Shown here piece by piece: positions 1 to 64,000 of a stretch of DNA of 64,000 bases (positions are counted from its first letter, which is position 1; each line of letters opens with the position of its first letter). The DNA lies in IMG/VR virus record IMGVR_UViG_3300031957_001675, positions 1,576 to 65,575 of that record; one strand, 5' to 3'. The notes under the pieces were generated by a model. The model made no database searches, was not told the origin of the DNA, and worked only from the letters and a program-made list of their open reading frames with translations. Made by a program: the position numbers and the translations under genes. Origin of the DNA: a virus. Taxonomy: Duplodnaviria; Caudoviricetes.

Positions 1-3000
1 CTATCAAATGATAATTGTTCTGAACCAGTTATTGCATTACGAAGTTGACCACCACCTACACTAATATTAGCATGACCTGAAATAGCATCTGCAAAGATGA
101 TATCCATTTTTGATGCATCAACGGCACTTATACGTTCTGGTATAATTACATTATCACTCTCATCATATACTGTAACTGCTGGGTATTGTTCACCTATACT
201 ATGTGTTACTCTCCAGTTTGTTGAAACTGTTGATTGTTCAAATATTACATTCTTACCTAATTCATCAACTGCTTGTCCACCTGTAGATACAATTGCAACA
301 CCTGATAATGGTGTATTGAATGAAATTGTTATTGTGTTTGAATCTGTTGCCACAACTGAAGCTGGTATAACAAGTTCATCACTACCATTATAAACATCAA
401 TGTTAACATATTGATAATCAAATCCGTGAGAAACAGTCCAAGTGCTTGATGCTGCAGTTTGAACGTGTTTATATTTTTGACCTACTTCTAACCCCGAGTA
501 AGACCCTGTTATTAAACCTGAAACACTTAATGAACCAGTGATTTGTATATCATTATGAGTTCTATAAAATGAACCTGTTTGTTCAAATATACCTGCGTCA
601 TCTAATTCACCATCTATTCTACTGATACTAGCAGTGATAGCTGCGATACTAGCAGTTGATAATGTTGCACTTGTTTTTAATTCACTAATACTTGAAGTGA
701 TGGCTGCTATACTTGCAGTTGCAAGAGTGATGTTAGTTGTGTTTGTATCAATTTCTGAGTCAATTCTACTAACACTAGCTGTTATTGCAGCGATACTTGC
801 TGTTGCCAATGTCATATCACTTTCATTTGAATCAAATCGTGTAGCTATAGAACTTGAAACAGAAGTGAATGAACCACTTATAGTATCAGCATTAGTAAAT
901 TCTTTCATCTCTGCAACACTAGCTGTGATAGCAGCAATACTAGCTGTTGCCAATGTCATATCGCTTTCATTTGAATCAAATCTTGTAGCTATAGAACTTG
1001 AAACAGCTGTAAACGAACCACTAATTGTGTCGGCATTTGTAAATTCTTTCATCTCAGCAACACTAGCCGTGATTGCAGCTATTGATGCTGTAGCAAGAGT
1101 CATATCACTTTCATTTGAATCAAATCTTGTAGCTATTGAACTTGAAACAGAAGTGAATGAACCACTAATTATAGTACTTGTTGCTGTTCCAAATGTAACA
1201 CCTGTAATATCACCACTATCAATATCAACGTTGGTCATATTCTGGTCATTAAAGTCAATAGCACCTCCAGCTGTGAATGCTCCAATCTCATCAGCTGTTA
1301 ATGTACCATCAACTGTTGCTGAACCCGTGATTGATAAACTACTACTTACTGATACAGAACCTGTAAACGAGTGGTGGTCGTCAGTTGCATCACCAAAGTT
1401 GTTTGAACCTGACGTAACTGTTATAGATGATGATACAAATGTTGTATGAACTTCAACAGCTGTAATTGTACCAGTTGACGTAATATTACCAAAAGTAACG
1501 TCTGAATCAGTATTGACTGGCTGTCCTAAACTTGCAGTGATGGCTGCTATACTGGCAGTTGCTAAAGTAATGTTTGCTGCATTTGTTTCAGTCTCAGTAT
1601 CGAGTCTAGCAATACTAGCTGTTATTGCAGCTATACTTGCAGTTGCTAGATTCATATCTGTATCGTCTGTACTGATTTCATCATTTAACCTACTAATACT
1701 TGCTGTAATAGCTGCAATACTAGCAGTAGCAAGATTCATATCAGTTTCACGAGCATCAAACCTAGTTGCTATAGAACTTGAAACAGAAGTGAATGAACCA
1801 CTAATTGTATCAGCGTTAGTAAATTCTTTCATCTCAGCAACACTAGCCGTGATTGCAGCTATTGATGCTGTAGCAAGAGTCATATCTGTTTCTCTTGAGT
1901 CAAATCTTGTTGCAATTGAACCTGAAAGTGATGTAAATGAACCACTAATTGTATCAGCGTTCGTAAATGGTTTCATCTCTGCAATACTAGCAGTAATTGC
2001 AGCAATACTAGCTGTTGCTAGTGTAATATTTGTAACATTTGTATCGATTTCAGAATCTATTCTACTAATACTTGCTGTTATGGCTGCGATACTTGAAGTA
2101 GCTAATGTAATATTTGTAACATTTGTATCGATTTCTGAATCAATTCTGCTTATACTTGCAGTTATTGCAGCTATACTTGCAGTGGCTAAATTCATATCAG
2201 TATCATCTGTACTGATTTCATCGTTCAATCTACTGATGCTAGCTGTAATTGCTGCAATACTAGCAGTAGCTAATGTCATATCACTTTCATTTGAATCAAA
2301 TCTTGTAGCTATAGAACTTGAAACAGCGGTAAACGAACCACTAATTGTATCAGCTTTTGTAAATTCTTTCATTTCAGCAACACTAGCTGTAATAGCAGCT
2401 ATACTAGCTGTTGCGAGAGTCATATCAGTTTCACGTGAATCAAATCGTGTAGCTATAGAACTTGAAACAGAAGTGAATGAACCACTAATTGTGTCTGCAT
2501 TCGTAAATTCTTTCATTTCTGCTACACTTGCAGTGATTGCCGCAATACTAGCTGTTGCAATAGTCATATTAGCTGAATTTGTATCAATTTCAGAATCAAT
2601 TCGACTGATACTAGCAGTGATTGCAGCTATACTTGCTGTTGCAAGATTCATATCAGTATCATCAGTACTTATCTCATCATTTAAACGACTAATACTTGCT
2701 GTTAGTGCTGCAATACTTGCAGTAGCTAATGTCATATTTGATTCGTTTAATGCAATACTAGCAGTTGCTAACGTCATATCTGTTTCACGAGAATCAAATC
2801 TTGTGGCGATAGAACTTGAAACAGCAGTAAACGAACCACTAATAGTAGTTGCTTTTGTAAATTCTTTCATTTCAGCAACACTAGCTGTTATTGCTGCTAT
2901 ACTTGCAGTAGCTAAAGTAATGTTAGTTACATTTGTATCGATTTCAGAATCTATTCTACTAACACTAGCTGTGATAGCTGCTATAGATGCTGTAGCTAAT

Positions 3001-4916
3001 GTTATATCAACTTCACGTGAATCAAATCGTGTAGCAATAGAACTTGAAACTGATGTAAAGGAACCACTAATTGTGTCAGCTTTTGTAAATTCTTTCATCT
3101 CTGCTATACTTGAAGTTATAGCCTCAATACTTGCAGTTGATAAAGTTTCGTGTGTTCTTAACTCAGATATACTAGCAGTGATTGCAGCAATACTTGCAGT
3201 AGCTAAATTCATATCTGTATCGTCTGTACTTATCTCATCATTTAATCGACTAATACTAGCGGTTAGTGCAGCTATACTTGCAGTCGCGAGTGTGATATTA
3301 GCAGCGTTAGTATCAATTTCAGAATCTATTCGACTGACACTAGATGTGATTGCAGCAATACTAGCTGTTGCTAATGTCATATTATCGTTAATTGTACTTA
3401 CACTTGCAGTGATTGCAGCGATACTAGCCGTAGCTAATGTCATATTTGTTTCATTAGATGCAATACTAGCAGTAGCTAGTGTCATATCTGTTTCACGTGA
3501 ATCAAATCTCGTAGCTATTGAACTTGATAGAGCTGTTGTTGAACCAGTAATTATTGTACTTGTTGCGGTACCAAACGTTACACCTGTAATATCACCACTA
3601 TCAATATCAACATTAGTCATATTTTGGTCATTAAAATCAATAGCACCAGCCGCAGTGAATGCTCCGATTTCATCAGCTGTTAATGTACCATCAACTGTCG
3701 CTGAACCAGTTATTGATAAACTACTACTTACTGATACTGAACCAGTGAATGAATGATGGTCATCTGTAGTGTCACCAAAATTATTTGAACCAGTCGCTAC
3801 TGAAATTGAAGATGAAATAAAAGTTGTGTGAATTTCAGTTGCAGTTATTGTTCCTGTAACATCTAAATCACTATCTATTGTAACATCACTTGCAAAATTA
3901 CTTGTCCCGTCAATATCTAAATTACCAGTAGCAAATATATTACCACTTGCACTTACATCTGCACTTGCTGTTACTGAATTAAATACTGGTGAACTTGTTG
4001 TTCCTAAACCTTGTAATTCACCAGTACCAGATAATGTACTAAGACTTGAAGTGATTGCTGCTATACTAGCAGTTGCTAAAGTAATATCATCATTTATTCT
4101 ACTAACACTTGATGTGATTGCTGCAATACTAGCAGTTGCCAATGAACTTTCAGTATCTAATCGACTAATACTAGATGTTATTGCTGCAATACTTGCAGTA
4201 GCTAGTGTCATTTCAGTAGATTCAATATTTGTTGTTTTTAAAGTACCTGTAACTAATAAATTTGATGCTGTAACTTCTCCATCTACTTCAAGACCTGAAT
4301 TTAGTGTATCACCGACATATTGATATACAGTTATAAAAACTGAATCATCATCAACTGGGTCTTTATCAGAATTTAAAAATTGTACAACACCAGTTTTGTA
4401 ATCAAATTGATAATCATTTGTAGATATAATATCACCTGAACCGAGAGAACCTGTTTCAGCGTGTGAATTAATTGTAGATGATTTATAAAGAACAGCTAGA
4501 TAACCAGGTGTTGAATCTTCAGTTGTTGAGTTTGCTAATGAAGATATTGAATACTTTGGTGAAATAAAGTTTGTTTGTTGATTACCATCAATTAACTGAG
4601 CTCCAATACCATCAACAGAACCCGTTGGATTTAAAAAGAAATATACTTCATTATTAATATTTGATTTTGTTAACTCGTGTCGATAATAGTATTTTACGAC
4701 TTCTTTTCCGTTTTTAGAAAATGTCAAACCATTTTGTGAACTACCGCTAAAAGGTAAACTTGAACTTGGTATTAAGTTTGCTCTTGTGTATATCTCTTCA
4801 CTTCTTAAATCAAGCACATTAGTAAAGGCCTCTTGTGCACTTGTAAGAGTATTGTGCGTATATCGTCTTGACGCTAAGAGTCTACTTGATTTTGAACCTG
4901 AGTCAATTAATCCCAT
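1..4916 (-). CDS. Long repetitive tail fibre / coiled-coil virion fibre protein (>1638 aa, 3' end runs off the window)
   Basis: ATG at 4916 (MGLIDSGSKSSRLLASRRY...) lies just after the stop of the upstream gene. The frame was open wherever I translated it, and it is absent from the ORF track, consistent with no stop inside the window. It carries about 27 LATASIAAITAS repeats and Ser/Thr/Gly-rich beta modules. Confidence 0.8.
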   Translation of the reverse strand, partial: MGLIDSGSKSSRLLASRRYTHNTLTSAQEAFTNVLDLRSEEIYTRANLIPSSSLPFSGSSQNGLTFSKNGKEVVKYYYRHELTKSNINNEVYFFLNPTGSVDGIGAQLIDGNQQTNFISPKYSISSLANSTTEDSTPGYLAVLYKSSTINSHAETGSLGSGDIISTNDYQFDYKTGVVQFLNSDKDPVDDDSVFITVYQYVGDTLNSGLEVDGEVTASNLLVTGTLKTTNIESTEMTLATASIAAITSSISRLDTESSLATASIAAITSSVSRINDDITLATASIAAITSSLSTLSGTGELQGLGTTSSPVFNSVTASADVSASGNIFATGNLDIDGTSNFASDVTIDSDLDVTGTITATEIHTTFISSSISVATGSNNFGDTTDDHHSFTGSVSVSSSLSITGSATVDGTLTADEIGAFTAAGAIDFNDQNMTNVDIDSGDITGVTFGTATSTIITGSTTALSSSIATRFDSRETDMTLATASIASNETNMTLATASIAAITASVSTINDNMTLATASIAAITSSVSRIDSEIDTNAANITLATASIAALTASISRLNDEISTDDTDMNLATASIAAITASISELRTHETLSTASIEAITSSIAEMKEFTKADTISGSFTSVSSSIATRFDSREVDITLATASIAAITASVSRIDSEIDTNVTNITLATASIAAITASVAEMKEFTKATTISGSFTAVSSSIATRFDSRETDMTLATASIALNESNMTLATASIAALTASISRLNDEISTDDTDMNLATASIAAITASISRIDSEIDTNSANMTIATASIAAITASVAEMKEFTNADTISGSFTSVSSSIATRFDSRETDMTLATASIAAITASVAEMKEFTKADTISGSFTAVSSSIATRFDSNESDMTLATASIAAITASISRLNDEISTDDTDMNLATASIAAITASISRIDSEIDTNVTNITLATSSIAAITASISRIDSEIDTNVTNITLATASIAAITASIAEMKPFTNADTISGSFTSLSGSIATRFDSRETDMTLATASIAAITASVAEMKEFTNADTISGSFTSVSSSIATRFDARETDMNLATASIAAITASISRLNDEISTDDTDMNLATASIAAITASIARLDTETETNAANITLATASIAAITASLGQPVNTDSDVTFGNITSTGTITAVEVHTTFVSSSITVTSGSNNFGDATDDHHSFTGSVSVSSSLSITGSATVDGTLTADEIGAFTAGGAIDFNDQNMTNVDIDSGDITGVTFGTATSTIISGSFTSVSSSIATRFDSNESDMTLATASIAAITASVAEMKEFTNADTISGSFTAVSSSIATRFDSNESDMTLATASIAAITASVAEMKEFTNADTISGSFTSVSSSIATRFDSNESDMTLATASIAAITASVSRIDSEIDTNTTNITLATASIAAITSSISELKTSATLSTASIAAITASISRIDGELDDAGIFEQTGSFYRTHNDIQITGSLSVSGLITGSYSGLEVGQKYKHVQTAASSTWTVSHGFDYQYVNIDVYNGSDELVIPASVVATDSNTITISFNTPLSGVAIVSTGGQAVDELGKNVIFEQSTVSTNWRVTHSIGEQYPAVTVYDESDNVIIPERISAVDASKMDIIFADAISGHANISVGGGQLRNAITGSEQLSFD
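630..4215 (-). repeat. Intragenic tandem repeat array encoding LATASIAAITAS units spaced 21, 28 or 48 aa apart
   Basis: Recurrent forward-strand motif of the type gcagttattgcagctatacttgcagttgc. About 27 full and 2 partial copies counted from the antisense translations. Blocks ~1140-1500 and ~3510-3860 are duplicates of each other. Confidence 0.9.
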
Positions 4917-4924
4917 TATTATCC

Positions 4925-7120
4925 CTAACTAAAAGTTAATGTGATGTCATCAATTGGTGTTGGGTTACCTGCATATCTGACTATTACATATAATTCGTTA
5001 TCACTATTATCTAAATACATACCATCAGCATTTCTCATTGGAACTGTATATGTACCACTACTCAAACTACCACCCGTATTACCGTATAAATCTAAAGCGT
5101 CATTGAATGGATTTAAGTGAAAATCTGTTTGATGTGCTACACTACTTGAAATTAAATTTGAAGTTGTTTCTGATGGGTCATAAATTCTTGCTCTTGTTAA
5201 TTCATTATTTGTCCCACTTCCACTTGCAGAACTTTTAAATAATAAAGCTGCTGCTATCGAGTCATCTGTAGTTGCTTTCCAATTCACTAGTGTTGTGTTA
5301 TTTAAATTAACAGTCATACTTGTTTTTGTACCACTTGTTTGAAATCTTCTTATATAATATTTGAATGAACTACTACCATAATTTGATGGGTAATAATAAC
5401 CGTGAGACTCACCTGGTTCAACTAAGAATCCCGGTTTAACTTGTAGTTCTTGTTCACTTAATTTTGAACCACTATCAAATGCATCACCGTTAAAACCAAC
5501 AACATTATTATTTAATTGTATTCTAAAAGACTCACCAGTAAATGTTTCACTTGTACCTGTTAGACTACCACCATCGTAACCGTCTGCTCTTTGATATACT
5601 GCTAATGACCCACTGGTTTGTGGTTGACCAAATGAACTTGCAGTGTGATAAAAATATGTATATGTATCTAATGTTGAACGTGATGATGCTCTGTTTCTAC
5701 CTCTTATTCCAATTGTGAATGATGAATCACTAACACCAGTTTGATTTACGTTATCACCAGTACCACTTAATGTATAGATTGCATTATGTCTATATACATC
5801 TGTTCTTGTTGGTACAACACTAGTACTTCTTACGGCTGCCGATGAACCTGACCCGGCAAACACTGCGTTTGCTGTTTGTATTGTACCACCACTTGTGCTC
5901 ATATCATCAACACCAGATGTTGCAGATACTGAACCAACACCTACTGAACTAATATTATCATCTACTAATGTACTTGACGCTGCATACATTGGGTCAAATA
6001 AACCATGGACTGATGCACTTAAATGATAAGTCGCACTTACTAAATACGGTACACCACTTAAACTTCTACTTGTTGCTGTTAGATAACTTTGTGTTACTGC
6101 TGTTATACCAAGACTATTTGTACCGATGTCAGTTTCAATTTGGTCTACTGGAGCATAAAATCTTGTTGTGTTTGTACCATTTACGAATGTGAAATTACCT
6201 GAACCTGTTGCAATACCAACTTTTAAATCGTGAAATCTATAGTAACCACTTGAAGATACACTTGTAAAACTTGTTTCAGATGAGTGATATTTACGAGTAA
6301 GTGTACCTGACATAGAAGTACCACCTACATTAGCAAACTTACCATCTTGAAAGGCTGCTGGTATTACTGCTGGTTGTGAAGTATTAATTTTTGCTAATGT
6401 TAAACCGTCAGATGTACCAAATGTTTCATTTGATAAAGTTAGATTTGAAGCAGTTGTAAATGTATTTGATGCTGCTGTTGGAGCAGTTACACTACCTGTA
6501 TCACTAAATGATTGTGATGCTATAACTTGTACTTCAAATTTAGTTTCAGCACCACTTGTTAATCCACCAAGACCAAATAACTCTGAATCTGCAGATGAAC
6601 TAACTGTACCAGTACCTGTTGAGTTTGAATCAAAATCAATTTTATAAGTACTACCGTTATCGTGATATACAGATATACCAGAGAAGACTGTTTCACCTTC
6701 TGATACCCATTGTTTTGTTACTAAATATTTTAGAGTAGTAATTGAATCATCATAACTTTGAGGTAGACGACCATCAACACTATCAGTACTACCTAAATTG
6801 TTTTCAGTTGTATCAACACTACCAAAAGTTTTAGTATTTGGTGATGCATCTGCAACATCTAATGAGTGACTTAACACACCTGACATAAATCTTAAAATTT
6901 CACTTGTATTAGTCGTATTATCAAAGTTATTGAAATAACTACCTTCTAAGTTTTGACCCCAAGGATTAGAAGTTGGATAACCATTGGTAATATTATTCGT
7001 AAGAATAGCAGTAGAACCACTATCAGCTTGTTCGACTTTTAAAAAAGTTGTACTACTTGAGCCCGTTATCACTAATGAACTCTTACGAATTTCTTTACCT
7101 TTGTAATTAAAGTTTGACAT
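4925..7120 (-). CDS. Putative virion structural protein (731 aa, Ser/Thr/Gly-rich)
   Basis: Long ORF in the structural operon with beta-rich composition; no enzyme motif recognised. Confidence 0.6.
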   Translation of the reverse strand: MSNFNYKGKEIRKSSLVITGSSSTTFLKVEQADSGSTAILTNNITNGYPTSNPWGQNLEGSYFNNFDNTTNTSEILRFMSGVLSHSLDVADASPNTKTFGSVDTTENNLGSTDSVDGRLPQSYDDSITTLKYLVTKQWVSEGETVFSGISVYHDNGSTYKIDFDSNSTGTGTVSSSADSELFGLGGLTSGAETKFEVQVIASQSFSDTGSVTAPTAASNTFTTASNLTLSNETFGTSDGLTLAKINTSQPAVIPAAFQDGKFANVGGTSMSGTLTRKYHSSETSFTSVSSSGYYRFHDLKVGIATGSGNFTFVNGTNTTRFYAPVDQIETDIGTNSLGITAVTQSYLTATSRSLSGVPYLVSATYHLSASVHGLFDPMYAASSTLVDDNISSVGVGSVSATSGVDDMSTSGGTIQTANAVFAGSGSSAAVRSTSVVPTRTDVYRHNAIYTLSGTGDNVNQTGVSDSSFTIGIRGRNRASSRSTLDTYTYFYHTASSFGQPQTSGSLAVYQRADGYDGGSLTGTSETFTGESFRIQLNNNVVGFNGDAFDSGSKLSEQELQVKPGFLVEPGESHGYYYPSNYGSSSFKYYIRRFQTSGTKTSMTVNLNNTTLVNWKATTDDSIAAALLFKSSASGSGTNNELTRARIYDPSETTSNLISSSVAHQTDFHLNPFNDALDLYGNTGGSLSSGTYTVPMRNADGMYLDNSDNELYVIVRYAGNPTPIDDITLTFS

Positions 7121-7121
7121 A

Positions 7122-7448
7122 TTATGTTATTTCTAAAATACTTGCAAATACATCAATATCATTAGCAGCAGATGCTTTAGTTTCTAACTTATCACCAGCT
7201 CCTAAATTAATTGGTTTTTCTAAAATTACTGATGAATCTGCAGGCACATCTACTGTTTTCATAAGATATCTTCTTGTATTAAAATTTGCACTTCCGCTAA
7301 TAGAAATATCGATTGTTGCATCATTTGTACCATCAACATTACTAATGTAGATTGCATGAACTACACCTGTTGTATTAGTTGGGCATGTATATAATGGTGT
7401 AATTGCTGTATTTGAACCTGTTGCTGCACTTGTAAAAGTTTGAGCCAT
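7122..7448 (-). CDS. Small structural protein (108 aa)
   Basis: YTCP...ISNVDG...VPADS...L.AGDKL...SILEIT pattern resembles small fibre-associated proteins of T4-like phages; tight operon packing. Confidence 0.6.
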   Translation of the reverse strand: MAQTFTSAATGSNTAITPLYTCPTNTTGVVHAIYISNVDGTNDATIDISISGSANFNTRRYLMKTVDVPADSSVILEKPINLGAGDKLETKASAANDIDVFASILEIT

Positions 7449-7450
7449 TA

Positions 7451-7672
7451 TTATCCTCCAAAGACTATAGCTAAAGCGGTTGCTGTATCTACAACACTCG
7501 TACCACCTTCAAAGACTCTACCTGTACCAGTAGTATTGATACTACCACTTGTACTTAGTACATATGAACCTTGTGTAGGGTCATCACTACCACTCACAAA
7601 GAATGAACCTGTGTTTACTGCGAATGAGCCTGATAAATTTTTACTTAGTTGTTTGCTGTCGATTAAAGCCAT
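7451..7672 (-). CDS. Hypothetical small structural protein (73 aa)
   Basis: ORF with an upstream purine-rich RBS; ends ATALAIVFGG. Confidence 0.55.
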   Translation of the reverse strand: MALIDSKQLSKNLSGSFAVNTGSFFVSGSDDPTQGSYVLSTSGSINTTGTGRVFEGGTSVVDTATALAIVFGG

Positions 7673-7931
7673 ACTTTATCTCTTCTTGTTTTCTGTTTTC
7701 CCACCAATTTGTGATGGATTTGGAAATATTTTTCTTGTGCTGTATTGTTTTTGGTTGTTTCATCTTTTCAATAGTTTGTAATGTAAGTTTTCTATCCATT
7801 TGTGCACAAGATTTACATACAGTATTGTTTCCTACTGCACGGTCAAACGTGTCTTTTCTTGTATATGTTATCATTTTACTACAATCAGGACACTTTCTAT
7901 TTTTCCTATTTTTCCAATGTCGTTTTCTCAT
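7641..7931 (-). CDS. Small basic CxxC...CxxC zinc-binding protein with NUMOD3-like tail
   Basis: CPDC...CKSC followed by TIEKMK...HKKNISKS. Likely start is ATG 7931, just downstream of the ATATTTAT motif. Confidence 0.55.
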   Translation of the reverse strand: MRKRHWKNRKNRKCPDCSKMITYTRKDTFDRAVGNNTVCKSCAQMDRKLTLQTIEKMKQPKTIQHKKNISKSITNWWENRKQEEIKYGFNRQQTTK

Positions 7932-7935
7932 AATA

Positions 7936-7943
7936 ATAAATAT
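7936..7943 (-). promoter_or_regulatory. Putative late promoter motif ATATTTAT
   Basis: Same octamer recurs in ten intergenic gaps upstream of minus-strand genes. Confidence 0.55.
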
Positions 7944-7969
7944 CAAAGAATGGTAAAAGAAAAGTTGAC

Positions 7970-8797
7970 CTACGAATTAAATTTACCAAAAGCGACAATT
8001 TCATCTGTATTTTCTAAATTATATCCTATTGAAGTGCTATCTACTTTTAACAATAATGATGTATCATCTTGTTGTATTGTTAATGAATCATTTTCCATCA
8101 TCGTTCCATTTAGAAAAAACATAAAATCTTCTTTAGAAGTACTTGTAAGTTCACTCGGAGCTGATGCTGTTACAGCTGTAAAGCTTGCTGTACTTACACT
8201 TACAAAACTACCGGTATGAGCAAAACTTTTTCTTAAATAAGCTGATTTTACAAAAAGCGGAGCATAAAATTCTTTTACTGCATTTTCTGTCAGGATTGCA
8301 GTTGTACTATCACCAGCTAAAGTTGAATCGTTACTGATTTCTGTAAGTTGATAATTATTTATATTGAAAGAACCAGTCAACGACATACTACCAGTCATAT
8401 ATTGTTCATCATCAATATCATCACCAAAAAGTGTACTACCACTTTCAAATAATGTTGCTGATTGTGATAATTCAGTTTCTATTTTTTCAGCAGTTAAAAT
8501 ACCATCAATTGTTAAATCTTCAGTAATGATTAAATTTTTTGAAACCGACATATCACCAGTTTGTGTAATTGAACCTGTTATTGTGTTACCTGATAATATT
8601 AATGACTCATTATCTATAATGATTTTACTCGAAGTAACCTCATTGAATTGTACATTTGAACCTGAACCAACTGCTTGACCTATTGAAAAAATTACACCAG
8701 TATGGTCTCTTACGTATAACTCTATCCCGTTTTGGTCAATTGTTAAACCTGTACCTTCTTTGAATGTAATGGGTTGGTTTAATATAAAATTTGGCAC
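7970..8797 (-). CDS. Structural protein, paralog of the C-terminal half of the upstream gp15-like gene
   Basis: Shares SGST.FGD..DD, EISND..L, ASFTAVTASAP and SIGYNLE..DEI.A.GKFNS with 8808..10514. Confidence 0.7.
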   Translation of the reverse strand: MPNFILNQPITFKEGTGLTIDQNGIELYVRDHTGVIFSIGQAVGSGSNVQFNEVTSSKIIIDNESLILSGNTITGSITQTGDMSVSKNLIITEDLTIDGILTAEKIETELSQSATLFESGSTLFGDDIDDEQYMTGSMSLTGSFNINNYQLTEISNDSTLAGDSTTAILTENAVKEFYAPLFVKSAYLRKSFAHTGSFVSVSTASFTAVTASAPSELTSTSKEDFMFFLNGTMMENDSLTIQQDDTSLLLKVDSTSIGYNLENTDEIVAFGKFNS

Positions 8798-8807
8798 TTA
8801 CGAACTC

Positions 8808-10514
8808 CTATGAATTAAACTTACCTATAGCTAATATTTCATCATCACTTTCTAAATTATACCCTATACTATCATTATTAACTTTCAATACAAAGACAGA
8901 ACCTACTTGTTGAATTTCTAATGCATCGTGTTCCATATACTGACCATTGATAAAGAAGATAAAATCATTTTCAGTTGTTGATGTAAGTGAAGCTGGTGCT
9001 GATGCTGTAACTGCTGTAAAACTAGCTGATGATGGGGCACTTATAGAAGTTGTTGTTTTTACAAAGTTTTTTCTCAAATATTCTTGTTCTGCATCAACTG
9101 TCGTTGTGGTGTAATTTTTAACTGCGTGTTCAGTTATTAATGCTGTTTCACTACCATCAGTCAAAGCTGTATCATTTGAAATCTCATCTATTGTGTAGTT
9201 GTTCAATGATACTGAACCCGTGATTTGTAAACTACCAGTGAATATATGAGTATCATCAAGTGTATCTCCAAATTGTGTAGAACCACTTGCATATATTATT
9301 GAACCACTTATAAATTCAGTATGAAATTCTTGTGCTGTAACGATACCTGCAACAGTTGCATTACCATTTACTGTCATATTACCAGTAGTGGTAAGTGAAC
9401 CTGTAAAATTCATATCACCAGTAACATTCCCACCATCATACGTAGTACTGTCTAATATGAGTGAACTCGCGGAAACTTGGTTAAACGTTACATTGGCCGT
9501 AGTAGATACGTCTTGGCCAATTGAAATTGTTTGTTCTAAACGAGATGCACCATTAAACTCAATACCATCTCGTGATAATGTTACACCTGTACCTGCATTA
9601 AGGACTAATGGAAATGTTAAAGTTGTACCCAATGTATCAGTTGGTGAACCTGCTCCAATTTTTTCAGAACTATTTTGTATTTCACTTATAAATTGACCTG
9701 TTTTACCTGTTGTATTACTAACTTTAGTATCAACTTCAGTACCAAAGATTACTTTTTTTGGTGTCAAATATTTTTGTGTTGTTGAGCGATGGTCAAAATT
9801 ACCTTGTGGTAATAAATATCCTCGCATAGTAACTGTAAAATTTGTTCTTACTAATCGTTCTACATCAGAAACTTCTGTGGCATCAGTAAAGGTATCAACA
9901 GAAGTTCTAAATTTCATCTTATCAGGGTCACCCCAATAGGCACCATCTGAATACACCACTCGTTCAACAATTTTATTCATTTGTTCTATATATGAAGTCC
10001 ATATAATGAAATCGTATGTTATCGTTACATAATCTGGCATTGTAACGTTATAGTATTCTCGTTGAGGTAACAGACCTATTTGTGTACTAAAATTATCATA
10101 TCTGTTTACGTCTGAAAACTTTTTTTCAAATGTATAAAATTGATGTGGGTTATTAGCATCTAACTTATCAATTGGTAGAGCTTCGTCTTTTTCGATTGAT
10201 GTTCTACGATACGCTATAACTGGTGTAATAGTTTGTCTTTTTTTGTCTTTCATAAAACCATCACGTTGAATAGCTTTCCAACGTTCTGGTGAAGCATACA
10301 TCACTGGTACTTTGACATTTTCACCGTTATCCTCTACTGATGGTTGAATCACTTTATCAAAATAGTGTAATATTGCACCATCCATATCCATCAAAGTTAC
10401 TGAAGGGTTTTTTACATCGTCTTTCGTTCTAGCTAATAAAGTACCTCTATTAATGACTCGTTGTTTTCTTGGTAAGGGTTTATTACCATTGTCTTGTTTA
10501 ATACTTATTGCCAT
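8808..10514 (-). CDS. Tail completion / sheath-stabiliser (T4 gp15-like) N-terminal domain fused to a fibre-like C-terminal region
   Basis: KVPVMYASPERW...P.IAYRRTSI...PDYVTITYDFIIWT..IEQMN.IVE pattern; position after the gp13/gp14-like genes. Confidence 0.6.
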   Translation of the reverse strand: MAISIKQDNGNKPLPRKQRVINRGTLLARTKDDVKNPSVTLMDMDGAILHYFDKVIQPSVEDNGENVKVPVMYASPERWKAIQRDGFMKDKKRQTITPVIAYRRTSIEKDEALPIDKLDANNPHQFYTFEKKFSDVNRYDNFSTQIGLLPQREYYNVTMPDYVTITYDFIIWTSYIEQMNKIVERVVYSDGAYWGDPDKMKFRTSVDTFTDATEVSDVERLVRTNFTVTMRGYLLPQGNFDHRSTTQKYLTPKKVIFGTEVDTKVSNTTGKTGQFISEIQNSSEKIGAGSPTDTLGTTLTFPLVLNAGTGVTLSRDGIEFNGASRLEQTISIGQDVSTTANVTFNQVSASSLILDSTTYDGGNVTGDMNFTGSLTTTGNMTVNGNATVAGIVTAQEFHTEFISGSIIYASGSTQFGDTLDDTHIFTGSLQITGSVSLNNYTIDEISNDTALTDGSETALITEHAVKNYTTTTVDAEQEYLRKNFVKTTTSISAPSSASFTAVTASAPASLTSTTENDFIFFINGQYMEHDALEIQQVGSVFVLKVNNDSIGYNLESDDEILAIGKFNS

Positions 10515-10999
10515 TAAATACTCCGTATTCTTTCAATATTTAAATGAGATATTCTATTTAAGAATGTATTACACACAACTGAATGATTATAATCTGTTTG
10601 ACCACCTACTAATTGATTTTCATTTATTGAAGATACTTCCCAATAACCACTATTCCAGTTGATTACATCACCTATCTCAACAACATAATTTATATCAACT
10701 AATGATTGTCGTATAAAAGAAAATATAGCATTTTGTTGTAAATCTGGTCCAAACTCATCTGTAGTTGTGGTTTGGTCTTCAGCATCTACTAAAGCATTAA
10801 CTTGTACACCGTCTTTATAAACTTTACCTTCAGCTGTTTCACCATACATATTTACATCAGTATCATATACTGATACTTTATAAATTATTACAGGTTGATA
10901 AATTATACCGTCTTTATTAGTATTTAAATCACCGACAAGTTCTTTATTAAATTTATCAAAAGTATCTATATCTTTTTGTGGGTAATAACGACTTCCCAT
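10514..10999 (-). CDS. Neck / head-closure protein (T4 gp14-like)
   Basis: NMYGE...EIGDVI.W...YWEV pattern; synteny after the gp13-like gene. Confidence 0.6.
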   Translation of the reverse strand: MGSRYYPQKDIDTFDKFNKELVGDLNTNKDGIIYQPVIIYKVSVYDTDVNMYGETAEGKVYKDGVQVNALVDAEDQTTTTDEFGPDLQQNAIFSFIRQSLVDINYVVEIGDVINWNSGYWEVSSINENQLVGGQTDYNHSVVCNTFLNRISHLNIERIRSI

Positions 11000-11003
11000 T
11001 TGA

Positions 11004-12155
11004 TTATCCTATGTAAATTGGGTAAGGTACTTTGTTTAGTTTTTCTTGTAAGAACTCAGCCTCATCCTTGTCTGCTTCTAACATTGCTCTTCTACTTGTT
11101 TGTTCTAACATTTCTCTTAATTGAGTTATTAAAGTTTCTTTCTCAGCAGCTGCTTCTGAACGTAATGTATCACCATCAAGAGTTGTATCAGAGTTTGGAA
11201 TTGGAATAGTACCGTATTTACTACGAACGATACCTAATAATTCTTTTGATAAAGCAAGACCATATTTTCTTATCCATTGTTTACCAACATCATTAATAAA
11301 TTGATATTGCATATTATCATATGGAACATTTGAAAAATCTGATATAACATTTGCACTACCACTATACTCAGTAATTAATGCGTTATCTCTATCTGAAGTA
11401 TTTACGTAATCAAAGTATATTGTTTTGTCTGAATCAGGGTCTGGGAATATTCTCAACTTATTATTCACAAGTGTAAAACTATAGGCTGATTTTCTAATGG
11501 AATCATTCATTTCTATAGCTTGAACTCTTAGTAAATCTTCAAATATTGGCATCATTGTAAATGATACTGCCGGTGACATTTTACCAAATCCAAAACCTTC
11601 TATCATATTTATAGTACCATAACCTGTGGTAGCGTATGGGTCAAAGAAACGTTGCATTGCTGGTGTACCTTCATAGTATACTCTTTTTACTTCTATTGAA
11701 CCACTTGTACTACCATCAACAAATATATCATTTAAATCATATTCCTGTGAACCACTTGTTACAGAAATTGAACCTTTTTTGATATCAACATCACCACCTA
11801 CACCAGCCTCTGTACCATATTGTTTAGCTAAAGTTACTGTTCTACCTAATGTAGGTGTAACTTTTTTATGTGTAACATTTGAACCAGTTGCTTGTCCAGT
11901 TAAATGTAATAAATTATCTTTTATATTGAATTGATTTACTTGTGCAGAATATTCAGAAATACTTTCTTCAAAACAAGCGTAAAATTGAATATCTTGTAGT
12001 TCAACTGACATTATCGGATAACCTAGTCTTCTTGCACACCACGTAGCAAACTGTGGTGCTTGAGTCTGAAATTCAGAGTCTTCATCATAAAAACCAAATG
12101 GTGTACTACCACTTGCTGCTGAACCACTACCTGGCCATATTGCTTCTTGAGCCAT
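11004..12155 (-). CDS. Neck / head-tail adaptor protein (T4 gp13-like)
   Basis: RRLGYPIMSVEL...QFYACFEE and WIRKY.LALSKE.LG.VRSKY...P....LDG..L..EA..EKE.L motifs. Confidence 0.75.
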   Translation of the reverse strand: MAQEAIWPGSGSAASGSTPFGFYDEDSEFQTQAPQFATWCARRLGYPIMSVELQDIQFYACFEESISEYSAQVNQFNIKDNLLHLTGQATGSNVTHKKVTPTLGRTVTLAKQYGTEAGVGGDVDIKKGSISVTSGSQEYDLNDIFVDGSTSGSIEVKRVYYEGTPAMQRFFDPYATTGYGTINMIEGFGFGKMSPAVSFTMMPIFEDLLRVQAIEMNDSIRKSAYSFTLVNNKLRIFPDPDSDKTIYFDYVNTSDRDNALITEYSGSANVISDFSNVPYDNMQYQFINDVGKQWIRKYGLALSKELLGIVRSKYGTIPIPNSDTTLDGDTLRSEAAAEKETLITQLREMLEQTSRRAMLEADKDEAEFLQEKLNKVPYPIYIG

Positions 12156-12189
12156 TTTTTTCTCCTAAATTACGAACTTTTACTCACTA

Positions 12190-12197
12190 ATAAATAT
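12190..12197 (-). promoter_or_regulatory. Putative late promoter motif ATATTTAT
   Basis: Intergenic, upstream of the neck genes and downstream of the capsid terminator. Confidence 0.6.
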
Positions 12198-12214
12198 AAA
12201 GAACTTGAAGAAAC

Positions 12215-12245
12215 AAAAAAAGGGAGACCGAAATCTCCCTTTTTT
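12215..12245 (-). terminator. Rho-independent terminator after the major capsid gene
   Basis: Minus strand GGGAGAU-UUCG-GUCUCCC followed by a U7 tract; A/T tracts on both sides suggest it is bidirectional. Confidence 0.9.
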
Positions 12246-12285
12246 CACTTTTGTACCTTAGTACGACTCAGTTTATTACTGAATG

Positions 12286-13932
12286 TTAGACTTTATCAAC
12301 ATCAGCAACAATAACTTTACCATAGAATTCAGGTCTGACAATCTTCTTAGCGTATCTTGTCATTACACCTTTTCTTGGAGTAAAGTTAGTTGGGTCATAT
12401 ACAAGAGGTGTCATTATCAACGGTACATAAGGAGCATACACAGCACCAGTTTCTAGGAAGTTACTTCCACGGAAACCAACGAGAATTACATTCTCAAACT
12501 GGTATGGGTTCTTATATACTGTATAGCGGTTATTTAATAAACCAGCTTTTTGTACACCCATTGCGTAGGATTTATTTGTTGAATCACCATCAGCACTTGT
12601 TGCGTATCCAGGAATAGATTCAAGGATTGTAGCAACTTCAGGAGAAACTACAACGAAGTTAGCTCCACCTCTAAGTGTTTTCTGATGAATAGCGTTGGAA
12701 ACAGACTGTATCTTGTTACCAAGTGTCTGGAACCAATCACCTTTTGTGTAAGCATTAGAGTTACCTGAGGATTCTGCAAACAATGTAGTTGTAGAATCAT
12801 ACTCAAAACCAACTCTAGCTGACCAACGTTCAGTCTTAGCTGCTGCGTTTAGACGAAGCATGTCAAGGATTTCTAAGTCGATTTCCATTGAAACGTACTC
12901 ACTCAATAGTGAAGTAAGTTCTGCTTCAGCGTCAACACTATGATAAGCGTTTAAGTCTTGAGCTAACTCAGGAGTCCAAACAGCTTTCAATTTACGTGTT
13001 TTTGCAACTATAGGAATAGAGCGCATTTGAATGTCAATCTCTGGTATTCCTGCGTCTGTTTCAGGTGGTCCTGAACCAGCTGCTGCTTCAAAGTCACCAC
13101 GTGTAGTGTCTGTTGGTTGCTTGTGATATCTGACAGATGCAGAAACTGCGTTACCAATTGTAGTTTCTTTTATGATGAAACGTACGTGAGATGCTGCTGC
13201 ATCACTAGGTGCAACTTCATTACCAGCTACACCATCTAATACTTTAGTGTATGCTGGGTAGTAAGCTGAAAAAGCATTTGAGCCAGTGATTTCAAAAGCT
13301 CTTACGCCTTCTTTATCAGGGTTAGTCATTGCAGATAATGGTATATCAATTGCTTTAACTGTACCTGCTGCTACAGATGATGATAATGAAGGTTCAAAAT
13401 CAACATTTGCCCAAGTAGCTGATGCTGTTAGAGCTGTAGTCGGCTGTGATGTTGTTTGTTGGTCATTAATTGAGTATCCGAATGCACCTGCTCCGTAGAG
13501 ACCCGCTGTTGGGTCACTATCAGAACCAGATGTTACACCGAATACCTGTTCGCCTGCACCGAAACCGGCTTGGGCTGTACCGTATTTAAAGTCAAGATAG
13601 AAAATCAGACCTGAAGGTAGGTTCATTGGCTGAACAGAAACGAATTCCTGAGCTGCTAATTCACCAAAGATTTTACGAACTAAAGGAAGTGCAACACCGC
13701 TCCACTCTTCTGAGTTAGCTGATGTACCTGTAGAACTTGACTCATCAATTAATTGACGAGCTTGGTTCTCAAGTAGAACTGCCATTCCGTTTGTTTTTTG
13801 TTCATCTTCCATGCCTTCAAGTAAACCTGTTGGTTCCCATTTCTTGACCAATCCACGGGTTTCTTCCATGCGTTGACGGTAAGGATTAAATCCACCCATC
13901 AACTTTTCAATTGTTCCAAGATTTTTAGACAT
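12286..13932 (-). CDS. gp23: Major capsid protein (T4 gp23-like)
   Basis: VSVQPMNLPSGLIF, AKTRKLKAVWTPELAQDLNAYHSVDAEAEL and YAPYVPL...DP.NFTPRKGVMTRYA motifs. Predicted propeptide ends at LIDE64. Confidence 0.97.
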   Translation of the reverse strand: MSKNLGTIEKLMGGFNPYRQRMEETRGLVKKWEPTGLLEGMEDEQKTNGMAVLLENQARQLIDESSSTGTSANSEEWSGVALPLVRKIFGELAAQEFVSVQPMNLPSGLIFYLDFKYGTAQAGFGAGEQVFGVTSGSDSDPTAGLYGAGAFGYSINDQQTTSQPTTALTASATWANVDFEPSLSSSVAAGTVKAIDIPLSAMTNPDKEGVRAFEITGSNAFSAYYPAYTKVLDGVAGNEVAPSDAAASHVRFIIKETTIGNAVSASVRYHKQPTDTTRGDFEAAAGSGPPETDAGIPEIDIQMRSIPIVAKTRKLKAVWTPELAQDLNAYHSVDAEAELTSLLSEYVSMEIDLEILDMLRLNAAAKTERWSARVGFEYDSTTTLFAESSGNSNAYTKGDWFQTLGNKIQSVSNAIHQKTLRGGANFVVVSPEVATILESIPGYATSADGDSTNKSYAMGVQKAGLLNNRYTVYKNPYQFENVILVGFRGSNFLETGAVYAPYVPLIMTPLVYDPTNFTPRKGVMTRYAKKIVRPEFYGKVIVADVDKV

Positions 13933-13961
13933 TATATTTTCTCCAAATATATGTTATGAAA

Positions 13962-15140
13962 TTAAAGAATACCGGCTAGCTTCTTGAAACGGTCTCTCAT
14001 TTCTGAACCTTCTGCAATTACTTCTGTTTCTTGCTTTTCAGATTTAGTTGAGGCGACAGCTTTAGATGCTGAACCTTTTGATTCTTTGATTTCGGTTTTA
14101 GTTGTTTTCGTTCCAAACGATTCAGCTAAAGTGGAATAAACCAATTTAACTTCACGTAAGTTATGTGCTCTATCAAAGTTTTCCACAACTTTCATTTTCT
14201 GGTCATTTGTTAAACCAAATGAACGGAAAAGTTTGTTTGTGAATAGTAACTTTGCATTAAGCAAATTAACTTCATTTAATTTAGAACGTAAGTATTTAAC
14301 GACATTGCGATGCTCGTCAAGTTCAGATTGAAGTTTAGTGACTTCTGCAGTTGTTTCTTCTTCATCTTCTTCTTCAGAAAGAGCTGCGATGACTTCTTCA
14401 AGGTCGATTTCTTCTTCGACATCTTCTTTATCATCTTCATCTTCTTCAGTAATTTCTACTGATTCATTATGTTTTGCTTTATCTTTAGTTCCGATACCAG
14501 AAGATTTATCTGCTGTACCTGTTTTGTTATCAGAAGAACCGATTCCAGTTGTAGCGTCAACTTCTTCGTCAACGTCTTCTTTATCTTCATCATCTTTTTC
14601 TTCTTCAACAGATTCTTTAGGTTCATCATCTTCATCATCACCTTCTTCTTCAAGTTCACGTAGAACAGCTTCTAGGTCGAGGTCTTCATCCATATCTTCA
14701 TCTTCGTCTTTGTCCATTCTCTCTTCTACATCATCATCTTCATCTTCTTCTTCAGCGACGACTGGTGCATATTTTACACCATCGATTTCGATTACGTTTT
14801 CGTCCACGTCATCATCTTCTTCGTGTTCACCTTCTTCTACTTCATCTTCATCTTCATCTGTAGCTCTTTCTTCTACGTCATCTTCATCTTCGTCTGCGTG
14901 CATTCTCTCTTCAGCACCTCTCTCTTCCATTTCATCATCTTCATCATGCATGGCTTCTTCTTTTTCTTCATCATCTTCGTGTTCACCTTCTTCGACATCC
15001 ATTTCTGATTGGATTTTCTTAGAAAGCATTGACTGTAGACGTGGAGTAAAAGCTTCTTCTAATGCTATTTTAGCATTCTCAAGAGCTGTTTCACGAACTG
15101 CTTTTGCATCAGCAATGGCTTCTTTTAATAAATCATCCAT
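13962..15140 (-). CDS. Prohead core / scaffolding protein (T4 gp22-like)
   Basis: Extremely acidic, coiled-coil C-terminus ending RFKKLAGIL, directly upstream of the capsid gene. GGAG RBS precedes ATG 15140. Confidence 0.85.
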   Translation of the reverse strand: MDDLLKEAIADAKAVRETALENAKIALEEAFTPRLQSMLSKKIQSEMDVEEGEHEDDEEKEEAMHDEDDEMEERGAEERMHADEDEDDVEERATDEDEDEVEEGEHEEDDDVDENVIEIDGVKYAPVVAEEEDEDDDVEERMDKDEDEDMDEDLDLEAVLRELEEEGDDEDDEPKESVEEEKDDEDKEDVDEEVDATTGIGSSDNKTGTADKSSGIGTKDKAKHNESVEITEEDEDDKEDVEEEIDLEEVIAALSEEEDEEETTAEVTKLQSELDEHRNVVKYLRSKLNEVNLLNAKLLFTNKLFRSFGLTNDQKMKVVENFDRAHNLREVKLVYSTLAESFGTKTTKTEIKESKGSASKAVASTKSEKQETEVIAEGSEMRDRFKKLAGIL

Positions 15141-15225
15141 TACGTTTTCTCCTATGATTAAATTAATAATCATTAGTTTGGATTTAATATAGCTATTGGG
15201 AACTATAATTTGATTAATTATCGAT

Positions 15226-15260
15226 TACACTATATGAGGACCGAAAAGGGTCATAGTGTA
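15226..15260 (-). promoter_or_regulatory. Stem-loop in the 5' leader of the scaffold-capsid transcript
   Basis: TACACTAT...ATAGTGTA outer stem with GACC/GGTC inner stem, 11 nt downstream of the ATATTTAT motif. Confidence 0.55.
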
Positions 15261-15271
15261 TTTTTATATAT

Positions 15272-15279
15272 ATAAATAT
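15272..15279 (-). promoter_or_regulatory. Putative late promoter motif ATATTTAT
   Basis: Intergenic, upstream of scaffold and capsid genes. Confidence 0.65.
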
Positions 15280-15298
15280 ATAAAAGTTTGAAAAGTTA

Positions 15299-15484
15299 TC
15301 AACTATTTGACAATTTTTTATTTCTTAATCTTGCCTTAGCTTTTTTTTCTTTTTTTATAACTGATGGTTTTGTGTAGTACTCTCGTTCTCTTAACTCTAA
15401 CATTAACTTAGATTCTTTTACTTTCTTTTTAAGAATACTAAGAGCTTTCTCTACATTATTATTTCGTACCTTTACGTAAAGCAA
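15299..15484 (-). CDS. rpsU: Phage-encoded ribosomal protein bS21
   Basis: V.VRNNNVEKAL..LKKKV....L..ELREREYY.KPS..K..K..KA signature; TTG start preceded by GGAGG. Confidence 0.9.
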   Translation of the reverse strand: MLYVKVRNNNVEKALSILKKKVKESKLMLELREREYYTKPSVIKKEKKAKARLRNKKLSNS

Positions 15485-15492
15485 ATGGCCTC

Positions 15493-16113
15493 CTAATCTG
15501 TTTCTTTTTCCGCCTTGTAGTTTTTATCTACATAATTAAAAAATTCTTTTTTCTTATCGTCATCTAATTCATCAGGTGAACTGATACCAAACTTCTTCAT
15601 TGCTGATTGAAAGAAAGCTTCATATTCACCTTCTTTAATTGATTTCTCTTTAGTTTCACCAATTGAATAATATCTACCAAGAATGTTACCCATATCTTCA
15701 TAAAGAGCACCCATTCTTTCTTGTAAAGTTTTTGCTTCATTAGATATTTTAGTAAATTGTTTAGATAAACCAGTTAATTCTTTCATATTACGATTAACGG
15801 TAATCTTGTCAAACCAATCTTCTGTTTCACTTAATGTGTGAGATTTAGCTTGATTAGCAATCCAACTTAGTTTTTCTGCTATCTTTGTTATATTAGATTC
15901 ACCAAATATTGATTCACCTAATTTATTATAGCTTGAAATTTCATTAGTTAGACCTTTAACGTCTATACTTTCTTCTTCTACTTCACCATACTTTTCTTTA
16001 ACGATTGCAGATAATGAAGTACTATCTTTATTGATAACTGGTGTTGTAACTAATCCACCTACAAGTGAAAAGTTTTCATCTAATAATTGTTTTAACTTTA
16101 TTTTTTTGCTCAT
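15493..16113 (-). CDS. Putative internal head protein (IKLKQLLDE leader)
   Basis: N-terminal IKLKxLLxE motif and a short C-terminal module after IKE; located in the head gene cluster. Confidence 0.55.
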   Translation of the reverse strand: MSKKIKLKQLLDENFSLVGGLVTTPVINKDSTSLSAIVKEKYGEVEEESIDVKGLTNEISSYNKLGESIFGESNITKIAEKLSWIANQAKSHTLSETEDWFDKITVNRNMKELTGLSKQFTKISNEAKTLQERMGALYEDMGNILGRYYSIGETKEKSIKEGEYEAFFQSAMKKFGISSPDELDDDKKKEFFNYVDKNYKAEKETD

Positions 16114-16154
16114 AATAAAATACCTAATTTTTTCCAGTTTAATTATTTATAATA

Positions 16155-16162
16155 ATAAATAT
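16155..16162 (-). promoter_or_regulatory. Putative late promoter motif ATATTTAT
   Basis: Intergenic, upstream of 16113 and rpsU. Confidence 0.6.
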
Positions 16163-16165
16163 AAG

Positions 16166-16594
16166 TTATCTTAGTTTTCCTCGTTTTGAATATCTTCTGA
16201 AGCCATCTCGTACTCTATTCCATAAGGCTCTCATAAGTGTTCTTTGACCTGTTCCAGTGTCTCGTACTGGACCTGTCATTATTGCTCTTTGTATATCCAT
16301 AGCATCATACTTTTTACTTTTTACACCATCCATCATCATTTTTATAGTTTGTGCAGATGCTTTACCTAAAATCTTTCCCATTTTCTGTATGTCTTTTTCT
16401 ACTAATTGTTGAGCTTCTCGTGAACTGTATGGTAATTGTGAGGGTGAAGTCAATGGTGCTTCACCAAAAACTTTTCTTGAAGTGAAAAAATCATATGCGT
16501 CTGAATTATTTGATATAACCTCTATTGAACTTCTAGGTGCTTTAGTGAAAGAACTTTCATTTATAAGTTTTTTATATATTGATTTTTTACTCAC
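16166..16594 (-). CDS. Hypothetical basic protein, putative internal head protein
   Basis: Leader MSKKSIYKKLINE; head gene cluster. Confidence 0.5.
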   Translation of the reverse strand: MSKKSIYKKLINESSFTKAPRSSIEVISNNSDAYDFFTSRKVFGEAPLTSPSQLPYSSREAQQLVEKDIQKMGKILGKASAQTIKMMMDGVKSKKYDAMDIQRAIMTGPVRDTGTGQRTLMRALWNRVRDGFRRYSKRGKLR

Positions 16595-17619
16595 TAAAAT
16601 CTACCTTTTAAAATACGACTAGCTTTTTGAGCAACTGCTCTACCATCATCAGGTGCTCGATAGTAAGATACCTTTTCACCTTTTGCTTTAGCTTCTTTTT
16701 CTCTTTCTTCATCATATCGTGATGATTCAATATATCTTTCAAGTGAAGAATATAAATCTTGCATCTCACGAGCAATAGCAGTCAAGAAATCATATACTTT
16801 AGCCTCGTCATTCATCTTCCAACTATTATATTTATTTAATAATTTTTTAAACTTGGCATCTTGTTTACCACCAATAGCTGTTGCAATTAAACCATTTGTA
16901 AAATCTTTAGCTGCTTTTACCTTAGCATTTACTTTTGCTGAATCTTTGTACGTTTGAGAAAGTAAATTTTTATATCTTCTTTCGTTTTCGTATCTAAAGT
17001 CACTATCATCTTTAAATTTCCAAGAACCTTCTCCAGCTGCTTGTCTTAATTCTCTTTTTTCTTTACCACCCATATATGGCATATCGTCTTCAAGTGTAAC
17101 TTGATAAAACACAATACCAGGTATTTTACGTACAGCTCTTAAACTTTGATAACCTAATTGATTTAATCCGAATGTTTCTTTGTTATCACCATAGAGGTCT
17201 GTTTTTTTACCACCACTTACACTCATAGCTGAACCTACTGCCTTCTGTCTTTTTTTAGGAGCATTTCTCCAACTTTTTGTAAACCAAAGAGGTTTACCAT
17301 CTTTCAATGTAAGAACTGCTGTATTTTTATCAACCTCTATATCACTATTCCATCTACTGTATCTACCACCTGGTTCTAATGATACTTTTTTAGTTGTGAT
17401 TGCAAATTCAATACCTTTTTTCTTTGGTGTTCTATTCATTGTTAATTGACTATCTGTTATTTTATTCCACTCAACACCGTATTTAGCAGTGAAACTAAAA
17501 AAGTCTTTATCTAATCCTGTAAAGTTATTTGTCATCTTTCTTAAAATACTACTTTTGAAAGCTTCTGTTACAAGATATGAAACTTTTGATTCTTTTAGTA
17601 TATTTTTTAACTTAATCAT
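16594..17619 (-). CDS. Hypothetical protein, putative internal head protein (MIKLKNILKE leader)
   Basis: Shared leader motif; Lys-rich. Confidence 0.55.
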   Translation of the reverse strand: MIKLKNILKESKVSYLVTEAFKSSILRKMTNNFTGLDKDFFSFTAKYGVEWNKITDSQLTMNRTPKKKGIEFAITTKKVSLEPGGRYSRWNSDIEVDKNTAVLTLKDGKPLWFTKSWRNAPKKRQKAVGSAMSVSGGKKTDLYGDNKETFGLNQLGYQSLRAVRKIPGIVFYQVTLEDDMPYMGGKEKRELRQAAGEGSWKFKDDSDFRYENERRYKNLLSQTYKDSAKVNAKVKAAKDFTNGLIATAIGGKQDAKFKKLLNKYNSWKMNDEAKVYDFLTAIAREMQDLYSSLERYIESSRYDEEREKEAKAKGEKVSYYRAPDDGRAVAQKASRILKGRF

Positions 17620-18536
17620 TATGCTATCCTTTTAACGTCTTTATCACCAATCAAAGCCGCTCCCACCTTTTTTAAGTTTTGAGCTGCTTGATTAACCATA
17701 GTGTATTTACCTAATTTAAATGGTTTGTTTTTAATCACTACGTATAACATACCTCTTTCAGTTTCAAACTGAAGTGGGAATGTTTTCTTTTTATCCATAC
17801 CACGAATCTCAACTTCAATTTTAAATCCAACCTTATCTCTCTTACTGACTTTAAATCCACCACCCATCATTTTAGCTGTCTTAGGTCTCATACCTGCTTT
17901 TTTAATTACAGTTGCTATACCACCTAAAAGCATATCAGCTCCTAAAGATGAGGCTTCATTTACGGATTCAGCAGGATTCATAATGTAATCACGAGACTTA
18001 CCAACATAATCTTTAGCTAGTGTAATCTTATCAGTCCACCAACTTGGTAATGAATCTTCGTTAGATTTTGATTTTAATGCGTTAATCACATCGTTTGCGT
18101 CTTGTACAATAAGTTTTAATTTTCTTTCTATTGAAGCTACATCTGTATGTCCGTCTTCATTTACTGATTCATTTTTCTTCATAAACTTATTCTTTAATCT
18201 TTGAAATATACTCTTAGACTTCTTATGTAACGGATGGTCTTTATCACGAAGTGGTGTAACAGCACTTATCTTTTTACCAGTTGATGGGTTTTGAAGTTTC
18301 ATCATCACCATAGCAGCGGCTGCACTAGCTGCTGGATTTTCACTCATCAAATACTCTCTTACCTTATTTGGTAAGTCATCGTGTTTCGTAGATGCAAAAT
18401 CTTTAGTTGATTTTTTCTTCATTGATTTAGCTGCGTCCTTTACGGCTTTACTCACTTTACTTGCTGGAATTTCACCTTTTTTATAAGCGTGAACTAATCC
18501 CATAAATCTTTGTTGTGCTTTACTAACTGAAGGCAT
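17619..18536 (-). CDS. Modular basic protein (DUF3008-like N-terminus), putative head polyprotein
   Basis: MPSVSKAQQRFMGLVHA...DFASTKH..LP module, followed by modules separated by LMSE, SVNE and SVNE. Confidence 0.55.
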   Translation of the reverse strand: MPSVSKAQQRFMGLVHAYKKGEIPASKVSKAVKDAAKSMKKKSTKDFASTKHDDLPNKVREYLMSENPAASAAAAMVMMKLQNPSTGKKISAVTPLRDKDHPLHKKSKSIFQRLKNKFMKKNESVNEDGHTDVASIERKLKLIVQDANDVINALKSKSNEDSLPSWWTDKITLAKDYVGKSRDYIMNPAESVNEASSLGADMLLGGIATVIKKAGMRPKTAKMMGGGFKVSKRDKVGFKIEVEIRGMDKKKTFPLQFETERGMLYVVIKNKPFKLGKYTMVNQAAQNLKKVGAALIGDKDVKRIA

Positions 18537-18883
18537 TATTTCATTTTCTTTCTAAGTCTAATCATCTCTCTCATAAACTTAGTTACTGTACCCTTATAAA
18601 CTTTTTTAATTTCTTTGGCTATCTTCACGTTTTCTGGTCTTGCATCTCTAAGAAAAATTTGTTCTAATTTCAACATTCTTTCTCGTAATTTTGCTTCTGC
18701 CTTTACAATGCGTTGTACCTCTTGGTCTGCTGGTCTCTGTTCATCTGGACCTTCTGTAATACCACAGCAATCACCACCACAGTCACAATTTTTTTCATTC
18801 ATTACATCTGTAAGTGTTGGTAATGGTTCACCAAACTTTCTGTCCCATGCACTTTCACTAAGTATTTGTTTTAACTTAATCAC
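18536..18883 (-). CDS. Putative internal head protein (MIKLKQILSE leader, CDCGGDCC motif)
   Basis: 24-aa leader nearly identical to that of 31556..32008. Confidence 0.55.
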   Translation of the reverse strand: MIKLKQILSESAWDRKFGEPLPTLTDVMNEKNCDCGGDCCGITEGPDEQRPADQEVQRIVKAEAKLRERMLKLEQIFLRDARPENVKIAKEIKKVYKGTVTKFMREMIRLRKKMK

Positions 18884-19143
18884 GTGTTTTTCCTTTTAAA
18901 CTCGTTTAACTTTACTTTTAACTCAATAAAGTTTCTTTTATATAAACGTTGTAATTCTAAGACTTGTTGTTTATAATTAGCATCTTTATCTTTAGCTAAC
19001 TCTTTAGTCAAGCTCTTCATTAATCTATCAACTCTATTCATAGCGTCTTCTAAACTATCAAAATCACCTTTATATCCACCTGAACCCATATTGATTTTAT
19101 CTTCTGAGAGTCTCCAGTCTTTCCATTTATTTAAGTAACTCAT
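18880..19143 (-). CDS. Hypothetical protein (87 aa)
   Basis: Tightly coupled ORF; leader ends RLSE. Confidence 0.5.
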   Translation of the reverse strand: MSYLNKWKDWRLSEDKINMGSGGYKGDFDSLEDAMNRVDRLMKSLTKELAKDKDANYKQQVLELQRLYKRNFIELKVKLNEFKRKNT

Positions 19144-19144
19144 C

Positions 19145-19762
19145 CTAGCCTCTCATTATATCATTAATGATAGATTCAACTTTACAATATTCACCACAAG
19201 TTCTACCTGCTGGTAAATCTTTATCAATCGATTCATTCATTGGATACATAAATGCTCCGTGTGTAGATGGATTAGAAACAAAGTCAAATGCTATAAGTTC
19301 AAAGTCAGGTTGTACTTGAGTAACTTGGTCACCTGTATCTTCTGTAACTGTTTCTACTGAACCCATACCACGTGAACTAATACCAAGTTTGATACCTGCT
19401 TTAAATAATTCTTTTAATATGTTACCACTTGGTGTACCTAACACCTCTACAGTGCCTAACAAATTATCACCTTCCCAATCCATCTCTTTGATGTTATGAG
19501 ATACGTTTTGTAAATTAACAACTGATGATTCTGGATGGTCTAATTCACCCATAGCTCTTCTTTGTGATATAAATTCTTTTGTATACTTTTTAGCTTCACG
19601 TTGTAAAATCTCACGAGGGTAAACTCTACCATTTTGATTTTTAGCTTCTGCACGTTGTAACACACCACGTACAATCAACTTACCATTATTTTCTTTAATG
19701 GATTCATTGATTTGTTCAGGTTTTACTTCAAATGGTAAATAATCTACTATTAAGTTTTTCAC
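19145..19762 (-). CDS. gp21: Prohead core protease (T4 gp21-like)
   Basis: QRAEAKNQNGRVYP, GELDHP (catalytic His), GISSRGMGS (catalytic Ser) and DFVSNPST..A motifs. Confidence 0.95.
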   Translation of the reverse strand: MKNLIVDYLPFEVKPEQINESIKENNGKLIVRGVLQRAEAKNQNGRVYPREILQREAKKYTKEFISQRRAMGELDHPESSVVNLQNVSHNIKEMDWEGDNLLGTVEVLGTPSGNILKELFKAGIKLGISSRGMGSVETVTEDTGDQVTQVQPDFELIAFDFVSNPSTHGAFMYPMNESIDKDLPAGRTCGEYCKVESIINDIMRG

Positions 19763-19782
19763 ATTAAACTCCGTTTTTTTAT

Positions 19783-20427
19783 TTAGTAAAGTTGACCAAC
19801 TTTATTTGCTAATTTTACTAATCTTTCACTAATTTTTTTCATTGCACCGTGAGTACGTTTCCAATAAGATGTAGAATCAACACCAATTTCGTTTTTTAAT
19901 CTCACGTTCATTTTAACAAGTTTATCTAACTCGTTTAATTTATCTCTAACTTCTCTCATTGAATAACCAATTTTTTGTTTTGCTGTTAGAGATTCATCAT
20001 TTCTGTAATCGTGATAACGACCTTCATTTACATTTTCAAGTTTTTTATCAATTTGTTTTGCTTTACCAGTCTGTACTCTTCTTACATTCGATATACTTTT
20101 TGAACCACCTTTGAGTTTTCTAGCTACTTTCATTTTAGCTGCACCTTCTGAACCTGCATCCACTATTACTGTTAATTTAACACCAGCTTCATCTTTTATA
20201 TCTAATGCAAATCTAGCTTCGGATACTTTTTGAAAACCTGCTGCTTTAACTATATCATCTTTTTTCTTTTTATCTTTTTTACGTTTACCTGTAAAAGCAT
20301 ATGGTGTTTTTGGTGGACCTTCTCCACCGTCTAAATTACCAGTCATAGATGCTTCTTCTAATTCTTGTTTGATTAACTCTTTGATATATTTTTTTAAAAG
20401 TTCAAGTTTAATTTTTTTTGTGGACAT
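19783..20427 (-). CDS. Modular basic prohead-associated protein
   Basis: Lies between portal and protease, the position of T4 gp67/gp68. Modules follow ELEE, KVSE and NVNE. Confidence 0.5.
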   Translation of the reverse strand: MSTKKIKLELLKKYIKELIKQELEEASMTGNLDGGEGPPKTPYAFTGKRKKDKKKKDDIVKAAGFQKVSEARFALDIKDEAGVKLTVIVDAGSEGAAKMKVARKLKGGSKSISNVRRVQTGKAKQIDKKLENVNEGRYHDYRNDESLTAKQKIGYSMREVRDKLNELDKLVKMNVRLKNEIGVDSTSYWKRTHGAMKKISERLVKLANKVGQLY

Positions 20428-21280
20428 TATCAATCTCCTTAGCTAATTCGTAATATCTCATAAGGGTTAAAACTTGTTTTTCTTTTACTACTTTACCAAC
20501 AGTTAAGTTATCAATTTGATTTATTGCTTCTGTTAGTTTGATTTTTGTTATTTTATCAGTAATATTTGGTAATTCTTTTTTCAAATGATTTTTAACTTTT
20601 GAAGACTCTGTTTTAACAAATTCTTTTAATGAATTGGTATTACTAACATTATTTATGTAATTTTTTAACAAACTTCTTTGTGATTCATTTAATGTTTTAT
20701 ACTTTGTATTGAATTTATCAACGAGTATTTGATAAGCAAGTAATCTTAAATCTTTGTCTTTTTTAGTATATTCTTTTAAGACGTGAGCCTTAACTTGTTT
20801 TGCTGTAATTTTCTTACTTGTGATATGTTCAAGTATTGTGAACTTTGCATTAACAGTTTGTTCTGGGTTAAATGTTTCATCAACAGTTTCAGCTTGGAAT
20901 GTATTATAGATAGAAGCAAGAAGTTTATAATTAGAAATACGACCATTAAAAAAATCATCAGAATTGTAATTCTCTTTAATTTCTTTAATTAAATTGTATT
21001 TTTCATTACGTAATTTTGAATTACTTAACTTGTGTCTTGATTTTAATACAATTGACAATAAATCGTGAGCTCTACTCTCAGATTCGTAATGTTTTTCAGA
21101 TAATAACTTATATAATTGAAGTTCTTTACCTAATTCTGTATTTTCATTAAAATATTTTTTTACAATTTTAACTGATTTTGTACTTTTGCCTGCTAAAACG
21201 TCAGCAGTAATTTGTCTTGTTAATAATTCAAAGAGTATACTTGTATTTTTTATCTTTGAATGTTTTAGTTTTCGAACCAT
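20408..21280 (-). CDS. Hypothetical head-cluster protein (helical, Lys-rich)
   Basis: KHSKIKNTSILFELL.RQIT.D N-terminus; immediately downstream of the portal with its own promoter motif. Confidence 0.55.
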   Translation of the reverse strand: MVRKLKHSKIKNTSILFELLTRQITADVLAGKSTKSVKIVKKYFNENTELGKELQLYKLLSEKHYESESRAHDLLSIVLKSRHKLSNSKLRNEKYNLIKEIKENYNSDDFFNGRISNYKLLASIYNTFQAETVDETFNPEQTVNAKFTILEHITSKKITAKQVKAHVLKEYTKKDKDLRLLAYQILVDKFNTKYKTLNESQRSLLKNYINNVSNTNSLKEFVKTESSKVKNHLKKELPNITDKITKIKLTEAINQIDNLTVGKVVKEKQVLTLMRYYELAKEIDNVHKKN

Positions 21281-21318
21281 TACGAAATACTCCAATACTT
21301 AGTTATATTTACTCATAA

Positions 21319-21326
21319 ATAAATAT
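21319..21326 (-). promoter_or_regulatory. Putative late promoter motif ATATTTAT
   Basis: Intergenic, between the portal and the prohead genes. Confidence 0.6.
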
Positions 21327-21350
21327 AAAGTTAACTAATAATTATTCATT

Positions 21351-23186
21351 TCAAGCATCTTTAGTTAAAGAACTTACCTCATTTTGGTATTCATTTTCTA
21401 CTTCAGATGTTTCATTTATAATTTTTATTTCTTTTTTACTAATTTCCATTGATTTTTTTATTTTGTCAAAATGAGCTAGTGCTAATGGTTTACCATATTT
21501 AGGTGCACTACTACCACCTTTTTTCTTATCGTGAGCTCCAAGTGGGTCTCTTCCACGAACTCCACTATCTTTACTATATTTATTTGGTTCTTTTGGTCTA
21601 CCAGCTCCTTCAAAACCACCTTCTGGTGCTCCACCTTTATCATCTAGTTCGTGACCTGTTCTACCCATTGCCATATCTGATGGTGTACCTTGAGCTTCAC
21701 CTGATTTAGCTGGGTCATTACCTTCATTTTCTATTTGTTGTCTTCTAAACTTTTGTTTATAATCAAACACTATCTTATCGTCTTCTTGTTTTATTTGTTC
21801 ATCTGTAAATTCAAATATATTTTTATAAATCCATTCTGATGAAACTAAACCGTCTTGTATCATTGAAGAAGCTAATTGAGTTTTGTTATTCCATAGTTCT
21901 ATTTTTTCTTGTTCATATATAGTAGATGGATTAGTTAAACCTAATTCAAAGTTAACTAAGTCTGAATCTTGATAACCTTGAGCAAATAAATGTACAATAC
22001 CTATTTTAGTTAATTCTGATAATGTGATTCTTTGTATTCTTTCAATCGTACGAGCAAAACGAACATCTTCTGCTGCTAGTGTAGCTTTAGAACCTACTTG
22101 TTCTTCATATCCTAAAAACGCTTTTGGTATTCTAAGTGAAGCTAGTAGTTTATTTTTTAAATATTCAATGTCTTCTGTTGCTTCATAGGTTAAACCAGGT
22201 AATGACTCTATACTTGTACCACTATCACCTCCTCGTACTGGCATAAAGAAATCTTCTGTTATGTTTTGCATATTGTATTTTAAATTATAGTCACCTGTAT
22301 TCTCATCAACAACAGGTGCTTTTTTCATTTTGTTTACAATCTGTTGCATATAATTATCAACTTCACTTGGTGGTATATTACCAATATCAATTTTAAATAC
22401 ACGTTTTTCAGGAGCTCTCATAATTCTATGAATTAACATAGCGTCTTCCATAAGTGTTAATTGTTTCCAAATCTTACGACCACCTTCAACTTGTGATTTA
22501 CCATAAGGTAAATAATTAGAATCAGAAAGTAATCTAAAGTGAGCAACTTCATAATTTTCTAACTCTTCTCTATGAGCAGATGTGTCAGATGGTTTATATC
22601 TATGTTCATTAGTCGCTGATTCTATCATATACTTTACGTACTCTGGATTTTCTGGGTCTAAACCTTCTAATCTTGAAACATCATATACAGACATTGGTAC
22701 TACGTTTGTAATACCATACTTTTCGTTGATTTCTAATTTTAAGAAGAAATCTCCATATTTACACATATTACGAACCCAAGGCCATAAATTAAATTCGATA
22801 TTAATAATATCATAATACAAGTTGTGTAGTATTTGTTTAATTTGGTCGTTGTCTGTTTTAATTTGTAAAACATCACCATATTCTGATTTCATAGTAGATT
22901 CATCTGCATATATATCAAGTGCTGATGATACAATTGGGTCACTATCCATACTTTCATAATCTTTAAAAAGATTTAGTCTCATTGATTTTGTCAATAATGA
23001 ATCTGAATACCCACTAAGACCTGAATTAGTAAATAATTTTTGATATCTATCAATAAGATTATTATGTGCAATAGATTGTGTTCTACTTGTATCAGAAACT
23101 TTTAGTTTTTTTCCACCTACGTTTCTAACAACTACACTCGTAGAAAATAATCTTCTTAATCTACCAAATAATGTTGTGTCGGCCAT
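21351..23186 (-). CDS. gp20: Portal vertex protein (T4 gp20-like)
   Basis: QLTLMEDAMLIHRIMRAPEKRVFKIDIGN, EDFFMPVRGG and DIEYL..KL..SLRIP motifs. Confidence 0.95.
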   Translation of the reverse strand: MADTTLFGRLRRLFSTSVVVRNVGGKKLKVSDTSRTQSIAHNNLIDRYQKLFTNSGLSGYSDSLLTKSMRLNLFKDYESMDSDPIVSSALDIYADESTMKSEYGDVLQIKTDNDQIKQILHNLYYDIINIEFNLWPWVRNMCKYGDFFLKLEINEKYGITNVVPMSVYDVSRLEGLDPENPEYVKYMIESATNEHRYKPSDTSAHREELENYEVAHFRLLSDSNYLPYGKSQVEGGRKIWKQLTLMEDAMLIHRIMRAPEKRVFKIDIGNIPPSEVDNYMQQIVNKMKKAPVVDENTGDYNLKYNMQNITEDFFMPVRGGDSGTSIESLPGLTYEATEDIEYLKNKLLASLRIPKAFLGYEEQVGSKATLAAEDVRFARTIERIQRITLSELTKIGIVHLFAQGYQDSDLVNFELGLTNPSTIYEQEKIELWNNKTQLASSMIQDGLVSSEWIYKNIFEFTDEQIKQEDDKIVFDYKQKFRRQQIENEGNDPAKSGEAQGTPSDMAMGRTGHELDDKGGAPEGGFEGAGRPKEPNKYSKDSGVRGRDPLGAHDKKKGGSSAPKYGKPLALAHFDKIKKSMEISKKEIKIINETSEVENEYQNEVSSLTKDA

Positions 23187-23196
23187 TTTTACCTCT

Positions 23197-24780
23197 TTAG
23201 TTAATTAACCATTCTAATGATTCTTGTTTTTTATTAATATCTATAGTCCAAGTGTTATTTTGAGTGTCTTTAGGTGTATAAGCTCCTTGATTAGAATTAA
23301 TACTACTTACAGCCTTCTTTTGTAATTCTATACCTTCTGTTCTCAATCTAAGTGCAGTTTCTCGTATCCATAATCCCATAGCGTATGACATTACTAAGTC
23401 ATCGTTATAGCCTCTCATCGCTTCTGCTCTACTCCCGTTATATATAAATACAAACAACTCATCAATTAATCTCTGTGAATGTACTATAGATAATTTTTCT
23501 CTAAAAAATTCTTCTAACTTTGCAATAACAAGTGGTCTTGTTTTTTGTGTTAATGTAAATCCAGGTACTACCTGTTTTTCTAAACGATTAATTTTATTAT
23601 TAATTTGTTTATGTGTATCTACATATTGTAAATCTTTACTCATATAAAATAAATTATCATACTGTCTATCTATTACTTGTTGTATTGTAGCCCAACCAAT
23701 ATTATTGTTCTCAATCACTAGTAATGCATTATTATATTCTGTTGCTATATTGACTAGTAGATTACCATAGTCTCTTGTAGATATTCTACCTTTGTATTCT
23801 GCTACTTGTTCGACATTTTCAATATCAATTACGTGAAAAGCAGAATAGTCTGTAGAGTCACCTCTACTCACGTCAGCACATACTATATAATCTTTAGTAT
23901 AGTTTGGTGGTTTCCATATCCACACATTTGAATCTATACCTCTTTTCTCTACAGGTTCAGAAACTTGTGATGTTCTATATTCTTCTAATATTACACCATC
24001 AATAACACTTTGACCAGAAGTAATGAAGTCACAATCACATTCTTGAGCTGCTAGAGATGGACCTAACAATGCATCTTGTTCATCTCTCCATTCTTGACCT
24101 CTATCTGGATGAACAGTCCAAAACAATTTTGTAAAATTAAAGTCATTCAACCCATCTTCAGCATCCATCCAAGTTCTATGAAACCAATTACCAACACCAT
24201 TAGGTGTAGATAAAGCTATACATTGACCACCTGTTGATAACGTCTGAGAAGCAGCTGCCCATATTGTATCAATTTTATCAATAAAAGCTGCCTCATCAAG
24301 TATCAATAATGATAGAGCTTCAGAACGACCACTCTCTTCACCACTTGATACAGCTTTTATTTGAGAACCATTCTTGTATCTTAAACTCAACTTATTATCT
24401 TCAACACAAGGTTGTTTCAACCAACTTGGTAGATTAGCATGCATCACACGAACCTTTGTTACCAAGTTTTTTGCTACCTCTTGTTTAGTAGCAATAACTA
24501 AGATGTTCTTGTCGAGATGAAACGTCATCATCCATAATGAGTACCCAGCAGTTAATGTACTTATACCTAACTGTCGAGCCTTCAATATGATGTTAAGTCG
24601 ATGTTGTACAAACTGTTCAACTGTTTTTTCTTGAAAATCATACAATTGAAATGGTATCTTACCTTTCATTGGATGTTGTATCAAACAATACTTTTTTAAA
24701 AAGTATATAGGGTCTGCAGCACATTTTACATACTCTTGTTTAATTACATCTTTCAACTGCCCTTTTGTGTTTCGGTTCAT
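23197..24780 (-). CDS. gp17: Terminase large subunit (T4 gp17-like)
   Basis: KARQLGIST Walker A, LILDEAAF Walker B, STPNG motif; nuclease DVSRG..DYS, IENNNIG and NDDLVMS. Confidence 0.96.
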   Translation of the reverse strand: MNRNTKGQLKDVIKQEYVKCAADPIYFLKKYCLIQHPMKGKIPFQLYDFQEKTVEQFVQHRLNIILKARQLGISTLTAGYSLWMMTFHLDKNILVIATKQEVAKNLVTKVRVMHANLPSWLKQPCVEDNKLSLRYKNGSQIKAVSSGEESGRSEALSLLILDEAAFIDKIDTIWAAASQTLSTGGQCIALSTPNGVGNWFHRTWMDAEDGLNDFNFTKLFWTVHPDRGQEWRDEQDALLGPSLAAQECDCDFITSGQSVIDGVILEEYRTSQVSEPVEKRGIDSNVWIWKPPNYTKDYIVCADVSRGDSTDYSAFHVIDIENVEQVAEYKGRISTRDYGNLLVNIATEYNNALLVIENNNIGWATIQQVIDRQYDNLFYMSKDLQYVDTHKQINNKINRLEKQVVPGFTLTQKTRPLVIAKLEEFFREKLSIVHSQRLIDELFVFIYNGSRAEAMRGYNDDLVMSYAMGLWIRETALRLRTEGIELQKKAVSSINSNQGAYTPKDTQNNTWTIDINKKQESLEWLIN

Positions 24781-24781
24781 A

Positions 24782-25111
24782 TTAATAAACTACGTGTACA
24801 ATACCTGAGCTACCACTTACTTGTTTTACACCAATTTCATATAGTGTACCAGTTGTGAAGACAGAGGCATCAATAGCATCACCGTCAGTTGGTGTAATAA
24901 ACACTTCGTTTGCAGCCGGTACTTCTTGTACTATAAAGCCACTTGAACCTGCTAATGAACCAGTGTAAAATGTTGAACCAGATGTTTGACTTTTTATTTT
25001 ACTGAACTTAGCGTCATCTTTGTTTAATGAAAGTTTACGACTCGATACATCAGTTCTTTTGTTACCTCTTTCAATCTGAGAACCATAGTCATCAGTTGTT
25101 ATTGTTGCCAT
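24782..25111 (-). CDS. Hypothetical protein (109 aa), possibly structural
   Basis: GGAG RBS, putative late promoter upstream, beta-rich C-terminus. Confidence 0.5.
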   Translation of the reverse strand: MATITTDDYGSQIERGNKRTDVSSRKLSLNKDDAKFSKIKSQTSGSTFYTGSLAGSSGFIVQEVPAANEVFITPTDGDAIDASVFTTGTLYEIGVKQVSGSSGIVHVVY

Positions 25112-25144
25112 TTTTTTCTCCTAATAATAGACAATTCTATATAT

Positions 25145-25152
25145 ATAAATAT
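25145..25152 (-). promoter_or_regulatory. Putative late promoter motif ATATTTAT
   Basis: Intergenic, upstream of the terminase/portal operon. Confidence 0.6.
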
Positions 25153-25153
25153 T

Positions 25154-25678
25154 CTATTTTAAAGAATCTTCTATTTTTTGCAGATGATTTAAGGCTTCAT
25201 CTGCTTGTTCTTTTAACTTTTTAAAATCAATATTCCATTTTTCTTTATCGATTGAGTGACCGTCTGGTGATACTTGATTATACACATCTGGTGCTTTTTG
25301 ATTTTTAAATGATATTAATTGTTCTTTTTGTTCTTTAACCCACGCTCGTTTGTTTTCAATAGCCTTTTTTGTTGCCCACTCATCAAACTTTCCTTCTAAT
25401 CTTAACTTGTGTTCAATATTTATTTGACAATCAAAACAATGACCGTGTAGTAACCACATTTTATCATCTAAACGTTTTTTCATTGTCTTTGTACAGTTTG
25501 GACAAAACCAAGGCATCCGAGCCTCTTTCATAATATCAGATAATCTATCAATTTTATCACCTTGATTCAAATCTTTTTTATCTCGATAGCCAACCATTAC
25601 TCTTTTTTCTGGTGTTTCACCTCGTAAGATAGATTGCATTGCTTTATTCTCTCTTACACTTTCTCTACTTCTTGCCAT
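25154..25678 (-). CDS. Hypothetical CxxC...CxxC zinc-binding protein
   Basis: CPNC...CFDC motif; GGAG RBS. Confidence 0.6.
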   Translation of the reverse strand: MARSRESVRENKAMQSILRGETPEKRVMVGYRDKKDLNQGDKIDRLSDIMKEARMPWFCPNCTKTMKKRLDDKMWLLHGHCFDCQINIEHKLRLEGKFDEWATKKAIENKRAWVKEQKEQLISFKNQKAPDVYNQVSPDGHSIDKEKWNIDFKKLKEQADEALNHLQKIEDSLK

Positions 25679-25686
25679 TATAACTC

Positions 25687-28600
25687 CTAAAAATTTAATA
25701 AACCTAATATTTGATTAACTGGAGCAAACGCACCAGTAAACTTATATGTTTTACCTTTGTATTTAAATACTATTCCTTCTGATGGTACTATAGCTTTTAG
25801 TCCACCGATTTTATTTAATTTATCTAACTGTAATTTTAACGTTTGTATTTTCTTTACATCACCACCACTTTTAACAGTTTTGATTGCGTTAATTACATCT
25901 TTTCTTATTTTTTGTACTGCCTTATCTGGTGAAGCAGCTAAGTAACCACTTATGTTTTTTAAAATTTCAGCACCAACGTCAAAGAACAATACTTCAAATG
26001 GTTTCATATTTTGTTTAACCCATTTTTGATGGTCATTTTTATCAAATGATAATACCCAATCTAAAAACTTTTCATTCTTAATATCTTTTTTTATCATTGG
26101 TATCTTGTATGACTTATTGAAGTACGCCCACCTTTTAGTTAAGTTAACTAAAACTTTATTTGGTATCTTATAATTATACTGCTTTGAAGCATTAAAAATA
26201 AACTCTTCCCAAAATGATTGATGATACATAGCTAACTCATCATTGTCTTTTAACTTATATTGTTTTTGTAATTTATTTAATCTACTCAAATATATTTTTT
26301 TCTTTTTACTAAAATCTTGTACTTTAGGTACTGTTAAAAATTGTGGTTTACCAATTGTATAATTTTTTTGTACATTCTGATTTACTTGTTTAATCATACC
26401 AGCTAACATACGAGCTGAATCTTTTGGTTGACCTATTGCAGTACCGCTTTCATCATACTCTAATGTACCGTGAAATACTATTTGTGCTTTATCATAATCT
26501 ATAACATTTGCAGACTTTGGATACATAACTTCTAAGTTCATCCAACGTTTACCATTACCAAATATCTTTTCTTTTTGTTTATCAGATAAAGAACCTATTG
26601 ATTTATTTAAATCTTTCATTGCGAAAACAAATGCATCTCTTATATCACCTCTACCTGCAAACTTAGATGCTACACCTTTTATGTCCATAGCTGATGACCC
26701 AAAGTTTTTCAATTGACCTTTGTTTCTTGCTGTAACCAATTTATTATTTACCCACGAAATCATTAGATTTTGACCGTCAAGTTTTTCTGTAACCCCATCT
26801 TCTCTATTTAATTTACCACCTAGTCCATTAATAATTATCTGTTTTAAATCTGAAAATGTAATATTTTTGTCATCAAACGGATGATTCATATGTCCGTATG
26901 CTCCACCTTCTAATATCAAACCTTCTTTGATTTCTTTTTTAGATTTTGATTGAGCATTGATAGCACTACCGTGTGTTGCTCCTGGTACGACTAAAACTTT
27001 CTTACCTTGTTTTTTATACTCTTCCATTTTACGAGACATATTATCTCGTCTCAACTGATTCCAAGCTAATTGAGCTTTACCTAATGTGGTTGAACCAGCT
27101 TTACCTGTATCTTCAGGAAAACTTTGATTGAATAGTTGTTTTACTTCTTCACCACTTGGTGGAAACTCACCTTTATACCCATTATCTTTTAGATATTGCT
27201 TACCTTCATCTGTTAGATACGTAGCTTCTTTAGGGTTATCACCTTGTCCTACTAAAAATGCATACATAGCACCTGTCATTTGTGATGGTGTAGCATTCAT
27301 CTTTTTGGCTAAGTCCTTATAGATTGGTGCATCTTGATTAGTGTGTTCGTTGTATTTACCATCCCAAGTATCAACACTACCACCTGCTTTTTCAACCATC
27401 TTACCAATAAGTTCTTGTTCTGTACCCTCGTGGTAATTGTGTCCATCACCTTGTCCACCCTCTCCTAAAAACACTACGTTTTCTGCTCCGTGCTTTTTTA
27501 TAAAATCTTGAACCATTGGAACTACTTGTTTCTTTACAAACTCACCAGCTTTTGGGTCATCATTACTCATATGAGGTGTTCCAATAACCATACTATCATC
27601 GGTTTCGGTTACGTATTGAGCTTTGTGAACTTTTGGTTCGTAACCAACTTCCTCATCACCTAAGTATAAATTACCGTGTGGGTCTTTACCAAAACTTTTA
27701 ATTTTATCCATTCTTTTTTTAGTTGAACCACCATTTTTTTCATCATAATCTCTGTCAAATTCTGCAGGTTGTATTTTTTTAGATGTATCTTGTTTCTCAC
27801 CGTTATCAGTCATACTTTTTGCTTGTTTATAAGCTGGATGTTCTTCACCTTGTTTGAGAGCTCCTTTTACTGTGATTTCTTTTTCATTTCCATCTTTAGT
27901 TTTGTATTTAATTTTTTTGTCCATTACATCATCTTGTTCAATTAGTAATTTCACATAATCATCTAAATTAATTCTTTCTTTTAAATCTAATTTATCTGTT
28001 TCAGTATTTCCTACATTGTCTTTACCAATACCTGGTAAAACTGGAGTCTCTACTTCTACACCTGTATAATTTTTACCATCAGGTGTTATACCCATCCATT
28101 TTAATACTTGATAACCTAAATCTCTTAAAACAGTGCCTTCAATATAATCCTTATATGACTGAATTGGATTATTTGTACCGAAACGAGAACCATACTTACC
28201 AGATGTTTTTCTACCATACGCAACTGCAGGTACAACATTATAATTTAATGTATAGTCAAAGTCAGGGTTTACGGCGTGTTTTCCTAAAATATACTGTAGT
28301 ACTTCCCAACCAGTACCAGCATACATATCATCTATCCATAATTTAGCGAATTTTTTATAATCACTAAATCCTTTATAAAATGTTGGTGGTCCGTCATCAG
28401 TTGGTGTTAGTAACGTAGTGCTTTCTGTTACAAGTTTTTTTATATCATTATTGATTAAAAATTCGTCTATTGATTCAAATAACTTTTTAAACTTATTATT
28501 CATCATAGTGTAGATACCTTTATCAAAGTATCCAAATGCTTTTTTAAATAACTTTTCTCTATTTTTTTCATAATCAGGTGAACCAAGTAATTGTCTCATT

Positions 28601-30615
28601 ACGGTTCCACTAACTTCTTTACCACCTACTTTAACTGAAACGTGTGGTGCTGTAAGAACGTATCCGTTATCTTCATAACCATTCATATTGTTTTTGTTCT
28701 TTTTATAATCTTGAAAGTATTTACCACCTTTTAATCTACCAGCATCTTTAGCTCCAAATATATAAACAACTGCTGTAGTATCTTTATCATATTTCTTTAA
28801 TACGTTTTTAGCCACATAAGGTGACTTCTCTTGTATAATACGATTTTTAGGTACACCCATCTTTACCATATGACGAACTTTCTCTGCAAAGTTCATAGGG
28901 TGTCTTGGTGGTTGTTTTATATTAGATGTAGTGATGTAAGCGTCATCTACTCTTTTCTTTAACCACTCGTAAGTTTTTTTGTGATGAGGACCAAATGGTT
29001 GAAATCTTCCACCATAAATACCTACAACTTTTTTAATTTCTTTTTGTTCATTAACTTTTTTATAACCACTACCATAAGGAACTGAAGTGTTGCCTTTCTT
29101 CTTCATCTTCTCAACACCTTTACGACTAGGTGATGGTATAGTCAATTCATTTTTTTTCTTAGTTTTCTTTTTCATTTTGTTGATGAATGCTCTATACACT
29201 GCCGCTTGAGAAGCTTTACCCATTTCTTTTGCTCGTTGTTCCATAGCAACTGCTGCTTGTATTTTGTGAGCGTGAGACTTACCACTATTTTTAATTTTAC
29301 TTACAGATGCTTGAGCGTCTTTTACTGTTGCGAACTTTAGTCCTTTTATTGTTCCTTTTGGATTTTCATCTGTATATAAATCTGAATGAGATTTTGAACC
29401 TCTATGTTGTCCTTTTTTTCTTGGTACTCTTGGTGCTTCTATTACAGGTTCATAACCTTTTTTCTTTTTATTTGGTTTCTTATCTTGATTACCACCTATT
29501 TCTTTATCATCATCATCAAAGTCATACGTATCTGGTTCTGATAGTGAACCCATTTGGTTTGCACTCATAGAATATTTATGGTGTTTTGAAAAATTTTTAC
29601 CAGCATCTGTTTCTGGTTTATTCTTAATCTTTTTAATCTTATCTGTTACTTTAGTTGGTAGTGCTTCTGAAAGACCTTGTTTTTTTAATATTTGTTGTTT
29701 TTTAATCCAACGTTTAGCTAGTTTATTTTTTATAGGTAACTTTAAAAATTTACTTACACCTTTTCTAACTAATGATGCAAATTTCTTTTGAGCTTCTTGA
29801 GGTTTTAAAAATTTAGAATTATCTACGATTAAAAAATTTTGTTTAAAAAGATTTTGAAACTTACCTAAATTAGATTGAACATCTTTCCAACTTTTTTCTA
29901 ATAAGTCTGGTGGTAATATTCTATCTCTTTCTTGATTTCTTTGTTGAGCAACTTCTAAAGATGTATTAACGAAAACCATATATGTGTCATAACCATCTTC
30001 TTGTAATTCTCTTTTCATTTTAGCAAGTTTACCAAAGTCGTGACCAGTACCATCTATAATCATACCCAACTTACCTTTTTGGTATAACTTCATTCTTTGT
30101 ACAGTAAGTGATTTAGCAAAATCTCTTAAACCACTTTTTCCTTTAGCTGTTAAGTCTTTGAACACCTCATCTGGCATCTTATCTAAATCTGTACCAAAAC
30201 CAAACTTGTTTAAAAGAAACTTTAACTCTTTATCTGAGTTAACCATCTTCATACCACTTACACTAATGTTTAATCTTTCAGGTATTCCAAATAGTTGTTT
30301 AGCTACATAAGTCTTACCACTACCTGGCCCTCCAGCTAAGAATACAGCTTTGAATATACCTGGGTCATTTACACCCTCTGTAACTTTTTTCTTTTTTGCA
30401 TTAAGAAATTTTCTACTATTTTTTTTAGGGATTCTAAATGTAGTGGCTTTTCTACCATTGATAGTCGGCATACCGTGTACATCTTTACGTATAGATTTAA
30501 CAACAGTTTTTTTATTTTTAAATCTACCTGTAAGGATAGTATCACCAACCTTTACTGGTATAGTGATGTCCTCTTCTAAAAAAGGTTTAGTTAACCATTC
30601 GGTTAATTTTTTCAT
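25687..30615 (-). CDS. 1642-aa multidomain polyprotein: P-loop kinase, HIGH-type nucleotidyltransferase, TraB/TIKI-like domain and ATP-dependent ligase-like domain
   Basis: GGPGSGKT...IIDGTG (kinase); GGRFQPFGPHH...SGT.MR (nucleotidyltransferase); IGTPH...GE...R..M...VLVVPGATH (TraB/TIKI-like); EKLDG...EGIVFK...K.TG (ligase motifs I, IV, V). Confidence 0.75.
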   Translation of the reverse strand: MKKLTEWLTKPFLEEDITIPVKVGDTILTGRFKNKKTVVKSIRKDVHGMPTINGRKATTFRIPKKNSRKFLNAKKKKVTEGVNDPGIFKAVFLAGGPGSGKTYVAKQLFGIPERLNISVSGMKMVNSDKELKFLLNKFGFGTDLDKMPDEVFKDLTAKGKSGLRDFAKSLTVQRMKLYQKGKLGMIIDGTGHDFGKLAKMKRELQEDGYDTYMVFVNTSLEVAQQRNQERDRILPPDLLEKSWKDVQSNLGKFQNLFKQNFLIVDNSKFLKPQEAQKKFASLVRKGVSKFLKLPIKNKLAKRWIKKQQILKKQGLSEALPTKVTDKIKKIKNKPETDAGKNFSKHHKYSMSANQMGSLSEPDTYDFDDDDKEIGGNQDKKPNKKKKGYEPVIEAPRVPRKKGQHRGSKSHSDLYTDENPKGTIKGLKFATVKDAQASVSKIKNSGKSHAHKIQAAVAMEQRAKEMGKASQAAVYRAFINKMKKKTKKKNELTIPSPSRKGVEKMKKKGNTSVPYGSGYKKVNEQKEIKKVVGIYGGRFQPFGPHHKKTYEWLKKRVDDAYITTSNIKQPPRHPMNFAEKVRHMVKMGVPKNRIIQEKSPYVAKNVLKKYDKDTTAVVYIFGAKDAGRLKGGKYFQDYKKNKNNMNGYEDNGYVLTAPHVSVKVGGKEVSGTVMRQLLGSPDYEKNREKLFKKAFGYFDKGIYTMMNNKFKKLFESIDEFLINNDIKKLVTESTTLLTPTDDGPPTFYKGFSDYKKFAKLWIDDMYAGTGWEVLQYILGKHAVNPDFDYTLNYNVVPAVAYGRKTSGKYGSRFGTNNPIQSYKDYIEGTVLRDLGYQVLKWMGITPDGKNYTGVEVETPVLPGIGKDNVGNTETDKLDLKERINLDDYVKLLIEQDDVMDKKIKYKTKDGNEKEITVKGALKQGEEHPAYKQAKSMTDNGEKQDTSKKIQPAEFDRDYDEKNGGSTKKRMDKIKSFGKDPHGNLYLGDEEVGYEPKVHKAQYVTETDDSMVIGTPHMSNDDPKAGEFVKKQVVPMVQDFIKKHGAENVVFLGEGGQGDGHNYHEGTEQELIGKMVEKAGGSVDTWDGKYNEHTNQDAPIYKDLAKKMNATPSQMTGAMYAFLVGQGDNPKEATYLTDEGKQYLKDNGYKGEFPPSGEEVKQLFNQSFPEDTGKAGSTTLGKAQLAWNQLRRDNMSRKMEEYKKQGKKVLVVPGATHGSAINAQSKSKKEIKEGLILEGGAYGHMNHPFDDKNITFSDLKQIIINGLGGKLNREDGVTEKLDGQNLMISWVNNKLVTARNKGQLKNFGSSAMDIKGVASKFAGRGDIRDAFVFAMKDLNKSIGSLSDKQKEKIFGNGKRWMNLEVMYPKSANVIDYDKAQIVFHGTLEYDESGTAIGQPKDSARMLAGMIKQVNQNVQKNYTIGKPQFLTVPKVQDFSKKKKIYLSRLNKLQKQYKLKDNDELAMYHQSFWEEFIFNASKQYNYKIPNKVLVNLTKRWAYFNKSYKIPMIKKDIKNEKFLDWVLSFDKNDHQKWVKQNMKPFEVLFFDVGAEILKNISGYLAASPDKAVQKIRKDVINAIKTVKSGGDVKKIQTLKLQLDKLNKIGGLKAIVPSEGIVFKYKGKTYKFTGAFAPVNQILGLLNF

Positions 30616-30618
30616 TGA

Positions 30619-31125
30619 CTACCACTTTCTACAAGACCAGTATCGAGCTTTATGTCTTGGTCCTGGATTATCACAATTGTGTCTTGCTCTAAAAGCTTTA
30701 CGTGCTTTTGGATTTGATTTACGTATTCTCATTGTACCACCTTTAGCATCTCCACCTTGTCCAAAGTTAACTTTAACTACATTACCTTTTGGATTTTTTA
30801 CATATACTTTAAACTTCTTAGCATCACCCTGCATTATCTTACCAAGTTTTACTTTTCTACCTTGATACTCAGCTTCCATCATTGGTTGTTTTTCAAATTC
30901 GAACGTATAACCACAACCCTCACCTAAAGAATTTTCCCAATAGATTTCAGCAACACAATTAGGTACCATCTTATCACCTTTTTTCTTCATACCAACTTGT
31001 TGATACCCTACCCAACAAGTACCTCTTGCCTCGTCTTTACGCTTACCATCTTTATCGTATTTACCACTTTTCTTTTTTGCTATAGCAATAGCTGCTTGTT
31101 GTGCTGCACTAGATGCTTCTTTCAT
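30619..31125 (-). CDS. Modular basic protein with Cys-containing mini-domains
   Basis: Modules SAAQQAAIAIAKK, CWVGY...KKG.KMVPNCV and KVNFG...RKAFRARHNC...RYWSC, separated by E-ending linkers. Likely start is ATG 31125, 2 nt after the upstream stop. Confidence 0.6.
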   Translation of the reverse strand: MKEASSAAQQAAIAIAKKKSGKYDKDGKRKDEARGTCWVGYQQVGMKKKGDKMVPNCVAEIYWENSLGEGCGYTFEFEKQPMMEAEYQGRKVKLGKIMQGDAKKFKVYVKNPKGNVVKVNFGQGGDAKGGTMRIRKSNPKARKAFRARHNCDNPGPRHKARYWSCRKW

Positions 31126-31127
31126 AA

Positions 31128-41649: not shown

Positions 41650-41805
41650 ATGGAAGACAAATTTGTAAATATTAAGATACGAAAAGAATACCGTGATATG
41701 TTGAAAGATTATTCAAAGAATCACGGATATAAGATGTATGCTCTTATTGAAGAACTTATAAAAGAGAAGTGTACGAAAAGAATATTATATTCTAATCAAA
41801 CATAA
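41650..41805 (+). CDS. Ribbon-helix-helix DNA-binding protein (51 aa; below the ORF-track cutoff)
   Basis: MEDKFVNIKIRKEYRDMLKDYSKNHGYKMYALIEELIKEKC: alternating beta strand, helix, G turn, helix. Confidence 0.7.
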   Translation: MEDKFVNIKIRKEYRDMLKDYSKNHGYKMYALIEELIKEKCTKRILYSNQT

Positions 41806-44800
41806 TGTTACTATAATCTTTTTCTTTTTTAATTTCTAATAACGTATCAACCGCATCTCTCATTGAATCTATGTGAGATACGATTAATGTAAATTGAAAT
41901 TGTGATTTGAGATATTGAAATAAACTATATACTGAATTAAGGTTATCTGAATCCATTGTACCCCAACCCTCGTCAATAGCTAAGAAGTTACTTCGTGGTA
42001 AGTTACTAACGTTTATTAGTCCAACACGAACAGCCAAACTTGATATAAATCTTTCCATACCACTACTTAGTTCTAATGGCCAGATATTATCATCATCATA
42101 TACAATATAGTTATTTATATTTTTACCATCCATTTCAAATACCATCTGAAAATCTACAAGTTGAGAAAGTATATTATTTACTTCACCTTCGATAGTAGGC
42201 AAAGCTTTTGAAATTAAATCATAAGGTACACCATCACGTTTGACTGCATCAAGATAATATTGATATGCCTCATACTTATCTTCAAGTTCTTCTACTTTTT
42301 TAATATTATCTAATATACTACGTCTTTTTGTATCTACAACTTTAATTTCACCAAATATATTATTTGTATTATCTGTAACCATATCAAGACTGTTATTTAT
42401 ATCATCTAATTCAGATTCAACTTTTTGTATTTCATTTTCTATTTGCTGATTAAACATAATATCATTTTCTTGTTCATAATACTTAACTATTTTTTCTTCA
42501 ATAGTTGTTAATTGATGCAATACATTTTTTCGTTTCTCATCAAGTAGAACTTTACTACTATTAGTTTCACTCATCAAAGTTGATACTTGTTGTAGTTTAT
42601 TGATATTATCATCTAAATCTAACTTTGCTTCTCTTAACTCAGATAGATTTTTCATCTCATAAGATATTTCATCCATCTTCTGTAAATGTTCTTTTACTCT
42701 TTGTTTATCTTTATCAACAGATTTTTGAGTCTCTATAGCGTCGAGTGTAAACGGATTTTTCATACAGTAATCACAATCTTCATCATACTCTAATATACCT
42801 AATTTTTCAATCTTATCTAATTTATTACGAACTTCTATTTTGAGTTTAGATAATTCTTGATTCAGTTTATCGTGTTCTGCATTTAATTTTTCACCTTCAA
42901 CAAATTTTTCATTTGTATTTTGTTCTTCGTGATACTTTATTTTTAATCTTATTTGTTCTTCTAATATATTGACTTTTTCAGTTTTTGAAATAACCTCACC
43001 TAATTGATTGTCAATATTACTAAGTGTAGTGGTCAATACTTCTTTATTTTCTTTTAAGTTGTTTATATCACCGATTGATTTATCAGTTGGTTTTAATTTT
43101 TTTGTTAATGTTATTATTTGACTTTCAATTAATTTCTTTTTAGATTGAATTTCATTTTTTTCATTTAATAGTTTTTTATGTGTCTTTTTAAATTCTTCTT
43201 TCTGTTCTTTAATGTCAGCTAAATCTTTTTCCCAATCATTTTGTTTAAAGTTTTTTAATACAGCAGATACGTCTTTTATTTCTTCTGAAGCTGTTGTCCA
43301 TAATCTATCAAATATCTCTAACCCCATAAACTGAGCAAGAAGTGTTTTCTTTTCTTTTTGAGTTTTTTCAATAAAGACAGAATTTTTAATTTGAGAAGAA
43401 AGAGCTGTTAGAATAAAATCATCATACGACCCTATAACTTTTTTAATATTATTTTGAGTACTTCTTCTTTGGTCACCATTCATTGATACTTTTTCACCAG
43501 TATCATCTATTGTGTAGAAATCAACATCTACTTTGACATTACCTCTTCTTTGTTTCTTTGCAACTCGTTCAATATAATAGTCTTGACCATCTATTTCAAA
43601 ATTTACTTTACAGAAAAAATCTTTCTTTTTATTATTAAGAACGTTTTCAGCTTTAAATGCTCTAGCACACGTATCAAATAAACAAAATGATAGAGCATCT
43701 AGGAGTGATGATTTACCTGCTGCATTAGGAGCAAACATACCAACAATACCATTTAATTTAGTAAAGTCTACTTTATTGTTTTCACCATAACTAAACATAT
43801 TAGAAAACTCAAAATGTTTAAGTTTCCAATTTACATTTCTATAAACTTCTTCTTCTGGTATAATCTGATTTAATGATTCATTAATATTTTTTATTTTTAA
43901 TAAAACATCATCACTCACAATATGATTATTACTAAGATATTCTCTTATTAAGTTGAATTGAACATCAGTGCTATTTATATCTCCTACTGATATTTTATCG
44001 TTTCTAACTCTATCGTTATTATAAATTGTATCAGTTCTGGTAACTGACATTTCTTCTACACCATATCTATCGTGAATCACTGCAAGAGCTTTTTTAAGTT
44101 CTGTTGCTGATGTGTTTGCCACACGAACTCTAAGTCTTGCCTTAGTTGGCATATCATCTACATCTGGTACGATACCTTTATCTATATCTAAAGTGTAATA
44201 ACCATAATCATTTTTTACTTCAATATATTCAGATGTTCTCTTTGGTACATCCCATAAAAGATATCCATGAGATAGTCCTTCTCCGTGATTTTGTTGAACT
44301 AGAGAACCGCAGTAAGAAATAGTTTCTTCTTTATTTAAATGTTGTCTTTTATGAATATCACCGAGTAACCCTAAATCATAACCTTTAAACTTTGTAATCT
44401 TCACATCCGAGGGTAGTCTAAAACCTAAATCAGTTTCACATCTATCTACTGTACCGTGAAACAAAACAACTTTAGTATCACCTTCTACTTGGTCGGCTGT
44501 GATAAAATCTTTCTCATCAGTCCAACAATCCCATACTACAAATGTTGTATCAGCACATTTATATACACCACTATCTTTTAGATAATGTAAGTTAGGGTGA
44601 TTTAAATTATTAACAATTGGTGTCAATACATCAAGTCGAGAGCGATTATTTAGATTACAATCGTGATTACCTGCTATAATAATAGTAGGTACAATATCTG
44701 CTAGATTTTTAAATAACCTTGATAATTGGTCAACCAATTCTGGTGACATATCAGTTTTAGAGTGAGCTATATCACCACCGATATAAGCTACTGCGTTGTC

Positions 44801-44947
44801 TTTATTTTTTCGTACTTCCTCGTAAGTTCTTTCAAACACTTGTTCATATTCTTTATGACGTTTTAGATTACGAATCTGTATATCTGAAATGTGGTGTATA
44901 TGTTTTAATTTACGAAATGGAACTTTTACGATATTTTGTTCTATCAA
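41792..44947 (-). CDS. Fused Mre11/SbcD nuclease - Rad50/SbcC ATPase (T4 gp47-gp46-like)
   Basis: SDIQ, GGDIAH, AGNHD, FHG and LGDIH phosphoesterase motifs; NAAGKSS Walker A; CDYC zinc hook; SSGMERF signature; IDEG Walker B; VSH motif. Confidence 0.93.
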   Translation of the reverse strand: MIEQNIVKVPFRKLKHIHHISDIQIRNLKRHKEYEQVFERTYEEVRKNKDNAVAYIGGDIAHSKTDMSPELVDQLSRLFKNLADIVPTIIIAGNHDCNLNNRSRLDVLTPIVNNLNHPNLHYLKDSGVYKCADTTFVVWDCWTDEKDFITADQVEGDTKVVLFHGTVDRCETDLGFRLPSDVKITKFKGYDLGLLGDIHKRQHLNKEETISYCGSLVQQNHGEGLSHGYLLWDVPKRTSEYIEVKNDYGYYTLDIDKGIVPDVDDMPTKARLRVRVANTSATELKKALAVIHDRYGVEEMSVTRTDTIYNNDRVRNDKISVGDINSTDVQFNLIREYLSNNHIVSDDVLLKIKNINESLNQIIPEEEVYRNVNWKLKHFEFSNMFSYGENNKVDFTKLNGIVGMFAPNAAGKSSLLDALSFCLFDTCARAFKAENVLNNKKKDFFCKVNFEIDGQDYYIERVAKKQRRGNVKVDVDFYTIDDTGEKVSMNGDQRRSTQNNIKKVIGSYDDFILTALSSQIKNSVFIEKTQKEKKTLLAQFMGLEIFDRLWTTASEEIKDVSAVLKNFKQNDWEKDLADIKEQKEEFKKTHKKLLNEKNEIQSKKKLIESQIITLTKKLKPTDKSIGDINNLKENKEVLTTTLSNIDNQLGEVISKTEKVNILEEQIRLKIKYHEEQNTNEKFVEGEKLNAEHDKLNQELSKLKIEVRNKLDKIEKLGILEYDEDCDYCMKNPFTLDAIETQKSVDKDKQRVKEHLQKMDEISYEMKNLSELREAKLDLDDNINKLQQVSTLMSETNSSKVLLDEKRKNVLHQLTTIEEKIVKYYEQENDIMFNQQIENEIQKVESELDDINNSLDMVTDNTNNIFGEIKVVDTKRRSILDNIKKVEELEDKYEAYQYYLDAVKRDGVPYDLISKALPTIEGEVNNILSQLVDFQMVFEMDGKNINNYIVYDDDNIWPLELSSGMERFISSLAVRVGLINVSNLPRSNFLAIDEGWGTMDSDNLNSVYSLFQYLKSQFQFTLIVSHIDSMRDAVDTLLEIKKEKDYSNIMFD

Positions 44948-45168
44948 CTAAAATCCTTGATGTGTTTCTTCACATCGCTTATGTATGTATTTGATACTAC
45001 AATATCCCAACCTATTGGTTTAGAAAAACTTTTATCATAGTACTTAGTACACGTATCTATTTGGTTCATAAGATTAAATGTTTGGCATACACTTTCCATA
45101 AGTTTAGAGTCTGTAATGTGGACTTTCCAATCATCATAGTATTTCCATATGTTTTTTTGTTTTGCCAT
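44944..45168 (-). CDS. Hypothetical protein (74 aa)
   Basis: ORF overlaps both neighbours in the operon. Confidence 0.5.
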   Translation of the reverse strand: MAKQKNIWKYYDDWKVHITDSKLMESVCQTFNLMNQIDTCTKYYDKSFSKPIGWDIVVSNTYISDVKKHIKDFS

Positions 45169-46081
45169 TTAATTTTAACCTCATTAAATCTGAGAACTTA
45201 GTTTGTTTTGTCTTACTTATTAAATATAACAAACTTTTAAAACCAGTCTCACTTGGGTCTTTTTCTTCAAATTTCATCATTTTGACTTTTATACCATTAT
45301 TAATGAAATGTTCTGAAATCTTTGTAGCTTCTATCATTGCATCATTGTCTAAAGCTAAGTATATAGTTTTTACTCTTGATTCAATTATTTTTTTCTGTAG
45401 AGTTTTCATAACTGTTTTACCGAATAAAGGGATTGCATTTCTTTTAAATGCCATAGCATCAAACACACCCTCACATAATATAAGTGGTTCATCCCAATTA
45501 ATAAATAAATCAAATCCAATAATATCTTTAGAAGTAGGTGAATTACGATATTTCATCTTACTACTATAAAAGTCTCTACCTACAAAAAAATTTAACGTAC
45601 CATCTAAATCATATGATGGAATGATAATACGATTAGAATATAAACCCGAATCACAATAACCAATGTTATATTTTAAAATATCTTCATCTGTTATGTTTCT
45701 TTTATATAGATAACTTAATGCATGTCTTTTAACAATACTATCATTACCATTCCATAGTGGTTTAAACTCTTTTGGTAATTCTACTACTTCAGTTTTTTTT
45801 CTATCTTCTTTTTTATATTTATATGAATCACCGACTAATTCATTAAGTTCTTCAAAATGTTGATGTGAAGCATTGACTTTTTTAAATAACTGAAACAATG
45901 TACGACCACCTGTATTAGATACCCAACAATGCCAATTTTGATTCTTAATATTAATCTGTAACTTTTGTTTATGATGAGATACGAAAGGACTCCAATACAT
46001 AAACTCATTTTCTTTTTTTAACTTAGTTCCATTACTACTAAGAACTCTGTTAATAAGATTTACAATTTTATTTTGATTCAT
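45134..46081 (-). CDS. DNA primase (TOPRIM)
   Basis: YLYKRNI, RIIIP, F.GR, KY.NS, CEGVFDA and LALDNDA motifs; degenerate N-terminal zinc finger. Confidence 0.88.
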   Translation of the reverse strand: MNQNKIVNLINRVLSSNGTKLKKENEFMYWSPFVSHHKQKLQINIKNQNWHCWVSNTGGRTLFQLFKKVNASHQHFEELNELVGDSYKYKKEDRKKTEVVELPKEFKPLWNGNDSIVKRHALSYLYKRNITDEDILKYNIGYCDSGLYSNRIIIPSYDLDGTLNFFVGRDFYSSKMKYRNSPTSKDIIGFDLFINWDEPLILCEGVFDAMAFKRNAIPLFGKTVMKTLQKKIIESRVKTIYLALDNDAMIEATKISEHFINNGIKVKMMKFEEKDPSETGFKSLLYLISKTKQTKFSDLMRLKLNGKTKKHMEIL

Positions 46082-46409
46082 TTAATAATTCTAATAACTT
46101 GTCAAATTCTAAAACAGCATATGTTTTAGTTCTGTTTCTTTTAAATATCAACAATGGTGTGTGAACACCACTATTATTTTCTGCTTGTTCTAATGAAGAC
46201 CAGATATTTAGTTTTTCTTGATTTTTACATTCTACTGAGAAAGGAAATAGTTTTCTTGCAGCTGGTGATAAAAGAATATCTTCTCCACTATCACCCATAG
46301 TAATAGAACGAACATCATCTTGTTCTAATGTTTCAAATTTCTCGAGGATTAAATCTCTAACGTCATTCTGTAACCGTTTACCTTTATTCTTTGCCGAACG
46401 AGGTTTCAT
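46068..46409 (-). CDS. PD-(D/E)xK nuclease, Holliday junction resolvase-like
   Basis: K.KG.RLQ...GEDI...SVECKNQE...QA...P.LIFKRNR motifs. Confidence 0.75.
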   Translation of the reverse strand: MKPRSAKNKGKRLQNDVRDLILEKFETLEQDDVRSITMGDSGEDILLSPAARKLFPFSVECKNQEKLNIWSSLEQAENNSGVHTPLLIFKRNRTKTYAVLEFDKLLELLNESK

Positions 46410-46489
46410 CTATATATTCTTCTCTTTTACTTTTATAAAATAGTCTATTATAATTATAATTGTAAAACATCAAATTACATTTTATTTTT

Positions 46490-47689
46490 CTACTTTTCAT
46501 AGTCGAGTGAAAAATCTTTATAACCATACTTATCCCAACTAGCTACTTCGTCTTCAAAACCTTCATATTTATCACTTGTATTTATAATTTTTTTAATTAC
46601 TTGTACTATAGGTGTCTTTTCATCTTTATCGTCATAAATGTTATCAGCTTGTGGAAAATCTTCTTGTGTATAACCACCTTTTTCAAACCAAGGTTCTGGT
46701 TTATTATCACTAATACCTAAAATTCTAGGTAATCCTGTAGATAGAAATCCTGTATCTGGTTCACCACCATCTGCTGAATAACTATTATTATTAGAACTAC
46801 TTTCCGTAACCACCTCTATTATTTTATTTTTCCATTTACGATATTCTCTCTTACCCCACTTTTCAGCTATCTCTTCAAACTTATTATCATCGTGAAAGTC
46901 ACCACCTTTTTGTACAGCTAGTTCACCTGCTACAGTATAAAACTTCTCATATTTTTTAGCACCCATTTTCTTTCTATCTAATGCGTGTTTAATTTCGTGT
47001 AAAACTGTTATTAAAAATTCTTTGACACTCGAATAACTTTTTCTTAAATTTATAGTGTCGGTTATCCAATCATAATCTGCCATATTATTACCACTTGTAA
47101 ATCTTACTTTTGATTTTAATCGATATTTTTTTACCAATTTTTCAGCTGTATCTAAAAAGTCAATTCTTTCCAATAACAGATAACCTGTTGTGTTTTCTAT
47201 TGATTTTTTTAATGATTTCTTTTTTGCTTCCCATTCCTCTGGTTTAATAAAACCTGTGGCACCTTTTAGACCTTTTATATTCGCAGTTCGTGATGCCTCA
47301 TCTATATTGTTTATTACTTTAATAACTCTTTTATCAAATGGTTTTGGTAATTCATCTATAGGAAAATAACCCCAATCAGTATGTTCGTGATTTATACGGG
47401 GTACAAATTGTTTATCACCTTTACACATAAAAACGTGAAATTGACCACCTTTGTTTTTAGGTGATTTATGTGAAAATTTAATTGGTTTATTAAGTATGAT
47501 TTGAGTCTCTTCAGAAAACTCTCTGTAAGCACCTTCTTCAGGTGTTTCATCGATATGAATATGACCTTTAGGTATACCCCACAAACCTTCAGTGCTTAAA
47601 CAACAAAGCAAAGTATTATTATAAAAGTAAGCTATACCAGCTGCGTCTTTTGAATCTTTACTTTCTATTATTTGTTTTAATTTAATCAT
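46490..47689 (-). CDS. Polyprotein: Nudix hydrolase plus HEXXH metallopeptidase-like domain (MIKLKQIIE leader)
   Basis: Nudix box GHIHIDETPEEGAYREFSEET; VLHEIKHALD...E..AE zincin motif; junctions NIDE, LLLE and VVTE. Confidence 0.75.
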   Translation of the reverse strand: MIKLKQIIESKDSKDAAGIAYFYNNTLLCCLSTEGLWGIPKGHIHIDETPEEGAYREFSEETQIILNKPIKFSHKSPKNKGGQFHVFMCKGDKQFVPRINHEHTDWGYFPIDELPKPFDKRVIKVINNIDEASRTANIKGLKGATGFIKPEEWEAKKKSLKKSIENTTGYLLLERIDFLDTAEKLVKKYRLKSKVRFTSGNNMADYDWITDTINLRKSYSSVKEFLITVLHEIKHALDRKKMGAKKYEKFYTVAGELAVQKGGDFHDDNKFEEIAEKWGKREYRKWKNKIIEVVTESSSNNNSYSADGGEPDTGFLSTGLPRILGISDNKPEPWFEKGGYTQEDFPQADNIYDDKDEKTPIVQVIKKIINTSDKYEGFEDEVASWDKYGYKDFSLDYEK

Positions 47690-47891
47690 TACATATCTCA
47701 CAAGAACAATTTTTTAATTCTTCAGGTAATTCTGTTCTTGTTATTTCATTCCCGTCTTTGTCTTTTATAGTTAAATCAGAAGGTTTTTTTACCATAATAT
47801 CTTCTACAGCTAAGTCATCAATATGACAGCCACAATGATTACATACTTTAGAAATTTGTTGACCACTTGATGTAAACTTTACTCGTATCAT
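47682..47891 (-). CDS. Small Cys-rich protein (CNHCGC...CSCEIC)
   Basis: 69-aa ORF with paired cysteine motifs. Confidence 0.55.
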   Translation of the reverse strand: MIRVKFTSSGQQISKVCNHCGCHIDDLAVEDIMVKKPSDLTIKDKDGNEITRTELPEELKNCSCEICND

Positions 47892-48040
47892 CTTCTACCA
47901 TATACTGGAAATTGAGGTCCTTTTTCTGCTTGTTTAGCTAACCACTTTTTGTGTTGTTTAGCTGTTCTACCTTCAGTAGCCCATTTTTCGTTTAATGCCG
48001 CTTTTTTCTTTTTTCTATTTTTAGCTTCTTTACTTGGCAT
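47888..48040 (-). CDS. Small basic protein (50 aa; not in the ORF track)
   Basis: MPSKEAKNRKKKKAALNEKWATEGRTAKQHKKW...; GGAGG upstream and ATGA overlap downstream. Confidence 0.6.
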   Translation of the reverse strand: MPSKEAKNRKKKKAALNEKWATEGRTAKQHKKWLAKQAEKGPQFPVYGRR

Positions 48041-48263
48041 CTTTTCCTCCCATAACTTTTTCAACACCAGCTATTCCAAAACAACCAAGTGTTATATATA
48101 AAAAACTATTATAAACAAAATCATTTATAGGTAAATCTAAACCCATATAACCAGTAACTAAATCTACTGCACTATACATACCCATAATTGTAAATGATAA
48201 AAATCCTATAATTGTTTTTTCATTAAACTCATTTTCATCTTTAAAAATATCTTTGAAAGCCAT
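48030..48263 (-). CDS. Two-transmembrane small protein, holin-like
   Basis: Two hydrophobic segments, charged termini, 77 aa. Confidence 0.5.
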   Translation of the reverse strand: MAFKDIFKDENEFNEKTIIGFLSFTIMGMYSAVDLVTGYMGLDLPINDFVYNSFLYITLGCFGIAGVEKVMGGKDAK

Positions 48264-48264
48264 T

Positions 48265-48987
48265 CTATTTCCAATCCCAAAGTTTTATGAGATTATAAGT
48301 AATACCTATACCCCATATTGGTTCTGTTAAACCTGTTATTTGATTATATGTTACACCTAACATAGGTCCTATTGAAATTTGATTTCTTGGTGGTTTGATT
48401 TTAATCACCTCACTTTTACCACCTTTTATTTTCAAATTCAAAAATTCATTATCTGGGTAAATAGCTTGAAATTCATATCTATCTAATTTCTCTATCGAAG
48501 GAGGTCCTAAATTAAGTTCTCCTTCAAAGTCGGCTATTGTTTCAGATTGTACGACTTTATTGTCTTTTATACGAAGACCAGTTCTACCAAAGACTTTTAT
48601 ATAACTATCTTGAGTCCCAAATTCTTTTAAAAAAGGAACTGTAGAAGCTTCAACACTTAATAACTCTAATCGCATTAACTCTAACGTGTCTTGAAGATTC
48701 TGTATTTTTTGTTCGTATTCTTTACTCCAACGAACTATGTCATATAAATCTTTAGATAATGTTTTAAATTTTTTATCTTGAGTATCATTATCTTTTTGTA
48801 ATTTTTTTGTTATAGTTGATAAACTATCTATAGAACTTTCATTTGTGACTATTAATTGTTCTTGTCTATCACTATCACTTTTAAGAAAATCAACTTCTTG
48901 TTTAGCATAAAAGTAACGAACACCTATTATTGTTAAAACTGTAATTATGTTTATTAAGTTTATACCTATTACGTAACTTTTTTTCAT
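48265..48987 (-). CDS. Membrane-anchored coiled-coil protein, spanin-like
   Basis: N-terminal TM helix, coiled coil and C-terminal amphipathic beta hairpin (GIGITYNL); adjacent to the holin-like gene. Confidence 0.45.
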   Translation of the reverse strand: MKKSYVIGINLINIITVLTIIGVRYFYAKQEVDFLKSDSDRQEQLIVTNESSIDSLSTITKKLQKDNDTQDKKFKTLSKDLYDIVRWSKEYEQKIQNLQDTLELMRLELLSVEASTVPFLKEFGTQDSYIKVFGRTGLRIKDNKVVQSETIADFEGELNLGPPSIEKLDRYEFQAIYPDNEFLNLKIKGGKSEVIKIKPPRNQISIGPMLGVTYNQITGLTEPIWGIGITYNLIKLWDWK

Positions 48988-49124
48988 TTTGATAACTCCT
49001 TACTTGCATAATCTTTTAAGACATCAGGTAACCAAGCGTGAATAAAAAGAGCTCCACTCAATTTCATTGCTCTCAACCAATGTGACCAATACCCAATGTT
49101 ATTTTCTTTTAAATGTTTTATCAT
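48984..49124 (-). CDS. Small protein, DUF6356-like (46 aa; not in the ORF track)
   Basis: MIKHLKENNIGYWSHWLRAMKLSGALFIHAWLPDVLKDYAS; ATGA overlaps at both ends. Confidence 0.6.
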   Translation of the reverse strand: MIKHLKENNIGYWSHWLRAMKLSGALFIHAWLPDVLKDYASKELSK

Positions 49125-49726
49125 TTTAAATCTTTTGTTGCTATATCAATTGCTTTTCTTACAGCTCCTCCTAGTTCACTTTGATTAAAAGGTAAACTCT
49201 CTTCTATTTGTAAAGCTGTTGCTGTAATGTTTGTCTGTATTGTACCTGTACCTCGTCCTGTCATCACTCTACCTGTAGCTACTTCTTGGACCATCACGTT
49301 CATACGAACTTCTGTTTCTGTTTTTCTACGATTAAATATACCTATAATACTAAAAGCCTCATCAGGTCTACCGACATAAACGATTTCTGCTGTCACAACA
49401 AAATTAGCATTGTCATCAGCTACTAGGTTATATTTACTTTCAGAAAATGTTTCTTCTAACAACTGACGAACTCCCATTGTTACTCTGTCGTCTTGTATAC
49501 CAACTCTATCTGCTACTCTTACAAACTCACTAATCTTTAGTGTTGGTACAATCAAGTCCTCACCTAATATAGCTGGTTGTGGTAGTGCAGATTCTTTTTG
49601 TTCTTGTAATTTTTTTTCACGTTCTTTATCACGTTCTAATCTTGAACGCATTATCTCACCTTGACCTGATGCTATTTCCATCATAGCGAATCCTAGTAGT
49701 AAGAAAATTAAGAATCTACGTTTCAT
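49121..49726 (-). CDS. Secreted CsgG/TolB-N-like protein
   Basis: Signal peptide, then V..LLEE.......Y.LV...A.FVVTAEI...EVRMNV...EVATGRV..G.G.G...AVRKAI alpha/beta pattern. Confidence 0.55.
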   Translation of the reverse strand: MKRRFLIFLLLGFAMMEIASGQGEIMRSRLERDKEREKKLQEQKESALPQPAILGEDLIVPTLKISEFVRVADRVGIQDDRVTMGVRQLLEETFSESKYNLVADDNANFVVTAEIVYVGRPDEAFSIIGIFNRRKTETEVRMNVMVQEVATGRVMTGRGTGTIQTNITATALQIEESLPFNQSELGGAVRKAIDIATKDLK

Positions 49727-49735
49727 TTTTGTCTC

Positions 49736-50719
49736 CTAAAAATAAGTCCCAAATAATACTGAAAATGTTTTGTTTCTATCCCCATAATCATTTACAACTG
49801 TATTGTACCCCATTGATATACCCACATTAAATGTAAATGCTGTACCTACTCTCCAATCAAATGAAATAGTAGGGAAGAAGATTATAGGACTTCTCAAGAA
49901 TAAATATCGACCACCTTCAATATTTCCTTCATAATATCGCAGTAGAGTATATGCTATATAACTTGAAAATGTTACCTCACCAAAATTAAATTTGGCAGGA
50001 TATCTAATAGCGTACATTCCTGTTACATTTCCAAATCCAACACCACTTACTCTACCATAACTCATTGTCAATACTGCAGCTTCAGGGTTACTTTTAACAA
50101 GTGATTTAGCTGCTGAAGCACTTAACAACCAATCCCAACCTTCAAACGTTTTATAAGTCAATCCACTTGATGATAATTGTAAACTTTGTTTTTTAGCTTT
50201 AAATCTGAATCCTCGTCCATACGTCAAAGATGTTTTTCTGAAATCATTTGTAAAGTTAAAGTTACCATCGTGTCTACTACTACCATCAAATGATGTAGCG
50301 GTATAAACACTATTAAACTGAGTTATCCATCTATCTTCTCCTTGTGTAGAACGAATAGCATAGTTAACCTGAGTTGGGTCATTACTAATATCACTTTTAC
50401 TAAATTGTTCAGTAACGTTATCAGCAATGACTGAAGATAATATTTCTTCAGCTACTTTAACGGCACACGGAAAAAGTCTTTCAAAATCATTATAAACTTT
50501 TTCAGTCCAAGATTCTAACTGACCTTCTAATACTTCTTGTAATGTAAAAAACTTAGTACGATTGTAATAAGTAACTTGAAATCCTTGTTGACCATCACCA
50601 CCTATAACGGTGTTTGTTCTAATAACGGTTTGTTCACAAGGGTCTACATAACTATAAAAGAATGATTGGGCAGAGATACTACTCAATAAAAATAAAAAAC
50701 TAAATAACCTCTGCCTCAT
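49736..50719 (-). CDS. Putative outer-membrane beta-barrel protein
   Basis: Signal peptide, alternating aromatic beta strands, C-terminal FSVLFGTYF resembling a BAM beta-signal. Confidence 0.65.
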   Translation of the reverse strand: MRQRLFSFLFLLSSISAQSFFYSYVDPCEQTVIRTNTVIGGDGQQGFQVTYYNRTKFFTLQEVLEGQLESWTEKVYNDFERLFPCAVKVAEEILSSVIADNVTEQFSKSDISNDPTQVNYAIRSTQGEDRWITQFNSVYTATSFDGSSRHDGNFNFTNDFRKTSLTYGRGFRFKAKKQSLQLSSSGLTYKTFEGWDWLLSASAAKSLVKSNPEAAVLTMSYGRVSGVGFGNVTGMYAIRYPAKFNFGEVTFSSYIAYTLLRYYEGNIEGGRYLFLRSPIIFFPTISFDWRVGTAFTFNVGISMGYNTVVNDYGDRNKTFSVLFGTYF

Positions 50720-50724
50720 TCATA

Positions 50725-51360
50725 TTACCAACCTCGTTTGTCAATAGCTTTTATAACATTGACTACGGCTGTCTCCATAGCTTTATTTGATGCAGAACTA
50801 AGTGAACTTTGATTCCAATCCATATTTGGATTCATTAAAAATCCTTTACCTATGGTTGAAGCAGTTCCTCTTCCACTACCTACAACATATTGTGTGTTTT
50901 CATTGTTGATGAGTTTTACTTGTATACCAACAAATGTTTCGTTGATTGTTTCAACTTTACCAGCTTTGATTTCTTCTTTTAGATTTACACCAAAGTCATA
51001 AATACTTACACTAGCAGAATACTTTGCTTTTGTAATCTTGGCTTTGTTAGCTTTTAAATCATTCATAATTAAAAGTTGCATATCTCTTTCAGCTTCAACT
51101 AAATTAAATCTACCAACATAAGAGATTACATTTTGAAGTTCTTGAACAAGACCCATAGAAACTCTCTTCTCAGCTAGTTCAGGGTATCTTTCTTCTAACT
51201 CTTTATTAAACTTCAAATCATAAAGTTTCAATCCATCAACTTTTGTTACTTCAATCTCATCTAATGATTTTTGTTTTTCATATTCACCAACGTATTGTTC
51301 TGTTGATACTGATGCAGCACAACCAAAGAATACTAATAGTAAAGGTAATATTTTAATCAT
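50725..51360 (-). CDS. CsgG/HfaB-like lipoprotein
   Basis: Lipobox FFGC; GRFNLVE...SIYDFG...VGIQVKLIN......V.SGRG...A..KAMETAV pattern. Confidence 0.65.
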   Translation of the reverse strand: MIKILPLLLVFFGCAASVSTEQYVGEYEKQKSLDEIEVTKVDGLKLYDLKFNKELEERYPELAEKRVSMGLVQELQNVISYVGRFNLVEAERDMQLLIMNDLKANKAKITKAKYSASVSIYDFGVNLKEEIKAGKVETINETFVGIQVKLINNENTQYVVGSGRGTASTIGKGFLMNPNMDWNQSSLSSASNKAMETAVVNVIKAIDKRGW

Positions 51361-51728
51361 TTGTCTCTCCATATAATTGGTTTTTTACCACCATCTTTTT
51401 TCTTATCTTTCCAAGAATCTTCACCGACTTTATATCCGATGTAATATGAAACACCTGCAACAACTAATGTATGAATCATACGACGTGTTCTCATCTTCTG
51501 ACGAGCTTGTCTTACCACTATTTGTTTATTTCGAACACCTTGTTTCTGATTCATTTTCATATGTGCCCTTTTATGAGCCGCTTCATACTTTTTAAAATCC
51601 CAATCTTGAATTGTTTTTACTACTTTCTCACCTGTAGTTTCTTTAACATCTTGTGCTACTAATTGTGTACCTACAGATAACGCTATTATTATAGCAAATA
51701 GTATCCAAAACTTTTTATTATTTTTCAT
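51357..51728 (-). CDS. Secreted/membrane hypothetical protein
   Basis: Signal peptide similar to that of the PorV-like gene, plus a C-terminal hydrophobic segment. Confidence 0.55.
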   Translation of the reverse strand: MKNNKKFWILFAIIIALSVGTQLVAQDVKETTGEKVVKTIQDWDFKKYEAAHKRAHMKMNQKQGVRNKQIVVRQARQKMRTRRMIHTLVVAGVSYYIGYKVGEDSWKDKKKDGGKKPIIWRDK

Positions 51729-52063
51729 TATTCTCTCCTCGTGGTTCTTCTACCACCTCTACTTTTACCACCTTTGTGACCACCTTTGTTATTACCTCTA
51801 CGATATTCACCACTTCTTTTTTTCTTTGGTTTGATGTAAACATATTTAGGTGTGTCTACATAATAATTTACACCATAGTAATAATCCCTATAGTTTTTGT
51901 TCCAATATAGGTCTGAGTATGAGTTTCTAAAATGTACATCATAATATACGTTGTAGTACGCTTGAGAAACTCTTGTACTATCGTTTGGTATGACAGGTTC
52001 TCTGTCGAAACTACCAATCGAAATGCCGATAATTAAACCGGTTATGAGTTCTAATATTCCCAT
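51728..52063 (-). CDS. Hypothetical membrane-anchored Tyr-rich protein with basic tail
   Basis: Hydrophobic N-terminus, Tyr-rich middle, R/K/G-rich end. Confidence 0.5.
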   Translation of the reverse strand: MGILELITGLIIGISIGSFDREPVIPNDSTRVSQAYYNVYYDVHFRNSYSDLYWNKNYRDYYYGVNYYVDTPKYVYIKPKKKRSGEYRRGNNKGGHKGGKSRGGRRTTRRE

Positions 52064-52070
52064 ATATCTC

Positions 52071-52460
52071 CTATCTAAAATCTGATAAAGGGTCTTTAAG
52101 TAGTTCTTCTAGCTTCTTGATTTCTCTTTTTAGATTTTTGATTTCATTGTTTAAGTTAGCTACATCTTTATCATAAGATTTAACTTTAGGTGTTTTTAAG
52201 TTATCAAGTTTATCACGAAGATATTTAATATCCTCATCATACCCATCTAACTTAGATGTTACTAATTCAATATCACTTGCTTCCGCGAAACCCTCTACAA
52301 CTTCTTCTAATCCATCAATACGACCAGTAAACGAATACCAACCAGCAATACCAGTTGATAATACAGTTACAAGTGCTATGATATTTTGGATTGATAATCC
52401 AAACTTTTTATTTTTTATTTCTTCTACTGCTGCTTCAGCATCGACTATATTTTTTGCCAT
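52071..52460 (-). CDS. Single-TM coiled-coil protein
   Basis: IIALVTVLSTGIAGWY helix followed by heptads; AAGGAG RBS. Confidence 0.6.
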   Translation of the reverse strand: MAKNIVDAEAAVEEIKNKKFGLSIQNIIALVTVLSTGIAGWYSFTGRIDGLEEVVEGFAEASDIELVTSKLDGYDEDIKYLRDKLDNLKTPKVKSYDKDVANLNNEIKNLKREIKKLEELLKDPLSDFR

Positions 52461-52471
52461 AACTTATCTCC

Positions 52472-52516
52472 TTAATTACAACAACCGCATTCGCAGTTAT
52501 CTTGATAATTTTTCAT
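52472..52516 (-). CDS. Possible 14-aa Cys-rich micropeptide MKNYQDNCECGCCN
   Basis: ATG 1 nt after the upstream stop; its TAA overlaps the RBS of the next gene. Confidence 0.4.
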   Translation of the reverse strand: MKNYQDNCECGCCN

Positions 52517-52517
52517 A

Positions 52518-53405
52518 TTAAAACTCCAAGTTTATTGTTAATCTAATTGTGTTACTTAATGGTAACGTCTTGTCTCCATAAATATAACTCATACCAATAA
52601 GATACTTATCATATTTAAAATCTAATCCAAATGTAGGGTAGGTTAATTTGTGCATATTATCTATGTAATATCCAGTTTTTCCCCATAACATATTTTTATA
52701 ATTGTAACCTGTTCCTATACCAAATGTTTGATGTTTTTTCATTCTATTAAATTGACCATAAAACATCCATTCTTTATATGGGTATGTTCCAGCTACATTT
52801 ACACTTGTAGGTAGTTCTGATTTGTATTCACCAAACTTAGGTGCAAATCCAAAGTTACGAACCATGACATCTAAATCTAAATCTTTATATACTTTAGGAA
52901 AATACCATCCTAATCCGAGTATTAATCCTGTGGCTTTTTCTGAGAATAAATCGTGATGTACTATCTTACTTTCAATACCCCAATAATAATCTTTTATCAA
53001 ACCTCCAAAAGCTGTTCCTGGAGCTTTACCTCCCCAATTGAATCCCCATACAGAACTCAAAGGAGTAAATTGTCCTAAAATTATTCCGTATTCATCAGCT
53101 TGATTCTGTTCTCCATAATTAAAAAACAAAACATCAATTCCATATTGTTGACGTTCAACTCTTATATAGTTGTAGTTCATATCATTAACAATACTCGTCA
53201 TCCAATTCACTCTACTAAAACTGAAATGGTCTTTATCAAAAAGATTACGAGCTGGATTCATCATTGGTAACATTACATTACCAATAGAACTTACTTGAGC
53301 AGTTGGTGCTAACGTAAGTATTCTATTTGCTTGTGCTAATAGTTGACTACTTAACGATAATAATATCGCTAAACTGAATAATATCCAAAATTTATTTTTT
53401 TTCAC
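52518..53405 (-). CDS. PorV-like (FadL/UPF0164-type) outer-membrane beta-barrel
   Basis: Signal peptide; L..APTA...S.G...NPA...S..NW....D..YNY...FNYG.....DEYG...G.F pattern; C-terminal LTINLEF. Probable start is GTG 53405. Confidence 0.75.
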   Translation of the reverse strand: MKKNKFWILFSLAILLSLSSQLLAQANRILTLAPTAQVSSIGNVMLPMMNPARNLFDKDHFSFSRVNWMTSIVNDMNYNYIRVERQQYGIDVLFFNYGEQNQADEYGIILGQFTPLSSVWGFNWGGKAPGTAFGGLIKDYYWGIESKIVHHDLFSEKATGLILGLGWYFPKVYKDLDLDVMVRNFGFAPKFGEYKSELPTSVNVAGTYPYKEWMFYGQFNRMKKHQTFGIGTGYNYKNMLWGKTGYYIDNMHKLTYPTFGLDFKYDKYLIGMSYIYGDKTLPLSNTIRLTINLEF

Positions 53406-53508
53406 GTTTTTCTTCCATTTTTTCTGAAAACCAAACAATAAGTTTCATCGTATAATATAATGCTGGTAACATCAGTGCTACTGCTAAAAAGAATTGTCCT
53501 TCATTCAT
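53392..53508 (-). CDS. Small single-TM protein (38 aa; not in the ORF track)
   Basis: MNEGQFFLAVALMLPALYYTMKLIVWFSEKMEEKREKK; TAATG overlap with the upstream gene. Confidence 0.55.
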   Translation of the reverse strand: MNEGQFFLAVALMLPALYYTMKLIVWFSEKMEEKREKK

Positions 53509-56339
53509 TATTTCACCACCGTAAATTTATTTGCTTTTATTTTATTGTTTGTTTGCATTACAAATATATAAACACCTGGTTCAAGTTTTTGATGATTTTC
53601 ATATACGCTCATCTCTGGTATCCAAACACTTGGTTCGTTTGTAAAATCAAAAGTATGTAATCCAGCCATTACGTGTTCATTTAGTAATGTCCCTACCTTC
53701 TGTCCTATTGAATTTAAGATATATAATTTTACATCTTTTGATTGGGGTAGATAGAATTGGAATGTAGTATTTTCTTTGAATGGATTCGGATAGTTGTAAG
53801 TAATACCATCACCATCTGGTTCTGAACCTCCGAATGCCCAATACTTATTCCATACTAATACTTGTCCGTCATTTCGTTTCATCAATAAGTCTCTACCCGC
53901 TGGTGTACCTGCTGAATACTTACCAGTAAATCTTATTGGAGCTGTTGTCCACTCTCTATCAGGAAAATCAGCTTCGAATAATAAATTCAACCCTGTAATC
54001 TCTTTGTCAATCCAATACGTTTCAGGTTTATTACTAGGTGAATAATCAACACCTCCAAATGATACTTTTCTCCAACCATCTACTGCTTCGTGAACATTTA
54101 CATACGTCATCCAAGGGCCTGGTAGAACGTCAGTTTTCATATCTATAAATTTTAACTCGTCTTCTTTATACTCAACTTCAAATTCAAATCCTGCTAACAA
54201 AACTTCGTCTATTGGTGTGATAGTCAAAGGAACTTCTATTTGATTACCAGATTGAACTCGTACGGTTGAATCAGCAGGTAACGATAAAGTTACGTCAGGA
54301 TTTATTGATTGATTGTTCGTAATTACTTTGTTTACATAATTAGAAGGAGCACTACCACCTTTCCATCTATGAAACATTATATTGGAGGCTATATCATTTT
54401 GATAACCATCTCCTCCACTCTCTGATACTTTCGTACCCGTATTGTTTATGTCACCTGTAAAGTAATATCCAATGTCTGGTATCAAGTAATCTGGGTTACC
54501 TACTTGACCAGTTCTTTCATATAATCTATCTTTATGCCACGAAGAATATCCACCACCTAATATTAAGTGAAGTGTATCTAGTCCTGTTTGATGGTCATCC
54601 ATCAGAGGGTTGATAGTTTCTATCTGACCAAATGTTAAAGCCTTTTGATTTGTGGCTAAAGCTCTTGTTGTTGTGGTTGGAGATTTAAAACCATTATTAT
54701 CACCCGAACTTCTATCACCAGCTGTACCTGATTCTGCTGTTGTGGTCTCATCCCAATATACCGTGAACTCATATTTTTGTGGTCGTGATTGTCCGTTCAC
54801 CGTTTGATAATAAGTGTAATCATTAGCATTACCACTTTCTTTAAAAACCTCGATAGTCGCCCAATCTTCGTAAGAATTTCCATTATGATGAGTATAGTTG
54901 TTTAAGATACCTGAAACATAAGCCCATAAAATATAAGTGTCGTTTAACTGATACACATCGTCACCATCAACATCACCAACTAAATATTCGATAGCTGTTA
55001 AAGTATCTATTCGACCACCACCACTATTGTAGTTATGATGTTTACCTGATTGGAAATTGAATGAAGCTATAGCATCATTAGCATTTGTAATAGCCGTTCT
55101 GTCTAACTCAAGTTGTGTATGTGCTTCAATATTATCACTTGCATCGGGTGGCCAAAATGATATACGATATCTATTGTTTCTTGGTAACTGAATATTATAA
55201 TATCCTTTATCATCGGTATAAGTAGAATCATAATAACTTATACCAAGAAATCCCTCTTTGGGTAATGCTTGTAAAGCAGTTGTTGATTTGTTATCATAAT
55301 AAAATGTTGCTGTGTGGTCTCCGATAATATCATCAGAATTATCCTCATCAACTAAATTAGCTTCGTTTGTAGTAGTCTCAAAGTTTAACCAGTTAGTTAT
55401 TCTTGGACTGAAGTTAGCTTCATTGTGGTCTAACTCAAATTTTACTTTCCAATATGGATATGTATTCTCCGCTGGTGCACTCCAAGCCGCTCCAAGAGCT
55501 CTATCTTTACCTTGAGCATATCTGAAGTATCCTTCAACATCTAGTAGTTTTGGGTGTAGTGTTATATCACCTCTAGCTCCACCTATACCAACTTGTTCTG
55601 TACCAGTGTTACCATCAATGTAAACTTTGTAATTAGAACCATAAAGACCGTTTGTAACGTATGTGTAATACCCTATACTACCATCATATTTTGTAGCAAC
55701 TCTAAAAGCTTTCGGAGCAAAGTTATCAGCTACATCATTGACCTTAAAATGTAATTTCAATAACTCTGTTTGTGTACCGTTACCATTACCAAAAGTTTTC
55801 ACATTACCATTGTGAGATACCATTGTTATTCTCAACCAATCATATCTTGTATCAGTAACGGATAGTTCATCATCTGCGTCAGCTAATGAATCGGTATATC
55901 CCACATTCTCATATCTGACGACTTCGTATGAATAATGTGCTCCGGCTGAACTATCACCTTCTGTCCAACCTGAAATGTAAGCTCCTTTTTCAACGTGAGT
56001 TGAGTCGTGTCCCCAAGTAAATAAATCATTGTCGAAAGCTAAATCTAAACGAAAGGCAGTAACACTAGCTCCGTTATCATCAAGAGTAACAGCTAAAGTC
56101 ATTACTGAATCTCTCCAGGCATCGAAGTTATTGTTCTTATATGCAACACCTACTGCGGCATTAGATGTGTTCATACCGGTAGTGTCATCTGCCAAGTAAC
56201 CTCTTAGTTTAAAGGTTTCTGAGTCTCTCCACCAAAACTTAGGTGTTTTATATTCTCTTGATTGCATAAGTCTAATTATTGGTGTTTGAGTATAAGAAAA
56301 ACTCATCAACAATATTAAACTTAATAAAAATTTACGCAA
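53508..56339 (-). CDS. Secreted protein with cohesin-like and dockerin-like domains and a C-terminal T9SS type A sorting domain
   Basis: Signal peptide; AFRLDLAFDN and EVPLTI...AGFEFEVEY cohesin-like patterns; GDVDGDDVYQLND Ca-loop; NYPNPF...V.LYI.NSIGQ.V...L.PGVYI......KFTVVK CTD. Confidence 0.8.
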   Translation of the reverse strand: MRKFLLSLILLMSFSYTQTPIIRLMQSREYKTPKFWWRDSETFKLRGYLADDTTGMNTSNAAVGVAYKNNNFDAWRDSVMTLAVTLDDNGASVTAFRLDLAFDNDLFTWGHDSTHVEKGAYISGWTEGDSSAGAHYSYEVVRYENVGYTDSLADADDELSVTDTRYDWLRITMVSHNGNVKTFGNGNGTQTELLKLHFKVNDVADNFAPKAFRVATKYDGSIGYYTYVTNGLYGSNYKVYIDGNTGTEQVGIGGARGDITLHPKLLDVEGYFRYAQGKDRALGAAWSAPAENTYPYWKVKFELDHNEANFSPRITNWLNFETTTNEANLVDEDNSDDIIGDHTATFYYDNKSTTALQALPKEGFLGISYYDSTYTDDKGYYNIQLPRNNRYRISFWPPDASDNIEAHTQLELDRTAITNANDAIASFNFQSGKHHNYNSGGGRIDTLTAIEYLVGDVDGDDVYQLNDTYILWAYVSGILNNYTHHNGNSYEDWATIEVFKESGNANDYTYYQTVNGQSRPQKYEFTVYWDETTTAESGTAGDRSSGDNNGFKSPTTTTRALATNQKALTFGQIETINPLMDDHQTGLDTLHLILGGGYSSWHKDRLYERTGQVGNPDYLIPDIGYYFTGDINNTGTKVSESGGDGYQNDIASNIMFHRWKGGSAPSNYVNKVITNNQSINPDVTLSLPADSTVRVQSGNQIEVPLTITPIDEVLLAGFEFEVEYKEDELKFIDMKTDVLPGPWMTYVNVHEAVDGWRKVSFGGVDYSPSNKPETYWIDKEITGLNLLFEADFPDREWTTAPIRFTGKYSAGTPAGRDLLMKRNDGQVLVWNKYWAFGGSEPDGDGITYNYPNPFKENTTFQFYLPQSKDVKLYILNSIGQKVGTLLNEHVMAGLHTFDFTNEPSVWIPEMSVYENHQKLEPGVYIFVMQTNNKIKANKFTVVK

Positions 56340-56396
56340 TGTAAATCTCCTCGTTTAGTTATATAGGTTAAAAGTCGATTAGACTTCTACCTATAC

Positions 56397-56404
56397 ATAA
56401 ATAT
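56397..56404 (-). promoter_or_regulatory. Putative late promoter motif ATATTTAT with adjacent hairpin (56362-56395)
   Basis: Upstream of the envelope cassette; TATAGGT/ACCTATA and AAGTC/GACTT stems. Confidence 0.55.
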
Positions 56405-56427
56405 AATATATATTGCGAAATAGTGGG

Positions 56428-57519
56428 TTAGTTTGTGTCGAATCTCACAACAAATGCAAGTGACATTTCTTTGTCGTTTTTAACTGGTTTTGCTAATTTA
56501 CCTAGAGCTAGTAGTTCGTTTTGGTCATTATATAAACCAATATTTGTGACATATGTGGCAAAGTTTGAATGAGAGGCCTCACCTATAAGTTGTGTACCAA
56601 TTTCATATCCAGAAGTACTCCAAGAACTTGTTGAATAACCAACAACATTATAATTGAAGGTATCATATATACTATGACCTTCTAATGAATGCTGAAAACC
56701 TTCTATCGCTACACTACTACTGAAACCTTGTTTTATACTTTTGTTATTAGTGTGTTGAAAATCATTTTCATCTACTCTACATACATACTCTCGTTCATAT
56801 ATAGTTTGAGTTGAATCAAATTCTATAGTGAATCCATCAGAACCATTACCAGTACTTATATCTTTGTATGACCCTGTGTTTGTTACTACAGCTAGACCAT
56901 CATTATAAAAAAAGTTACCTACTACACTACCACTACCCTGAGCTGTAACTGCTTTGTTTGCGTAGCTTGAAGAAAAGTCTGTATCGTATAAATTACCTCT
57001 ACCGTCATCTTTTAATATAATAGTTGAGTCGGTACTATTGTCTGTAATAGTGACAGAACCCGGTCTTACTCTTTCACCGTATAGTTTTTGTGATATTGAA
57101 ATAACGTTAGCTGTATCGTGTAGTTGTCTTGTATATGGTCTACGTAAACTATATGTTCTTCTTCTTGTAGAGTTATCTAAAGTGGATAATGGTTCAGTAT
57201 ATGTATATGATAAAACTGCATCTGAAGCTGAAGGTACACCTCGAATATAATCGATACTACCTCTCATTTGTGTTATATCTCTATAATATAATTTATAAAT
57301 AGTTTGATATGTTGGTACACTATAAAACACACTAGAAGAAATTGTTTTAGTAGTTGCTGAACTAATATCAAAGTCGTGAAGATTTGAATCAGTAGGCTTA
57401 ACTAAATTTATAGCATAAACACCACTACCACTATCAGCCTCTGTTAAAGCAAATGTTTTATGTGTTTCAAATGAGGATATTAAAATATCTTCTGGTTCAA
57501 GATTTTTCTTGAATGACAT
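56428..57519 (-). CDS. Baseplate/tail structural protein
   Basis: C-terminal YVTNIGLYNDQNELLALGKLAKPVK motif, reminiscent of tail-collar domains; paralog of the adjacent gene. Confidence 0.65.
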   Translation of the reverse strand: MSFKKNLEPEDILISSFETHKTFALTEADSGSGVYAINLVKPTDSNLHDFDISSATTKTISSSVFYSVPTYQTIYKLYYRDITQMRGSIDYIRGVPSASDAVLSYTYTEPLSTLDNSTRRRTYSLRRPYTRQLHDTANVISISQKLYGERVRPGSVTITDNSTDSTIILKDDGRGNLYDTDFSSSYANKAVTAQGSGSVVGNFFYNDGLAVVTNTGSYKDISTGNGSDGFTIEFDSTQTIYEREYVCRVDENDFQHTNNKSIKQGFSSSVAIEGFQHSLEGHSIYDTFNYNVVGYSTSSWSTSGYEIGTQLIGEASHSNFATYVTNIGLYNDQNELLALGKLAKPVKNDKEMSLAFVVRFDTN

Positions 57520-57531
57520 TTTTTACCCCTT

Positions 57532-58557
57532 TTAGAAATCAAGTTTAACTTTTATAAGAGCTTCTCTTGATTTTGATTTGATGATTGGTTTACTTAATTT
57601 TGCTATAGCTAACAATTCATTATCAGCATTATACATACCGACAGTTGTTATGAATGTCTTAGGGTCTTTTTGTAATCCAGGTACAACTCTTTTTACACCT
57701 GATACCGACTCTGTATAAAAAGTTTCATTTGTTGTACTATTAAACTCTTTTGCTGTAGCTCTTACGAAGAAATGTCTTGATGTTATTTCTTCTTGTCTTT
57801 TTGCTGAGAAGTATGCACCTTCTTTAACAGCATTTGAAAAAAGTCTAGCATTTCTATCATCACTATTAGAACCACTTTTTGTAATTAAATTCAATGGTGC
57901 ATTTTGTAATCTTATTGGATTAAATATCATACTACCTAAGCTTGGATAAAATAAACCATATGAACCAATTGTTGTACCTTCACCAGCAGCTGTTGTGTTG
58001 ATTGTAGTGCCACCTACGAGAGTACCACTAACAATGTTATACTCTGGTGAGAAATTTCTTTGGTCTGTATTACCACCTTTATTAGTGCTTGAATCATCAA
58101 TCAACTTAACTGTATGATTACCGTCATTAATATGTAGTTCCCAACCACCTGGTTCTAATGATTCTCTAATTCTTGCTCTATTGAATGTTAATGCATAAAA
58201 TTGTTTTACATCATCTAACCCACTAAATTTAAATCTTTGTGTTTGAGGTGGGTTAATCATATTGTTGAACTGACCGAATACGGCTGCAGTTGTTCTATCA
58301 CCTGCTGTACCAGGTAAACCAAGAGATGCACTACCCTCTGCGTGACCATAAGCAACACCAAATTGAACAGATGCTGATGAGTTAGTTGCTGGGTCATATC
58401 TGTATAAATCTACATTGTAGTCACCAGTATTTGTGTATTGTGTAGATGATGTATGAAACGTAGTTATACTTGATGCTCCGTCTTGGAAAACACCCGAAGT
58501 AACTATAGCTACATCAGATACTTTATCATCTTCTGTTAATGGTTTAAACATTGACAT
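57532..58557 (-). CDS. Baseplate/tail structural protein
   Basis: C-terminal FITTVGMYNADNELLAIAKLSKPIIK motif. Confidence 0.65.
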   Translation of the reverse strand: MSMFKPLTEDDKVSDVAIVTSGVFQDGASSITTFHTSSTQYTNTGDYNVDLYRYDPATNSSASVQFGVAYGHAEGSASLGLPGTAGDRTTAAVFGQFNNMINPPQTQRFKFSGLDDVKQFYALTFNRARIRESLEPGGWELHINDGNHTVKLIDDSSTNKGGNTDQRNFSPEYNIVSGTLVGGTTINTTAAGEGTTIGSYGLFYPSLGSMIFNPIRLQNAPLNLITKSGSNSDDRNARLFSNAVKEGAYFSAKRQEEITSRHFFVRATAKEFNSTTNETFYTESVSGVKRVVPGLQKDPKTFITTVGMYNADNELLAIAKLSKPIIKSKSREALIKVKLDF

Positions 58558-58581
58558 ATTTTTATTCCTTATAATTTAAAA

Positions 58582-59238
58582 TTAAGGTGCTTCGTATTGA
58601 CCAGAACCACCAGAACCTCCAGAACCTCCAGTATTACCAGTACCACCACCATTAGCAGGGTCTTGTGGTGCATCTGGAGGTGTTGTGCTACCTTCATCGG
58701 CCTTTACAGATATAGTGATTACATTTACTATACTAGAATTTTCACCTTGAACTGTAACAGTTGTTGTTGCCGTTGGGTTAATAGATTGTGCTATCAACGT
58801 AACAGTTTTAGCTGTATGTACTCGTTGTGATGGTACACTTTTAAATTTTACAATATTTGTATTTTCTATTGTAAATACATAATTTTCTGCTGCTCCACCA
58901 ACAGTGGTTGGTGAAAGTGCTATCTCTGAGAATGCGGGGGTGTCTGGATAAGTTAACGATGCAACATTTACTTTGACACCAGCTAAAGATTGATTTACAA
59001 GAAAACTATTGAATGCTTTTCTATTAGGTGCTGCCTCTAATAAAGACATATTCTCTATTGCTACACCATACGAATCTGTACCGTCTGGGTGTGTTACATC
59101 ATAAAGTGTGTAATCTATTTCTTCATCGCTAAGTGCAAACTTAGTAATGTTAAAATTACCACCTTGTGATAAGATTTCCCTACCTCTTTTTGTTAAAATA
59201 GCATCTACTGTAATGCTCGAGTTGTCTAAAAAGCCCAT
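58582..59238 (-). CDS. Baseplate/tail structural protein
   Basis: DAILTKRGREIL....NITKFALSDEEIDY motif, reminiscent of a tail-collar N-terminus. Confidence 0.65.
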   Translation of the reverse strand: MGFLDNSSITVDAILTKRGREILSQGGNFNITKFALSDEEIDYTLYDVTHPDGTDSYGVAIENMSLLEAAPNRKAFNSFLVNQSLAGVKVNVASLTYPDTPAFSEIALSPTTVGGAAENYVFTIENTNIVKFKSVPSQRVHTAKTVTLIAQSINPTATTTVTVQGENSSIVNVITISVKADEGSTTPPDAPQDPANGGGTGNTGGSGGSGGSGQYEAP

Positions 59239-59281
59239 TGTTTATCTCCAAGATTTAAAATTTGATATAACTTTACTGTTA

Positions 59282-59289
59282 ATAAATAT
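59282..59289 (-). promoter_or_regulatory. Putative late promoter motif ATATTTAT
   Basis: Intergenic, upstream of three structural genes. Confidence 0.6.
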
Positions 59290-59317
59290 ATATGTTCTAA
59301 GTTTTTTAACAATTTAA

Positions 59318-62300
59318 TTACTCCGAATCTATGACGTTTAAGTTTGTATCAGTAGAATCAGTCGGTACTGCAACTGTTGGTGATGTAACTCTGATAACAA
59401 CAGGGTAATCACCATCAATTGTTGTTGATATTGTGTTTTTAACACCTTCATAAAAACTATTATTTAGAGCAGTAACGTGTTGATATTCTGGGTCTAAATC
59501 AGTTTCTACCAAAGACTTAGAACTATAGAAGTTTACATATCTATCAAGTGATGTTAATTGACTCTGTGCATAATGTGCTGAACTTGTATAGTAAAATTTA
59601 TATTGTTGATTAAGTTCTGATTTTCTATTATCAAGTATAATAGAACCTGTTGGCTCACTAAATACTTTATTTGGTCCACCAAATTTAGCAGAACCGCTTA
59701 TATAAAGAGTTTCATCATTTACATATTTGTGTAGTGATTGATTCAATGTATATAAAGATGGTGTTCTGAAAGTTGCAGAACTATCGATTTCACCTGTATA
59801 ATTTGGATATTCAGTTTCGATTGTAATTATAGAACCACTTTGTTCTTGTTCACCGTATGCTGATGTATCTACAAAACGTGATATATTAATATTATCTTCG
59901 TACGAAGGTTGAGTTACAGTTGGATTATTTCTTTGTACTGGTGATTTAGACCTTTCAAATATATTACCTTCAATCAATGTACCCATTTGAGATTTTGCTC
60001 TTGCAGGTACAAGTTTTCTCAACTGTTTAAATACAGATTGGTCATAGTATTTAATAATATGCATATAGTCCCAAAACGTAGCACTACCAGATGTGTATTT
60101 CTGAAAGTATTGTTTTGAAATATCACGTAGTCCAGAATAACTTTCATCAAATACATCTCTTGGGTCACCCAAGTATTGATTAAAATCTAAATTAGCAAAT
60201 GATGAAATTATATCTTCATTAACAACATCAACGGGTGAAAAATAAATACCAAGTTTTGGTGAATCAAGAGGAGCAAAATCATTTGAACTTACATCATATC
60301 TCTCATTTATACTTAATGATGCACCACTACCACTTAGAAAATTATTTTCAATTCTAATCTTAGTGGCATTTCTACGATTTGGACCAGAATTAGGTATAAT
60401 TGTTTTTGTTTTATCTACTACACTTTCAAACGTATTCTCACCGTCAAAACCAAAAGCACTACCTGTTTGTGTAGTTGTTTGGTTTGCCTTTACATCTCTG
60501 ATGCTATCACCGTCTGATAATGTTTTATTATCATCAAACGAAAATCTTCTTGATACATTATAATATGATGAAGACGGTGTATTACCAGTGTATGATTTTG
60601 GATTTGATACGTGAAGATTAAATGACTCTTCTTTTAGTGGTTCACTTAACAATCTAAACTCCATCATCGAACCACCAAATCTATCGGCATTGAAAACACC
60701 TGATGCTGTACCACTATTGTCACCACCTATATATAAATTACCACTACCCGTCCACGAAGCGTTGTATGATTGAGAAGCTGAGCCTGTAATATGAAGTGTT
60801 GATTTTGAAGAATGTACTATTCTATCTACACCAGAGTCATATTTCTTAACATATAAATCATAGTTAAAATTATCATTTATAGAATCTGTATTTGATGAAA
60901 CTTTTCTTAACGATATATCATCCCAGAAAATGGTTGTTTGAGGTTTTAGATTTTCAAATCGTACACCCAAATTAGCAGTATTTGGAAACTTCATTGTTTT
61001 TTCAACAACGATTTGTTTCCACTCTGTTTCATTCAATCCGACTTGTTCAGATGATTTTATACCACCATCTTGTAAACTATATTCAAATTCTTGGTCCCAA
61101 TTAACGATTTCTTCATTTGAATCTAATTCAAATAAACTAAGTCTACCGACAGAATCAACTACACTCGAAGAAACTTTTGCATATGCAGAAAACATAAATG
61201 TTTCACCTTGACTTACACTCGCTGCAGATATGTTATCAGTTATATCGTTTGATGGTTTTTTATAAAATTTTGAAAATGAAGAACCGTCATATGATGTATT
61301 AATATGACTCAAACTTTTTGTACCAGACTTAGCTACATTAGAACTACTTACTATTTGTATATCACCATTTTCTGCATTTGATATACCTTTTATAAAAGGT
61401 GGATTAAATAGACTTGCGGTTTCAATTGAGGGAAATAAAAATAACTCAGGTTCAATTTTAGTTTTTCTCAACATAACAGAATGATACTCACCATCGTAGA
61501 TTGGTAATAAAGAAGAACTTATTTCTTGTAAACCAAAAGAACCAGTGAGCATGAATGCTACAGTACCTTTATTATCAGTAGAATTATTATCTTTTAATTT
61601 TATTGCCCAATCTGTATCTTTTTGTACGAGTATTTGGTCTGAACCCGAAACTGCTCTAAATCTAAACTCAACAGTATCTGGTTTTCTATTCGTAGTATCA
61701 TCATCATCCCAAGATGTCAAAACGTATTGAGCACCTTTAAATCTTAACGCTCTTGTAAACTTTCTAGCTATTTCAAATTGTGCTTTTTGATTTTGTTTTT
61801 GTAAACCACCGTATTCTCTAACACGTAGTATACTACTTGGTATACCATAACAATTCAATACACCCTTCAATGCACCTAATGTACCTTTTGCTTTTAATAA
61901 GTATGGCATACTTGCTATTAATCTTTTTGTAATCTCTTTTGATATATCACCTTCAGGTGGTGAACTTAAAGAACCTGATGTGTAGAGTGAATAAGTCGAA
62001 CCAGTAAGTTTTTGGCCAAAAGCAATTTGACTTAAATCTAATAAGTCTTTACCATCTTGCTGAGTCCAACCTAAAGACTTTGCTATATTCAAAACTAACT
62101 CTTTAGAAAAGCCTTCAGATAAATCATTTTGTCTATCTGTAATTTCTGACATTGCTGTAGTGTATGACCATATCTCGTCAAACTGTTGACCAATCATATC
62201 AAGAAAATCAAAAAATTGTTTGTTCTCAATATCTTCTTTTACGTGTGTTGGTAACAAATTTACTAATCTATTTTGATTATCTATATCATATAAAGAAGCA

Positions 62301-63583
62301 CTATACAGTTGACCAGTTTTACTACCTATACTACCATACCAATCTGTAAATGTTGAATTAGATGAGCTTACTGGTACAAATGGGTCATCATAAGTACCAC
62401 TACCTGTTTTAGGCCAACTAGCATTTGGAAACTCGCCTATTGAACTTGTAACATAAGATGATTCTGTATTATAAAGATAGTTTTCGTAACCATCGAAGTT
62501 AGTTTTTAAGTTTCTTATTTTATTATCAACAATAGTTAAGTCTCTTTGAGAATTAGATATATTAACTAATGAAGCACTTTCAGCTGTATATGATTCAAGT
62601 AATTCAATTTTATATTTAAAGTTCTCCAATCGTTTTTTAGCAGATGAAAAATTAATAAAATTATCATAGTTTGAATACTCAATATTTAATTCTTTTGGTT
62701 TTTCAGCTAAAAATTTATCTTCTATTTCTTTTTGTAATCTTTCATCACTCGTAACTAAATCATTATAATTTTTAAATTCAGTTGAACGTTTTGTAATTGG
62801 AGAATCTACTTGAGCTGAATCAGGTACTCTTAATACCAACACGTCTTCATCTTCTTGGTCGTATGGTTTTAACTCTACTGTTTCTGTTACTTGTGGTAAA
62901 ATTTCTTTAACTATATATACTTTATCTTTTTCTTCAATATCATCTGGTAAAGGTTCGTATAATTTATATACAGCTGAAAATGGTGAGTCTTCAAAGGTTT
63001 CTCTATCAGTTTTTACATTAGTAGTGAGTAACATATTATCATCACCAAAGTGTAAAAATGTATTTAAATCTCTTTTATTGTTTATATTATATGTTATAGT
63101 AGCATTACGAAATAAATCTATTGGTGTTAATCTATCTTCTATAATTTGACTACTAAGTTTATTTTTTAATTCATTCCAAGAAGTACTTAAACTTATTTCA
63201 TCATTTTTAATATCAGTAATTGATGAAACATATGGTATATAAATAGGTATTCTATCATCAACTATAGAATCTATTGAAAATAAAAACTCTTCTACAGGTA
63301 ATTTTTCAGTACCTGGGTCTGCATCACCACCTTGTTTTACTTCTTTTGTTGGGGTGAGTGTAAGTAAATAATCACCATTATTTTTAGCTTCTACTTGTAA
63401 GTAATTTGTTAGTGTGAAAACAACTTGACTACCTTGACCACTACTAACATTAATCTTACTACCATCAGGTATTGTTAACGACCAGCGATAACCGTCAGCT
63501 ACAGTAGTTGTCTCAAATGAAATAGCACTATCAAGTTTACCTACATTACCACTATTTAATCCGTTGTTTGTTAATCTAATCAT
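59318..63583 (-). CDS. Baseplate wedge-like protein (1421 aa) with LamG-like and carbohydrate-binding-like domains
   Basis: AKSLGW...YLLKAKGT..ALK..LNCYGIP wedge motif; TVEFRFR...DGEYHSV...LYIGG...F.G.MMEFR LamG pattern with an inserted FSAYAK...EWKQI...FWDDISL module. Confidence 0.65.
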   Translation of the reverse strand: MIRLTNNGLNSGNVGKLDSAISFETTTVADGYRWSLTIPDGSKINVSSGQGSQVVFTLTNYLQVEAKNNGDYLLTLTPTKEVKQGGDADPGTEKLPVEEFLFSIDSIVDDRIPIYIPYVSSITDIKNDEISLSTSWNELKNKLSSQIIEDRLTPIDLFRNATITYNINNKRDLNTFLHFGDDNMLLTTNVKTDRETFEDSPFSAVYKLYEPLPDDIEEKDKVYIVKEILPQVTETVELKPYDQEDEDVLVLRVPDSAQVDSPITKRSTEFKNYNDLVTSDERLQKEIEDKFLAEKPKELNIEYSNYDNFINFSSAKKRLENFKYKIELLESYTAESASLVNISNSQRDLTIVDNKIRNLKTNFDGYENYLYNTESSYVTSSIGEFPNASWPKTGSGTYDDPFVPVSSSNSTFTDWYGSIGSKTGQLYSASLYDIDNQNRLVNLLPTHVKEDIENKQFFDFLDMIGQQFDEIWSYTTAMSEITDRQNDLSEGFSKELVLNIAKSLGWTQQDGKDLLDLSQIAFGQKLTGSTYSLYTSGSLSSPPEGDISKEITKRLIASMPYLLKAKGTLGALKGVLNCYGIPSSILRVREYGGLQKQNQKAQFEIARKFTRALRFKGAQYVLTSWDDDDTTNRKPDTVEFRFRAVSGSDQILVQKDTDWAIKLKDNNSTDNKGTVAFMLTGSFGLQEISSSLLPIYDGEYHSVMLRKTKIEPELFLFPSIETASLFNPPFIKGISNAENGDIQIVSSSNVAKSGTKSLSHINTSYDGSSFSKFYKKPSNDITDNISAASVSQGETFMFSAYAKVSSSVVDSVGRLSLFELDSNEEIVNWDQEFEYSLQDGGIKSSEQVGLNETEWKQIVVEKTMKFPNTANLGVRFENLKPQTTIFWDDISLRKVSSNTDSINDNFNYDLYVKKYDSGVDRIVHSSKSTLHITGSASQSYNASWTGSGNLYIGGDNSGTASGVFNADRFGGSMMEFRLLSEPLKEESFNLHVSNPKSYTGNTPSSSYYNVSRRFSFDDNKTLSDGDSIRDVKANQTTTQTGSAFGFDGENTFESVVDKTKTIIPNSGPNRRNATKIRIENNFLSGSGASLSINERYDVSSNDFAPLDSPKLGIYFSPVDVVNEDIISSFANLDFNQYLGDPRDVFDESYSGLRDISKQYFQKYTSGSATFWDYMHIIKYYDQSVFKQLRKLVPARAKSQMGTLIEGNIFERSKSPVQRNNPTVTQPSYEDNINISRFVDTSAYGEQEQSGSIITIETEYPNYTGEIDSSATFRTPSLYTLNQSLHKYVNDETLYISGSAKFGGPNKVFSEPTGSIILDNRKSELNQQYKFYYTSSAHYAQSQLTSLDRYVNFYSSKSLVETDLDPEYQHVTALNNSFYEGVKNTISTTIDGDYPVVIRVTSPTVAVPTDSTDTNLNVIDSE

Positions 63584-63590
63584 TTGTTTA

Positions 63591-64000
63591 TTATCCTACA
63601 CTTATAAATGCTGGTATATGTAAAGTACTTGGTTGACCGTCTTTAGGTTCAATTGTTAATTTAACACCAACGTTTAAATGTTTTTGATGTAGTCTTATTG
63701 TTACTTCACTACCATTACTAGAGTCTATAATTAATTTTAACGGTGAGGAAATTTCTGCACTTGGTTCTACAAATTCAACATCTCCTTTTGTATTAGAAGA
63801 GCTCCATGCTGTGATTCTACTGTAATCCTTTGGATTTGAATCATAATCCCAACCAGTTAATTCCCAAGTGTATTTAGTTGCCACGTTTGGTTTACTTGAA
63901 TTACTTTTTAGAGTAATAGTATTTGGACTATCTGGACCTTGCCATGTGTACTGTACACGACCTCCTTTTTTCTGTAACTCTTGAATATTCGAAATATTTT
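63591..64000 (-). CDS. C-terminal part of a structural gene that starts beyond the window
   Basis: The frame remains open upstream of 63884 toward the window edge. Confidence 0.55.
   Translation of the reverse strand, partial: NISNIQELQKKGGRVQYTWQGPDSPNTITLKSNSSKPNVATKYTWELTGWDYDSNPKDYSRITAWSSSNTKGDVEFVEPSAEISSPLKLIIDSSNGSEVTIRLHQKHLNVGVKLTIEPKDGQPSTLHIPAFISVG

Follow-up and report, generated by a model that had tools for sequence, protein, structure and literature searches.

A phage-borne gene cassette of a T4-like marine phage, predicted to exploit the host T9SS for surface display

Introduction

Why would a tailed phage devote a block of its genome to proteins that are exported by Sec or anchored in membranes, and what would such proteins do during infection? 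This question is raised by the window analysed here, a 64-kb stretch of a 65,575-base virus record (CheckV completeness 40). The record displays the traits of a T4-like phage, including a Gp23-type capsid, a T4-type portal, a prohead protease, TerL and a GH108 endolysin, and the host group of this abundant marine phage is Flavobacteria-type bacteria. An earlier reading made by inspection of the sequence (hereafter the sequence-only reading) had described an envelope cassette, and we found every gene that it named at its place on the minus strand, in all 10 ORFs encoding proteins of 77-943 aa.

Results

Layout, conservation and upstream motif of the cassette

The cassette (48030-56404, minus strand) consists of tightly packed genes with gaps of 0-133 nt whose products are Sec-exported or membrane-anchored. 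It carries a conserved promoter-like motif at its upstream end and is immediately preceded by S1421-S218-S341-S363, a gene set that is conserved in this phage clade. Its features, in reading direction, are as follows.

56397-56410, minus strand: promoter-like motif TATATTATATTTAT (core at 56397-56404, ATATTTAT), some 58 nt ahead of the gene for the 943-aa protein
53508-56339, minus strand: CTD943, a secreted protein of 943 aa in which a signal peptide is combined with cohesin-like modules, a dockerin-like motif (DVDGDD) and a T9SS CTD of type A
53511-53822, minus strand: type A T9SS C-terminal sorting domain, residues 840-943 of CTD943 (TIGR04183)
52518-53438, minus strand: PorV306, a 306-aa outer-membrane barrel of the PorV/PorQ family (NF033709)
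52071-52460, minus strand: cc129, a 129-aa bitopic inner-membrane protein with a hydrophobic segment at 20-38 and a periplasmic coiled coil (hydropathy)
51728-52063, minus strand: s111, 111 aa, with an N-terminal hydrophobic segment (hydropathy) and a Tyr/Arg-rich tail; variable accessory gene of some loci only
51357-51728, minus strand: s123, a small basic protein of 123 aa, secreted or anchored; variable accessory gene of some loci only
50725-51372, minus strand: Lp215, a 215-aa outer-membrane lipoprotein and distant CsgG-superfamily member (transitive Pfam CsgG link)
49736-50719, minus strand: bb327, a 327-aa outer-membrane protein with an N-terminal domain, a 12-stranded barrel and a terminal Phe (AF2)
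49121-49726, minus strand: sp201, a 201-aa secreted, non-lipoprotein paralogue of Lp215 (hhalign)
48265-48987, minus strand: cc240, a 240-aa bitopic inner-membrane protein with a hydrophobic segment at 5-23 and a variable coiled coil (hydropathy, alignment)
48030-48263, minus strand: tm77, a small membrane protein of 77 aa, holin-like by size alone; accessory gene found in 7 of the 31 related loci that are complete

Of 40 related viral loci, 31 have the seven core genes in an unchanged order, with phage genes on either side of the cassette, and nine are truncated by contig ends. A more distant clade keeps the order in five of seven loci, with two cut. The core genes are under purifying selection (dN/dS 0.02-0.29) and base composition is uniform along the block. 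The cassette is thus co-conserved in related phages, and it is phage-borne rather than a host insert, which is what the sequence-only reading had assumed and what the flanking phage genes and independent sequencing runs (see below) bear out.

The same reading had placed a putative late promoter at 56397-56404. The motif at this site is conserved, since related loci keep it at the equivalent position upstream of the 943-aa gene, but its core differs in the gene-strand reading from the T4 sequence TATAAATA. The 14-mer has a single exact match in the whole window, and the core occurs 22 times versus 12.8 expected, a count reached by 2 of 100 shuffles; 14 of the 22 matches fall on the minus strand, of which, by our own reading, 10 occupy gaps immediately ahead of a gene. 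Structural and lysis genes, endolysin included, are preceded by the same promoter-like motif, so that the motif points to late expression of the cassette as well.

A secreted scaffold with a T9SS tag

As a whole, CTD943 matches TIGR04183 weakly (21.6 bits, cut-off 23), but its last 104 residues alone reach 31.4 bits (E 1.3e-7, profile positions 2-71 of 72) and carry an insertion of some 20 residues that the profile lacks. The CTDs of relatives match in 19 of 19 cases, which confirms the type A tag noticed earlier on this protein. Cohesin (PF00963) is matched by 24 of 25 family members (best 6e-8), the DVDGDD dockerin-like motif is our own reading of the sequence, and the gene has a dN/dS of 0.07-0.18.

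Four core proteins and accessory protein s123 have Sec signal peptides whose cleavage would leave Gln at the N-terminus. A small residue followed by Q is present in 26 of 28 distinct sequences of CTD943, 26 of 26 of PorV306, 28 of 28 of bb327, 26 of 26 of sp201 and 10 of 10 of s123; Q18, right after the signal peptide, is invariant in the CTD943 family alignment, as is Q22 just past that of sp201. The core set additionally comprises one lipoprotein and two proteins held in the inner membrane. This N-terminal Gln "Q-rule" is described as specific to Bacteroidetes (PMC5837995). No SprA or PorKLMN genes were found within the 64-kb window.

A PorV/PorQ-family barrel and its fit with the tag

Relatives of PorV306 begin with MKK, and its true start is probably a GTG 11 codons downstream of the annotated one, near 53405. 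The protein matches NF033709 over profile positions 23-326 of 326 (E 2.7e-21, 76.5 bits, cut-off 90), and its family profile matches the PDB PorV chain 6h3i_F (E 2.3e-9). Among 26 family members, 25 match NF033709, all 26 match PorQ and 23 match PorV, with no match of PorV306 to the PorP/SprF families at E<=0.1. We rejected an assignment as a PorV orthologue, as PorV306 scores far under the PorV cut-off (43.8 versus 250) and its family matches PorQ equally or better, and likewise one as a PorQ orthologue (45.2 bits versus a cut-off of 220). Thus, the PorV-like barrel of the sequence-only reading holds as a member of the PorV/PorQ family and not as PorV itself, and with scores under both cut-offs it may act PorQ-like or otherwise.

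A complex model of PorV306 (36-306) with the CTD (840-943) gave an ipSAE of 0.88 (median of 3 runs), the best of 3 controls giving 0.01; the runs share at least 97% of contacts and partner pLDDT is at least 75. Among solved complexes 116 of 157 reach the ipSAE mark, as do 2 of 215 mismatched pairs; these counts serve only as a rough benchmark here because our own alignments were used. Conserved CTD motifs face the barrel. The modelled interface holds 14 of the 33 family-invariant residues of PorV306 within 47 of 271 residues (expected 5.7, p 2.5e-4) and 19 of the 36 of the CTD within 33 of 104 residues (expected 11.4, p 1e-3), an enrichment that is not fully independent as the model saw the alignments. 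A T9SS carrier-substrate complex has already been solved (PMC10994853), so that the result may reflect memory and demonstrates likeness only. With that reservation, the model supports binding of the CTD tag to the phage barrel, a pairing that had been proposed from the sequence.

An outer-membrane trio

Lp215 is the best-conserved gene of the cassette (dN/dS 0.02-0.09), with a lipobox Cys18 that is invariant in 13 of 13 sequences. Profile searches with Lp215 and sp201 of the window returned no direct CsgG match. ESM Atlas ties Lp215 to CsgG at 0.95, and Pfam CsgG is matched at E<=0.01 by 38 of 79 remote relatives of full length, with 23 above the gathering score; the two CsgG-like proteins of the earlier description are therefore distant CsgG-superfamily members, placed there only via intermediate relatives. 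The domain of Lp215 comprises 190 folded residues, and its sole model is poor (pLDDT 42), too low to judge transmembrane hairpins or a ring. Alignment of sp201 with Lp215 by hhalign gave a probability of 92% (E 5.2e-7, 157 columns).

The AF2 model of bb327 (pLDDT 55, pTM 0.52) has 12 strands spanning 119-326, preceded by an N-terminal domain with two invariant Cys, C28 and C85. Foldseek returned the EspP barrel (E 7e-4), and the best 50 matches in VIA are all outer-membrane barrels, topped by NalP (Z 15.3, rmsd 3.7, 202 aligned) and including PelB of PelBC (Z 13.2, rmsd 4.0, 203 aligned), so the beta-barrel suspected earlier is indeed one of the outer membrane. PelC, the partner of PelB, is a ring lipoprotein.

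Coiled-coil anchors and a small membrane protein

The layout of cc129 is an N-terminal hydrophobic segment followed by two helical stretches divided at a Pro, with a mean column identity of 74% (15 relatives) and a conserved end, LLKDPL(S/A)DF(R/K). Searches against Pfam/NCBIfam gave coiled-coil noise only, and no lipoprotein ORF is embedded within the gene. In related loci cc129 mostly lies immediately upstream of the sole lipoprotein gene, whereas two additional genes intervene between it and Lp215 in the window. The C-terminal domain of cc240 is conserved and beta-rich, ending ..K(L/I)WDW(K/R), and the protein weakly matches Rz-like LysB (E 4e-4); tm77 has no family match in profile searches. 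The spanin- and holin-like character ascribed to these genes fits their topology (N-terminal hydrophobic segment plus coiled coil), and nothing beyond topology supports it. The GH108 endolysin gene (32373-32924) has no holin or spanin candidate in its neighbourhood.

A reduced cassette in a cultured phage

The cultured relative vB_FspM_immuto (NC_055915), which infects Flavobacterium and has a 52% identical capsid protein, carries a reduced version of the cassette. Adjacent genes encode, in the same order, a cohesin+CTD protein, a small membrane protein and homologues of Lp215 (gp017, E 1e-33), bb327 and sp201 (E 1e-14). The gp017 protein has no lipobox Cys, and the block has replication genes around it and is some 77 kb away from the S341 homologue. 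No cc240 homologue and no PorV-family gene were found in immuto; the latter empty search result is weak evidence, but suggests that a PorV306-type barrel is not essential to the module.

Discussion

We give slightly better than an even chance to the prediction that the cassette is a phage-encoded, late-expressed surface-display module that exploits the host T9SS, and it probably re-dresses the surface of the infected cell. CTD943 would cross the inner membrane via Sec and then be exported by the host translocon, after which PorV306, replacing or acting alongside host PorV, would take it up and so retain the cohesin/dockerin-like scaffold at the outer membrane. Lp215, its soluble paralogue sp201 and bb327, the trio shared with immuto, may constitute a second outer-membrane assembly that cc129 and cc240 would link to the inner membrane. 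If true, the infected cell would likely receive a new protein coat late in infection. Its purpose can only be guessed, and we would rank masking of receptors on cells and debris first, followed by sticking of infected cells to neighbours or particles, and then polysaccharide binding. The roles suggested by the sequence-only reading, such as exclusion, aggregation and lysis, are likewise guesses. Host PorV is reported to recognize all type A CTDs already (PMC12618676), and why a phage copy should be needed counts against surface display. Further points against it are the scores of PorV306 under its family and orthologue cut-offs, the failure to find a PorV-family gene in immuto, and the chance that the complex model merely echoes solved PorV-substrate complexes. 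Additionally, two coiled-coil anchors and a holin-sized protein in or beside the block would also fit a role in lysis.

A device for outer-membrane lysis or egress is an unlikely explanation that nevertheless deserves weight. The cc129 and/or cc240 proteins would be spanin-like inner-membrane stalks with Lp215 and the barrels as outer-membrane partners, breaching the Bacteroidota outer membrane once endolysin has cut the wall, and the CTD protein would be an accessory. Two-component spanins (Rz/Rz1, T4 PseT.3/PseT.2) place a bitopic coiled-coil gene just before that of an outer-membrane lipoprotein under late control, and cc129 has the i-spanin layout and usually this position. Furthermore, the conserved beta-hairpin-like end of the weakly Rz-like cc240 could reach the outer membrane, the cassette shares its late-type motif with the endolysin gene, and that gene is without an adjoining holin or spanin candidate. 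However, Lp215 is large and folded rather than a short o-spanin, its immuto homologue is not lipidated, the family matches amount to coiled-coil noise, immuto has no detected cc240 homologue, cc129 contains no embedded lipoprotein ORF, and in the window it is separated from Lp215. Nor does lysis offer an obvious use for a carrier barrel or for a 943-aa cohesin protein that bears a secretion tag.

It is rather improbable that Lp215 and sp201 form a CsgG-like ring that, together with bb327, exports or anchors a phage protein in a curli-like manner independently of the host T9SS, possibly for cell aggregation ("sibling capture"). The CsgG-superfamily link suggests such a ring, immuto shares the trio and not the PorV-like gene, and the modelled bb327 is similar to barrels, such as PelB, from exporters that act together with lipoprotein rings. 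Pelagimyophage CsgG/CsgF operons moreover are reported at the same genomic position, between replication and structural modules (PMC7029224). On the other side, the window proteins lack a direct CsgG match, neither sp201 nor immuto gp017 is a lipoprotein, genes resembling CsgF, CsgA or CsgB were not seen, and the Lp215 model is too poor to argue for a ring. The bona fide T9SS tag on the cargo favours the host pathway.

There is very little likelihood that the products are virion fibres or decorations, an idea suggested by the position of the block directly after conserved phage core genes that have the same upstream motif, and by the occurrence of Ig-like CTD folds on virions. Virions of tailed phages assemble in the cytoplasm, whereas these proteins include five with cleavable, Q-rule Sec signals, a lipoprotein and two outer-membrane barrels, and the immuto block is remote from the S341 homologue. 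Finally, an assembly chimera of a host fragment and a phage contig, suggested by near-identical cassettes in two bacterial MAGs ("Pelagibacter" TMED203 and Flavobacteriales NAT55), is refuted by synteny in related loci, by 17 independent runs that contain at least 0.87 of the stretch's words and by contigs that bridge 55440-57873 and 46113-48810 (run X13) and 55545-56463 (run X8), with even composition and the shortness of the MAG contigs (11.3 and 9.2 kb), which have phage flanks around the cassette, also against it.

Comparison with known systems

Our literature search found no published description of this cassette, so that the earlier suggestion of an undescribed system holds for the papers covered. 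However, T9SS cargo encoded by a phage (PMC7468147) and CsgG/CsgF operons of phages (PMC7029224) have already been published. The cultured relative immuto has gp013-gp019 annotated as lectin, cohesin and hypothetical proteins, and differs in having its scaffold split into lectin, cohesin/dockerin-like and cohesin+CTD proteins.

Among cellular systems, PorV with type A CTD cargo in Flavobacterium johnsoniae and Porphyromonas gingivalis (PMC10994853, PMC12618676) shares with the cassette the Sec signal, the C-terminal type A domain and a PorV/PorQ-family barrel. Here, in contrast, the genes are virus-encoded, cargo and carrier are adjacent, the window lacks the other T9SS components, and PorV306 is about 100 residues shorter than the 402-residue F. 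johnsoniae PorV (6h3i_F). Type B CTD cargo genes of F. johnsoniae adjoin those for cognate PorP/SprF shuttles, which are described as deciding the destination of the cargo (PMC12618676), and thus offer a cellular precedent for a cargo gene beside its own shuttle gene, although the cassette combines a type A tag with a PorV/PorQ-like barrel.

Among phages, the "curli operon" of T4-like pelagimyophages is reported to contain CsgG, CsgF and unknowns, with aggregation proposed as its role (PMC7029224). It resembles the cassette as an accessory block between structural and replication modules of a T4-like marine phage that encodes a CsgG-type outer-membrane protein. However, those phages of SAR11 hosts have close CsgG and CsgF homologues, while the cassette, from phages of Bacteroidota, has two very distant CsgG-superfamily paralogues without CsgF and adds two barrels and a T9SS cargo. 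"Cryophage" genes likewise end in type A sorting domains, presumably to hijack the host T9SS, and their cargo consists of enzymes (an endoglucanase, a GH39 protein and a PA14 protein) without a secretion-system part (PMC7468147). The cargo of the present cassette is instead a cohesin scaffold that comes with a carrier barrel of its own and with the outer-membrane trio.

Genomic setting of the cassette

The parent virus record comprises 65,575 bases, 64,000 of which form the window, and is estimated by CheckV to be about 40% complete. The window belongs to a distant T4-like phage. Every long ORF lies on the minus strand, and a tRNA search of the window found none. The annotated genes, together with the cassette genes that are referred to by position, are as follows.

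Features of the window (coordinates, strand, description)
12286-13932, minus, Gp23-type major capsid protein
19145-19762, minus, prohead protease
21351-23186, minus, T4-type portal
23197-24780, minus, large terminase
32373-32924, minus, GH108 endolysin
35846-41551, minus, tail fibre with S74 chaperone
41792-47701, minus, SbcCD-like nuclease, primase, PDDEXK nuclease and NUDIX hydrolase
48030-48263, minus, 77-aa protein of the cassette (tm77)
52518-53438, minus, 306-aa carrier barrel of the cassette (PorV306)
53508-56339, minus, 943-aa cargo protein of the cassette (CTD943)

The cassette (48030-56404) is located between the replication genes and four conserved genes without a known family (56428-63583), with 48030-56339 filled by ten co-oriented ORFs separated by gaps of 0-133 nt. 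The largest gap (48988-49120) separates the gene for sp201, a 201-aa secreted protein, from that for the coiled-coil protein cc240. An extra ORF of approximately 312-314 aa is present there in loci L009, L010, L012 and L013, and the two genes overlap in other relatives. On the far side of the cassette, the region 56428-58557 encodes paralogous proteins of 363 and 341 aa that have no family match and share the C-terminal motif ..LLA.(G/A)KL(A/S)KP.. Since homologues of the 341-aa protein occur in the cultured Flavobacterium phage vB_FspM_immuto (immuto), Microcystis phage Mel-JY01 and Rhodothermus phage RM378, both probably belong to the core virion proteins of the clade. Elsewhere in the window, a 1642-aa protein (25687-30615) carries an N-terminal AAA_33/zeta-toxin-like kinase domain.

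Conservation and evolution of the cassette

The cassette is genuine: a conserved envelope module carried by phages. Its seven core genes occur in one order (cargo, carrier barrel, the coiled-coil protein cc129, lipoprotein, barrel, lipoprotein paralogue, cc240) in 31 of 40 related viral loci, with the other nine truncated where a contig or locus stops but containing all genes up to that point, so the unit proposed from the sequence alone does recur in related phages. The same order is present in five of seven loci scanned from a more distant clade, the other two being cut. Loci L049 and L050 are contigs filed in MAGs of 'Candidatus Pelagibacter sp. TMED203' (11.3 kb) and 'Flavobacteriales bacterium NAT55' (9.2 kb), respectively; as these are short contigs carrying the same phage cassette, they are mis-binned fragments of phages of this group. 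An assembly chimera was rejected on the basis of this synteny, of the presence of the stretch in 17 seawater runs from at least 10 studies (each containing at least 0.87 of its words), and of contigs from independent seawater runs that bridge both cassette borders. The phage group carrying the cassette is widespread, and the cassette proteins have hundreds of relatives. Searches of GenBank phages by megablast with the cassette, and by tblastn with PorV306 and CTD943, returned no match.

Every cassette gene has a dN/dS of 0.02-0.29 relative to three relatives. Pairwise distances, which are descriptive and uncorrected for relatedness, correlate more strongly among cassette genes (r of 0.41-0.89) than between cassette and flanking core genes (r of 0.44-0.66), versus 0.90 between the two flanking genes. 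Additionally, in comparison with the closest relative (L013), the PorV306 gene has a dS of 1.13 and 69% protein identity, versus a dS of 0.33-0.70 and 84-96% identity for neighboring genes. The carrier gene thus seems to have been exchanged or to be diverging separately from its neighbors, and this high dS along with the distance correlations points to a partly separate, mosaic history for the cassette.

A promoter-like motif upstream of the cargo gene

The sequence-only reading placed a putative late promoter at 56397-56404. A conserved promoter-like motif is indeed present upstream of the CTD943 gene, which on the gene strand reads ATATTTAT within TATATTATATTTAT, but it does not follow the T4 late consensus. 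That consensus, TATAAATA, differs in sequence, has no match at this site and is not enriched in the window (17 matches versus 12.4 expected). In contrast, the 8-mer core of the motif occurs 22 times versus 12.8 expected, a count reached in 2 of 100 shuffles. Fourteen of the 22 occurrences are on the coding strand, and by our reading ten of these 14 immediately precede genes, in short intergenic gaps; the endolysin, the tail fibre and the terminase operon are among them. Related phages keep the motif at an equal distance upstream of the first gene. Given this conserved position, the excess in the window and the placement upstream of genes, we accept the motif as a candidate promoter-like element shared by these genes, which suggests that the cassette is co-expressed with late genes.

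A small inverted repeat (AAGTC ... GACTT, 56372-56386) lies between the motif and the CTD943 start, and relatives have a different inverted repeat in the same place; it could form a 5' leader hairpin. Among the listed runs that contain the stretch, none is an RNA run; contigs from runs X18 and X19, which may or may not be RNA, are 90-95% alike and are uninformative as to transcription.

The cargo protein carries a T9SS sorting domain

CTD943 has an N-terminal signal peptide, whose predicted cleavage site bears an invariant Gln, and it contains cohesin modules. Pfam cohesin PF00963 is matched by 24 of 25 family members (best E 6e-8), the single match of the whole-protein profile to the PDB is a cohesin (E 0.052), and a DVDGDD motif looks dockerin-like to us. 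The claim that this protein has a type A T9SS C-terminal domain (CTD) was borne out with the domain alone. TIGR04183 gives a weak 21.6 bits against the whole protein (cut-off 23), where the match ends at residue 941 of 943, and 31.4 bits (E 1.3e-7, profile positions 2-71 of 72) against the last 104 residues. All 19 relatives tested also match TIGR04183 (best E 3.2e-9). Pfam PF18962 scores 21.3 bits against the whole protein (cut-off 27). The CTD has an insertion of approximately 20 residues, and its profile gave no significant match to PDB sequences. Tested as an isolated domain, the C-terminus is thereby assigned by profile to the type A T9SS sorting domains.

The carrier barrel and its predicted complex with the cargo

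PorV306 matches NF033709, the PorV/PorQ family model, over essentially its full length (E 2.7e-21, profile positions 23-326 of 326). Of its own family, 25 of 26 members also match this model (best E 5e-31), and the family profile matches Flavobacterium johnsoniae PorV in the PDB (E 2.3e-9). Its 76.5 bits are under the NCBI naming cut-off of 90. The orthologue models are matched by 23 of 26 (PorV, best E 1.9e-17) and 26 of 26 (PorQ, best E 1.9e-20) family members; however, PorV306 itself scores only 43.8 bits against the PorV model NF033710 (cut-off 250) and 45.2 bits against the PorQ model NF033711 (cut-off 220), and assignment as an orthologue of either was rejected. The barrel is also approximately 100 residues shorter than PorV. 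Thus, the description "PorV-like" is accurate at the level of the family but not of the orthologue, and PorV306 represents a third kind of PorV/PorQ-family barrel.

The pairing of cargo and barrel was modelled with PorV306 residues 36-306 and CTD943 residues 840-943 in three runs, which gave a median ipSAE of 0.88 versus 0.01 for the best control, at least 97% contact agreement and a partner pLDDT of at least 75. Among solved complexes, 116 of 157 attain this ipSAE mark, as do 2 of 215 mismatched pairs, counts that are only rough since our own alignments were used. PMC10994853 describes a solved T9SS carrier-substrate complex, so the pass may reflect that known structure; the model shows a likeness to it and supports binding of this pair as a candidate interaction. 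The predicted interface contains 14 of 33 family-invariant residues of PorV306 within 47 of its 271 modelled residues (p 2.5e-4) and 19 of 36 from the CTD within 33 of 104 (p 1e-3), an enrichment that is not independent of the model because the model saw the alignments.

The CsgG-like pair and the second barrel

The 215-aa lipoprotein Lp215 has an invariant lipobox Cys (Cys18, 13 of 13 sequences), which is lacking in sp201 and in gp017, the Lp215 homologue of immuto. Neither Lp215 nor sp201 matches Pfam or NCBIfam at E<=0.01-0.1, and together with the 327-aa barrel bb327 they have no direct match in Pfam, PHROGs, NCBIfam, PADLOC or PDB sequences. A first, shallow hhalign comparison of Lp215 with sp201 found no relation, while deeper alignments gave a probability of 92% (E 5.2e-7, 157 columns), by which the two are paralogues. 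Their joint profile retrieved 220 proteins at E<=1e-3 from 1.84 billion representatives, and the 79 listed matches of at least 184 residues were scanned with Pfam. CsgG (PF03783) is matched at E<=0.01 by 38 of these 79, with 23 passing the gathering score of 20.8 bits (best 63.7), and five also match LpoB. ESM Atlas links Lp215 to CsgG (0.95) and returned only sub-threshold leads for sp201. Based on ESM Atlas and these intermediate relatives, Lp215 and sp201 are distant members of the CsgG superfamily; the CsgG-like label given by the sequence-only reading holds in this distant sense, but not as a direct PF03783 match.

The single AF2 model of Lp215 is poor (pLDDT 42). VIA matched it to eight LptE entries (Z 5.9-7.6) and to CsgG 6lqh (Z 7.2, rmsd 2.5, 83 aligned), scores that are in a range the tool calls common and that were left unused. 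An LptE reading of Lp215 was rejected, as none of the 79 listed relatives matches LptE. Three remote relatives (P0287, P0302 and P0342) have the CsgG-like domain fused to a caspase (Peptidase_C14) domain.

The proposed beta-barrel is supported by modelling. In bb327, a signal peptide ending A|Q precedes an N-terminal domain that contains two invariant cysteines, and the last residue is Phe; the AF2 model (pLDDT 55, pTM 0.52) has 12 strands after two helices. With E near 1e-3, Foldseek retrieved the barrels of autotransporters, FapF, TamA and NanC, and the best 50 VIA rows are all outer-membrane barrels (Z 10.3-15.3), led by NalP (Z 15.3, rmsd 3.7, 202 aligned), CymA (Z 14.4) and PelB of PelBC (Z 13.2). 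The model is that of an outer-membrane beta-barrel, with no specific barrel family assigned. In a Fibrobacterota MAG (L131, 3308-5148), the gene just before that of a CsgG-family lipoprotein (P0319) encodes a 396-aa protein whose signal peptide ends A|Q and which has an early Cys, a linker of low complexity, and a barrel-like end with a final Phe. This layout is like that of bb327 and its immuto homologue gp018, with no sequence homology to bb327 detected.

Host signals and the cultured phage immuto

Gln follows the signal peptide in 26 of 28 distinct sequences of CTD943, all 26 of PorV306, all 28 of bb327, all 26 of sp201 and all 10 of the accessory 123-aa protein s123. This rule is described in PMC5837995 as specific to Bacteroidetes rather than to the whole FCB group, and Q-rule proteins are encoded by P. 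gingivalis phages (PMC10367356).

The nearest cultured phage is immuto, with 52% capsid protein identity. It has side-by-side genes for a C-type lectin that bears a signal peptide, for a cohesin/dockerin-like protein and another cohesin protein that carries a T9SS CTD, for a small membrane protein, and for homologues of Lp215 (E 1e-33), bb327 and sp201 (E 1e-14). Profiles of the PorV family and of cc240 gave no match in the immuto genome, an empty answer that the tool treats as uninformative. From these comparisons, the CTD-bearing cohesin protein and the trio of Lp215, bb327 and sp201 would be an old core, with the carrier barrel and the coiled-coil "stalks" as putative additions of the marine phage group.

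A model for the cassette and its alternatives

The sequence-only parts list is right once the corrections noted earlier are applied. We propose that late in infection the cassette proteins would enter the envelope by Sec, that CTD943 would be exported by the host T9SS and then held by the phage's own carrier PorV306, and that the trio would build a further outer-membrane assembly, which the stalks cc129 and cc240 would connect to the inner membrane. As a consequence, the infected cell would gain a cohesin-bearing coat. We give this scheme as a whole a slightly better than even chance of being correct.

The main alternative is an outer-membrane lysis device. Each stalk combines a single N-terminal hydrophobic segment with coiled coils, with cc240 ending in a conserved beta-rich domain and weakly matching LysB (E 4e-4). 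The topology of cc129 is compatible with a two-component i-spanin; no embedded lipoprotein ORF was found within its gene, and Lp215 is the sole lipoprotein of the cassette. The stalks and Lp215 would fit a lysis role, as would the endolysin region, in which no spanin candidate was found. No membrane protein was found next to the GH108 endolysin, and the two ORFs downstream of it (31556-32373) have no hydrophobic segments, which leaves no holin or spanin candidate at this site. The membrane-embedded tm77 is holin-sized and occurs in only 7 of 31 complete related loci. However, the cargo and its carrier do not fit a lysis device, and the Lp215 homologue of immuto is non-lipidated; overall we consider lysis unlikely. 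An autonomous CsgG-type exporter, as PMC7029224 proposes for pelagimyophage curli operons, is in our estimation very doubtful. A reading of the cassette proteins as virion parts was rejected.

A bolder form of the cohesin-coat scheme is a self-contained, virus-built trans-envelope machine that includes the first virus-encoded T9SS component and plants a cohesin scaffold on the dying cell. Such a machine would consist of a pair of stalks in the inner membrane, a ring of CsgG-superfamily proteins together with the 12-stranded barrel, and a carrier barrel specific to the phage, and its scaffold could capture nearby hosts or particles, or protect progeny against debris. We regard this as rather improbable, although if true it would mean that abundant marine phages actively reshape the particle adhesion of infected Flavobacteria.

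Significance and comparison with known systems

In the sea, Flavobacteria are among the main degraders of carbon from algae and particles, and it is the T9SS that puts their surface proteins in place. If these phages feed their own tagged scaffold and carrier barrel into this system, then infection alters the cell surface in a programmed manner, with possible effects on superinfection, aggregation and attachment to particles. To students of secretion, the cassette offers a natural, compact type A cargo-carrier pair, and the need for a second carrier calls for an explanation. In the cultured phage immuto (host Flavobacterium sp. LMO8), the trio occurs along with a CTD-tagged cohesin protein, which makes function directly testable.

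In the non-subscription literature searched, neither a phage PorV-family gene nor this cassette turned up in any paper. Individual parts do have precedents. A phage-encoded T9SS cargo has been reported once, in PMC7468147, as a "unique occurrence", and the pelagimyophages of PMC7029224 carry CsgG/CsgF. In cells, according to PMC12618676, type B cargo is paired with adjacent PorP/SprF shuttles, type A tags reportedly being recognised by PorV. Among known systems, we class the cassette with phage accessory envelope and secretion operons.
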